Virus record (IMG/VR): IMGVR_UViG_3300037423_000907
Location: 1-54,326 of that record
Origin: a virus
Lineage: Duplodnaviria; Caudoviricetes
Direction: 5' to 3' (one strand)
DNA length: 54,326 nt
Below the pieces are notes generated by a model. It made no database searches. It was given only the letters and a program-made list of their open reading frames with translations, and had not been told where the DNA came from. The position numbers were made by a program, and so were the translations under genes. Below, piece after piece: positions 1-54,326 of this stretch (its first letter is position 1; every line of letters begins with the position of its first letter).

Positions 1-1
1 G

Positions 2-85
2 GTCTGGTCGCAGGTCTGGTCGCAGGTCGAGTCGCAGGTCGGGTCGCAGGTCAGGTCGCGGGTCTGGTCGCAGGTCGAGTCGGGC
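2..85 (+). repeat. 12-bp coding tandem repeat (GTC-NNG-TCG-CAG), about 7 units
   Basis: Visible directly at the window start. Confidence 0.9.
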
Positions 86-715
86 CTCTACAACTATCGC
101 GGCGGACAACTGTGGGCCGGGTGGGGCGCCTACGTTTCATTTTTTCGCGATGTTTGCGGCTGGCGTGACGCGACTCTCGAACGGTTCGAGATCGACGAGG
201 CGCTCATCAAGTCTTGTGGCTGGACATGGTGGCACGAGAACGTGTTGGCGATCTCGGATCGGCCACGCGAGATCCATCGCGATGAACAGGGGCGACTGCA
301 CAACACTGCTGGCCCAGCCATTTTGTACCCAGACGGATGGGCAATCTATTCAATTCGCGGTGTCCGCATCCCCGACGAATGGATCACGACGCGTAAGCCT
401 ACCGCCGGAGAAGCGCTGGCTTGGCCGAATGTGGAGCAGCGCCGCGCCGCCTGCGAACTGCTGGGCTGGGCATCAGTTCTGTCCGAACTCAATGCTCGCG
501 TGATCGATGAGGACGGCGACCCTGAAATCGGGACGCTTCTCGAATGCGACATCCCGGACTCCGGCAAGGAGCGGTTTCTCAAGGTGCGATGCGGCACGGG
601 ACGCTCATTTGTATTGCCGGTCGATCCGAAGTGCAAGACCGCGTTGGAGGCCTCCGCGTGGACTTATGGGCTTGAGAACGACCTCAAGCGCTATCGAGTG
701 GAAGTGAGAACCTGA
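2..715 (+). CDS. DUF6745-like phage protein, 5'-truncated, with N-terminal VWSQ-type tetrapeptide repeats
   Basis: Frame 2 is open from base 2 ([28 protein letters not shown]...[17 protein letters not shown]...GRLH...[10 protein letters not shown]) into the listed 242..715 ORF; these motifs are typical of this family. Confidence 0.75.
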
Positions 716-726
716 AAGGAAACCCC

Positions 727-1086
727 ATGACTCACATCACGTTCAAGAACCAAGCCGCCCAAGGCGATCTGATGATTCGCCGAGTGGATTCGCTGCCTGC
801 AGGGGTCAAGCCGATGAAGGCGGAAAACGGCGCATTCATCGTGGCCCACAGTGAGACGGGCCACCATCACATCATCGCCGAGCGGCCGAATGTGCAGATG
901 TTCACCACCGACGACCCGATGGTGGGCTACCTGCAGGTCATCGAGGCCACGGACGCCACGGAAACGCTGCTGGAGCACCTGCGTTCGTTCGACACCCACA
1001 AGACCATCGCCATCCCCGCTGGCACGTTCGAGATCCGTCGCCAGCGCGAGCACACGCCTGAAGGTTGGCGTCAGGTCCAGGACTAA
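727..1086 (+). CDS. Conserved phage hypothetical protein (QGD...ETGHHH...H...RRQRE), usual neighbour of DUF6745 genes
   Basis: RBS AAGGA; His-rich motif pattern. Confidence 0.75.
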   Translation: MTHITFKNQAAQGDLMIRRVDSLPAGVKPMKAENGAFIVAHSETGHHHIIAERPNVQMFTTDDPMVGYLQVIEATDATETLLEHLRSFDTHKTIAIPAGTFEIRRQREHTPEGWRQVQD

Positions 1087-1102
1087 ACAACGCGAGGCCG
1101 TC

Positions 1103-1333
1103 ATGAGCTACGTCATGGAGAAGGTCTTCGCCGACCACTACCCCGACCGCAAGGCCGATGCGGATGCGGCAGACGCTCTGATCGGCCGCGCGCCGGACCC
1201 TGTGCTGGCTGGGCTCACTTCCCTGCAGCTTCGGCAGCGCCAGACGCTGCTGGACGACATGCGCAACACCCTGGCCCGAGCGCACGGTGTTCGTGTGCGT
1301 GGGCGGTTTGAGACTGCTTGGGGGGATCTGTGA
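1103..1333 (+). CDS. Hypothetical protein
   Basis: ATG at 1103 with GAGG RBS; tight packing with neighbours. Confidence 0.55.
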   Translation: MSYVMEKVFADHYPDRKADADAADALIGRAPDPVLAGLTSLQLRQRQTLLDDMRNTLARAHGVRVRGRFETAWGDL

Positions 1334-1437
1334 TGAGCCCGCTCTTCGCTGAATCTCGTGCTGCTTCGATTGCCATCGGGACTGCTCTGGTGGCTGGGGT
1401 TGCGACGGTGATTCTTTGCCTGACCGGCGTTTGTTGA
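1333..1437 (+). CDS. Small hydrophobic peptide, 34 aa (MSPLFAESRAASIAIGTALVAGVATVILCLTGVC)
   Basis: TGATG coupling to the upstream stop; one TM-like segment. Confidence 0.45.
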   Translation: MSPLFAESRAASIAIGTALVAGVATVILCLTGVC

Positions 1438-1480
1438 TCCGATCACGCCGCTTCGGCTACTTGCATGCAGCCACAGGCTG
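1437..1480 (+). promoter_or_regulatory. Two-hairpin repeated intergenic element, copy 1
   Basis: Aligns without gaps to 4774-4817; the second hairpin covaries. Confidence 0.6.
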
Positions 1481-1505
1481 ATTCTTCATACACGAGAGGT
1501 TCGTA

Positions 1506-1712
1506 ATGAACACAACGGTCTTTGTCCTTATCCTGTTCGCGCACGTCGGCCCCTTGGGAGACGGGAATAGCAACGCCTTAACGACTGCCGAATTCATCGG
1601 TGAGCAAGCTTGCCTTGCGGCGGGCAACAAGGCCAAGTCCATGGCAGCAGGCACGGTCAAGCGCATCGAGTTCGTATGCGTGCCAAAGCAAGTGAACTGG
1701 GTCAAGCAGTGA
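1506..1712 (+). CDS. Small exported or membrane protein with a Cys pair
   Basis: GAGAGG RBS; hydrophobic N-terminus. Confidence 0.65.
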   Translation: MNTTVFVLILFAHVGPLGDGNSNALTTAEFIGEQACLAAGNKAKSMAAGTVKRIEFVCVPKQVNWVKQ

Positions 1713-1722
1713 GGCGCTCTGA

Positions 1723-1950
1723 ATGCCAGCCGTAATCATCCCCCTTCGCCGCTCCCTGTGGTCGAAGCTGCGCGCCAGGCTGAACTGCGCCTACACGCGC
1801 TGGCTGATTGTCCATGCAGAGCAAGACCTCGCCCGGCAACAAGCCGAGTTCGAGCACGCCAGCAAGCACCTGCCGGCGCAGATCAAGGTGACGCAAGCGC
1901 ACATCCATGCGCTGACTGTGCAACTCACAAGGGAACTAAGGAACGTATGA
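1723..1950 (+). CDS. Hypothetical protein
   Basis: GAGG RBS; coiled-coil-like sequence. Confidence 0.6.
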   Translation: MPAVIIPLRRSLWSKLRARLNCAYTRWLIVHAEQDLARQQAEFEHASKHLPAQIKVTQAHIHALTVQLTRELRNV

Positions 1951-2007
1951 GCGGCGCCAAGCGGACCTTCTACGACCTTTATCGACGTACTGAACTGGAG
2001 TGTGAAG

Positions 2008-2667
2008 ATGAGTATCGCAACACTGATCCTCGGCGAGTCTGGAACAGGCAAGAGCACAAGCTTGCGCAACCTGGACCCGTCCAAAACGCTGCTGATCCAA
2101 GCGATCCGCAAGCCGCTGCCGTTCCGAGCCAAGGGCTGGAAGGTCCGGGAAGCGTTGAAGTCTGAGGGCAACGTCTTTCAGACCGACAACGCCACCTTGA
2201 TCGAGAAAGTGCTTCGCCAGTCTCCGCACGAAGTTGTCGTGATCGATGACTTCCAGTACGTGATGGCAAACGAGTACATGCGTCGCACTGACGAGAAGGG
2301 CTACGACAAGTTCACCGACATCGGCAAGAACGCCTGGAACATCTTGTCGGCCGCCTCTGACCTCGCACCCCATCGCCGTGTCTACGTGCTGTCGCACACG
2401 GAAACCGACCAGTTCGGCAAAACCAAGATCAAGACGGTCGGGAAGATGCTGGACGAAAAGATCACCCTTGAAGGGCTGTTCACCATCGTCCTGCGCACCC
2501 AGGTACGCGATGGCAGTTTCTTGTTCGCGACCCAAAACAACGGGAGCGACACAACGAAGAGCCCGCTGGGAATGTTCCAAGACCAATTCATCGATAACGA
2601 CCTCGCCGCAGTTGACGCGGCCATCAGCGATTACTACGAAATCGCAGCCCACAAGCAAGCAGCCTAA
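2008..2667 (+). CDS. Sak4-like AAA ATPase (phage recombinase)
   Basis: Walker A GESGTGKST and Walker B VVVIDD; upstream of an SSB-like gene. Confidence 0.85.
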   Translation: MSIATLILGESGTGKSTSLRNLDPSKTLLIQAIRKPLPFRAKGWKVREALKSEGNVFQTDNATLIEKVLRQSPHEVVVIDDFQYVMANEYMRRTDEKGYDKFTDIGKNAWNILSAASDLAPHRRVYVLSHTETDQFGKTKIKTVGKMLDEKITLEGLFTIVLRTQVRDGSFLFATQNNGSDTTKSPLGMFQDQFIDNDLAAVDAAISDYYEIAAHKQAA

Positions 2668-2676
2668 GGAGCTATC

Positions 2677-3336
2677 GTGACTTTCAAACTCGACGCCAAT
2701 TCCGCCAAGTCGGCCGACAACTTTTTCAGCAGCATCCGCGAGAGCGGGAAGTACATCGGCATCATCACCCGAGCCGAAGCGCTGAATTCCCAACACGGCA
2801 CCACCGGACTTGGGCTGTCGTTCAAGGCGAACGATGGCTCGACGGCGGACTACCTGGACATCTACACCACGAAGGCCAACGGCGATGTCCTGATGGGCAT
2901 GAAGACCGTCAATGCACTTCTGGCGTGCCTGAAGCTGCGCGAGATCCGCGATTCACGGATCAAGTACGAGAAGTGGAACAAGGACACCAAGAAGCGCGAG
3001 ATGGTCGAGATGCCCGGATACCCCGACCTGATGGGCAAGCCGATCGGCCTGCTACTCCAGAAGGAACTCGGCACAAACGACCAGACCGGCGCCGACACCG
3101 AAAAGATGGTGATCTTCGGGGTCTTCAACGCTGACACCGAGCTGACCGCCTCGGAAATCCTCGAAGGCAAGACCAAGCCGGAGCGGCTCTCGAAAATGCT
3201 CGAAGCCCTCATTGCGCGGCCCATCCGCGACAACCGAACCAGGGGCCGATCAACCGCGCCAGCGCCTCACGCCGCCAGCCAGCACACATCGACTGGCACC
3301 GGCTTTGACGACATGGATGACGACATCCCGTTCTGA
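2677..3336 (+). CDS. Phage single-stranded DNA-binding protein
   Basis: C-terminal DDMDDDIPF tail; follows the Sak4-like gene. Confidence 0.75.
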   Translation: MTFKLDANSAKSADNFFSSIRESGKYIGIITRAEALNSQHGTTGLGLSFKANDGSTADYLDIYTTKANGDVLMGMKTVNALLACLKLREIRDSRIKYEKWNKDTKKREMVEMPGYPDLMGKPIGLLLQKELGTNDQTGADTEKMVIFGVFNADTELTASEILEGKTKPERLSKMLEALIARPIRDNRTRGRSTAPAPHAASQHTSTGTGFDDMDDDIPF

Positions 3337-3345
3337 GGAAACTGC

Positions 3346-3843
3346 ATGGACATCACCCTTCACAAAGCCACCGAGGACGTGCGCGCACTCCTCGACCAGA
3401 TCGACCCAGAGTCCGGCGAGCTGCCGGAGGGGTTCGAGCGGGCGCGCGCCATCGTGGCCACCAAGGCGGTAGCGGTCGTGGCCTACATGCTCGAATCCGA
3501 GCGCCAGGCCGACATGGTCGAGTCCTATGCCAAGGAACTGATGGACCGTGTCAAGACCGCTCGCAAGCGCTCTGACTGGCTCAAGGACTACCTGAAGTCG
3601 CACATGACGGCGGCGGGCATCCTGGAGATCAAGGACGAACGCGGCCTGTTCAAGGCCAAGCTGGAGGTGGGCCGCGATGAAGCCATCGAGGTCTTCGATG
3701 AAGGGCAGTTGCCTCAGGATTACCTCGCTGAGGTGCCGGCCACCTACAAACCGGACAAGGTGCTGATCAAGAAAGCGATCAAAGACGGCTTTGAGGTACC
3801 GGGCGCCAAGCTGGTGAAGCGCGACCGTCTCACGGTGAAGTGA
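3346..3843 (+). CDS. Siphovirus Gp157 family protein
   Basis: Coiled coil plus C-terminal PDKxxIKxAIKxGxEVPGAxL motif. Confidence 0.85.
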   Translation: MDITLHKATEDVRALLDQIDPESGELPEGFERARAIVATKAVAVVAYMLESERQADMVESYAKELMDRVKTARKRSDWLKDYLKSHMTAAGILEIKDERGLFKAKLEVGRDEAIEVFDEGQLPQDYLAEVPATYKPDKVLIKKAIKDGFEVPGAKLVKRDRLTVK

Positions 3844-4268
3844 TGTTCAAGCTCAAGCCCTACCCCCGCCAGCCCAAGCAGCCCTTGAAGCGTATCGAGG
3901 GATGCAGAGGGGTGTATGCGCCAGCCAGCAATGAGGCGGTGGTGGTGGCGAAAGAGGTGATTCACCGCAGCGAGGCGTACCTGCGCTATGTCGCCGAGCA
4001 GGAGTGCTTCATCTGTGGTGTCGAGGGCTGGAGTCAGGCGGCACATGAGAACTACGGGAAGGCCAAGCAGCGGAAGGTTTGCGACAGCCGCGTATTTCCA
4101 GCCTGCTGCCCGCGATACGGCCTCATGGGCTGCCATCAGCAATTCGACATCGGGCTTGAGTACACCCGCGATGAGCGGCGCGAACTGGGCGTCAGGCTGT
4201 CGGCAAAGATGCGCGAGCGGGCGGTTGCGGATGGCTGGCGGTTCACATCCAAAGGGATCACGCGATGA
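3843..4268 (+). CDS. DUF968/DUF1364-like zinc-binding nuclease-fold protein
   Basis: RSxxYLxxV...CxxCG...AAH...C...CH motif; next to ninB. Confidence 0.65.
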   Translation: MFKLKPYPRQPKQPLKRIEGCRGVYAPASNEAVVVAKEVIHRSEAYLRYVAEQECFICGVEGWSQAAHENYGKAKQRKVCDSRVFPACCPRYGLMGCHQQFDIGLEYTRDERRELGVRLSAKMRERAVADGWRFTSKGITR

Positions 4269-4678
4269 CCGACAAGCGCATCTTCGTGATGGCGAACGAC
4301 ATCGCCCGCACCCGCGCCGTCCGCGCTGTGCAGGAGGCGCCCAACGGGTATGTCGTGGAGGTCAAGGAGCCGACCAGATCGCTGGAACAGAACTCGGCTC
4401 AATGGCCGATCCTCGCCGCCTTCGCCGAACAGCTCATGTGGCCCGTCAACGGTCAGATGGTCTACATGACCGATGCCGAGTGGAAGGACGTGCTGACTGC
4501 CGCATTTCGTCGAGAACAGGTTCGCGTCGCCATGGGCCTGGACGGCGGGATGGTGATGCTGGGCCAGCGCACAAGCAAGTTCGGAAAGCGTGAGTTCTCG
4601 GACTGGCTTGAATTCCTTCACGCGACTGCCGCTCAGCGCGGGGTCGTTCTTGAACAACACGAGCCGGCAACGGCTTGA
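4265..4678 (+). CDS. ninB: NinB (Orf) recombination protein
   Basis: RSLEQN...W...WK...GLDGG..VxLGxxTS...EFSxxLE motifs. Confidence 0.88.
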   Translation: MTDKRIFVMANDIARTRAVRAVQEAPNGYVVEVKEPTRSLEQNSAQWPILAAFAEQLMWPVNGQMVYMTDAEWKDVLTAAFRREQVRVAMGLDGGMVMLGQRTSKFGKREFSDWLEFLHATAAQRGVVLEQHEPATA

Positions 4679-4743
4679 CCGATTTACAGGGTATGCGATG
4701 CACCGTCTCCTTCCCCCCCTCTCCTCCCTCCTGTTGGTGCTCG

Positions 4744-4772
4744 CTGGGTGAATTGCCCGGCCCTTTTCTTTT
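4744..4772 (+). terminator. Probable intrinsic terminator after ninB
   Basis: GCTGGGT-GAATT-GCCCGGC stem followed by CCTTTTCTTTT. Confidence 0.5.
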
Positions 4773-4773
4773 C

Positions 4774-4817
4774 ATCCGACCACGCCGCTCCGGCAGCTTG
4801 CATGCGGGCATAGCCCG
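4774..4817 (+). promoter_or_regulatory. Two-hairpin repeated intergenic element, copy 2
   Basis: 28 of the first 32 nt match 1437-1468; an inverted copy lies at 5240-5294. Confidence 0.6.
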
Positions 4818-4841
4818 AGCTACCAACCACCTAAGGACAGC

Positions 4842-5234
4842 ATGAAGACAGCATTTCTCGCCGCGCTCGCGGCACTCATCCTGGCTGGTTGCGGCAGCGA
4901 TGCAGACATCGCGTCGGCCAATCTCTCGAAGGCCGCCGACCAGTTCGAGGTGCCGCGCCGCATCGTCTTCTACAACGGCATCACGGGCGCCTACATCCTG
5001 ACGATCGAAGGCCTGTGCTCGCTTGGCAACAACGACCACGACAAGCGCCTGAGCGTGACATGCAAGGTCGGTCCCGCCGCCTACAAGAAGCACTTCCTCG
5101 GCCTGTCCGACAACGTGACCTTCTTCGCCGAGCAACTGGAGCCGGTGGCGGCCAGCCCGTACCGCTACCGCGTCATCTTCAAGCCGGACGTGATCGTGCC
5201 GGACATCAACCTCAGCACTGGTCTCGGCAAGTGA
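4842..5234 (+). CDS. Conserved phage lipoprotein
   Basis: Lipobox LAGC; RRIVFYNGIT...YKKHFLGLSDNVT motifs. Confidence 0.85.
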   Translation: MKTAFLAALAALILAGCGSDADIASANLSKAADQFEVPRRIVFYNGITGAYILTIEGLCSLGNNDHDKRLSVTCKVGPAAYKKHFLGLSDNVTFFAEQLEPVAASPYRYRVIFKPDVIVPDINLSTGLGK

Positions 5235-5299
5235 AGAACCGGGCTGTGCCCGCGAGCAAGCAGCCACATGTCTAGGCCGGATGGAAAAAGGAAATCTCG

Positions 5300-5611
5300 A
5301 TGACCCACACCGTTGAATCACAGCCCGAGCTGCCGGCCGAGCGGAGCGCGGAGTTCCTCGCCTGGTGGCACGAGCACGGCCGCAAGATTTGCATCACGCC
5401 AGAGTGCGCCGAGTACGTCTTCGAGGCTGGCCGATCCTCTGCCGAAGCCATTCAACCGAAGGTGGGACCGTCCAGAAAGGACATCCAAACTGCGGTTCTC
5501 CGTGGTCTGTCCGCATGGGGCGAATCAATCGGTGGCCACACACTTGATTTTGTCGTTGATGAGGTGATGAGGCTTTATGCCGCCCCTCCGCAACCGAAGG
5601 AACCGTCATGA
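5300..5611 (+). CDS. Hypothetical protein
   Basis: AAGGA RBS; coupled to the next ORF. Confidence 0.6.
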   Translation: MTHTVESQPELPAERSAEFLAWWHEHGRKICITPECAEYVFEAGRSSAEAIQPKVGPSRKDIQTAVLRGLSAWGESIGGHTLDFVVDEVMRLYAAPPQPKEPS

Positions 5612-5949
5612 GCACAGACCGCGAACTGTTGGAGGCTGCGGCGAACGCAGCTGGGATCGAATTCGTCGGCTGGGACGAAGACCCGTTCGACCCTGAGTTC
5701 AGCCACAACGGCACGCCATGCCTGAAGTTGGCGAGTGGGTGGTGGTGGAACTCGCTGGCTGACGACGGTGACGCCTTCCGCTTGGCTGTAAAGCTCGAAC
5801 TCAATGTGATGGTCGGAGTCGTGAAAACACCGGACGGCTTCACGGCCATCGAATACAGCAAAGATGGCTCGCGCGACGACTATGCCTGCACCCGGCGCGC
5901 CATCGTCCGCGCTGCCGCGTCAATGAACAAGGAGACCAATCATGACTGA
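5608..5949 (+). CDS. Conserved phage hypothetical protein (WNxLxDDGDAxRLA family), paralog of 11799..12215
   Basis: Shares DRELLE, DDGDAxRLA and TRRAIxRAAA motifs with the paralog. Confidence 0.75.
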   Translation: MSTDRELLEAAANAAGIEFVGWDEDPFDPEFSHNGTPCLKLASGWWWNSLADDGDAFRLAVKLELNVMVGVVKTPDGFTAIEYSKDGSRDDYACTRRAIVRAAASMNKETNHD

Positions 5950-6748
5950 CCGCGATGCACTGCTGAAGGCCTTGGTCGATCTGTCCAAGGCAACAGCGTT
6001 CAGTTCGAAAGCGGCCAGAGACAACTTCGAGAAGAACATCGCAGCGCTGCACGCCGCCATTGACGCTCACCTGAGCCAGCCCGCCGAGCCGATGGAAACT
6101 CGCAAGCCTGGTGACGGCTGGGAAGACAACGCTCAGTATCTGCTGAACCGCTGCCCGCACACCATTCGCTCGCGTGAAGGTGGCGGTGCCGAGAGCCTGC
6201 TGGATTCGCTCATCCTCACGTTCACGAAGATGGAGCGGATGCTTGCCGCGAGCCAGCCAGAGGCCGTGCAGGCTGGAGCGGAGCCGGTGGGCGATTGGCG
6301 AGACGTTATTCAAGGCGCCATTGACGAGTTGCCATATGCGCACTACCTGATCCCTCGCTTGGTGGCGCTGTTGTCTTCCGGCCCAAAGGCAGTAGCGCCG
6401 CAAATTCGCCCTTTCACTCCGGCTCAGCGCCGCCGCCTGTGGGAGAACAGTCCAGAGCACCATGCTGACGCCAGAAGCTTCGCCGGATTTGAGCGCATCG
6501 TGGCCCTCACGGAGCGGGCGCACGAGATCCAGATAGCAGCAGGGGAGCGCAGCACCCCGGCAGAGCCGAGCGCGGACGAACTTTCAAAGCTGGCGTTTGA
6601 GGGGTTCGATTCTTATTGGACCGAAGACTGCGCCGGCAGCGACGCCGAAGCGTGGGCCGCAAGCGCACGGGCGGTCATCAAGCACCGCGACGCGCAGTGG
6701 CTCGCCACCCCACCATCAGCACAACCGAAGGGAGGGGAGCCGGCATGA
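5942..6748 (+). CDS. Mosaic hypothetical protein
   Basis: GGAG RBS; overlapping start and stop with neighbours. Confidence 0.65.
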   Translation: MTDRDALLKALVDLSKATAFSSKAARDNFEKNIAALHAAIDAHLSQPAEPMETRKPGDGWEDNAQYLLNRCPHTIRSREGGGAESLLDSLILTFTKMERMLAASQPEAVQAGAEPVGDWRDVIQGAIDELPYAHYLIPRLVALLSSGPKAVAPQIRPFTPAQRRRLWENSPEHHADARSFAGFERIVALTERAHEIQIAAGERSTPAEPSADELSKLAFEGFDSYWTEDCAGSDAEAWAASARAVIKHRDAQWLATPPSAQPKGGEPA

Positions 6749-6933
6749 GCACCGCAAAGCAGATGTGGAAGGTTGAGCCCTGGGGGAAGTCATGGATGGT
6801 GATGCGGCCCGGCCCGGTCGGGCTTGTGCACTATGTGCGCAGCCCATGTGGTTGCGTCAAGTTTTTCCGCTCTCATCAGGCTGCACAGGCTGCCGCCGAT
6901 CAAAAGAACGCCATGCAGGAACCCAAGCAATGA
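6745..6933 (+). CDS. Hypothetical protein
   Basis: ATGA coupling; GGAG RBS. Confidence 0.55.
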   Translation: MSTAKQMWKVEPWGKSWMVMRPGPVGLVHYVRSPCGCVKFFRSHQAAQAAADQKNAMQEPKQ

Positions 6934-7211
6934 GCATCACCGTCAAAGAAGCCCACGAGATGGCCGCACGCGCCGCCTCCAAGGGTATCCGCATGACCTT
7001 CATCACGGCCAAGCCGCGCAAGCAACCCAGGGCCGGCGACCGTCGCGTGACGAAGAAGCACGGCGAGCAGGTGCGCGTCTTCCGCATCGTCAGGAACTTT
7101 CGCGGTGAACCGATCGGCTACGACTGCACCGGAGGCCGGCAGCGATACGAATGGGTATCGCTCGATGACCCGCGCGCCGCCCTTTACGTTAAGAAGGGCC
7201 AGAAGCAATGA
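6930..7211 (+). CDS. Hypothetical basic protein
   Basis: ATGA coupling on both sides. Confidence 0.55.
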   Translation: MSITVKEAHEMAARAASKGIRMTFITAKPRKQPRAGDRRVTKKHGEQVRVFRIVRNFRGEPIGYDCTGGRQRYEWVSLDDPRAALYVKKGQKQ

Positions 7212-8527
7212 GCACCGAACGCGAGCAATTCGAGGCGTACTGCGCTGAAAACCTTCCGGCATATTTCAACGGGGCGCCCAACGTCGTAAGGGATGCTCTT
7301 TGGTGTCTGTGGCAACACCTCCGCGCCCAGGCTCCAGCATCACAGCACGCACCGGAACCTCGCCCGACTGTCCGTCATCGCTGGTCGATCCCCGTCAAGC
7401 TGCCAGATGACCGCATCTGCTACATGCGGAAGGACGACCTCAAGCCTGACGACATGGTTGTGTTCTTCGATTCGGAGACGTACAAGCCGAATGGCGCCGC
7501 ACCGGCAGATGCGGCGCGAGAGGCGCTGGTGGAGGAGTGCAAGCGGCTGGCGAGCAACTTTGCTACGCACCATGATGGTTGGGAGGCGCTGTGCGTCGTC
7601 ATTAACCGCCTCGCCGCCCTTCCTGCGCCTGCTGTGCCGGCCAGCTCAGCCGTGAATCGCCTCCGAGAAATCGCCCATGGTGTCGAGTTGTACGGAGCGC
7701 CAGACAAGAGCCTGCTTGCGCGCCGACTCGAAGCTGTTGCGGATGAATTGGTCTCATCGCCAGAAGCGGCAGCAGGGGTGTCGAGTGAGTGGAGGCCTGG
7801 CGAGTGGTATCAGGCGCAGAGCGTCGATGACATGCAGCAGTTCTACAAGTCACGCTTGCCGGCCGTCCGTGAGGCCGCACGCGAGCATGGCTATGCCATC
7901 GCAGTGCACGGCTCGGAGCGACGCGACTTCGATCTGATCGCTACGCCGTGGCGCGAAGGCGCATCCGACGCCAACACGCTGGCACATGCGGTCGCGATGG
8001 CTGCATGCGGAATCACCAGGCAAGGAGACTACCAGTTCGAGCAAAAGCCGCTTGGTCGCTTGGCCGTGAGCATTCCGGTTTGCTGGACCAGCCGGCCCGA
8101 TGTCGTGAGCGACGGGCACATCGACCTTTCAGTGGTGCCTGCCGTCGCAGCCCAGCCGCAGGTGCCACAACTCCAGCAAGCCATCGACCGCCTGAACGCG
8201 CAGATCAGATGGCTGCGCCACGGCAAGCTGCTAGACGACGTGCCCATGATGGCCGTGACCGACATGGAGGTGCTGCGCGATGCGCTTTCGGCACCGCAGG
8301 CGGATGCGTGCAAGGAACCTCTGAACTCGGACACGCTTTGGCAACTCGCGCAGGACGACTGCAGAGCTTACCTTTGCGATGTCCGTGGTTCGGCTGATCA
8401 GGCCGGCATGCACTTCCCTGATCGCGCCTCGCTGCTCCGTTTCGCCGCTCTGGTGATCGACAGAACCGATGCCGAGCGCGCGACCCGCCGCTCCCAGCAG
8501 GCTGATGCAGCAGGAGGTCAGGGGTGA
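7208..8527 (+). CDS. Mosaic accessory protein with an internal nucleotidyltransferase-like module
   Basis: Long ORF; AVHGSERRDFDLIA...HIDLS motif. Confidence 0.65.
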   Translation: MSTEREQFEAYCAENLPAYFNGAPNVVRDALWCLWQHLRAQAPASQHAPEPRPTVRHRWSIPVKLPDDRICYMRKDDLKPDDMVVFFDSETYKPNGAAPADAAREALVEECKRLASNFATHHDGWEALCVVINRLAALPAPAVPASSAVNRLREIAHGVELYGAPDKSLLARRLEAVADELVSSPEAAAGVSSEWRPGEWYQAQSVDDMQQFYKSRLPAVREAAREHGYAIAVHGSERRDFDLIATPWREGASDANTLAHAVAMAACGITRQGDYQFEQKPLGRLAVSIPVCWTSRPDVVSDGHIDLSVVPAVAAQPQVPQLQQAIDRLNAQIRWLRHGKLLDDVPMMAVTDMEVLRDALSAPQADACKEPLNSDTLWQLAQDDCRAYLCDVRGSADQAGMHFPDRASLLRFAALVIDRTDAERATRRSQQADAAGGQG

Positions 8528-8991
8528 GCCTTCCATACGAAAACGCAACCTCTGGCGGCGCCGCTCTGGAAGAAATCCGAAAGGTGCTGACGAAGTTCGG
8601 CTGCCAGCGCTTCGGCACGATGACAGACGTGGAGAACGGCGAGTTGATCGTGCAGTTCAGCTTCCGAGGGCGTGATGTTACGGCCCGTGCCTCCTATCGT
8701 GGCTACGCTGCTGCCTGGCTGAAGGAGCACCCTTACACACAGCGCACGCGCGGCTCGAAGGTTGACCACGAGCGCAAGGCGCTGAAGCAGGCAGAGACCA
8801 GCGTGTGCTCCGTGCTGCGCGACTGGATTAAGGGGCAGATCGTCGCCATCGAGACCGGCATTTTGACGTTCGAGGGCGCGTTCCTCGGCCAGATCCTGCT
8901 GCCCAGCGGCCGCACGGTGCTGGAGCAAGTCGCCCAGGCCAACATGCTGCCGCAGCTTCAGGCGCCCACCACCAGCAAGGAGGGCGAGTGA
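8524..8991 (+). CDS. Conserved phage hypothetical protein
   Basis: GGAGG RBS; GTGA coupling. Confidence 0.7.
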   Translation: MSLPYENATSGGAALEEIRKVLTKFGCQRFGTMTDVENGELIVQFSFRGRDVTARASYRGYAAAWLKEHPYTQRTRGSKVDHERKALKQAETSVCSVLRDWIKGQIVAIETGILTFEGAFLGQILLPSGRTVLEQVAQANMLPQLQAPTTSKEGE

Positions 8992-9305
8992 TGCCCCAAC
9001 TGATCATCCACAAGGACGGCGCCTACAACATCTTCAGCACGGTTGTGGATGCCTGCCATTACGAACCCGCGCTCACACTGGGGGAGCTCACCGAGGTGAT
9101 CCGCTTCGAGCAAGGACAGAACGGCATCGACCAGTTGCCGGCGCGCCTGGAGCGTGCACACCGCACCGGCTGTTCCTCCCTCGGCGGTGAGACGCTGGAG
9201 GAGTGCATTTGCTGCAACCGTGCCGGGCCGAACGAGTCGAGGCTGAGCTTCGATGACTTCGTCGCCAGGTTCCTCACGTTGCCGACGAAACAGGGAGGCG
9301 AGTGA
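8991..9305 (+). CDS. Hypothetical protein
   Basis: AGGAGG RBS; coupled. Confidence 0.65.
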   Translation: MPQLIIHKDGAYNIFSTVVDACHYEPALTLGELTEVIRFEQGQNGIDQLPARLERAHRTGCSSLGGETLEECICCNRAGPNESRLSFDDFVARFLTLPTKQGGE

Positions 9306-9712
9306 TGCCCATCCTCAAGAACGCGGACCTTTCCAAGATGTTCATCACCGAGCCGAAACGGCCAGAGCCGGTAACGCTGGTTGCGGAGATCAACGTCGAT
9401 GAAGAACTGATTCGCCTCATCCAATCCGACAGAACATATGCGGTCAATTTCATCAAGCGAATGTTGGCGCAACGGCTGCTGGACCAGATCACTGCGAGGT
9501 GCCTCCCGTTCGATGTGGAGGCCGGGCTGGATGACTTCCTCTACCGCCGCAAGCCGCTGCGTATGGAGGTGACGCTCGCCGACCGCGGCAAGTACGAGCA
9601 CTGGCTGCCGATAGAGCGCGAGGCTGGCCAACGCGAAGGCTTCATCGACGGCGAGAAGGCAGTGCGCCGCCGCCTCCCGCACGGCATTGACATCGACAGG
9701 ACGGACGAATGA
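9305..9712 (+). CDS. Hypothetical protein
   Basis: GGAGG RBS; coupled. Confidence 0.6.
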   Translation: MPILKNADLSKMFITEPKRPEPVTLVAEINVDEELIRLIQSDRTYAVNFIKRMLAQRLLDQITARCLPFDVEAGLDDFLYRRKPLRMEVTLADRGKYEHWLPIEREAGQREGFIDGEKAVRRRLPHGIDIDRTDE

Positions 9713-9993
9713 TGGCGGTCTACGTCGATGACATGCGCGCTAGCTTCGGCCGGATGGTGATGTGCCACATGGTGGCCGACACCACCGCCGAGCTGCTGGA
9801 CATGGCCGACCGGATCGGCGTCGCCAGGCGCTGGCTCCAGAAGGCAGGCACGCCGCACGAGCATTTCGACATCGCCCTGAGCAAGCGTGCCTTGGCTATC
9901 CAGCACGGCGCCGTCGAAATCGACCGGTACCAGCTGGTTGGCATCATCCGCGGCAGGCGCGAAGCTGCCGCAAACACAAGTGAACCGGCGTAG
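9709..9993 (+). CDS. DUF4031 family protein
   Basis: VYVDD...MCHMxAD...EL..MA.RIG..R.W.Q...HFDI...KR..A...GA signature. Confidence 0.85.
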   Translation: MMAVYVDDMRASFGRMVMCHMVADTTAELLDMADRIGVARRWLQKAGTPHEHFDIALSKRALAIQHGAVEIDRYQLVGIIRGRREAAANTSEPA

Positions 9994-10038
9994 GGGTACG
10001 CCAGAGGAGTCCGAGATGAGCAGTACAGGAGCACACCA

Positions 10039-10257
10039 ATGAGCCTCGTCACACAAGCATTTCTGTTCGAGAAGTACGGCCCTCGCCTGAACGCGGAACA
10101 GCTCGCCGAAGTCCTCGGCATCTCGAAGGCGGCGCTCTACAACCAGATCAGCTCTGGGACTTGCGCCGTGAAGACTTACCTGGAGTCGGGGAAGCGCTGG
10201 GCGGACTATCGGGACGTGGCCGAGCACTTCGACGCTGTGCGAGTACACGCGGCTTGA
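10039..10257 (+). CDS. xis: Excisionase-like HTH protein
   Basis: LNAEQLAEVLGISKAALYN helix-turn-helix; convergent with the integrase. Confidence 0.7.
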   Translation: MSLVTQAFLFEKYGPRLNAEQLAEVLGISKAALYNQISSGTCAVKTYLESGKRWADYRDVAEHFDAVRVHAA

Positions 10258-11254
10258 CCGCCGCCATGTCCTCGGGTCGCAAGTTCGTGTAGCGCTTCAG
10301 GTTGCGCCAGTCCTTGTGTCCCGTGACGAGAGCAACATGCTGGATCTCGTAGCCCTCCTCGAACAGCCGGCTCGTCCCTTCGTGGCGCATGTCGTGAAGG
10401 TGAAGGTCCGGGATCGACAGCTTGCGGCACGTCCAAGTGAAGTATTTGGACAGCGTGCCAGGCTCGATCGGGAACAGCCGCCCATCCTCGGAGTCCGGCT
10501 GGCGCTGCGCGATGTCCCAAGCCTCGCCGAGCAGCGGCACCCGCTCCAGCACCTTGCCTTTGCGGGGATGCTTGCGCCACACCGGGATGACGCGTGTTGC
10601 CGGGTCGATCTCGGTCTTGAGCACGGCGCACACCTCACCGCGGCGCATGGCCGTGATGGCAGCGAAGGCCACCGCCTCAGCGTAGACGAGGCCGTAGGTC
10701 GTAAGCATGTGATGCAGGATGCGCTGCATCTCGTCGTCGGTCGGCCTGCGCTCCCGCTTCCCGCCGCCGCCAATCAGCCGCAGGTGATGCAGCATCGGTC
10801 GCGCCGCGCCCACCACGTCAGGCAGCGTCACCTTCAGCTTCGCGCCGCCATAGCGCAGCACCGTGCCCAGCTTCGACACGTCCATGTTGATGGTGTACGG
10901 CCCGGCGCCGTCCTCGCGCCTAGACACGGCGTAGGCGATGAGGTCGTCCGGACTGAGCTTGCCGGCCACCCTCTCTCCCAGGCCCTTCTCCAGCGCCTTG
11001 AGCATGTAGTGCTCGTTCGAGGTGTCGAGGATGGGTCGCGCCTGGTCGCGGAGTTCCCGGTATGCCTGGATCACCTCACGCACCAGCAGCCTGCCCGGCT
11101 CGGCCTGAACCTGACCACCGTCGATCTCGCCCTCTCGGGCACGCGCCCAGGCGAGCGCCTGGGCCTTGGTGTCGAACGTCTTACACTGGGCCTTGTGCCC
11201 CTTGCGTCGGATCAGTGCTCGCCACCGATCCCCTATTTGCAGGATGCTCGCCAC
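10148..11254 (-). CDS. int: Tyrosine recombinase (phage integrase)
   Basis: MRRGE, K-H, HDMRH, GHKD and RY catalytic motifs. Confidence 0.93.
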   Translation of the reverse strand: MASILQIGDRWRALIRRKGHKAQCKTFDTKAQALAWARAREGEIDGGQVQAEPGRLLVREVIQAYRELRDQARPILDTSNEHYMLKALEKGLGERVAGKLSPDDLIAYAVSRREDGAGPYTINMDVSKLGTVLRYGGAKLKVTLPDVVGAARPMLHHLRLIGGGGKRERRPTDDEMQRILHHMLTTYGLVYAEAVAFAAITAMRRGEVCAVLKTEIDPATRVIPVWRKHPRKGKVLERVPLLGEAWDIAQRQPDSEDGRLFPIEPGTLSKYFTWTCRKLSIPDLHLHDMRHEGTSRLFEEGYEIQHVALVTGHKDWRNLKRYTNLRPEDMAAVKPRVLAQRRSARPRPDSPPSASPTPGKSSRRKSQS

Positions 11255-11426
11255 GTATCACTCCTCGTATCGCCGCGTATCTTTGCGGCTATGATACCGA
11301 CGGAGTTAGTTGGAGCGTCACAGAGCGAACGGACAACGCGATGCAGGGGCGCATTCCGCCCAGCCCGCCGTAGTTCAATGGGAAGAATCCCAGGCTCTTG
11401 TGACTTTCCGTATCAAACGGATATCA
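11254..11426. other. attP region: putative core 11364-11381 (CCCGCCGTAGTTCAATGG) with GTATC-type arm repeats
   Basis: Repeats at 11254, 11266, 11276, 11292 (inverted), 11409 and 11420 flank a core resembling a tRNA 5' end, next to int. Confidence 0.7.
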
Positions 11427-11436
11427 CTGGAGCTAC

Positions 11437-11802
11437 ATGGGAACCGTCGTCGAACTCGGCCAGCGGCTGAGGATCACCCGCACAGCCGAACAGTGCCAGC
11501 TTGACCGGATCGCGCGACGCGATGCCGAGAGGAGCGCGAAGGCGTGCGCCCTTGCTGCCAAGCGCAAGGCGGCGATTCTGCGGCGGACGCCGCCCTGGGC
11601 TGACCTTCAGGCCATCCGAGCCATCTACGCCCAAGCAGCGCGCGCCACGCGCCTGACGGGCATCCCTCACCACGTTGACCACATCGTGCCGCTTCAGGGC
11701 GAGCTGGTCAGTGGGCTGCATGTGCAAAACAACCTGCAAGTCCTAACGGCAACGGAGAACCGCAGGAAGTGGCACCACTTTTCTACTCAGGAGCTGACAT
11801 GA
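11437..11802 (+). CDS. HNH endonuclease
   Basis: TPPWAD...HHVDHIVPL...GLHVQNNLQV...EN. Confidence 0.85.
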   Translation: MGTVVELGQRLRITRTAEQCQLDRIARRDAERSAKACALAAKRKAAILRRTPPWADLQAIRAIYAQAARATRLTGIPHHVDHIVPLQGELVSGLHVQNNLQVLTATENRRKWHHFSTQELT

Positions 11803-12215
11803 CCGATCCCACCCCCACCGGGGCAATCCCCTCTGACCGAGAGTTGCTGGAGCTTGCTGCGAGAGCCTCTGGCATGCCGGTGCTGCCCTTCGACCAACCG
11901 TGGGGGCCGGGCGCCACCGGCTGGTTCTACAACTCGAATGGCGGCTCCGGCATGTTCAGCGTGGACGGCCCGAAGCGCTGGAATCCCCTCACCGACGATG
12001 GCGACGCTCTGCGGCTAGCGACGAAGCTACGGATCGACCTCTATCACTACGCTGGGGCGATGAACCACGGGGAGCCTGACTACGTGCAGGCCGTCCCGTG
12101 TGACGGCAATCCCGAAGGCGCGAGCGTGCTGGAGAACAGCAATCAAGACCCCTACGCCGCCACCCGCCGCGCAATCACCCGCGCTGCCGCTGAACTCGGG
12201 AGGGCCGCAGCATGA
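11799..12215 (+). CDS. Conserved phage hypothetical protein (WNPLTDDGDALRLA family)
   Basis: AGGAG RBS; paralog of 5608..5949. Confidence 0.75.
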   Translation: MTDPTPTGAIPSDRELLELAARASGMPVLPFDQPWGPGATGWFYNSNGGSGMFSVDGPKRWNPLTDDGDALRLATKLRIDLYHYAGAMNHGEPDYVQAVPCDGNPEGASVLENSNQDPYAATRRAITRAAAELGRAAA

Positions 12216-12739
12216 GCGGCCCCTCTACCCTGCCCGACCGGATCAGTGCCTACCTTTCGGGTGGAGGCCTGTTCAACCCGGAGATGGCTGACCACGACGC
12301 AGTTCGAGACCTGCTGATCGAGTGCCGGGATGCTCTTGCCCATCCGACCTCCACGCTCCGGCAAGAGGCATGCGACGCTGCTGCGTCGGAGCCGGTAGCG
12401 TGGCAGTGGCGCAAGAAGGGCGACCCGTGGACGCTTGAGCGAACGTTCAATTCCGAGGTGTTCGCAACGACGGATGACACCGAGGTTCGCGCGCTGTACG
12501 CCTCCCTCTCTCCTGCTCCGCAAGCAAGCCCGGATGAGTGGGCCGAGTTTGATGTGCTGGGATACACCGGGAACGACGTAGAGCAGGTTGCAGGAGCGTC
12601 CGGACCCAGAGAGAAGGCACTACGCGAGGCCCTGTGGTACGTGCAAGACTGCCTGTCGGAGTATGACCGTGTCGAGGTGCAGCAGGTCAAGCGCACCATG
12701 GTCGCAGCTATGTCCGCCACTTCGGGAGCCAAGCCATGA
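12212..12739 (+). CDS. Mosaic hypothetical protein
   Basis: ATGA coupling; EPVAW module typical of phage accessory ORFs. Confidence 0.65.
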   Translation: MSGPSTLPDRISAYLSGGGLFNPEMADHDAVRDLLIECRDALAHPTSTLRQEACDAAASEPVAWQWRKKGDPWTLERTFNSEVFATTDDTEVRALYASLSPAPQASPDEWAEFDVLGYTGNDVEQVAGASGPREKALREALWYVQDCLSEYDRVEVQQVKRTMVAAMSATSGAKP

Positions 12740-13251
12740 CCGGCCCCGTCCAACTGCTGGTCGGCCTCGCGCTTCTGGCTGGCGTCGTTCTGCTGGGCTG
12801 GCTTGTGCACCGCTTCACCAAAACCGTCGTGCCCTACGAGGCCGGCGAAAGAAGGGAGAATCTCAAGGAGGCGCCGCGCGGACCGAGCTACGCGATGACC
12901 TATGCGGTTCTGATCGTGATCACAGCCATCTGCGCACTGATCCTTCTGTGGCTAATCGCGGCGTTCGGGTATGCGACTTACTGGACGTGGGGAAACTACG
13001 GGCCTGCAGCGCTCGTGCCTGGCGTCATCACCGCGGCGCTGGTCGGCGTCCTGCCATCGGCCGCAACCCACTTGCATGCCTATTGGTCGTCTGTGAACGA
13101 AGAGCGGGGGCGTCTTTCCGTCAAGGCCGACACCAGGCCAGACTTCGGCATCCACAAAGAGTCTGAGGAGCCCGTGCGCAATGATGGCGGCGGGTACGAG
13201 TGGAAGGATGGCAGGATCACCAGAGACCAGAAAGGCAAGGAACCGCTATGA
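12736..13251 (+). CDS. Membrane protein with about 3 TM segments
   Basis: Three hydrophobic stretches; coupled. Confidence 0.7.
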   Translation: MTGPVQLLVGLALLAGVVLLGWLVHRFTKTVVPYEAGERRENLKEAPRGPSYAMTYAVLIVITAICALILLWLIAAFGYATYWTWGNYGPAALVPGVITAALVGVLPSAATHLHAYWSSVNEERGRLSVKADTRPDFGIHKESEEPVRNDGGGYEWKDGRITRDQKGKEPL

Positions 13252-13466
13252 CCGCACACGCGTACTTTCTCGTTCTCTGCTTTTTCAACGGTCCGTGCGG
13301 GGTTGTCCAGATGGATGTCAATGCGCAGACGTGTAACAAGACGCTCGCTGCATTTGAGTTGTCCGAGGCGCTTCTGGTCAAGAACGGTCGTGAGAGGACC
13401 GTCGCGCTTGCTCAATGCAGAGATATGGGCGACGGGAAGCTTCTCGCGCAGTTCGCTCCCCACTGA
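13248..13466 (+). CDS. Small Cys-containing protein, possibly exported
   Basis: AAGGA RBS; ATGA coupling. Confidence 0.55.
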   Translation: MTAHAYFLVLCFFNGPCGVVQMDVNAQTCNKTLAAFELSEALLVKNGRERTVALAQCRDMGDGKLLAQFAPH

Positions 13467-13481
13467 TGTACCCTAGGCGGC

Positions 13482-13697
13482 ATGAAACGAGTCGCCTTCT
13501 GGTACTGGATGCTGCCTGTCGCCGGTAAGCCCGGCAAGGTCAAGAGGTCGAACTTCCGGATGGACGAGGAGACAGCGCAGCAGCGCTATCCAGGCTGTCA
13601 GAAGGCGGACTGGGCGCCGGAGTGGCGTAAAGTGTACGAGCCTACGGATGATGTTCCGTTGAACACGAAGCCGGTTGATCCGGAGAAGAGCTGCTAA
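13482..13697 (+). CDS. Hypothetical protein
   Basis: Last + strand ORF; convergent with the late operon. Confidence 0.55.
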   Translation: MKRVAFWYWMLPVAGKPGKVKRSNFRMDEETAQQRYPGCQKADWAPEWRKVYEPTDDVPLNTKPVDPEKSC

Positions 13698-13972
13698 GCC
13701 TGTTCGCGATTCGCGAATTCCGAAGTATGTACACGAACTTCGGACACGCGCGACTCGTACCCGCCGCATGCCGCCAGCTTCAGCAGCGCCTCTGCGGCGT
13801 GTTCAATATCTTGGACAAACGCGCGCTCCGGCACGAAGATCCGCAGGCCGGCGACGAACAGCGTAGCGCCGAGTTCTGAGGCGATTTCTTGCTCAGATTT
13901 GGCCTTCTGCGCCTCGTAGTGGCTCATATTTGGCTCATGTTTTGAGGCGATTGGTGAGGCGATCACGCTCAT
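13694..13972 (-). CDS. Hypothetical protein
   Basis: ATGA-coupled to the HNH gene. Confidence 0.45.
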   Translation of the reverse strand: MSVIASPIASKHEPNMSHYEAQKAKSEQEIASELGATLFVAGLRIFVPERAFVQDIEHAAEALLKLAACGGYESRVSEVRVHTSEFANREQA

Positions 13973-14553
13973 GGCATGTCAGGCCAATACCTGTTGTGCT
14001 TGGCTCGGTTTTGCCGTCGCGGGATGACCTGCAGATTGGCCGGGCAATGAAGGCCACACACTAGCTTGTGTTGCAGCGGAACGATGTGGTCCACATCATG
14101 TGGTACTCCGCTTGCTGATAGCCTGCGCGCGAGCATATAGAAGCTCTGCATCGCCCGCCGGTCTGCCCACGAGGGGGTGGCGCGAAGCTTTGAGGCCTGT
14201 CGTCGGCGAACGATCTCCATCTGGATGTGCTTATTTTCGCTCGCCCACTTGGCTTTGGCCGCAACGGCGGCCTCAGGGTTTTTTCGTTCCCACTCGCGCC
14301 TAGATTGACGCCGCCTTTCGGCAACTATGTGCTGCGGCAGCGGTGGACCCATATGCCTCGGCGGCTTGTTCTTATGGTTCCATTCGCGTTGACGCCTTCT
14401 AGTCGCCTCTGGATTGCGCCGAGCGTGTTCTACGGCATCCAGTACGTGGCATGGCTTGCAGCGGGCGCGTGGTTTCCCGCGACATAGCGGAAATGCATCA
14501 ATGGGTTTGTTCTCGCCGCACCTGGTGCAGCACTTTAGAATGGCATCAGCCAT
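13969..14553 (-). CDS. HNH endonuclease with an N-terminal CxxC zinc finger
   Basis: CTRC...CKPC; TPSWAD...HDVDHIVPL...GLHCPANLQV...N. Confidence 0.88.
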   Translation of the reverse strand: MADAILKCCTRCGENKPIDAFPLCRGKPRARCKPCHVLDAVEHARRNPEATRRRQREWNHKNKPPRHMGPPLPQHIVAERRRQSRREWERKNPEAAVAAKAKWASENKHIQMEIVRRRQASKLRATPSWADRRAMQSFYMLARRLSASGVPHDVDHIVPLQHKLVCGLHCPANLQVIPRRQNRAKHNRYWPDMP

Positions 14554-14556
14554 CTG

Positions 14557-14636
14557 CCTAACCTCCGAAATAGGTTAGGTTGGTGGTTAGGCCCGCCTGA
14601 GTGCTCGCAACACTCTCGTGGGTCGCCTGCATTCTA
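14557..14636 (-). promoter_or_regulatory. HNH leader: TAGAAT -10 box and an RBS-sequestering hairpin
   Basis: CCTAACCT/AGGTTAGG stem overlaps the GGAGG RBS; second hairpin GAGTG/CACTC. Confidence 0.5.
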
Positions 14637-15608
14637 TTCGCCAGAGACATCGAGCACGGTGCCCCTAAAGTCAACCTTACCGAATTCCAGAACCCTACAC
14701 AGCTCCGGCCATAGGAGGCGGCCGCCGTGGAACGTGAGAACGGCAAATCCGCTTCGATGGTTCTTCGGGTTGTCTTCGCTGTAGTCGATGAACTGGGGGC
14801 CGTTTACGTCCGCGAGTGTGCCAGTATCGACGCCCCAGCGTGTACCGTTGTAGTCGTCGTATGGCGTTACCTTGAGCGAATGAAGGTGCCCGGTGACGAT
14901 CGTCTTTCCTGAACTGACAGTGTTGTTATGGGCGGCGTGAATTCCAGACTTAAGTCTGTGTTTCACCACAACATCACCATTGATCCAGACAGACCAGCAT
15001 GGCGCCCACGCAGTGAAATGATCCTTCAGACTAAACCCCTTTACACCCTCGAACTCTGGCGCATTCTGGGCCAGGCGGTTCTCAAACCGTGCGTCGTGGT
15101 TGCCCAGCGGCCAATATAACTTCGCCCCTTCTGCGACATCCTCAATCTCGCCAAGTCGCTCTTTGCAGGCCTTCAACTCCTCTAATACCGTTGGCTTTGA
15201 GTCCCAGCCGATCCGCGGATATCGACTAATCGAAGCTCCGTCGAAGGCGTCACCATTGTTGATGATCGCCTTGGGCTTGAGTTCGCGTGCGAACATGAGG
15301 AGGGCCTTGAAGGCGGTTGATCGCACACCTGGCCAGAAGTGCGCGTCTGAAAAGATCAACACGACGCCATTCTGGACGTCGAGTTGACGCCGTGCTGAAT
15401 GCTCGACCTGCCGTAGATGCTTGAAGTGGTGCCCGCTCGGCGGCTCATTCCTTGAATCCAAGTTCAGGTTGTACCGCTGCTCCACCCGACGACGGCGCTT
15501 GAACACGTCCCTCTGGGCCATCCCAAGCGCCTTGGCTACGGCGCGACCGCCGCCATGGGTTCGCCACAGTTCCATGAACTCAGCGTCTGTGCATTTGGCA
15601 ACTGGCAT
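14634..15608 (-). CDS. Calcineurin-like metallophosphoesterase with an N-terminal HTH-like region
   Basis: DAH, GDAFD, GNHD, H and GHLH motifs. Confidence 0.88.
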   Translation of the reverse strand: MPVAKCTDAEFMELWRTHGGGRAVAKALGMAQRDVFKRRRRVEQRYNLNLDSRNEPPSGHHFKHLRQVEHSARRQLDVQNGVVLIFSDAHFWPGVRSTAFKALLMFARELKPKAIINNGDAFDGASISRYPRIGWDSKPTVLEELKACKERLGEIEDVAEGAKLYWPLGNHDARFENRLAQNAPEFEGVKGFSLKDHFTAWAPCWSVWINGDVVVKHRLKSGIHAAHNNTVSSGKTIVTGHLHSLKVTPYDDYNGTRWGVDTGTLADVNGPQFIDYSEDNPKNHRSGFAVLTFHGGRLLWPELCRVLEFGKVDFRGTVLDVSGE

Positions 15609-15655
15609 CTATGCCTCCGGTGGAATGAGCAGCAGATATTCCATGCGCGGCATGA

Positions 15656-16024
15656 TCACTCTCGCCCCGGGACAAGAAGAACTTCCAGCGTGTTGATCAC
15701 GCGGTGCTCAATGGACGCCAAGTCGTCGTCCGTGATGGACGGATTGCGCGCGGACTGGATCAATTCGTAGAGCAAGACGTGCAGCAGTTCGTGCACCGCC
15801 GTCTGTGTGATCGTCACCTCCGTGACCGGGGTCGCCATCCAGTCCAGGCCGATGCGACAAGTGACCTGGCGCTGAGACCAGTTCCACTTGTCCATCTGCG
15901 CCATGACGTTCTTAGCGCGCTTTGGCGAGAAGACGATCCGCCAGTCCTTCAGGCCCATCCGCTCCTGCCATGTATCAAGCGCCTTGCGAAAGGCCTCGAT
16001 GTCGGCGTCGGTCATGGTGCCCAT
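15656..16024 (-). CDS. HExxH zinc metallopeptidase-like protein
   Basis: VHELLH motif plus a downstream EH. Confidence 0.65.
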   Translation of the reverse strand: MGTMTDADIEAFRKALDTWQERMGLKDWRIVFSPKRAKNVMAQMDKWNWSQRQVTCRIGLDWMATPVTEVTITQTAVHELLHVLLYELIQSARNPSITDDDLASIEHRVINTLEVLLVPGRE

Positions 16025-16028
16025 GGCA

Positions 16029-16241
16029 TCACTTCGATGGTGTTACCACACAAACCGAATCCGCATCTTCAAACCGCCGGATGATGGTGAAATGCACGTC
16101 ATCACTTCCGACGAGCCGGTCGTCAATGTGAGCTTTGCCGCTTTTGGAGCAGACCAGTGACGGTCGTCCTCCGATGCCATGGTTGTTGAGCGTGCTGCAC
16201 CCCGACAAGGCCGCCAGCGCGAGGACAAGAACGAGCTTCAT
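16029..16241 (-). CDS. Small lipoprotein, possible outer-membrane lysis component
   Basis: Lipobox LSGC. Confidence 0.7.
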   Translation of the reverse strand: MKLVLVLALAALSGCSTLNNHGIGGRPSLVCSKSGKAHIDDRLVGSDDVHFTIIRRFEDADSVCVVTPSK

Positions 16242-16501
16242 ACTTTGTTTCCAATCGGTGGTTTGACGGTCTTCTGCTGCGCCGCGAGTTCTTCGTCTGA
16301 CACCATGTCAGAGATGAACCGCGGGCACTTCATGCCTTCGTCGGTGTACATGTAGGTGCCGCGGAAGTTGCCCATCGTGGCGCCGATGCCCTGAGGCAGC
16401 GGGCACTTGTAGCGGGCGCAGTTCTCCTTGAACTGGCAGTCTGGCGATGGAGTGCAGCGGGCCTCTTTGGCGGGAAGGATGCGGCGATGCACGGTGCTCA
16501 T
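16238..16501 (-). CDS. Cys-rich hypothetical protein
   Basis: ATGA coupling; CxxxxxCxxxxxCARY pattern. Confidence 0.6.
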   Translation of the reverse strand: MSTVHRRILPAKEARCTPSPDCQFKENCARYKCPLPQGIGATMGNFRGTYMYTDEGMKCPRFISDMVSDEELAAQQKTVKPPIGNKV

Positions 16502-16992
16502 GACATCACCTCCGCTACAGCGGCCGCATGGTGCGATGGCCACGACTCCGGCCGCGGCTTGCCTGGCTTCCAGCAGCGCAGATACAGCGCCCAGGACTCT
16601 TGCGGCTGATCGACGGCTGGCAGCGGCTTCGGATCTGTCCACAGCAGCAGCCGGCCAAGCCCCATCGCTAGCACATCATCCGTCTCGATCTGCGACCAGA
16701 TGGCCTCAGGCGTGAAGGCGCATCCACGTTCGCGGCAGAGATCGACCAGCCAAAGCCGGCTCTGCGGGTGGTTCATGACGCCACGGACGCCGCCGATCTC
16801 GAACTGAAGGTACCCGTGTGCCGGTCCACGCTTGCCGTTTGCCAGTATCTGGACGTGGGTGGTGAATCCAGACTCCTGCAGACCGATGGCCAGCAGCATC
16901 ACCTTGGCCTCGCGCGAGTTCATCTTGGTGGGCAGCAACGCCAGAGCAGGAACAATGGCACCCTGCATGACAGCGGCAAGACGGAGCATCAC
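16498..16992 (-). CDS. Putative endolysin (lysozyme-like fold)
   Basis: AIGLQES candidate catalytic Glu, GPAxGxxQFE and Y..W.PGKP motifs; downstream of holins. Confidence 0.6.
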   Translation of the reverse strand: MMLRLAAVMQGAIVPALALLPTKMNSREAKVMLLAIGLQESGFTTHVQILANGKRGPAHGYLQFEIGGVRGVMNHPQSRLWLVDLCRERGCAFTPEAIWSQIETDDVLAMGLGRLLLWTDPKPLPAVDQPQESWALYLRCWKPGKPRPESWPSHHAAAVAEVMS

Positions 16993-17435
16993 GGCCTCTC
17001 CGCCAAGTGTGGGGTAGTCTGCGGCTCTTCGTAGCACACAGCACCGATGACGACTGGCAAGTCCAGGCGCACACCGTGCCGATCAACCTTGATGACCAAT
17101 TGCCGGCCGAGCGAGTAGCCGTCGCGCCGGAACATCTCGCCGTTCAGGAACTTGTCGCCGATCTGCACTCCAGCCTTGTCAGCGGGACCGCCCGATACAA
17201 CTTCCTCCACCCACCCGGCGTAGGTGGAGATGATGCCGACGCCACGGTATGAGTGAGGGCAGCCGATGCCTGCGCCTTCGCTGTTCTCAGACGGGAGAAG
17301 TTGCATAGCAACGTCCTCGCCGCGAGTGGTGCCGCCGGTCAACTCAGTGTGCGCAAGCCGCGTTATCGGAAACGTTCCGAACAGGGCTGCGTGCAGCAGC
17401 ACCGATCCGGCAGCGCCGACAAGCCTGGCATTCAT
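16989..17435 (-). CDS. Membrane-anchored PDZ-domain protein
   Basis: GVGI...VEEVVSGGPADKAGVQIGD...V.R.G PDZ signature; N-terminal TM. Confidence 0.75.
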   Translation of the reverse strand: MNARLVGAAGSVLLHAALFGTFPITRLAHTELTGGTTRGEDVAMQLLPSENSEGAGIGCPHSYRGVGIISTYAGWVEEVVSGGPADKAGVQIGDKFLNGEMFRRDGYSLGRQLVIKVDRHGVRLDLPVVIGAVCYEEPQTTPHLAERP

Positions 17436-17668
17436 GAGTTCGGTCCCTGAGCGCGCAGGATAACCGCCTGCATGATCTGGTACAGCTCGCGCTTGGAGAA
17501 CACTGCACAGCCGCCACCCTCCGCGCATTCCTTGGCCTGGTCGGACTCCACGAGCGCCATGCCCTGGCTGGTCTGCACCGCATGGCCTTGTAGCCACGCA
17601 TACTCAGCGGCGACAGTCACCGCGAGCGTTGCACAAACCGTGATCGCAATGACTGAAAGTCGCCGCAT
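17432..17668 (-). CDS. Small protein with an N-terminal TM or signal segment
   Basis: AGGAG RBS; hydrophobic N-terminus; CAEGGGC. Confidence 0.65.
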   Translation of the reverse strand: MRRLSVIAITVCATLAVTVAAEYAWLQGHAVQTSQGMALVESDQAKECAEGGGCAVFSKRELYQIMQAVILRAQGPNS

Positions 17669-17676
17669 GGTGGCTC

Positions 17677-17871
17677 CTAGGTTTTCGGCTCCGCGCCGGG
17701 TTGGGATGGTCGGCCGCTGATGTAGCCGAAGGCGCCAGCAAGAGGCGTCAGCAGCATCAGCATCAGATCCTTGTTGGCCGATGGAACGGTGACGAAGAAC
17801 AGGGCGCCGAGAGCAAGCGCATAGATTGCGGCGATGACTACCAGGGCGATGAACTTCTCTTGGCGACTCAT
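17677..17871 (-). CDS. Two-TM holin- or antiholin-like protein
   Basis: Two hydrophobic segments; lysis context. Confidence 0.55.
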   Translation of the reverse strand: MSRQEKFIALVVIAAIYALALGALFFVTVPSANKDLMLMLLTPLAGAFGYISGRPSQPGAEPKT

Positions 17872-18077
17872 TTGATGCCCCTCAACTCACGACGCCACTT
17901 CCACACTAGGTAGGCCGCCTGCAGAGCGATGAATGCGATGGATGTCAGGCCCACCCATGCGCTGATCGGGATGTCGGCAACCCAAGCCCAAAGCAAGGAG
18001 ACGGACGGTGCCGCTTGCGCCGCCGCACTTGCAACCGCCTTTGCCTGATCGGCGGCATCGTGGATTTGATGGGTCAT
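17868..18077 (-). CDS. Putative holin
   Basis: 69 aa; TM segments and a basic C-terminus (WKWRRE); follows the tailspike as in T7-like layouts. Confidence 0.65.
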   Translation of the reverse strand: MTHQIHDAADQAKAVASAAAQAAPSVSLLWAWVADIPISAWVGLTSIAFIALQAAYLVWKWRRELRGIK

Positions 18078-20461
18078 GCTGATACCACCCCGTCACCCTT
18101 CCAGGTGCCTGGCGAGCCGGCCACGGTGCAGCGCGAACTGCCGTAGTGCGCGCCGTCTGCGGTTGGATCGATGATGTCGATGATGTCGCCCACAACGCTT
18201 GCCATGCCGGCCGGCGGCGTGATGTCGCCTGTGAGCGTCGCTTTCAGGGCCCTGAAGCGGCGAGGCCGATTCGTCCCGCTTGGATGCATCCCCTTGACGT
18301 ACGGGATGATGTTCACACCTCCGTAGGAGGTGCCAGTCCCGTTGTCGTTGTCGGCAAAGATGTCGAGCACCGCATAGTCCGTGGAACTGCCGATGCTGTA
18401 GTGCACGCCACCGCCGGCCACACCGTAGCTGTAGTTGTCCTGGATGTCCGCCGCGACCGTCGCCGAATCGGCCTTGACGCCATTCGTTTGGGTTTCGCCT
18501 GAACTGCGCCCGAGCTTGCAACTGCGAACGACCGGGCGGGTGCATGTCCCGAGGCGCACGCCTGCGTAGGTTGCGCCGTTGCCATAGGCCTCAACCTCAA
18601 CGGCCCTGCAGTTCTTCGGCGGCACCGTGGGATGGTCGATCTTGACGCCATCCTTGACGTTTCCGTAGTACCGGCCGCGCCAGAGTTCCACGTCCTCGGC
18701 GCCGGTTTCGATCAAGGCCCCGTACTCGTGGCCCGTGGATTCGCATGCCATCAGCACGCCGCCGATCTGATTCTGCATGCGGAACCCAGCCATGGCTGAC
18801 CCGGTGCCGCTTCCTTTGGTTCGGCATTGCTCGAGCACGATGTCGATCTCTTGGATCGGCGCCAGCAGATTGACGTAGCCGACGTTCGTGATGGCGGCAG
18901 CCACGTTGTCGGCGTAGCAGTCCGAGAAGAAGCCCCAGCCGTTGTTGGCTGCCAGCACGTTCATCCGGCTGACACGGATGCCCTTGTGGCGATACGGCTT
19001 GACGGCAGTCGGCGCGAACTCGAAGCCCGCATCTCCCGCGGTGTGCAGGAAGCCTGCGTAGGTCGTGCTCGCTGCCTCAATGTCTGCAACCCGGATGTCG
19101 TACACGCCGGAAAGGCGGATGGCATGGGAAGCCGAATAGGTGAACGCACCGATCTTGTTCTGGGCAATCGTCGCGTTGTGCGGGTGCGTGGTGTACATCG
19201 TCCCCGCGAGAAACGCCACCTTGCCGGCCACAATGCCGGCGTCGGTGCTGGTGTCCAGCGTGCCGACATAGCCCCAGTCCAGCCCGATGGCGATCGATGC
19301 GTAGGCGTTGTCCGGGAAGTAGTTGCCGGTGATGCGGAAGGCGTTGGCGCCGCCGTTGACCTGGATGACAGCCTTGCCGCTTCCATTGCCCCAGAGGTCG
19401 CAGTCTTCGATGGACCAGCGGCTGACACCTTCGTCCGCGCTAGGCGAGGCCACCGTGCCGCCGCTGCTGTACAACGGCCCCACCGTGACGCAGGCATGGA
19501 TGCCGGCCTGGCTGCCTGGAGTTCCGCTGCTGTAGGCGCGCACCTTGACGCGCACCATGTGTGAGTTGGTGCGGAGCTTGATGCCCTCGCTGGCCGCACC
19601 ACTCAGGTCAAGGATGATGGTGATGTCGCGCAGAACGACGCCAGGCTTGATGATTGGCGCCGTCGTGCAGCGGTACTTCTTGCCCTTGACGCCGCAGACA
19701 TAGCCGCCGCCAGCGGCCGACACGGAGTCGATGGCGGCCTGGATTGCAGCGCCGTCGCTGGTGCCAGGCGTCGTGATGGACGTGAATTCGTTTTCGACAC
19801 AGTCGCCAACTGCCGCCCACGGGAAGTCGCCGACGCAAACACCGTCAACGTACTGGCGCCAGCCAAGCGTGCCTTGAACGTAGTTCAGCGTGGCATCGGG
19901 GACGACCATTCCGGCGTTCAAGCCCGGCAGCGTGCGATCTGCAAGTTGCAGAATCACATCCGCCGCAGAGCCGCTTACTGGCGCAGAGAGCAAGAGCTCA
20001 CCGCTGGAGCCGAACAGAAGTTGCGTATTGGCACGCTGCGAGGCAGCAGGCAACGTCGCACCGCTCGTGTCAGATGCAGCGAAGACGAGAGCCCGAGAGA
20101 GAACCTCCGCCTGCTGCTGAACGATCATCGTCAGCTTGTCGAGCGCAGCCTCGTGCGACTGAGCTGGGAACTTCCCGGTTTCCGGATAGGCGGTTTCTTG
20201 GGTAAGGGGTACGTCGCGAAGAACCGTGATGTAGCCGCCCGACGGATATGCGACGGTCGTCGTCGCAGTGCCGCCGTCCGGATCTCCTGCACCAGTCAGG
20301 GCGTAGTCAACATCGAGCGTGAGCGTGGATTCAAGGCCGTCAGCGTCAGTATGCAAAACACTAACGTGACCATTCTCCAGGAAATAAAACGGTACCGTCC
20401 AAGGCCCGGTTGTCCCGTTGGTATCGTATCGAGCTCTGTATGTCGTGGTCTCGACAGTCAC
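18074..20461 (-). CDS. Tailspike with a T7-type N-terminal anchor and a parallel beta-helix (putative depolymerase)
   Basis: N-terminal NG.T..W...F...R.VP..Q...HE.ALDKLTMI.QQ; D.AAIQAAID...GG.V beta-helix cap. Confidence 0.85.
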   Translation of the reverse strand: MTVETTTYRARYDTNGTTGPWTVPFYFLENGHVSVLHTDADGLESTLTLDVDYALTGAGDPDGGTATTTVAYPSGGYITVLRDVPLTQETAYPETGKFPAQSHEAALDKLTMIVQQQAEVLSRALVFAASDTSGATLPAASQRANTQLLFGSSGELLLSAPVSGSAADVILQLADRTLPGLNAGMVVPDATLNYVQGTLGWRQYVDGVCVGDFPWAAVGDCVENEFTSITTPGTSDGAAIQAAIDSVSAAGGGYVCGVKGKKYRCTTAPIIKPGVVLRDITIILDLSGAASEGIKLRTNSHMVRVKVRAYSSGTPGSQAGIHACVTVGPLYSSGGTVASPSADEGVSRWSIEDCDLWGNGSGKAVIQVNGGANAFRITGNYFPDNAYASIAIGLDWGYVGTLDTSTDAGIVAGKVAFLAGTMYTTHPHNATIAQNKIGAFTYSASHAIRLSGVYDIRVADIEAASTTYAGFLHTAGDAGFEFAPTAVKPYRHKGIRVSRMNVLAANNGWGFFSDCYADNVAAAITNVGYVNLLAPIQEIDIVLEQCRTKGSGTGSAMAGFRMQNQIGGVLMACESTGHEYGALIETGAEDVELWRGRYYGNVKDGVKIDHPTVPPKNCRAVEVEAYGNGATYAGVRLGTCTRPVVRSCKLGRSSGETQTNGVKADSATVAADIQDNYSYGVAGGGVHYSIGSSTDYAVLDIFADNDNGTGTSYGGVNIIPYVKGMHPSGTNRPRRFRALKATLTGDITPPAGMASVVGDIIDIIDPTADGAHYGSSRCTVAGSPGTWKGDGVVSA

Positions 20462-20490
20462 GGTGCGCGGCCCCTTTTAATGACCGCGGC

Positions 20491-20521
20491 ATCGTCACCG
20501 CCTGGAGCCGCAAGGGTTTGT
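20491..20521 (-). promoter_or_regulatory. Late promoter motif upstream of the tailspike gene
   Basis: ACAAACCCTTG-N14-GACGAT. Confidence 0.75.
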
Positions 20522-20528
20522 CTTGGAC

Positions 20529-23039
20529 TTACCGCCCCATAGCGACCCCGAGATCAGGCGCCCTGGAAGGAATTTGGTCGCGTGGTGCCCACCACCATTG
20601 TTGCCCCCAGTCCTTTGCTGCCCGCTGCTGCATCTTGCTGAGGTAGCCGGGGGATAGGCTCTCGTTCACCGAGTTCATGAATGCGTGATCGATCAACGGC
20701 TTGACCTGCCAAAGCGAGTTGCCAGGGGTATTGGACCTCACCCAATTCACGAGCTCGGCCTCCCAGTGCGTGTCTTTGCCCTCGGCTGCCTGCCAGATGT
20801 TCTCGGTGATGTTCTTCAGCACGAGGTCGGCGGCGCTGCCAACCGTCGGCCCGGCCAGGTTTTTGATGGCGGTCGTTGCGGAGTCGGTGGCGCTGCCGGC
20901 TGGGTCGATCAGGAAGAGGTCGCCAGCGATGCCGAAACCACCGCCCTGCGCCAGCGCCTTGGCCCAGAAGCGGCCCTTGTGCATGTCGATGGGATCTTTG
21001 CCGGCGAGGATCTGCTTCTCCTGCGTGGCCACCGCACCAAGCCCCAGCAGAGTGGTCATCAGGACTGCGCCGTAAATCACACGGTTGGCGAGCATCGGCG
21101 AGCCGTCGGCGCCATGGTCGCCCTCCAGCATGCGCGACCAGTGTCTGGTGAACATGGCGATGGGAAAGCTCTTGAACTGCATCACCGTGCGCATGAGCTC
21201 GCCGCCCGGCGTGCCAGCCTGCAGCCCACCACCGGTGACGATGGCGCGCGTTGCAATGTCAGGGTTCACCACCGCGAACTCGCTCTCGTCGTGGATGAAG
21301 CCGAAGACCTTGGCCGCGATCTCGTTGGCGCGTTCGTGGCCGCTGGCCTTGATGGTCTGCGGCGTCAGCAGCTCGCGGCCCTTGTACTGTTCTGGCTGGA
21401 TGCTGTTGAGCGCCTGCCAGTCGGCTTCGTCGATGCCATTGCGCGCCAGGCGAGAGCGCTCGAACTCGGTGAGCGCGCCCCACTCCTTGCGAGACATCCT
21501 GGCCAGCCCCGCATTCATCGACATCGTGAAGCCCTGTCGCAGCCCGTCCGTCCATGCGTTGAGCAGCGACCAGCGCATCACGGAGTTCGCGAGCTTGCCG
21601 CTCCAGTTTGATCCCAGGTGGTCGCCGCTCCAGCGGTTCAGGCTGTCGGCCACGCTCTCGGCGATCATGCCGTGCGTCGCCATCCACTCGCGCGTGTCCT
21701 TCGAGGCCTGGCCGCCGATGTCCTTGATGAGTTGCCAGTACGGCAGCCGGTTGTAGCCAGCGGTGAGCGCGAGCGTTCCGAGGTCGGTCACGCTGGAGAT
21801 GACTGCGCCGCCCAGCTTCGCCGCCGTCTGCAGATTGCGAACCATCTGCATGGTCTGGGCGAGCGGCTGATCCTTCGGCGCCCCGGTCTTGCCGCTGATG
21901 ATGTCCCAGTAGGTCTCCGGGTTGATGCTGAAGGTGGCCTTAGCCTTCTCGCCCAGGGTCACGGCGGGAGCCGGGCGCGCCAGGTCCATCTGCAGCCGCG
22001 CGTTCGCCGCGGCGTCCGGGCCGTAGCGCTCAACGAGCACGGTGTCGCGCGTGAGGCCCGAGATGTGCCCCATCATGGCGTCGTACAAACTGCCGCGGCC
22101 GAACTGCTGCATGTAGGACAGCCAGGCGTCGCCGTCGGCGAAGTGAATCTGCCGGCTGTCGGCGCCGCGATTGGCGCGCGCACCCGTACCCTTGAAGGCG
22201 CCCGGCTCCTGCTTGTTCAGGCCCTCGGTGCTGAGCGTTTCGTAGGAGGACCGCAGGAACTGCCGCAGTTCGTCGTCGCTCATGCGCGCGCCGTCGTCGC
22301 GCAAGTAGCGGTTGCGGTCTAGCAGCGGCATGGTGGTCTCCACCCACCCATCCGCGCCGGCCTTGCGTACCTTGGTGGTGTCGTGAGGCTGCGGCACGTA
22401 GCCGTAGTCCAGGCGGCCGACATCACCGCCGGCAGCATTGAACCGCACCCGCTTGGCCTCCATGGTGTCCAGCCACGCCCGGGCGGCGGCCTTGGCCACG
22501 TCGTTCTTGGTGTGTCCGTCGGCGTTCTTGTAGATCTCGCGCACGATGTCCGCCGTCATCTGGCGGTTCTCGGCATCGAAGGCGAGCATCAGGAAGCGCC
22601 GGCCCACGCCCTGGCCCTGCTTGTTCCCAGCGGCCTCGATCAGGGACACCAGGTTTCCGAAGGTCATCTTGCGTTCGGCCTTCACCAGGTGGTCGGTGAG
22701 CTCGAAGTCGCGCTTGAGAGCATCGACGCGCGTCCCGTCGTTGGCGGCCTGCAGTTGCCCCACCCGGTTGCTGGTCTCAGCGGTGCGCAGTATCTGGCGC
22801 TGGGCGTTCTCCAGCTTACGCGCGGCTGCTGCCTGGATTTCTCCCATGGCATGCGCGGCGCCCTCGGTCAGTTGCTGGTCGCGGGTTAGCGATTGCCAGC
22901 GTGCCGGGTCCTGACGGGCGAGCTGACGCATCGACGCAGAGATGCGGTCCTCGACCGCCTGAAGTTGCGCCGCGGTGAGGCGCGCCCTGCCGGCGGCCTG
23001 GGCTGCGGCCTGGACGGCCTGCGCACATTTCTCAAGCAT
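20529..23039 (-). CDS. Internal virion (ejection) protein
   Basis: Large helical protein with Y.PQ.H and QFKSFP motifs; podovirus position before the tailspike. Confidence 0.8.
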   Translation of the reverse strand: MLEKCAQAVQAAAQAAGRARLTAAQLQAVEDRISASMRQLARQDPARWQSLTRDQQLTEGAAHAMGEIQAAAARKLENAQRQILRTAETSNRVGQLQAANDGTRVDALKRDFELTDHLVKAERKMTFGNLVSLIEAAGNKQGQGVGRRFLMLAFDAENRQMTADIVREIYKNADGHTKNDVAKAAARAWLDTMEAKRVRFNAAGGDVGRLDYGYVPQPHDTTKVRKAGADGWVETTMPLLDRNRYLRDDGARMSDDELRQFLRSSYETLSTEGLNKQEPGAFKGTGARANRGADSRQIHFADGDAWLSYMQQFGRGSLYDAMMGHISGLTRDTVLVERYGPDAAANARLQMDLARPAPAVTLGEKAKATFSINPETYWDIISGKTGAPKDQPLAQTMQMVRNLQTAAKLGGAVISSVTDLGTLALTAGYNRLPYWQLIKDIGGQASKDTREWMATHGMIAESVADSLNRWSGDHLGSNWSGKLANSVMRWSLLNAWTDGLRQGFTMSMNAGLARMSRKEWGALTEFERSRLARNGIDEADWQALNSIQPEQYKGRELLTPQTIKASGHERANEIAAKVFGFIHDESEFAVVNPDIATRAIVTGGGLQAGTPGGELMRTVMQFKSFPIAMFTRHWSRMLEGDHGADGSPMLANRVIYGAVLMTTLLGLGAVATQEKQILAGKDPIDMHKGRFWAKALAQGGGFGIAGDLFLIDPAGSATDSATTAIKNLAGPTVGSAADLVLKNITENIWQAAEGKDTHWEAELVNWVRSNTPGNSLWQVKPLIDHAFMNSVNESLSPGYLSKMQQRAAKDWGQQWWWAPRDQIPSRAPDLGVAMGR

Positions 23040-23056
23040 GGGAGTATCCTCTCGGC

Positions 23057-23242
23057 GTGCGAATCGCTCTGCTTGTCCTCGTCATCTTCGGCTGCACCCT
23101 GGTGCCGGCCGTTTTTGTCTGGGGCAACTCAGGCAGCTTCAGGACCGCCGTCTCGGTGTGGTGGTCGTTCTCTCGGTACCTGTTGGTGCTGGCCGTGCCC
23201 GGCATCATCACGTCGATCTGGTTCGGCATCTTCGGCCCCTAG
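23057..23242 (+). CDS. Small two-TM membrane protein antisense to the late operon
   Basis: Fills the gap between two ejection genes; two TM segments. Confidence 0.6.
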   Translation: MRIALLVLVIFGCTLVPAVFVWGNSGSFRTAVSVWWSFSRYLLVLAVPGIITSIWFGIFGP

Positions 23243-25476
23243 AAGCCGAACGACAGCGCGCACTCGGCTGCAGCGCGCAGCAGGTCGGCGTCTGACCGCT
23301 CCATGTCAGCCTCTTCCTTGGCCTTGGCCAGTGCCTCCTTCAGGCTCAGCTTCTCGTCGCTGCCCGGCAGCACCACCTGCAGGTCGGGCTTTTCCTGCGC
23401 GAGCGCGGCGGTGCGCTGGGCGTCGAGGCTGGGAGCTTCTCCGGCCGGTGCAGAGCCACCCTCACCTCGCGCGCTCGGCTCGCCGGGAGCGGCTTTGTCA
23501 GGCGCTGCCGCGGCTTCGGCATCAGGGAACGGGCGCGGCGCGAGCGCGGCAGTATCAATCTTCGGCGGTGAAGGCTCGATCTCGATGCTGTGCTGGTCTG
23601 GGATGGCGTTCGCCGAGTCAACGATGCGTTCGACTGGCGCGCGAGGGGCGGGCCTGTTCACTTGCGTGATCTCGTTGCCGAAGTGGACAGTCTTGCCGCC
23701 GTCCCACAGTTCGACCGGCGTCATGCCAACAGACGGCTCGCGCTGAGGGGTCACCACCGTGCGAGCCTCGAACTTGCCGGCGTCCGGACCATCGGTGTAG
23801 CGCATGCCGATGCGGCCATCAGGCATCTCGGCGATCTGCGCCGGTGCGCGGCCCTTGGTCTGGATCTCGGCGAGCGCCTGCGCCTGTTCTGGCGTCAGGT
23901 AGTAGGTTGCCCGGGACGTTGGTTGCGGGCCAGCATCGCCTTCGTGCCCGACATCCGAACGCGCCGCCTTGTTCCTGGTCGTCACGCCGCCCTCGCCCAC
24001 TTCGTAAGTAGAGCCGCGAGCCGTGGTGAAGGTGATCGGCTCCGGCGGCGCAGCAAGGTGAGGAACACGGCCGGCGGCCAGTTCGTCGGCTGCGGCAAGC
24101 ACTTCTGAGCGTGCCTCTGGGTGCGCCGGCATGGACTGCATCAGCGCCTGATCCAGCACCTGCACCCGCGCCGCCGCCACCACATCCGGATCGGACGCGC
24201 CGCGCTGCGCCGTGTGCTCCTGCGCGTACTTCTTGACGCGCTCCAGGTAGGCGGCCGTCTCTGGGAAGGTCGGCTTGCCGCCGCCGCGCACGATGGCCGC
24301 CTGGGCGCCGCCGCCGTTGTAGTGCGCCACCGCGGCATCCCAGGAGCCGTAGGCGTCGTAGAGCTGGCGCAGGTACCGCGCCGCGCCGTCGATGCTTTGC
24401 GCCGGGTCCGTGCGGTCGGTGATGCCCAGTTCCTTGGCCGTGCCAGGCATGAACTGCATGACGCCTTGCGCGCCCTTCGGACTGGTGTCACCGCTGCCGG
24501 ATTTCTCACCGGCGTTCTTGATGCCCAGCAGGATGGCCGCCGGCACGCCTTCGCGCTCGGCCGCCTGGGCGGCGTAGGCGTCGAGCTGCGGGGCGTTGTA
24601 CTTGAGCGAGCGCCGCTCCGTCTGGCTCATCTGGTCGAGCGGCACGCCGCCCGCCTCGATGGCCGCGCCGCGCTTTTGAAGGCTGCGGATGTGCAGGCCG
24701 CCGAGGGCGCCGGGGACCGCGACGGACAAGGCCAGGCCTAACGGATCCAGCGGGTCGTGCTGGGCAGCGAGCTCCGGGTACTTGGCCTTCTGCAGGATGT
24801 CCTTGGTGAGCTGCTCCTGCAGGATGTATGCGCCCGGGCCGGTGCCGGCAGCGAGGCCGATTGTGCTTCTGACAGTGCTGCCCACGCCCGGGATTCCAGC
24901 GGTGACGCCGGAAACGACGCCGGTGACAGCGCCCACCTTCGCCGCCGTCTTGTCATCCACGCCCTGCGTGCGCAGTCGTTGGGTGGTCGTGTTGCCCTCG
25001 TCCAGACCGAAGGCGACCGGCCCGGCCACTGGCCCCAGCAGCATGGTCTCGCCGACGGCCTTGGACACGCCGCGGACCAGGCCGTGCACTACCCGATCGG
25101 CGGTGTGAGAGGTGGCCGGGTCGGGCGCGAACTCGTCTGCCTTGCGGCGCAGCTCGTTGCCAAGCCGCGTGTCCATGGCCTGGCCTTTGATCACCCGTTG
25201 CCGCGCCTGCTCGGCCTGCTGCTTCTCCGCGTCGCTCTCAGTTGAGAACATGCCGCCCGCGCTGCCGCCGGTCGAGGCGAGCGTGGCGCCGAAGCCGGAC
25301 AGCGCATCCAGCAGGCTGCCGTGCGCCTCCAGCCCACCGGTCACGGGGGCTTTGCCGCCGGCAGCCAGGAAGCTCCAGGTCGAGAACGATTCTGGCGGCG
25401 GTGCAGCGCCGGGGTTGCGCAGGTCGCGCTGGAACGCCTGCTCCAGCCGGTCGGAATAGGCATCGAGCAGGCCCAT
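23239..25476 (-). CDS. Internal virion protein with a lytic transglycosylase (SLT) domain
   Basis: E-x-S...SPKGAQGVMQFMPGT...AVAHYNGG...ET..Y motifs. Confidence 0.85.
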   Translation of the reverse strand: MGLLDAYSDRLEQAFQRDLRNPGAAPPPESFSTWSFLAAGGKAPVTGGLEAHGSLLDALSGFGATLASTGGSAGGMFSTESDAEKQQAEQARQRVIKGQAMDTRLGNELRRKADEFAPDPATSHTADRVVHGLVRGVSKAVGETMLLGPVAGPVAFGLDEGNTTTQRLRTQGVDDKTAAKVGAVTGVVSGVTAGIPGVGSTVRSTIGLAAGTGPGAYILQEQLTKDILQKAKYPELAAQHDPLDPLGLALSVAVPGALGGLHIRSLQKRGAAIEAGGVPLDQMSQTERRSLKYNAPQLDAYAAQAAEREGVPAAILLGIKNAGEKSGSGDTSPKGAQGVMQFMPGTAKELGITDRTDPAQSIDGAARYLRQLYDAYGSWDAAVAHYNGGGAQAAIVRGGGKPTFPETAAYLERVKKYAQEHTAQRGASDPDVVAAARVQVLDQALMQSMPAHPEARSEVLAAADELAAGRVPHLAAPPEPITFTTARGSTYEVGEGGVTTRNKAARSDVGHEGDAGPQPTSRATYYLTPEQAQALAEIQTKGRAPAQIAEMPDGRIGMRYTDGPDAGKFEARTVVTPQREPSVGMTPVELWDGGKTVHFGNEITQVNRPAPRAPVERIVDSANAIPDQHSIEIEPSPPKIDTAALAPRPFPDAEAAAAPDKAAPGEPSARGEGGSAPAGEAPSLDAQRTAALAQEKPDLQVVLPGSDEKLSLKEALAKAKEEADMERSDADLLRAAAECALSFGF

Positions 25477-27458
25477 CAGCGAATCTCCAGCAGCAGCGGG
25501 ACCTGACCGTCCTTGTCGAGGGTGATCATGGCGCCGCCGGACACCGGCGCGTACTGCCCGGCGCCGTTGCGGCGCATGCCCATCGTGGTGAGCGCGGAAA
25601 ACAACTGCTCCAAGCTGCGCTTCTGCCCGCGGACGTAGACCTCTCCGGTTGGCGCGAGTTCGCGCAGCCTCTCCGGCGTGAAGGCCCGCAGCTTGTCGTT
25701 GAACTGGTCTTCCTCCATGCCGCGCGGGAGGATGGTCTTGGCGCCGCCTCTATCGAGCGGAAGGCCGACAGCCAGCTTCACCGCGGCCCTGTTGCTGGTG
25801 GCCCCCTGGTAGCCCGGCTCATCCATGCCAGCGCGCATGTAGTACGCCGCGTCGATGGCGTCTTGTTCGGCCTGGGCATCGCCCAGCGTGCCGCGCACCA
25901 TCGAGGAAATTTCCGAACGCCAGCCACTGAGCGCCATGTCGTCGCGCTTCACGGTCTTGTCGTGCAGCGCCTGAGCGCCGCGCAGCATGGTCTCGGCGTT
26001 CGCACGGTCCAGTGTCGTTCGGCCGTAGCCCAGCTTCAGCGCCAGGGCAAGCGGTCGGTCGTGCTTGTCGAGTTGGGCGGCCAGCGCTTCGGCACGAGCG
26101 GCGCTGAGGCCTTCTCCGATAGCGCCCAGCAAGTCGGCGCGGCGCTCCACCGGTAAGGCCTTCAATTGCTGCGTGAGTTGCAGGGCCTGCTGCGGCTGCA
26201 GCGGTGAGATCGGATGGCCGGCGGCGGCCTCCACGCCATCCATGAGCGGCAACACCTGCTTGATGTAGGCCGGCACGGCTTCTGGCGCCGGCAGCGGTGT
26301 GTCGTTCACCGCCGGCAGCCGGGCGAAGCGCGAGCTCGCCGCCCACGGGTTTTCCTTGTAGGCAGCCTCCTGCGTCTCCGTCACCTGGCGGGCGTAGGCG
26401 AGTAGCTTCTGCCCCTCGGGGTTCGAGCCCTTGGCGAACTGCGCGTCCATGGCTGCCAGGTTCGCGCGCTGGCGCGGCAACGACATCGCTCCATGTGCCG
26501 CTCCGGCAGTGGCCTGGCCCAGCATCTCTCGTGCGCCCTGCTCGAACACCGTTCCCGTTACCTTGGCGAGCACCTCGTTCTGGTAGTTGAGATCTGGCAC
26601 GCCGCCGGATATCCAGAACTTGCGCAACTCCTCGGTGGCCGTCTGCGCTTCCTTGAATGCCTTGTCCTGCAGCGTGTTGGCGTGTGAGTTGCGCTGGGCG
26701 ATCAAAGCAAGCGCATGGTTCTTCAGCGCAAGAAGCTTGTCCGGTGCGAGATTGGAGATGACGGGGTTTGATCCTGCCGCTTCAGGATCGCTTGCCAGAC
26801 GCACGAACTCATCTGGAGAGGCGGTGATCATGCCTGAGGCAGCATCAAACGCCAGACTGGTTTTTGCTGTCGCCGCTAGGGTGGCTTTCCGCTCAGCCGG
26901 CAGTTGCAGGGAGTTCCCGAGCGCTAGCCTGTTGGCCAACAGGACGTTGAATTGACTCGGGTCAGCAATGACCGTGCGCTGATCGGCAGCCAGCCCGGTG
27001 TTGAAATCCTCTTCCAGCTTCTTGTGCCTGGCGCCTATTTCGAAGTTGAAGGCGTGGTCGTGCATCACTGCGCGGAATTCCGCCAGCCGCATCTCCAACG
27101 CCTTCTTCCCGAGCTCCGGCGCATTGTCAACCGTGGTTTTCTGCCAGCTATCAAACTCCTTGAGTACGTTCTCCGTGAAACCAGGAGCTCCAGCGGTGGA
27201 ACTCTCCTTGGCGGCTTGCAGCTTTTCCGACCACGTCGCATGCGCCTGGCTGAGTGTGTTGGCGACCGTCACCCTGGCTTCGTCTTCCGCCAACTGTTGG
27301 CGTTGCGCCTCCTGGTGCTGCTGAAGACGCTGTAACGTCTCGCTTGCAGACGCACTTGCCCGCATGAGTCCTGACAGATCTACGCCAGGGGCGGGCGCGA
27401 CATGCTGGAACGCTGGCGTTGGCTGATTCTGCGAGAAGTATTCTGGGATCTTCGGCAC
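25476..27458 (-). CDS. Internal virion (ejection) protein
   Basis: MPKIP start; Ala/Gln-rich helical sequence; synteny. Confidence 0.75.
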   Translation of the reverse strand: MPKIPEYFSQNQPTPAFQHVAPAPGVDLSGLMRASASASETLQRLQQHQEAQRQQLAEDEARVTVANTLSQAHATWSEKLQAAKESSTAGAPGFTENVLKEFDSWQKTTVDNAPELGKKALEMRLAEFRAVMHDHAFNFEIGARHKKLEEDFNTGLAADQRTVIADPSQFNVLLANRLALGNSLQLPAERKATLAATAKTSLAFDAASGMITASPDEFVRLASDPEAAGSNPVISNLAPDKLLALKNHALALIAQRNSHANTLQDKAFKEAQTATEELRKFWISGGVPDLNYQNEVLAKVTGTVFEQGAREMLGQATAGAAHGAMSLPRQRANLAAMDAQFAKGSNPEGQKLLAYARQVTETQEAAYKENPWAASSRFARLPAVNDTPLPAPEAVPAYIKQVLPLMDGVEAAAGHPISPLQPQQALQLTQQLKALPVERRADLLGAIGEGLSAARAEALAAQLDKHDRPLALALKLGYGRTTLDRANAETMLRGAQALHDKTVKRDDMALSGWRSEISSMVRGTLGDAQAEQDAIDAAYYMRAGMDEPGYQGATSNRAAVKLAVGLPLDRGGAKTILPRGMEEDQFNDKLRAFTPERLRELAPTGEVYVRGQKRSLEQLFSALTTMGMRRNGAGQYAPVSGGAMITLDKDGQVPLLLEIR

Positions 27459-27466
27459 AGATGCTC

Positions 27467-27976
27467 CTAGCCGTTGTAGTAGGGGCTCGGCTTCGGAGTG
27501 CGGGTTTCAACGGGTGCCGGCCCACCGACGCGCGGCTGACCGAAGTAGTTGGCACCGTTCTTCATCAGGCTCCCGAAGGCGTTCAGGTAGCCCGTCGTTC
27601 GCGCATTCTTTGCCCCGGCCCGTAGTTGCGCCTCCTCGTTCTTGAAGCCGATGGACTGCATGATTCCCTCGTAGCGCTGCGTCAGCGCATCGAGCTCCAT
27701 CTCCTTGCCGCTTTGCACTTGCAGGCCAGCCAGTGAACCACTGGAAGGGTCGAACCCGGACTGAGCTGCAGAGGCGCGAATCTCCCCCAACCTGGCCGCA
27801 TTGACGCGGCGCATGTTCTCTTCACGCGCATTCGAAACCTGCAGCGCCTGTCGGGAGTTCATCGCCGCCACATCAGCGGCGGTGTTCATGCGCGAGCCTT
27901 CGGACTCACCCTGGTAGACGTTCCCGACGAACTCCATCACCGCATTGGCGATCATGAATGCCTGAGCCACGATCAT
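27467..27976 (-). CDS. Small internal virion protein (T7 gp14-like position)
   Basis: G..RA..AQSG.D...GS motif; real start probably ATG 27976. Confidence 0.7.
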   Translation of the reverse strand: MIVAQAFMIANAVMEFVGNVYQGESEGSRMNTAADVAAMNSRQALQVSNAREENMRRVNAARLGEIRASAAQSGFDPSSGSLAGLQVQSGKEMELDALTQRYEGIMQSIGFKNEEAQLRAGAKNARTTGYLNAFGSLMKNGANYFGQPRVGGPAPVETRTPKPSPYYNG

Positions 27977-28394
27977 TGACCCTCGCATATAGCCACGCGT
28001 CCTTGCCGTTCGGCAGGTAGTTACGCATGGCGGTTGGTGTTTCGAGCTGGAACCCCAGCATTTCAGCCCAGCGCCGGCCAGCGTCGAAACCGACGGTGAC
28101 CGCCATTTCGATGCGGCGGTATGGTGCGCGCTGAAGGAAACAACGGATTGCCCTGGTGATGGCCAGCATGTGAGGTCCGGCGTCTTCGGCCAAAAGCGCC
28201 CAGGCATACGCCCTGCCTGACCAGACCTCGACAACCCCGGCGCAGGCAATTGGCCGACCATCCAGAAGCGCGGTCCACGCATCCCCGAAGGATGCTGACA
28301 TCGCATCAGCCTCGCCGAATTCATCAAGTAGCTGCTGTCTCTGGACGCACATCCGTTTGGCGTGCTCGCGCTCAAACCTGACGATTGAAATCAT
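27906..28394 (-). CDS. GNAT-fold virion assembly protein (T7 gp13-like)
   Basis: GRPIACAGV...AWA...RW.EMLGF motif; downstream of the nozzle gene. Confidence 0.7.
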   Translation of the reverse strand: MISIVRFEREHAKRMCVQRQQLLDEFGEADAMSASFGDAWTALLDGRPIACAGVVEVWSGRAYAWALLAEDAGPHMLAITRAIRCFLQRAPYRRIEMAVTVGFDAGRRWAEMLGFQLETPTAMRNYLPNGKDAWLYARVNDRGSGIHDRQCGDGVRRERLPG

Positions 28395-28633
28395 GGTATC
28401 TGGCGGCGGTTCGATGGCGTGCGCCGGAGAACTGGTTGACCCCCCGCACTGGTGCTCGGCGGCTTGGGGGCCGCAAATGCTGACGATACCGGCGCCTGGC
28501 TCCGAAGGCTTGCCACCAACGCACCGCCGCCGCCAACTCCGCTGATCGCCGCCCCGGCAATGTTCGACACCGAACCGAGGCCGCCCAACAAGACGAAGCC
28601 ATCTCCCCTGTCATCCCCGAGCCTCGGCTTCAT
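28391..28633 (-). CDS. Gly-rich hypothetical protein
   Basis: ATGA-coupled on both sides. Confidence 0.45.
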   Translation of the reverse strand: MKPRLGDDRGDGFVLLGGLGSVSNIAGAAISGVGGGGALVASLRSQAPVSSAFAAPKPPSTSAGGQPVLRRTPSNRRQIP

Positions 28634-30966
28634 CTACCCTCACTCACAACGCTCTGCGGCATGATGGCGACGATGGTCATCGGCATCGGACGGTCCTTCT
28701 TGAAAACGAAGGTCTGGATGGCGTCGTAGCCTTCCGGCCAGTCGATCTCCAGGTCGCCCGTGTAAGGTGGTGAAGCGCTGCCCATTGGAGTGTCTGGGTC
28801 TCGGTAGTCGATCTCAACGAGGTTGTCATCCGATGTGCCGGCCTTCCCGCCGAGGGTGCGATCGACTCGCAGGGTGACGACGTGCGCTCGCTTGGTCTTG
28901 CCCTGTGCTGTCCCGTTGCCAGAGCCCCCATCGACACTCATGGTCTCCAGGAAAGCCTCAGACGGAAGGCCCACTTGAACCTTGGACGCCGGCTCTTGCA
29001 GTTCGATTTGGCCGCCAGTAACCGTCCGGTTTGGGTGCCAAGCCCCATCCGTCAGCACCCATACTTCCTCACCTTCAAGGTAGCCGAGACCTGAGATGGT
29101 CGTCGCCGGAGCGCCGGAATAGGTGGCCAGCATGTCCGAGTACGCCCAGTCCCCTTGCTCGGTGGTTTCGTCGTCGTCACGCTCCAGGTAGCCGATATAG
29201 CGGCGAGTCACCCCGTTGATGGTGTATCGGCAGATAATCCAGATGTCGTCAACGCTGCCGTCCGGTGATGGCATGTTCTCGACACACTCAACCACACCGC
29301 CAGTCAGCGGGCGGCGCCACCAGCCGACGACATCCTGCTCACGGTTAAAGAGGCATCCGGCCATCACGCCATCGCTGCGAACGGTCCAGACATAGGGGAA
29401 TGGCTCCTGCTGGAACGCCATGTCAATGATTCCAGGCTTCGTGATGTGCTCAGCGAAGACCGTGATGTCCGGGGACTCGAACCCATCTTCCTCAAACCTG
29501 AACGCCATCGCGCGCACCTTCCGGCCGGCGCGCTGCACAAACAAGGTGTCGCTGCCAACTCGCACGGGCGTGGCGCGGTTGGAGCCATAGGCGCTCTGCC
29601 GCTTTGCCTTGATGTTGTTGGGTCCGAACGGGTCACTTGTGGTGGCCTCGACAATTGCCCATTCGTCGCCCAGTGTCCCAACAAGCAGCACGTCACCAGG
29701 CGACATCCAGCGAATCGAATTGACGCGTTCGCTGACGATGGTTCGCTCAAACCCCGAATCTGCTGTGACGACCCCGTCGATTTGCGTCGCGAAGTTCGGG
29801 AAGTCAGCGCTGACAGAAAACCACAGCGTTGAGTCCCTCGCAAACACGAGGCGTTCACGGAAGAACGTGACTGCGGTCGGATATCCATCCGTCGCATTCC
29901 ACGCCTGGAACGCCCAACGCGTGGTGGCATTGGCTACCAAGACTGCACCCGTTGGCAACCGCGAAACCACTGTCCCAGCCACATGCGTGCTATCCGTGAA
30001 CGCGGTGATCTTCACCCAGCCATAGCCGGCATCCAGGAATTGCCACTGCACACCTGCATCGCCATCGTAGGCGGCACCCACGCTATGTGTAGGCTTCACG
30101 CTTCCAGTTGTCGCGCCGTTGAGGGCCTGGTAGTTCTTGCCGTCGCTTCGGCGAACATCACCGAGAACGACGACCTTTCCAGCCTCCCACTGCTTTACAT
30201 CTCGAACGTCCTTCTCGCCAAGATAGATGTACTGCCCGACATGCGAGGCCGTAAAGGTTGCGGCACTGGCAACCAGATTGACGGCGCCGGTTGCTGCGCT
30301 GGCGTAAATCGTCGTGGACGTAGAGTTCAGTGTTTTGAATGGCGGGGGTGAGAAATCGACGGCGGACAGCGTCCATCGCGTGGATGAGAACCGAGACAGC
30401 TTGTATGGAGCGACTGCCCCGTGGACGATGTAAACCTCGTCCCCAGTTTGTGCGGCATGCTGCAGCGCGAAAGTCCCGTCTGAGTTGGTGAGCTGAGCCG
30501 CTGTCCACGGGCTCGGGATCTCATAGATGGTGCCGATGAGCGGGTACCAGTAGGTCGCGTTTGGCGGGGCGTTTCCGGTTGTCGCGGCGATGCAGTAGTA
30601 GTTGACGCCAGCCTGCACCACCAAGTCGCCAATGGCGTATGCGGTTGCCCCGTTGTAGGCCGCAACGCCGGATACCTGCACCTGGCCGTGGTTCGTGTAG
30701 AAGCGGATGTACCTGTCGCCGAACTCCAGCATGTAGGAGTCCTCGACGCTGAACTCAAAGCGCAGAAGCCAGGTCCTGTTGGACGAGGCCTTTACCTCTG
30801 CAACGAAGCGGAACCCGGGACATGCTCGCGCAGGCCCCTGAACGGTCGGCCGAAACCCGACCATGCGCTTGCAACCATTGCCGTACTTGGCGACATCGGG
30901 ACGACCAGCCATCAATGGCGAGAGCTCGCCGCCATTGAACGAGGTCATTAGGGGCGAATTTTTCAT
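28630..30966 (-). CDS. Tail nozzle (tail tubular protein B)
   Basis: SFNGGELSP, YP..V.FF.ERL and FVQR.GRKVR motifs. Confidence 0.9.
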   Translation of the reverse strand: MKNSPLMTSFNGGELSPLMAGRPDVAKYGNGCKRMVGFRPTVQGPARACPGFRFVAEVKASSNRTWLLRFEFSVEDSYMLEFGDRYIRFYTNHGQVQVSGVAAYNGATAYAIGDLVVQAGVNYYCIAATTGNAPPNATYWYPLIGTIYEIPSPWTAAQLTNSDGTFALQHAAQTGDEVYIVHGAVAPYKLSRFSSTRWTLSAVDFSPPPFKTLNSTSTTIYASAATGAVNLVASAATFTASHVGQYIYLGEKDVRDVKQWEAGKVVVLGDVRRSDGKNYQALNGATTGSVKPTHSVGAAYDGDAGVQWQFLDAGYGWVKITAFTDSTHVAGTVVSRLPTGAVLVANATTRWAFQAWNATDGYPTAVTFFRERLVFARDSTLWFSVSADFPNFATQIDGVVTADSGFERTIVSERVNSIRWMSPGDVLLVGTLGDEWAIVEATTSDPFGPNNIKAKRQSAYGSNRATPVRVGSDTLFVQRAGRKVRAMAFRFEEDGFESPDITVFAEHITKPGIIDMAFQQEPFPYVWTVRSDGVMAGCLFNREQDVVGWWRRPLTGGVVECVENMPSPDGSVDDIWIICRYTINGVTRRYIGYLERDDDETTEQGDWAYSDMLATYSGAPATTISGLGYLEGEEVWVLTDGAWHPNRTVTGGQIELQEPASKVQVGLPSEAFLETMSVDGGSGNGTAQGKTKRAHVVTLRVDRTLGGKAGTSDDNLVEIDYRDPDTPMGSASPPYTGDLEIDWPEGYDAIQTFVFKKDRPMPMTIVAIMPQSVVSEGR

Positions 30967-31052
30967 GCGTTCGCCTCACGCTTGCAGAAATAGAAGACTG
31001 TCTCGGGACGAACGCCGTATGCAAGACCGAGTTTGGCGAAGACAATCAACGC

Positions 31053-31661
31053 TCAATCCTCCGTCAGGGCCTGAACCCAGGAGGACGCCGGGCGACGTAC
31101 CGGCGGCTGCTCAATCGCGTTTACGCGCTTCGCCTTGCTCACCGCCTCTTTGCGCTCAATCCATGCCTGCTCGCGCTTGCTCAAGGATTGGGTCAGCGCC
31201 TCGCATGTCTCTGCCGCAAGACGGCAGGCAAACGACTCCACGAACAAGGCCGGGTATAGCCCAGGGGTAGTCACGCGGCGGACGTATCGGATCTTCAGAG
31301 GACCTGCATCGTCAGTAAGGACCGCCAACCTGCCGGTGTCAGCATCGGACTCGATCTGGAAGAGAGGGCCGTTCTCAGGGTCGTAGAAGACATAGTCCTC
31401 GCCGACCTCAACCATCTTGAGAAAATCCGATGGGAGCGGGTAGGAGTATTGCCACCCGAAGGCCGGCGGCGTGGCGCTGGCCGGGAGCATCGTCCGCGTG
31501 ATGGCGAAGGTCCATGGCTCCGCAGCGAGCTCGGCATCGCGCTTCACGTCGTACACCGTCCGCATCGTGTTGGCGGGCTTCGTGTTCTCTGTAAGAGAGG
31601 TGATCGTCGCCGCACCAAGCTTGATCAGCGCCTGGTTAACGATCTCGACTTGACTGGCCAC
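31053..31661 (-). CDS. Tail adaptor (tail tubular protein A)
   Basis: S.VEI.N.AL..LG...W.FA...Y.LP.D.L motifs. Confidence 0.88.
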   Translation of the reverse strand: MASQVEIVNQALIKLGAATITSLTENTKPANTMRTVYDVKRDAELAAEPWTFAITRTMLPASATPPAFGWQYSYPLPSDFLKMVEVGEDYVFYDPENGPLFQIESDADTGRLAVLTDDAGPLKIRYVRRVTTPGLYPALFVESFACRLAAETCEALTQSLSKREQAWIERKEAVSKAKRVNAIEQPPVRRPASSWVQALTED

Positions 31662-31745
31662 TGGAATCGCTCCGTCATTGCAAGCCGCCGTACTGTCTGA
31701 CGACGACGGCGCAATGGTTTGTGCAGGCCGCGCCCCCTCGTTCGA

Positions 31746-33794
31746 TCACTCGTATGCACCGATAGTCGGCGTGCTCCCGCTTCGCGGCGCGCCAGTGATG
31801 TCGGTCGTGTAGCTGCCGATTGGCGTGCCCAGCGTCTTCGGGCTGGTGGAAACCGCGAAGTTGCCAGAGCCCTCGTTCACGAACGTTGGCGCCGCTGCTG
31901 TGGAGTTCGCGTTCGTACCGCTGGGAGGCGAGGCTACGGTGTAGGTCGAACCGCTCCAGCGTATCGTGCCGCTGAAGTTCGGGTTGTAGATGTTGTTGTA
32001 GCTCATGGTGGGGGCCGTTCCCAGGCCATCCCACTCCACTGCGTAGACGGTCGTCGTCGCCGACTTCGACTCGATGATGTTGTTGCGAATCGTGGTGGCG
32101 CCAAGAGACGCACCAGCAATCTTCATCGCAGGCAAGGTGCCCGTCGTTTGCCCAACGATCGTGTTGTAGTAGAAGAAGTTGTTTGCTGACGGGATCGTCG
32201 GCAGACCGCACGTGTAGTTGCGATCCTTGTAGTTCGCCGGGTACCCGTTGTCGTACATCAGGTTGTTCACGAAATAGCTGTTTTGCAGCCCAGCCAGGTC
32301 TGTCGCTTGACCAGGCCCCGCAAACGTCCCCATGTTGCGGATGACATTGCGAACCACCGTGAACGAATCGAAGTACTCGGCCGCTCCGTTTGAGCAGTTG
32401 TAGCCGTCGTTGATGCCGAGGCCGTTTTGGCATCCGTCCAGCAAGTTGTCGTGGATGTTCCACCGGTTGTTGCTGCCGTGGATCACCATGCAGTGATTCC
32501 CGCGGTCGCCTCTGGTCATGTAGCTGTAGACGTACCCAATCTCTGCGTCGTCGAAGTCATCCCAATAGAGATTGTGTGCACCAGAGGCATTGGCGCCGTT
32601 GTCCTTGAGTGTTAGGTGCAGCCCTTTGATGTTGCTGCCGAACCCGATGTATGTACCGGCCCCGTTGAGGCCATTCAGCGCTGAGTCTTGAATCGTCCCG
32701 TTGTAGAGGATGATGTTGACTGCCTTGGTGTGGTCTCCGGAGGTTCCACCGCTAACACCATTGCTAATGGTGTTCTGAACCGTGAAATTCCAGGCACTCC
32801 AATTCGGCTGCACCGAGTTGATGCCAATGATCTGCGTGCCGACCGCAGTAGTCGTTCCGGTCTTTGCGCCACCGCTCGTTTGGAAGGCAGTTGCGTTTGC
32901 CATGATCGACGCATGGCTTGTATGGACAACGGAGATGTAGGTGTTGCCGCTGAACGTCCGCTGCTCTTGGACGATTCCACCTTTGAGGCCATCCGCCGTC
33001 TGCGAAATGCTGTCGCCGGTTGCAAAGGTCCCGGTGCCGGCTGTGTACTTGTAGACGACGACGAACTGAGCATCGATCGTCAGGTTGCGGACGATGCCGC
33101 CGCCGCTGGTGGTGCTTGGGCTACCGATCTTGATCGTGGCGTCGCCATCGACCTGAGTGCCGCCGGCAATGGTGTAGCGGATGACCGGGCGAGCACCAGT
33201 GCCGTATGCGCCAAAGATGTAGGGGCACGAACTGCTCGGGCCCGAGCAGAAGATGTGGCCGTCAAATGTTTCGCCGCGCTTGAAGAGAATGAGCGAGCCG
33301 GACGGCGCATTGACGGAATTTGGAGAGCCGCCAGTGGATACCAAGTCGGCCGCGCGCTGGATGGTCTGGCACGGGCTTGCTTTTGCAGTCGCCGCGTTCG
33401 TTGTGCCAGTGCTGTTGCATGTCGCATTGGCGTCACTGCCGGCAGACGTGAAGTAGTAGACGTTGGTGATCTGCCGCCAGTACGTCGTGTTCGCCAACGG
33501 CGCATTGGTGTTGCTCTTCAGCGCGTAGTAGTACGTGCCGGAGCCGTTGTTGACGATATTGCCGGCGTAGTACGGCGTGCCCAGTGAGAACGTGGGCGCC
33601 ACGGTCGGGTCGTCCACCTCCCCGGCGTCTGCATCAGCTCCGTAGGCTGCTGAGACAGCCGGGCCGGTTGGACCATCGACGATGCTTGTGCCGCTTCCGT
33701 AGACGATGTACGGATTGATGATGATGCCGGCTTGAACCGATCCAAGCGCGAGCAGGCACCCAAGCAGTGCCGCCTTCAGGAGCCTGAGCATCAC
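31746..33794 (-). CDS. Beta-helix fibre- or adhesin-like protein with a signal peptide
   Basis: Signal peptide ending VQA; ILFKRGETF beta-helix cap; Asn-ladder repeats; C-terminal DITG.PR...PTIGAYE. Confidence 0.75.
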   Translation of the reverse strand: MMLRLLKAALLGCLLALGSVQAGIIINPYIVYGSGTSIVDGPTGPAVSAAYGADADAGEVDDPTVAPTFSLGTPYYAGNIVNNGSGTYYYALKSNTNAPLANTTYWRQITNVYYFTSAGSDANATCNSTGTTNAATAKASPCQTIQRAADLVSTGGSPNSVNAPSGSLILFKRGETFDGHIFCSGPSSSCPYIFGAYGTGARPVIRYTIAGGTQVDGDATIKIGSPSTTSGGGIVRNLTIDAQFVVVYKYTAGTGTFATGDSISQTADGLKGGIVQEQRTFSGNTYISVVHTSHASIMANATAFQTSGGAKTGTTTAVGTQIIGINSVQPNWSAWNFTVQNTISNGVSGGTSGDHTKAVNIILYNGTIQDSALNGLNGAGTYIGFGSNIKGLHLTLKDNGANASGAHNLYWDDFDDAEIGYVYSYMTRGDRGNHCMVIHGSNNRWNIHDNLLDGCQNGLGINDGYNCSNGAAEYFDSFTVVRNVIRNMGTFAGPGQATDLAGLQNSYFVNNLMYDNGYPANYKDRNYTCGLPTIPSANNFFYYNTIVGQTTGTLPAMKIAGASLGATTIRNNIIESKSATTTVYAVEWDGLGTAPTMSYNNIYNPNFSGTIRWSGSTYTVASPPSGTNANSTAAAPTFVNEGSGNFAVSTSPKTLGTPIGSYTTDITGAPRSGSTPTIGAYE

Positions 33795-34456
33795 GGCTTC
33801 GTCCCGATCAGGGTGACCAAAAGGCCCTTGGCGCCAGTTCCTGCCGAATCGATGTCGAAGGTGAGTTCGGCATCATCGGCAATCGCCGTGTCGCTGATGC
33901 TCGTGGGTGTCGCTGCGGTAGTGCTGGTCTTCTCGTTGGCGTCAATCGACAGCTTCGAGGCGCCAAGAACGCTGGTGCCGCCTTCGTTGATATCGACCGT
34001 CACCAGACCGGAACTGCTGGCCGTGTCAACCATCGAGCGAACCGCCGTGAGCGTGAAAGCAAACGGGGCGCGGAACGAGGCCACATTCGTGCCGGTGCTC
34101 AATGCCGTTGAGCGATCGGAGCAGGCAACCTGGAACACGACCGGCAACGGCAGCAGGGCAACTTGAGCTGCCGCGTTGGCCGCAGACAGCATCGCCAACC
34201 CAGCGGCGGTATTGCCATTCGACGCCAGGTTATCCAGATCCGCATCCCAAGCCTGAACGTTCGTGCCGATGGCCAAGCCGAGGTTGGTTCTTGCCGTCGC
34301 AGCGCTAGCAACGTCAGACAAGTTGTTCGCAGCCAGCATGTCGCCGGCCCCGAACGAAATCGCGGCGCCGTTCTGGTCAACAAGACCAACGGCAGCGCCT
34401 GAACTGTTGACCCGGACACGCAGCGGTGCGAGGGGCTTGAAGGTGTCGTTTGCCAT
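33791..34456 (-). CDS. Fibre adaptor-like structural protein
   Basis: NNLSDV.SAATARTNLGL fibre repeat plus a beta-rich C-terminal domain. Confidence 0.65.
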   Translation of the reverse strand: MANDTFKPLAPLRVRVNSSGAAVGLVDQNGAAISFGAGDMLAANNLSDVASAATARTNLGLAIGTNVQAWDADLDNLASNGNTAAGLAMLSAANAAAQVALLPLPVVFQVACSDRSTALSTGTNVASFRAPFAFTLTAVRSMVDTASSSGLVTVDINEGGTSVLGASKLSIDANEKTSTTAATPTSISDTAIADDAELTFDIDSAGTGAKGLLVTLIGTKP

Positions 34457-34465
34457 GTCAATGCC

Positions 34466-36079
34466 TCACTTCGCGTCGTAGCCAGCGGCGTTGAAGTAGC
34501 AGGCGCCGGTACCGGAGGCGGTCAACGTCACCACCTCCAGCAGCGTCGCTGATGTACCCTTTAGCGGCGTTGCGAAGTTGATGTTCGTGAGCGGCAGCCC
34601 GCCGGTCCCTACCTTCGTGCGCCAAAGGACCGTGCCACCGGCGCCGTCACGAATCGCCACTTCGGTAGCCGTTCCAAGCGCCTCGCACATCAGGTCGATG
34701 CGCGTCACATAGCAGCGGTCCGTGCACGCCGACTTGAACGTTACTGCCGTGGTGGTGTTGCTGATGCCGCTGCCGGCGGCGGCGTATGTCCACGACAGTT
34801 CCGGCACGGCGCCAACGAGCACCACGCGCTTTCCATCCGTGCTGCCCGTGTCATTCACCACCTGACCGTTTGTCACGGCGGTGGGGGTCGATGTCACCGC
34901 GTAGCTGGCGGTGCGAACAGGGGAGGCTGAAGCGGTGGTACCGGAAGCGCTCTGCCCTGCAATGGTGATGGTGTTCGGGATGTTTGCCGCCATCACCGTC
35001 GAACTGAACGGCTTGGACCGCAGATAACCAGCCACCGTGTTGGTGCCGGACGAATAGGTCGTCTGAAAAATGCGGAAGTAGCGTGCCCAGATCGGAAAGT
35101 AGTACTGGCCCGTCGAGTTGCCGGTGGTCTGCGGAACAGTGCTTGAGCCTGTCGCTGCCGGCGTCACACCAGCGCAGGTCGTGAATGTCACGTTGTCGCT
35201 GGAGCACTGGAACGTATTGACCGCGCTTGCGCCAACGCTGGTCATCTGGAGTTCGATGGACTCGTATCCATCCGTTGTCACCGTCACCAGCGCCGTGCTG
35301 CCGCAAGCCGCGGAGCAAGTGCCACTGAATGCCAAGACATCTTCCTTGGCAACCATCGCGCTGCCCTTGGCGTTCAGTTGGCTAGCGCCCTGCTGACCGT
35401 CCGTGAACGTCGGCTTGGTGGCGTTGTAAACACCGCCGATGAGCGTTGACTTCGTGGCCGTTGCTGTAGCCGGGGCGGTTGGCGCTTGCGTAGCGGTCTG
35501 GTTGCCGGCGGTAGCTGGACTTGCCGGCGTCTTCGTGTCGATGGACGCCACGCTGGCCTGGATCGCCTGCTCCGCAGTGATCTGCGTTGCTTGGTTGGCT
35601 GCGCTGGCATCGCCGCCACCGGAACTGCCACCACCTGCCCCAGCGGGAGCGACTGGCGAGGAGTTCAGCGTCACCACTGCGGTCCCCGTCATCGCCGACA
35701 GGCCGGTGATCCGCAACTTCAGCGAGCCAGGCACCAAGGCGGAAACCTGCCACTGCCCGGTCGCACCAGATGAGATAGTGGCGGTCGGCGTCCCGGTGGC
35801 CGTGGCCGGAGTGAATGGCGTTGGTGCCAACGTGCTCCACGTCGTGCCGTCCGTTGTGACTTGCGCAGAAAGAGCGCCGGTGTAGGTGCCCGAGACCTGG
35901 ACGCCAACGGAGCCCTTGTTGGTGACATCAATCTCGACGCAGCTACCCGCAGTGCAGGCGCCAGCCGCGACAAGGTTGCGGGTAGTGATGTTGCCGACGA
36001 CGCGTGTCGATTGCGCAGACACGACCGAAGTCAAGAGCGCCAGCGTCAGCAACGCGGCGTACTGAAGAATCTTTCGCAT
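34466..36079 (-). CDS. Thr/Ala/Gly-rich multi-domain fibre- or spike-like protein with a signal peptide
   Basis: Real start ATG 36079 (MRKILQYAALLTLALLTSVVSA); repeated beta-sandwich-like modules. Confidence 0.7.
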   Translation of the reverse strand: MRKILQYAALLTLALLTSVVSAQSTRVVGNITTRNLVAAGACTAGSCVEIDVTNKGSVGVQVSGTYTGALSAQVTTDGTTWSTLAPTPFTPATATGTPTATISSGATGQWQVSALVPGSLKLRITGLSAMTGTAVVTLNSSPVAPAGAGGGSSGGGDASAANQATQITAEQAIQASVASIDTKTPASPATAGNQTATQAPTAPATATATKSTLIGGVYNATKPTFTDGQQGASQLNAKGSAMVAKEDVLAFSGTCSAACGSTALVTVTTDGYESIELQMTSVGASAVNTFQCSSDNVTFTTCAGVTPAATGSSTVPQTTGNSTGQYYFPIWARYFRIFQTTYSSGTNTVAGYLRSKPFSSTVMAANIPNTITIAGQSASGTTASASPVRTASYAVTSTPTAVTNGQVVNDTGSTDGKRVVLVGAVPELSWTYAAAGSGISNTTTAVTFKSACTDRCYVTRIDLMCEALGTATEVAIRDGAGGTVLWRTKVGTGGLPLTNINFATPLKGTSATLLEVVTLTASGTGACYFNAAGYDAK

Positions 36080-36090
36080 TGAGGTGCCTT

Positions 36091-36369
36091 TCAGCGACGG
36101 ACCTTGTCCGCTCGCGCATACAGCGCCGGGCTGCCGCCACCGGTGACAGCGGCGCGGATCTTTGCTGGGGGGCAAGTGAACTCAACAGCCCCCGCAGAGT
36201 TCAGAGACGGCACGCCAGGAGCCGGCACGTAGTTCGTGCCATCTGGCCCGAGCATCTCTAACGAACAAGATGCACCGTCAAACGTTCCATTCACAGCGAA
36301 CACGCCGCGGCCACCATCCCAGGTTGTCGCGGACCCCGTTGCCGATGAATTGCTCAGAAGGGATGGCAT
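36091..36369 (-). CDS. Small beta-rich structural protein
   Basis: GTFDGA.CSLE..GPDGT.Y motif resembles a module of the 537-aa protein; head region. Confidence 0.65.
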   Translation of the reverse strand: MPSLLSNSSATGSATTWDGGRGVFAVNGTFDGASCSLEMLGPDGTNYVPAPGVPSLNSAGAVEFTCPPAKIRAAVTGGGSPALYARADKVRR

Positions 36370-36379
36370 GTGCTACCCC

Positions 36380-36574
36380 TTAAGCCGGCGGCCAGGTGTC
36401 TTCAATGATTCGCTGGCGGATCACTTCCAGCGCGACCACTGCGGCCTGCTTGCCATTCGCCGTCGCGTCGTAGGTGATTCGCACCTCGACATCCTTTGCG
36501 GCCGTGGAAGTGCCGCCCTCCAGAACCTGGGTCTTGTCCTGCCCGAACTCCACACCGTAGTAACGGTCAGTCAT
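36380..36574 (-). CDS. Small head-region protein
   Basis: AGGAG RBS; synteny. Confidence 0.65.
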   Translation of the reverse strand: MTDRYYGVEFGQDKTQVLEGGTSTAAKDVEVRITYDATANGKQAAVVALEVIRQRIIEDTWPPA

Positions 36575-36586
36575 TTCCTGCTCCTA

Positions 36587-36612
36587 CGAAAGCAGGGGCG
36601 CGCGGCCCCTGC
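36587..36612 (-). terminator. Hairpin or weak terminator after the decoration gene
   Basis: GCAGGGGC/GCCCCTGC stem followed by TTT. Confidence 0.45.
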
Positions 36613-36631
36613 GTTTCAGTTGCCGCGCCGA

Positions 36632-37192
36632 TCAGCGGATGACGTAGACCTGGACCAGAGCGGTCGCGGTGCCATCGCACGCGCCCGTCAGGGTCAGAAC
36701 CACGTCGTACTCCTTGTGCGGGTCAGAGGTCAGCCCCAGGCATTCCCAGACACGCTTCTCGGCATTGGTGATGAGCCCGCCGGCCGCACCGGCTTCGAAA
36801 GTCTGGTTCGACGCGTTCACACCAGTGCCGGTGGTGACGATGGCGCCATCCTTCAGCGACAGGGACGAGCAGAAGAAGTCCTGATCGATCACGGCGCCGC
36901 TGTTGACCGACGAGATGTCGTACAGACCCACATCGACCACGGTTGTGGTGCCGGCGTCCGCGGTCGTGACGATGCGCAGCATGTCGTAGTAGTCGGACGA
37001 GCGGATCTTGCCGGCCCGGTACGTGGACGCGCCGGCCGCCAGGGTCGCCGCCTCGGTGTTGCCGCTGGTCAGCGTCACCAGCCCGTTGACGGCGCGAGTG
37101 ACGCGACCGCCCTCGATGCCGATCGGGTTCTGCACCGGCGGAGTCGCCGTGGAGTTCGTGACCGCCGTGCTCTTGATCGCAACTTGTGCCAT
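36632..37192 (-). CDS. Capsid decoration or cement protein
   Basis: Beta-rich; directly after the capsid gene; AAGGAG RBS. Confidence 0.65.
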   Translation of the reverse strand: MAQVAIKSTAVTNSTATPPVQNPIGIEGGRVTRAVNGLVTLTSGNTEAATLAAGASTYRAGKIRSSDYYDMLRIVTTADAGTTTVVDVGLYDISSVNSGAVIDQDFFCSSLSLKDGAIVTTGTGVNASNQTFEAGAAGGLITNAEKRVWECLGLTSDPHKEYDVVLTLTGACDGTATALVQVYVIR

Positions 37193-37221
37193 TTGAATGC
37201 TCCTTGTTCAGTGAGTTGCGA

Positions 37222-38109
37222 TCAGGCTTCCGAGCACTTGATCTCGTACACGCGCTTGTTGTCGCGTCGCACGGCGCCGAAGTGCCCTTGGCCGTAGACC
37301 TGCCACGGATGGCCGCGCAGATCCTTGCGCTGGCTGATGTCGGTCTGGATGCCGCCGTTCCAGGTGCAGAAGCTCATGCCTCGCTGGAAGAAGAACGGCA
37401 CGCGGCGGTAGCTGGAGGCGTCCGTGCCGAGGCGGTTGCTGACGATGAAGTTGATCGTCAGGAACTTGTTGACCGAGTTCGTGGCCATGACCTGGCCCTT
37501 GAAGAAGTCACCCGAGGTGACCTCGATCTCGTTCATCAGGTTCTTCTTCTGCTTCGGCGAGATCACGCAGTAGGCCTGCTCGACCTCGGTGTCGATCTCG
37601 TTGACCTGGGCCAGCTCGAACGCCTTCTGCAGCTTCTCGACGTTGAGGCCGGAGGCAGTGCCGCCTTCGTTGACGCTGACTTGGTTGGCTGCCGGGAAGG
37701 ACTCGCTGGTCGAGCCGTTCTCGCCCACATTGCGGTCAGCGAAGAAGGCGCGGACGGACTCATCGTCCATCTTGCGGTTCAGCGCGGCAACCACGCCCAT
37801 CACGTACTCGGACTGCGGATTCGCTTCCATCTGCATCTGTTCGATGCTGTCGAAAGGGATCGCCTTGTCGAAGTGGCGCGGGTACACCCAGGGGCGGGTG
37901 TGGGTCGGCTCGCCGAACACCACCGGGTCATAGATGCCGGTGCGCTCGTCGGCCTCGAAGGCGTCGATGAAGTTGACGACCGTGGCGCTCTTGCCGACGG
38001 CAGTCATGGTGGAGAAGACGCTCGCGATGCGCGGCGTCAGTTGTTGAGCCAGCAGTTCGACTGCGGTCGCATACTGCTGGCTGTAGAAGGCATTGGAACC
38101 GGCGGCCAT
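37222..38109 (-). CDS. Major capsid protein
   Basis: QY...VELL.QQ start, A.NRK.D and GA.R C-terminal motifs; follows the scaffold gene. Confidence 0.88.
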   Translation of the reverse strand: MAAGSNAFYSQQYATAVELLAQQLTPRIASVFSTMTAVGKSATVVNFIDAFEADERTGIYDPVVFGEPTHTRPWVYPRHFDKAIPFDSIEQMQMEANPQSEYVMGVVAALNRKMDDESVRAFFADRNVGENGSTSESFPAANQVSVNEGGTASGLNVEKLQKAFELAQVNEIDTEVEQAYCVISPKQKKNLMNEIEVTSGDFFKGQVMATNSVNKFLTINFIVSNRLGTDASSYRRVPFFFQRGMSFCTWNGGIQTDISQRKDLRGHPWQVYGQGHFGAVRRDNKRVYEIKCSEA

Positions 38110-38282
38110 GGTTGGGCACTCCTAGTCGGTTGAAACAAGGTGGTTGCTTCGCCCGGCTTGTCCCTTTCGGGGGCCTCGCTTGCGCGTGTCGTGCGCCAGC
38201 CGCCATGTCTTTCCGTGGTGCCACCGGGGAGCCGCCGCTCTTGTCCGGTTCTGCGGGGTGTCTATCCCCGGTGCTGGCTCAT

Positions 38283-38313
38283 ATCGTGTTGCTTGCGATG
38301 CACAAGGGTTTGT
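38283..38313 (-). promoter_or_regulatory. Late promoter motif upstream of the capsid leader
   Basis: ACAAACCCTTG-N14-CACGAT. Confidence 0.75.
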
Positions 38314-38326
38314 CTATCGCGAGACC

Positions 38327-38354
38327 AAAGAAAAAGCCCGCCGAAGCGGGCTCT
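38327..38354 (-). terminator. Intrinsic terminator after the scaffold gene
   Basis: AGCCCGC-TTCG-GCGGGCT stem followed by TTTTCTTT. Confidence 0.85.
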
Positions 38355-38370
38355 CTTGACGCGTACTGAG

Positions 38371-39315
38371 TCAGGCCGCTTGCCTGTCCGCCGCCGCCGA
38401 GATGATGCCGTCCAGCTTCTTGAGCTCGGCCCACTCTGTTGACTTCGGGTCCATCGCCTTCTTCGCCCATTCCTTGTCGGCCATGAGCTGGCTCTTGCGC
38501 GCCTTGGCGCCCTCCGGCGTCATGCCGAACGAGCCGACATTCGTGGAAGACATGCCTTCGGCGCCATGCTCCCGCATCATGTCGCCGACCTTGGCCAGCG
38601 CCTTCAGCACCTTGCTGTAACCGGTCACCTTCTCCAGTGCATCCATGGACTGCTCATCCAGCCCGAGTTGCACGGCAGCACGCCTGGCGAGCTCGCGCCG
38701 CGCCGTCGCATCAGCACCCGTGCCCCAGTCCTTCTCCAGCGCCTGATGCTCTACCGCCAGAGCGTTCTGTGCGGCGATAGCCTGTGCTTCGGCCTGGCTT
38801 GTTGCTTGAGCGTTCCACCACTCAGCCAGGGCCTTGCCGGTCTTTTCGCTCAAGCCGAGCTCGTGGAACTTGGTCTGTGCCGCCCGGGCGAACGACGGGT
38901 CCGCCCCCTGCGGAACGGGAAGCTGATACGCCTCGGCCGTTGCTGGCCGGCCCAAGCGGTTGAAGACCTGTTCCCAGCCAGCCTTGTCGTTCTCGTCCGT
39001 CGGGATGGTGACGGTGCGGCCGGCGCGATCAGCACCCACCATCTTTTCGAGTTCGTGGTAGGACTTCACGGCATCAGCCGCGGTCTGCCAGCCCTTGGTC
39101 TGTGCCAGGCCGATGAGGTTGGTGTCGGGCGTCTGGAGCCATGGATGCTGGACCGCAGGGGCTGGTGCTGCAGCGGGCGCGGCAGGAGCCGGCGCGGGAG
39201 CTGCAGCCGTGGCTTGTGCTGCAGGCGCTGACGCCGGAGCGGCTGCGCCACCACCACCGCCCTCTCCGCCTTCCTGGTTCATCAGCGGAAATCTCTTTCG
39301 GATCTGGATATTCAT
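38371..39315 (-). CDS. Capsid scaffolding protein
   Basis: Ala/Pro-rich N-terminus; SY.ELEK, LGRP...Y and L.K.WG motifs; between portal and capsid. Confidence 0.8.
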   Translation of the reverse strand: MNIQIRKRFPLMNQEGGEGGGGGAAAPASAPAAQATAAAPAPAPAAPAAAPAPAVQHPWLQTPDTNLIGLAQTKGWQTAADAVKSYHELEKMVGADRAGRTVTIPTDENDKAGWEQVFNRLGRPATAEAYQLPVPQGADPSFARAAQTKFHELGLSEKTGKALAEWWNAQATSQAEAQAIAAQNALAVEHQALEKDWGTGADATARRELARRAAVQLGLDEQSMDALEKVTGYSKVLKALAKVGDMMREHGAEGMSSTNVGSFGMTPEGAKARKSQLMADKEWAKKAMDPKSTEWAELKKLDGIISAAADRQAA

Positions 39316-39695
39316 TCGTCGGTCGTCCTTGCGAGTGCGATGCGTTCGATTTGCTCGGTAGTGAGGTTCATGAGGCCGACGATGCGGTTGAACACATCGC
39401 GCTGCCCCTCTGCGAAAGCAGTGGCCAGGGCATCGCTTTGCCTAGTCACCGGGGAAAATCGGAACGACGTATCACGCGCGTGGCAGTAGCGCGCCAAGTC
39501 CCGCAGCACAATCTCGCCCGCCGGGTTGAGCTCACCGCCGCGAGGCCGACGCCAGAACGCCCACCAAGGCGCGGTATCGACGCGGCCACGGCCGGGCGGT
39601 TGGGCGATCAGGAAAACGGCACGGTAGGCAAACGCCCGGTTGTGGATGCGGGCTCGCATCCGCTCAAAGGACTCGTTCCATCGTGGTTGCGTCAT
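39312..39695 (-). CDS. Bbp19-like conserved protein
   Basis: G..VL.DL...C...AF.EG.R.V...I motif; real start ATG 39695. Confidence 0.75.
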   Translation of the reverse strand: MTQPRWNESFERMRARIHNRAFAYRAVFLIAQPPGRGRVDTAPWWAFWRRPRGGELNPAGEIVLRDLARYCHARDTSFRFSPVTRQSDALATAFAEGQRDVFNRIVGLMNLTTEQIERIALARTTDE

Positions 39696-39820
39696 AGAGT
39701 GCACCCTTCGTGCAGTTCTCCAGCCCGGTATCCTCGTGTGGCGATGCGCCTGGTAAACACCCCTGTATTGGGGTCGTAAGACACAGCTTCGCGAACACGC
39801 ATTGCGGTCAACTTGCTCAC
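39692..39820 (-). pseudogene. 42-aa remnant of an HNH(-AP2) endonuclease N-terminus
   Basis: MSKLTAMRVREAVSYDPNTGVFTRR...RAG; GTGA and ATGA coupling on the two sides. Confidence 0.65.
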
Positions 39821-41460
39821 AACGTCGCTCTTCCCGCGTTGGCTTGCATTTTCGTCAGATTGGCGGCGGCGGCGCTCACCTGCGGAGCGGCTTCCACGAG
39901 ACTGGCCATCTGCTGCTGATTGGCCCGGTCCTCGGCCATCGCCTTGATTTGGTCAGGGTCGCGCAGGATCTTGGCCGGCACGCCGTTGATTTCTGCCACC
40001 TCGCGCGCGGCGGCTTGCATGTCGATCACATCGAGCACGCTCGGATCAGCCTGAGCCATCGGGATCACTGCTTCAAGCGTCCGCGTGATGGCGATCGCCT
40101 CGCTGGCGCGCATCGCTCGGCGAGCAGGCGAGGTGTATTCGATCTTGTATTCGCCCTGCGCCTCGATCATTTCGGGCGGCGGTGGCGGCAATTGGTTGGC
40201 GTTGGCCAGCAGGTCGAGCTCGCGCTCTGTGCCGGGGCTGAATCCTTCGCTTTCGATCCTCCCAATGATGGGAGACATCAGCGTCGCCCGCTCCTGCATG
40301 ATCTCCAGCGCCTGGGTCGCCGTCATCTGCGGGTTCTCGACAAGTGCGCGGAACACATCCAGCAGGAACGCAGACGAGATGATCTCGCGCTCCTTGTCCA
40401 TCATCTCCATGCCGATGCGGACATCTGCACCGGTGATGAGTGGTTTCACCAGCTGGTTGCCATTGGGGTCAAGGCCGCCGAAGTTCAGCGCACCGGGAGC
40501 CATGGAGAACGCGCCGAGGACACCATCCTCAGACAGCAGCAGTGGAGGATCGGCCACGAGCTGCGCGGCCTGCAGGATGCTGCGCTTCTGCGAGTTCAGC
40601 ACCTTGATGTCAGAAAGTGCGAGCCATGCCGGTGAGCGGCCGTAGATCTCACCCGGACTGGTCATGTAGCGCATGACCATGAAAGGCCAGGAGCGGAACC
40701 CGCCCTCCTCTAGCGAGTGCTTCTCAGCCGGCAGGAAGTAGCACGACGCCCACGGCATGCCACGGTAGCCAAGTTGCCCCCGCTGGTAGTCCGTACGTGG
40801 CATCACGCACTGGACGACATCCACCTTGTCATCCGGATGCGTCTGCAGGCGCTTCTGGAGCTTCTCTGGCAGCTTGCCGGGGAAGCGCTGGTTCAGCTGG
40901 CGCAACGTCCAAGGCCAACACCGAAACAGCGTGTCAACAACGCCTGAATCGTTCTCCAGAAGGTAGGTCTGCGCCAAGTGCAGCGACTTGTAGCGCAGCG
41001 AAAACCCCTGCGCACGCTTGGCCAGCACGTCGTGGACGTTGTCATCGATGAACAGTACGCCGGTGCCGAACACGAAGAACTGCAGCGCGGCCTCGCCCAT
41101 CTGGGCCTCGAAGGCGGCGCGTGGCGAATACCTGGCGGCGAACAGTCGCTTCGTCCACTCATCCATCGCCACCTTGACACGCTGCGACTGGTTCAGTGAG
41201 TCATCGCTGGTGGTCAGCTTCTGGTACGTCTGGTTGCTCGGCCAGCAGAATGTCGAGATTGCTGCGACTGCGTTGCGCGCGGCGAGCGCAGCAGTGGCGT
41301 CGTACATCAGGCTGGTGCGACGCTCGCCATCCGTGCGCTTGCTGGTGAAGTCGGCCGCCTGAGGCAATACGCGATCCGCGATCTGTTGCCACAGTGTCTC
41401 CCAGTTGGCGCGGGCGACCTTAGCCGCCTCGAACCTGCGCATCAGGTAATCGAAGTCCAT
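39817..41460 (-). CDS. Portal (head-tail connector) protein
   Basis: W.QIA..VLP, FGTG, GEIYGRSP and MTAT motifs. Confidence 0.93.
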   Translation of the reverse strand: MDFDYLMRRFEAAKVARANWETLWQQIADRVLPQAADFTSKRTDGERRTSLMYDATAALAARNAVAAISTFCWPSNQTYQKLTTSDDSLNQSQRVKVAMDEWTKRLFAARYSPRAAFEAQMGEAALQFFVFGTGVLFIDDNVHDVLAKRAQGFSLRYKSLHLAQTYLLENDSGVVDTLFRCWPWTLRQLNQRFPGKLPEKLQKRLQTHPDDKVDVVQCVMPRTDYQRGQLGYRGMPWASCYFLPAEKHSLEEGGFRSWPFMVMRYMTSPGEIYGRSPAWLALSDIKVLNSQKRSILQAAQLVADPPLLLSEDGVLGAFSMAPGALNFGGLDPNGNQLVKPLITGADVRIGMEMMDKEREIISSAFLLDVFRALVENPQMTATQALEIMQERATLMSPIIGRIESEGFSPGTERELDLLANANQLPPPPPEMIEAQGEYKIEYTSPARRAMRASEAIAITRTLEAVIPMAQADPSVLDVIDMQAAAREVAEINGVPAKILRDPDQIKAMAEDRANQQQMASLVEAAPQVSAAAANLTKMQANAGRATL

Positions 41461-41468
41461 TCGGGCCT

Positions 41469-41669
41469 TCAGCTACCCAGCAGTTGCTTGGCCGCGGTCA
41501 CCGGCGCTTGCATTCCGCCGCCCGGCTGCTGGCTCAGAATCGCCGAGGCACGGCCGCGGCGCTGGCGCAGCAAATCAGCCTGCTCCTGGGCTCTGGCTGC
41601 GGTGTCCTCGATGACTGGAGGGGGCGGTGCTGGCGTCGGAGCGGGAATGTTCGGGCGAAGGAATCCCAT
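41469..41669 (-). CDS. Small conserved pre-portal virion protein
   Basis: Pro-rich; RRGRASAIL...KQLLG motif. Confidence 0.75.
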   Translation of the reverse strand: MGFLRPNIPAPTPAPPPPVIEDTAARAQEQADLLRQRRGRASAILSQQPGGGMQAPVTAAKQLLGS

Positions 41670-41694
41670 GTGGCACCTCGTGTCGTGGTGCCAA

Positions 41695-41725
41695 ACTGTC
41701 CCGCTGTGGGCTCACAAGGGTTTGT
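41695..41725 (-). promoter_or_regulatory. Late promoter motif upstream of the pre-portal and portal genes
   Basis: ACAAACCCTTG-N14-GACAGT. Confidence 0.75.
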
Positions 41726-41732
41726 TCAATAG

Positions 41733-42127
41733 GACAAGCCGAGTGGTGACTGGCACCAACTTCGCCCACCCCGATGAGGCCAGCGCTCGCGTGACGGCTC
41801 GATTCAGTTTCCAGGGCGCCCGTGTCGTGGGCCAATCGTTTGTCACCTTGCTACCCTGTTCACGGCGGTCGCTCGGCAACGCCACCTGCGCCGGCTTGTC
41901 AGTTCAGCGCACTCGCTTTTCTCGTCGGCAGCCACGAACAGGGGTTCACTGCTTCGTCACGGCGCGAACGGTACGCACACGAAAAAGCGCCCTTAAGAGT
42001 GCGTTCCCGTGATGCTTTTGCCGAGCGGGTGACCGAGTGACGGCATTGCTGCCGCGACTTGCGAGAACGCACGCCTAAGGGCGCTGTGCAGAATTCTACT
42101 CGGTGACACGCTCGGCAAGAGGTGACT
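41733..42127 (-). ncRNA. Putative ~400-nt structured RNA between terminase and portal
   Basis: Own late promoter; several long helices with G-U pairs on the minus strand; GCAA tetraloop; no credible ORF. Confidence 0.7.
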
Positions 42128-42133
42128 GGCACA

Positions 42134-42164
42134 ACTTTCGTTTGAACGACTGGCAAGGGTTTGT
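42134..42164 (-). promoter_or_regulatory. Late promoter motif driving the non-coding region
   Basis: ACAAACCCTTG-N14-GAAAGT, directly after the terminase stop. Confidence 0.75.
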
Positions 42165-43610
42165 TCAGTCGATCGGCTCGTGGCGGACTGCGTGGCGCTG
42201 GCGGCCAGCCGCAGCATTGGGATTGCGAACCACAATCTTTGCCTCGCCACCGCCCATCATCATGTACTGTCCAGCCTCGCAGGGATGGCTGTAAGCGTTC
42301 TTGTCGGGCTTGTCGCGATACCGCTCGTCGCTAGAAACTTTGACTCGCTTGAATGCATAGCCGCCTTGCAAGCCTTTGCGCGTTACCTTGCAGTCTGGGT
42401 GGATGAGAAATCCAGGCTCTCCGTCCACCATGCGCCTCATCGCCGAAGCCACCACTTCTGTTCGGATGGCGAAGTCATTAGTGCTGGCCGGCCTTGCTTC
42501 AACCCCGTTCGCCTTTAGTAACTGGAAGACCGTCCTCTCTTCAGAGTCTCCGACTTGGCGCTGGTCACCAGCTGGGTCGCCGGTGATTGCATTGATGGCC
42601 CAATCTTTGTAATGGGTGCCGATGAATACTTTGAGCTCGCCCGCAAACCGGATGACGCCCGTATTTGTGGCCACCAGTTCTCGACGCCATCTCCACTGCC
42701 CGCCCAGCGTGCGCTGGCCGATGATGGCGGCCGGAGTTAGCCCAAAGTCAAGCCCAACATAGAGACCGAGGGCTTGCACCAGTTCAAATGTGCGGCAGTG
42801 AGTTGAGTCCTTGTACTCCGGCCAGACGGGCCTCCCGTCCGCCACGAAGCCGTATTCGTTCGCCAGATTGACCTTGATCCAGTCCTCTGACTTGCCCTGC
42901 ACCCCTTTCGCATAGTACCCAGGCGGCAGGTTGCCCAGATTCTCAGCGTGCGGATTCTCTTCCCACGGCGAATCTTTGTCGGCGCGAACAACGCCGCCCG
43001 GCTGTCTGAGGAACACCCAGCCCTCCGGGCGTTTCTCTTCGGCCATGGTGTAGTACCAATGGTCCGTGTCAGGGGCATTGGAGTCACCGAAGATTCCGTA
43101 CCAGGTCGGCTCGACGTCTTTGGGATAACGGCCGATCCGAAGATCGACCATCTCAATGACGGCGAACGGCAGTTCCTTTGTCTCGTTCAACCAGGCTGCA
43201 GTGAGTTGGAAGCCGCGCAGCTTACGGACATGCTCCTCCCGGTCCAGGGCCAAGAACACCATTTCAGCCACAACCCGGGTTCCGTCATCCAGTTCAAAGT
43301 CCAGGTTGTGCGTCGGCGGCTCCAAACCGCCTTTGATGAAGTTCCCCAGCGGCTCGAACATATCGAGCCAGTCCTTGATAGTTGTGCTGAAGAGATCTCC
43401 GTAAGTGTTTCGAACCGCCAGAATGCGCGTGCGTCTCACCCCGTCGGAGTCCGGTGCCTGGCCACACATGATTCGAAACGCCTTCCAGCACGAGGCGTTG
43501 GTCTTGCCAGAGCCGAGCGGGCCCATGATGAAGGTCCGCTGGGATGCGCTGAGGATGTACTCCTCAAGCGTTGCGCCCTGCGGCTTGTAGGTGAATTCAA
43601 CCTGACGCAT
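42165..43610 (-). CDS. terL: Terminase large subunit
   Basis: Walker A GPLGSGKT, Walker B WLNE, DSNAP, nuclease GLDFGLTPA, SH..EA.QY. Confidence 0.93.
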   Translation of the reverse strand: MRQVEFTYKPQGATLEEYILSASQRTFIMGPLGSGKTNASCWKAFRIMCGQAPDSDGVRRTRILAVRNTYGDLFSTTIKDWLDMFEPLGNFIKGGLEPPTHNLDFELDDGTRVVAEMVFLALDREEHVRKLRGFQLTAAWLNETKELPFAVIEMVDLRIGRYPKDVEPTWYGIFGDSNAPDTDHWYYTMAEEKRPEGWVFLRQPGGVVRADKDSPWEENPHAENLGNLPPGYYAKGVQGKSEDWIKVNLANEYGFVADGRPVWPEYKDSTHCRTFELVQALGLYVGLDFGLTPAAIIGQRTLGGQWRWRRELVATNTGVIRFAGELKVFIGTHYKDWAINAITGDPAGDQRQVGDSEERTVFQLLKANGVEARPASTNDFAIRTEVVASAMRRMVDGEPGFLIHPDCKVTRKGLQGGYAFKRVKVSSDERYRDKPDKNAYSHPCEAGQYMMMGGGEAKIVVRNPNAAAGRQRHAVRHEPID

Positions 43611-44241
43611 CAACACTCCGGTTCCGGCCTGTCAAGTCTTTGACGATCACACGCACGCCAGCCTTGTCGTCCTCCTCGTCCAAGCCGAAGGCCTTACGCT
43701 CTGCTGCCTGAAGCTTGGTCATTGCCTCGGCAAGAGCCTTGATCGAGGCGACACGGTTACCAAGGCCGATTGCCTTGGATACCACGCGTCTGGCCTCTGC
43801 CTCATCTTTGGGCTCCGCACCATCACCTGCAAGGATCTGCGCCAAAAGCTCCTGCTCTTCAGCCAGCAACGCGCCATTGCGCAGCTCGGCCAGCAAATCG
43901 GCCAATGCATCGCGCGCCTCGCGGATGTCGCCTCGGTGTTGGAGTATCACCTGCTTGTTCACCTCGGCAGCCGCCAAAACGGTATTGGTAACCGCTTGGC
44001 TACTGTTGGCCACCTCCCTGGTAACCGCCTCCTCGATCAGCTTGGCGTTCGTAGCCGCCTTGACCGCTTTGCTAAGGTCCTGCGTCCATCCATGCTTCTT
44101 GACCTGTTTGCCGATTGCGGCGTGGGTGCAGCCGTACTTCTCCCCCAACTCGCGGAGGGTGAAGTTCCCGGCGCGATAGTCTCGCTCCACTGCGGCCCAG
44201 TCCACCTTGCCGCGCTTCTTGGCTTCTTGCTTTGGTGTCAT
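43597..44241 (-). CDS. terS: Terminase small subunit
   Basis: DW.A.E.DYRAG...HTH...ERKAFGLD; upstream of terL. Confidence 0.8.
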   Translation of the reverse strand: MTPKQEAKKRGKVDWAAVERDYRAGNFTLRELGEKYGCTHAAIGKQVKKHGWTQDLSKAVKAATNAKLIEEAVTREVANSSQAVTNTVLAAAEVNKQVILQHRGDIREARDALADLLAELRNGALLAEEQELLAQILAGDGAEPKDEAEARRVVSKAIGLGNRVASIKALAEAMTKLQAAERKAFGLDEEDDKAGVRVIVKDLTGRNRSVDASG

Positions 44242-44435
44242 GGCGATGATCCATCGGCTGGCAGAATCGGCACGAGACCAGCCGGTGTCACCCAGCTTGC
44301 CGGATGCCCTGGCGCGATGCAGACGATGCGATCCCCGCAGACGCTCAGCTGGGCGCCAGGTGGAGCCTCACAGACGAAGCGCAGTCCGGAACGTTGTGGT
44401 GCCGGATCAGCTGGGCCAGTTTCGTTCTGGCTCAT
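44238..44435 (-). CDS. Hypothetical protein
   Basis: ATGA-coupled on both sides. Confidence 0.45.
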   Translation of the reverse strand: MSQNETGPADPAPQRSGLRFVCEAPPGAQLSVCGDRIVCIAPGHPASWVTPAGLVPILPADGSSP

Positions 44436-44821
44436 ACCGTCACCATCCCACGCTGCTTGCGCTTCCCGCCGAGCGGCTTCACAGACGGCTGCGGGGTCGG
44501 TTTGGACGCGACCGATGCGGGAGGCCAGTTCGGCAGGTTAACCACCACCTCCGGGGCTTTCGCTCCTTGAGGAACCCGGTATGGCGCCGTGACCTCCTGC
44601 GTCGGGAGGGCTGACCGCTCCTTGCCGGTGGCCTTCATCCAAAGCACTACCATGGCCTCGCCACGCCAGTACAGCGGCTGGACGCCGAGCTGGTAGTGCC
44701 GGATCATGTTCGGCGTCATGACGGTCCCAGTGGCGTCACCGATCTGCCGGTAGTTCAGACCGGTTTCCACGATGTCCTCGATCATGCGCGCCCAGTCAGG
44801 GGCGGTGTGTGGCTTTCGCAT
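44432..44821 (-). CDS. HTH DNA-binding protein, candidate late-gene regulator
   Basis: AAGGAG RBS before ATG 44821; DW..MI.D....G....QI...TG HTH-like motif; sits at the early/late junction. Confidence 0.6.
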   Translation of the reverse strand: MRKPHTAPDWARMIEDIVETGLNYRQIGDATGTVMTPNMIRHYQLGVQPLYWRGEAMVVLWMKATGKERSALPTQEVTAPYRVPQGAKAPEVVVNLPNWPPASVASKPTPQPSVKPLGGKRKQRGMVTV

Positions 44822-44979
44822 TCCCAACTCCTTTTCAGTGCTTGGTGTCCGGTTTCTGTGGGCGGGCTTCGGACGCGCCCGCTGGTTTGAACCATCCCAC
44901 CACCCAAGCCCCAAGATCCCAGGCGGTGGTGACGATGAGGAAGATGATGAATCCCAGTCCTTCGTCTGTTTGGCTTCGC

Positions 44980-45219
44980 TCACGCCTTCACTCCTTCCAG
45001 CTTCTGAATCCACGCCCAAACTGCGACTCTGCCTTTCTGGTACTCAGCCTGTTCTGGCCACGTCATGTGCATGAGCGCCTGCAAAGCTGCCGGGTCTCGC
45101 TCCCTGGCCTTAGCCTGCGGGCCGGCAGCGATCTGCCTGGCGTCGCATTGCAGGCAGCCGGATTGGAAGACTCCTGTGCGTGGATGAGCGTTAGCGCGCT
45201 CACATGCTGGGCAGCTCAT
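44980..45219 (-). CDS. CxxC...CxxC zinc-binding hypothetical protein
   Basis: ATGA coupling; CPAC and CLQC. Confidence 0.6.
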   Translation of the reverse strand: MSCPACERANAHPRTGVFQSGCLQCDARQIAAGPQAKARERDPAALQALMHMTWPEQAEYQKGRVAVWAWIQKLEGVKA

Positions 45220-45347
45220 ACACAAAAGATCGCGAGGAGGCCGACGAACAAGACCCATCCGCTATATTCGATGCGGAAGTACAGTCCAGCCATACCGAGT
45301 AGAACCAAAGCCATGGCCATGAATGCGCCGATATAGTTCGCTTTCAT
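45216..45347 (-). CDS. Small membrane protein
   Basis: Two hydrophobic segments; coupled. Confidence 0.55.
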   Translation of the reverse strand: MKANYIGAFMAMALVLLGMAGLYFRIEYSGWVLFVGLLAIFCV

Positions 45348-45649
45348 CTTGTCCTTTCCTTCGCCCATTCCAATGCCTTGACCGCCTCTTCGAGGCTCGA
45401 TACCTTGCTTGTGATCCGCCATGCGTAGCGGTGCCATTGCTCTTGAGCTGCGGTGAGCTTCTGAGCGCTGAGCTTCTTGCTGCCGTCCTTGAGTTCCAAA
45501 AAGTGCGGCATGCCAGGAGCGATGGCGACCACCAGGTCGGCAACCCCTTCGCCAGCTGCCGACAGGTCGCCAACATCCCAGCCGAGCGCCCTCAGCCCAT
45601 CACGGATGTGGGCGTGGTTGGCGTCGGTGCGGCGGGCGTAGCGTGGCAT
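45344..45649 (-). CDS. VRR-NUC-like PD-(D/E)xK nuclease, putative junction resolvase
   Basis: R.D.NH..I...LR..G...G.ADL...LELKDG...LT..Q..W motif. Confidence 0.8.
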   Translation of the reverse strand: MPRYARRTDANHAHIRDGLRALGWDVGDLSAAGEGVADLVVAIAPGMPHFLELKDGSKKLSAQKLTAAQEQWHRYAWRITSKVSSLEEAVKALEWAKERTR

Positions 45650-45657
45650 GGCTTCTC

Positions 45658-45816
45658 TCAGGGTTTCACCAACCAAACCAGGAGGTTCACCAAGGCGATC
45701 AGCGCTGCCGGCGGCGCAAGGATCAGAAGCAGCGTCAGCACGATGTCTCTGTCTCGCTCTGGGTTGTGGTGGGTGTTTCGGCCTTGGTTCCACGAGGGAT
45801 CGTCTTCTGGTTTCAT
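45658..45816 (-). CDS. Small membrane protein
   Basis: ATGA coupling; C-terminal TM. Confidence 0.5.
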   Translation of the reverse strand: MKPEDDPSWNQGRNTHHNPERDRDIVLTLLLILAPPAALIALVNLLVWLVKP

Positions 45817-46256
45817 CCTGCCGTGCCTTCGCTTGAGTTGCATGCGGCTCCTTTGGAGCCGGCACGGCGCTCCCTGTCCGTCCGCTCGTCGCCGAGAGAT
45901 TTGCCGTGTGTCACGAAGAATTTCTGCCTGCATTCGCGGCAGGCATCGGCCTCCTGAATGGAGAGCCAGCGGTTTGGTCGCGTGCGATGCTCATAGTTGC
46001 CACAGTCACATCGGACAACCCATGCCCCAGGCTTTTCGGAGAGCCCAACCAACGTCATCCTGTCGCGTCTACGGCCAGCGAGCGAATGAAGATTCGATGG
46101 AATGGCGGCGTTGAACGGCTTCACCACGAGAGGAACTTCGCTCGTGACTTGGTCGCACTCCTTTAGCGCCGGCTTCCATGCAGTGCCTTTCGATGTGACG
46201 CGAGCTGCGAGAGAATCCACTGCGGCGGATGTCAGAAGCTTGTCAAACGTGCTCAT
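45813..46256 (-). CDS. Zinc-binding hypothetical protein
   Basis: WVVRCDCG...CREC; GAGGAGG RBS. Confidence 0.65.
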   Translation of the reverse strand: MSTFDKLLTSAAVDSLAARVTSKGTAWKPALKECDQVTSEVPLVVKPFNAAIPSNLHSLAGRRRDRMTLVGLSEKPGAWVVRCDCGNYEHRTRPNRWLSIQEADACRECRQKFFVTHGKSLGDERTDRERRAGSKGAACNSSEGTAG

Positions 46257-46510
46257 GCTGCCCTCCTCATCTCGATCACTGCCCCTGTTTCAGGCAGCGG
46301 CTCGCCGCCGTCAGGATCGTCGTCAGGCCCATCCTCCTGAACGACTTCCGCGTACAAAAGTTCGGCGATGTACTTCAGCATTTCGCTTTGATAACGGCTC
46401 TGCTCCGCGATGGTCGCAATGCCTTTGCAGGCTCTTTCCACGCAAGAAGCTGCCCTCCACACGCACGCCATCCACACGATCGCGAGCGACCAAAAGATTA
46501 GCTCGTTCAT
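46253..46510 (-). CDS. Small membrane-anchored protein
   Basis: GGAGG RBS; N-terminal TM. Confidence 0.55.
   Translation of the reverse strand: MNELIFWSLAIVWMACVWRAASCVERACKGIATIAEQSRYQSEMLKYIAELLYAEVVQEDGPDDDPDGGEPLPETGAVIEMRRAA

Positions 46511-54326: not shown

Follow-up and report, generated by a model that had tools for sequence, protein, structure and literature searches.

Interleaved inverted repeats in a lineage-specific, motif-flanked non-coding insert between the terminase and portal genes of a phage from a soil metagenome

A 425-bp non-coding insert downstream of the large terminase subunit gene (terL) carries two long inverted repeats whose arms are interleaved. The repeats are real and statistically striking, the insert that holds them is lineage-specific and flanked by a late-promoter-like motif, and it belongs to no described family. 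The model that we consider most likely, tentatively and with a probability of about 0.35, is that this cassette gives rise to a bistable minus-strand leader or short RNA of ~147 nt with terminator/antiterminator-like behaviour.

The window, i.e., the whole stretch of DNA analysed here, is a single IMG/VR virus record of 54,326 bp with an estimated completeness of 92%. All genes from ~14 kb to 54 kb lie on the minus strand. The terL product shares 63–74% amino acid identity with TerL of BcepC6B-like phages, the nearest named relatives of the terL DNA are the Burkholderia phages BcepC6B, KL4 and E332, and further TerL relatives occur in assemblies of Rhodoferax, Variovorax, Ramlibacter, Pigmentiphaga and Burkholderia. 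Other phage genes encode an integrase (10148–11254), a gp01-like regulator (44432–45019), an O-like replication protein, a DnaB-like helicase and DNA methyltransferases. Judged by this gene content, the phage is a temperate podophage of BcepC6B/BPP-1 type with TerS/TerL and an integrase, and its host was probably a soil betaproteobacterium. The record resembles a permuted temperate phage genome with its break in the early/immunity region (1–13300 and 45000–54326); an operon on the plus strand occupies 1–9.7 kb, and a replication module with two methyltransferase genes lies at 47.6–52.9 kb. A contig of 12,016 nt spans 41300–42500 without a single difference; it comes from a DNA run that is probably the source of the window and is thus not independent, and the match excludes only an error peculiar to one assembler. 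The coordinates of the features are collected in Table 1.

Table 1 Features of the insert and its surroundings (positions in the window)
Feature	Position	Strand	Remarks
terS	43597–44241	-	upstream of terL
terL, 483 aa	42165–43616	-	upstream neighbour of the insert; weak Terminase_6N and PHROG terL matches
ORF-free gap, 495 nt	41670–42164		between terL and the 66-aa gene
Insert proper, 425 bp	41729–42153		flanked by the 14-bp repeats; occurs once in the record
14-bp direct repeat TGAACAAACCCTTG, copy 1	42154–42167	-	exact; contains the P1 motif
P1 motif ACAAACCMTTG	42154–42164	-	at the terL stop, faces into the insert
-10-like hexamer GAAAGT	42134–42139	-	14 nt past the P1 motif
D1a, 23-nt direct repeat	42118–42140	-	83% to D1b; spans the presumed start of the P1 transcript (~42127)
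Arm B'	42098–42121	-	5' arm of helix B
Arm A'	42062–42085	-	5' arm of helix A
Hairpin h, 5-bp stem CGGCA-GCAA-UGCCG	42041–42054	-	GCAA (GNRA) loop
Arm B	42015–42038	-	3' arm of helix B
Arm A	41986–42009	-	3' arm of helix A
Partial third copy of A' sequence	41970–41990	-	palindrome I4, direct repeat D3
Run of five U, terminator-like	41981–41985	-	adjoins the GC-rich foot of helix A
B' core TTGCCGAGCG, third exact copy	41870–41879	-	I9, D8; alternative partner of arm B
Degenerate sixth motif copy ACAAACGATTG	41833–41843	-	one mismatch; next comes a P2 leader-like fragment
D1b, second copy of the 23-nt direct repeat	41742–41764	-	13 nt upstream of the P2 motif
14-bp direct repeat TGAACAAACCCTTG, copy 2	41715–41728	-	contains the P2 motif
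66-aa gene, BcepC6B gp04 counterpart	41469–41669	-	37–42% identity matches in four relatives
Portal, T7-type head-to-tail connector	39817–41460	-	PF12236, E 5e-110
Bbp19-like gene			between the portal and major capsid genes in gene order
Major capsid gene	37222–38109	-	
Bipartite motif sites	20491–20521, 31692–31722, 38283–38313, 41695–41725, 42134–42164	-	

The gap downstream of terL reflects, as comparison with related loci indicates, a lineage-specific non-coding insertion. We compared 68 terL-related loci (59 viral and nine genomic), 19 of which have a T7-type portal gene downstream. In all 19 portal-bearing relatives an ORF of at least 55 aa begins 8–99 nt past the terL stop, and none of them has an ORF-free stretch longer than 100 nt after terL. 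Excision of the insert together with one copy of the 14-bp repeat would leave a gap of ~59 nt between terL and the 66-aa gene, close to the ~60 nt found in many relatives (88 bp between terL and gp04 in BcepC6B). In four of the 19 (L020, L022, L025 and L035) an additional ORF lies between terL and portal, of 172 aa in L022 and 128 aa in L025; these ORFs differ and mark the terL/small-gene junction as an insertion hot spot. Both the nature of the site and the gap size restored by excision thus speak for an insertion. The stop codon of terL (TGA, 42165–42167) falls within copy 1 of the 14-bp repeat, and between the end of the P2 motif and the 66-aa gene downstream there are 45 nt. Recombination at the late-promoter motif of the phage itself is the probable origin of the insertion. 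Within the insert (41821–41843, minus strand) TTGGC-CCACGACACG comes after the degenerate motif copy; this stretch looks like the P2 promoter-leader (41672–41725) with an internal deletion and may be the trace of a local duplication. The closest TerL relatives (L004–L016, terL 64–74% identical) have no T7-type portal gene within 4 kb downstream, so terminase and head modules are mosaic in this phage group.

The region had been described as poor in ORFs, and this is borne out: the ORFs of the gap show no GC3 bias, none is a plausible small gene, comparison with Pfam and PHROG gave no match at E below 0.06, and tblastn of two of the ten listed ORFs against phages gave none at all. No tRNA, tmRNA or tandem repeat was found. 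In Rfam searches the window had no match at gathering score; with hits allowed up to E 10, 41300–42500 and 41960–42140 yielded only sub-threshold generic hairpins of the miRNA-precursor kind. No riboswitch or leader family was matched, nor was any known aptamer, leader peptide or ligand pocket recognised. The preliminary description's statement that this is not a known family is therefore in agreement with the Rfam search, and in the portions of the literature available to us no RNA is described between terminase and portal in the BcepC6B/BPP-1-type group.

Homologues of the insert were sought at several levels. Blastn with the 495- and 425-nt regions gave no match among INPHARED phages, and none was found in PLSDB plasmids. 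Across 62 loci (59 IMG/VR terL loci, two phage records and the phage's own locus) blastn and nhmmer returned the self-hit and chance matches of up to 30 nt. Altogether, 807 Burkholderiales genomes were searched for the insert: five genomes with terL relatives gave matches of 17–33 nt only, and 401 genomes from the order and 401 from the family to which one of these five belongs gave single GC-rich matches of 24–43 nt in two and six genomes, respectively. These short matches occur in either orientation and were judged to be due to chance. Pattern scans of IMG/VR found three unrelated matches to the B-arm pair, none to the A-arm pair and, with D1, nine unrelated low-GC matches. A portal-based search for closer relatives retrieved none from IMG/VR or from genome contigs and one metagenome contig of 2042 bp (79% identity), which ends inside the small gene; among 401 Burkholderiales genomes the best portal match (69% identity) is on a contig that breaks off inside the portal gene, and terL was not found in that genome.

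Several classes of element were considered and set aside. A REP/REPIN or MITE is contradicted by the single copy in the record and by ends that carry direct, not inverted, repeats; the same five, 401 and 401 Burkholderiales genomes, which need not include the host, yielded only isolated GC-rich matches of 22–43 nt. A CRISPR-repeat mimic, group I or II intron, retron and type III antitoxin were dismissed for want of an Rfam match, reverse transcriptase or tandem repeats, and terL is full length. A sigma-54 reading of TGGCAC in D1 (plus strand, by eye) has GC at -12 in one copy only and points against the genes.

The most prominent feature of the insert is its pair of interleaved inverted repeats, which on the plus strand follow the order A, B, small hairpin, A', B'. 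The coordinates given for the two crossing helices in the preliminary description proved exact. Each has arms of 24 nt that are complementary at 21 positions (88%), and in a ranking of all inverted repeats within 150 nt across the 54-kb window they take the first two places. When the 495-nt gap was shuffled 300 times with dinucleotides preserved, the best 24-nt repeat reached 15–19 of 24 positions, and no shuffle attained 20. On the minus strand helix A comprises 23 of 24 pairs, including two G-U (-39.4 kcal/mol), and helix B 21 of 24 (-29.5 kcal/mol). The GNRA hairpin reported between them is present as well; its loop is of the GNRA type on the minus strand only, and reads UUGC on the plus strand. 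Four A-C mismatches that would become G-U pairs had been taken as support for the minus strand, a reading that did not hold for the two main helices: helix A gains two G-U pairs on that strand, helix B shows the opposite case with one G-U on the plus strand, and summed over both helices there are 44 pairs on the minus and 43 on the plus strand, and the summed energy of the helices is equal. Only two of the six arm mismatches are G-U on the minus strand, about as many as random change would produce.

The arms belong to small repeat families. All exact copies of the 10-mer TTGCCGAGCG in the 54 kb, three in number, lie in the gap, and 41870–41879 complements 42018–42027 perfectly over 10 nt, as had been noted. 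Sites of this type lie at 41736 (from reading the sequence by eye), 41870, 42018 and 42109, and A-type sites at 41970, 41986 and 42062. Both families thus count three to four copies in both orientations and are found within the 54 kb in the gap alone; copies in direct orientation (D1, D3, D8) are also present. The partial third copy of A' would allow arm A to fold back locally over the U run. The second crossing set of pairings that had been proposed for 41733–41961 (a 9-bp repeat, I12; an 18-nt repeat of 78%, I5; and a 7-mer) exists in the letters and is at chance level: a perfect inverted repeat of at least 9 nt is contained in 14% of 500 shuffles of 41729–41985. Elsewhere in the window, another pair of interleaved inverted repeats (25013–25029 with 25112–25128, and 25057–25073 with 25164–25180; 17 nt and 88% each) lies in a 745-aa ORF (23239–25476). 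About two such 17-nt repeats are expected by chance in 54 kb by a rough estimate; their interleaving at one spot is odd.

The motif ACAAACCMTTG occurs in five exact copies, all intergenic and on the minus strand, which is that of the late genes: upstream of the tail-fibre gene (20521), the gene starting at 31661 (31722), the capsid gene (38313) and the small gene/portal block (41725), and at the terL stop (42164). With up to one mismatch there are six matches against 0.81 expected, and none of 100 shuffles reached six. Three of the five exact copies end 45–50 nt before a start codon. A hexamer SAMRRT follows 14 nt after the motif at all five copies, a pattern derived post hoc from these same five sites. 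The motif is probably the phage's late promoter or an activator site. It was not found in the loci of the relatives, and a scan of IMG/VR for the bipartite form gave four matches, all in unrelated contigs. The preliminary description had assigned the region a late promoter of its own; this is reasonable, as a full copy of the late-type motif does stand at the upstream edge, and it is from this motif that P1 would take its status as a promoter. A canonical intrinsic terminator with an 11-bp stem, a UUCG-type loop and a U run is located on the minus strand at 38331–38356, between a putative scaffold gene and the capsid copy of the motif, and is followed by a capsid leader of ~165–190 nt.

If transcription proceeds on the minus strand, the RNA from P1 would contain, in this order, D1a, B', 12 nt, A', 7 nt, hairpin h, 2 nt, B, 5 nt, A and UUUUU, with connecting loops between the arms of 12, 23 and 5 nt. 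As the 5-nt linker is too short to span a 24-bp helix, helices A and B cannot both be complete in one strand, which agrees with the earlier remark that such long helices do not easily coexist; the exclusion is topological, with no strand shared between them. At the base of helix A AGCGCCC pairs with GGGCGCU and is directly followed by UUUUU (41985–41981), an arrangement like the stem and U run of an intrinsic terminator. The helix closes a loop of 52 nt, against 3–8 nt in compact terminator hairpins, and a consensus terminator scan of 41300–42500 called none.

Structure beyond chance is confined to a part of the region. The 156 nt at 41975–42130 fold better than their shuffles (z of -4.59 on the minus and -3.64 on the plus strand), the entire 495-nt gap is not beyond chance (-1.38 and -0.98), and the 257 nt at 41729–41985 fold no better than shuffles (+0.50). 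The suggested RNA of ~400 nt is not supported, as the structured part measures ~150 nt. Downstream of the U run about 215–250 nt are at chance level, then follow D1b, 13 nt and P2; between the U run and D1b lie just the B' core 10-mer, in its third copy, and the degenerate form of the motif. When folding of a growing transcript was modelled, the RNA of 116 nt adopted the B':B fold (-52.5), A':A was the minimum free energy structure once the RNA ended at the U run (-65.3), and 6 nt past the U run B':B returned together with a local fold-back of arm A over the U run (-69.1). With B' held unpaired, read-through adds 4 bp to helix A past a 5-nt bulge. In these predictions the element would have the behaviour of a two-state element in which an early-forming helix hinders a terminator-like one, and the conformational switch raised in the preliminary description is a fair reading of this anatomy.

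These observations can be combined into the following model. A non-coding cassette of 425 bp would have entered the terL/small-gene junction via recombination at the late-promoter motif. P1, if it is a promoter, would start a minus-strand transcript near 42127, the first ~147 nt of which would comprise B', A', the GNRA hairpin, B, A and UUUUU. The B':B helix would form first and trap A' in its loop, and the stronger A':A would be hindered. In one state, transcription from P1 and from terL would end at 41981 with release of a short structured RNA; in the other it would read on, with arm A folded back over the U run, the choice between them being set by a putative trigger. The model is favoured by repeats far beyond chance in a structured core of 156 nt, by the stronger helix abutting UUUUU and the GNRA loop on the minus strand only, by the recurrence of the P1-type motif upstream of late-gene blocks, by the alternating folds of the growing transcript and by the arrangement of terminator, then late motif, that the phage also uses upstream of the capsid gene (38356–38331). 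Against it stand the lack of a homologue of the insert in the searched sets, pairing of equal quality on both strands with mismatches that show no wobble bias, the 52-nt loop and the empty terminator scan, repeat copies in direct orientation that RNA pairing does not require, a putative promoter whose motif is absent from the relatives' loci and whose -10-like hexamer was defined post hoc, and a stretch past the U run that is featureless beyond chance. A bolder version, in which a cassette that moves from one late-gene junction to another by recombination at the late-promoter motif encodes an RNA of ~150 nt that acts as a topological two-state switch or pairs in trans into multimers late in infection, is a long shot.

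Several other explanations were weighed against this model. The insert may be a neutral relic, i.e., a functionless scar of illegitimate or promoter-motif-mediated recombination such as a decayed moron, with its inverted copies made by local template-switching or duplication; we regard this as only slightly less likely than the model above. Its absence from all 19 same-order relatives and from every set searched, the duplicated promoter/leader fragments in the gap (D1a/D1b, the degenerate sixth motif copy), 250 of 425 bp without a feature beyond chance and arm mismatches unbiased towards wobble pairs would all be expected of such a scar. Yet two repeats of 21/24, a third copy of the 10-mer and a partial copy of A within 250 nt are much order for decaying DNA, the U run coincides with the foot of the stronger helix, and the upstream edge retains a full motif copy; moreover, at least two events would be needed, since one template switch yields nested, not interleaved, arms. 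Action at the level of DNA, with the A-type, B-type and D1 repeats bound by a regulator, recombinase, nucleoid protein or the terminase small subunit, appears rather doubtful. Repeat families of three to four copies in both orientations that are restricted to the gap within 54 kb, D1 twice in direct orientation and a strand-symmetric pairing quality are as expected of DNA sites. However, an essential site (pac, cos or ori) is unlikely in an insert missing from all 19 same-order relatives, an attP would presumably be placed beside the integrase gene, the order A B .. A' B' has no dyad symmetry, and arms of 24 bp are long for operator half-sites; neither an invertase nor a partition gene was present among the ORFs scanned, and contigs of one run showed no alternative joint of the kind that an inverton or shufflon would leave.

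Explanations at the RNA level other than the switch fare less well. A processing or stability site, at which RNase III would cut a helix in the late transcript and separate terL from head-gene mRNA, is improbable; helices of more than 20 bp with few mismatches in an intergenic position of a late operon would suit it, and the extension of helix A on read-through, by 4 bp past a 5-nt bulge, resembles sib, but the interleaving, the U run and the dedicated motif copy would be left unexplained, and no homologues were found. The preliminary description had suggested a late RNA of ~400 nt, perhaps oligomerising via the crossing helices, that serves in packaging or assembly like phi29 pRNA, or else a large ornate phage RNA. 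The position between terminase and portal invites this idea, and helices that cannot both form in cis might conceivably pair in trans. We consider it very improbable indeed: neither Phage_pRNA, GOLLD and ROOL nor any further Rfam family was matched, structure is limited to ~150 nt, the phage is of a different type from phi29, and the order B' A' .. B A, read directly from the sequence, bars a colinear duplex between two molecules. The 19 relatives use the same terminase/portal set and all lack the insert, so packaging does not need it and a core packaging role is argued against.

At present the insert is a single orphan sequence from a single soil metagenome, a well-defined candidate and not a discovery. 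Should the RNA reading be true, it would represent a leader or short RNA of a phage in which switching comes about through the crossing of helices instead of competition for a shared strand, as well as a 'moron' with a non-coding payload that is spread via promoter-motif recombination. Both would extend the short list of regulatory RNAs from phage late regions.

Among known systems, phi29 pRNA is an early transcript encoded at a genome end; it is required for packaging and forms a ring on the connector by loop-loop pairing between molecules. The insert would likewise be a phage non-coding RNA near packaging genes, but it resides in a temperate phage with TerS/TerL and an integrase, not in a small protein-primed podophage, and is not kept in relatives. 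From the large ornate RNAs (GOLLD, ROOL, OLE, HEARO, raiA), whose conserved multi-helix structure extends over several hundred nt, it differs in that no Rfam model matches it and only ~150 nt fold beyond shuffles. The intergenic R sites of T7 and the lambda sib element are RNase III sites formed by single hairpins with an internal loop; long imperfect helices in intergenic late or read-through transcripts are a common trait, whereas the insert has an interleaved pair of helices and no sequence similarity to them. Comparable in genetic organisation are morons and the PeSL cassettes of T4-type phages, the latter being promoter-flanked shuffling cassettes. Like these, the insert is lineage-specific, lies between conserved late genes with its own promoter-motif repeats and a terminator-like end, and occupies a site where relatives carry other inserts; it differs in that its payload has no ORF.

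The lambda PR'-tR' unit ('6S RNA') and StxS of Stx phages combine a late promoter with a terminator within ~150–200 nt, and a short non-coding RNA is made unless read-through occurs. The insert is similarly phage-borne, on the late-gene strand, with a late-type motif followed by a terminator-like stem. In contrast to them, the loop closed by this stem is 52 nt long and a second helix of 24 bp competes with the stem, neither a Q-type antiterminator nor a qut site was identified, the location is between terL and portal and not ahead of the whole late operon, and the sequences are not similar. Attenuators and riboswitch platforms have helices that exclude each other, with a U run at the end of one of them; the predicted folds of the insert, in which the 5'-proximal helix can form first, would be of this kind, but it has no sensing part, as judged by the lack of a match to leader or riboswitch families and of a plausible small ORF. 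In classical attenuators the competing helices share a strand (2:3 versus 3:4), whereas those predicted for the insert would exclude each other by crossing (1:3 versus 2:4).
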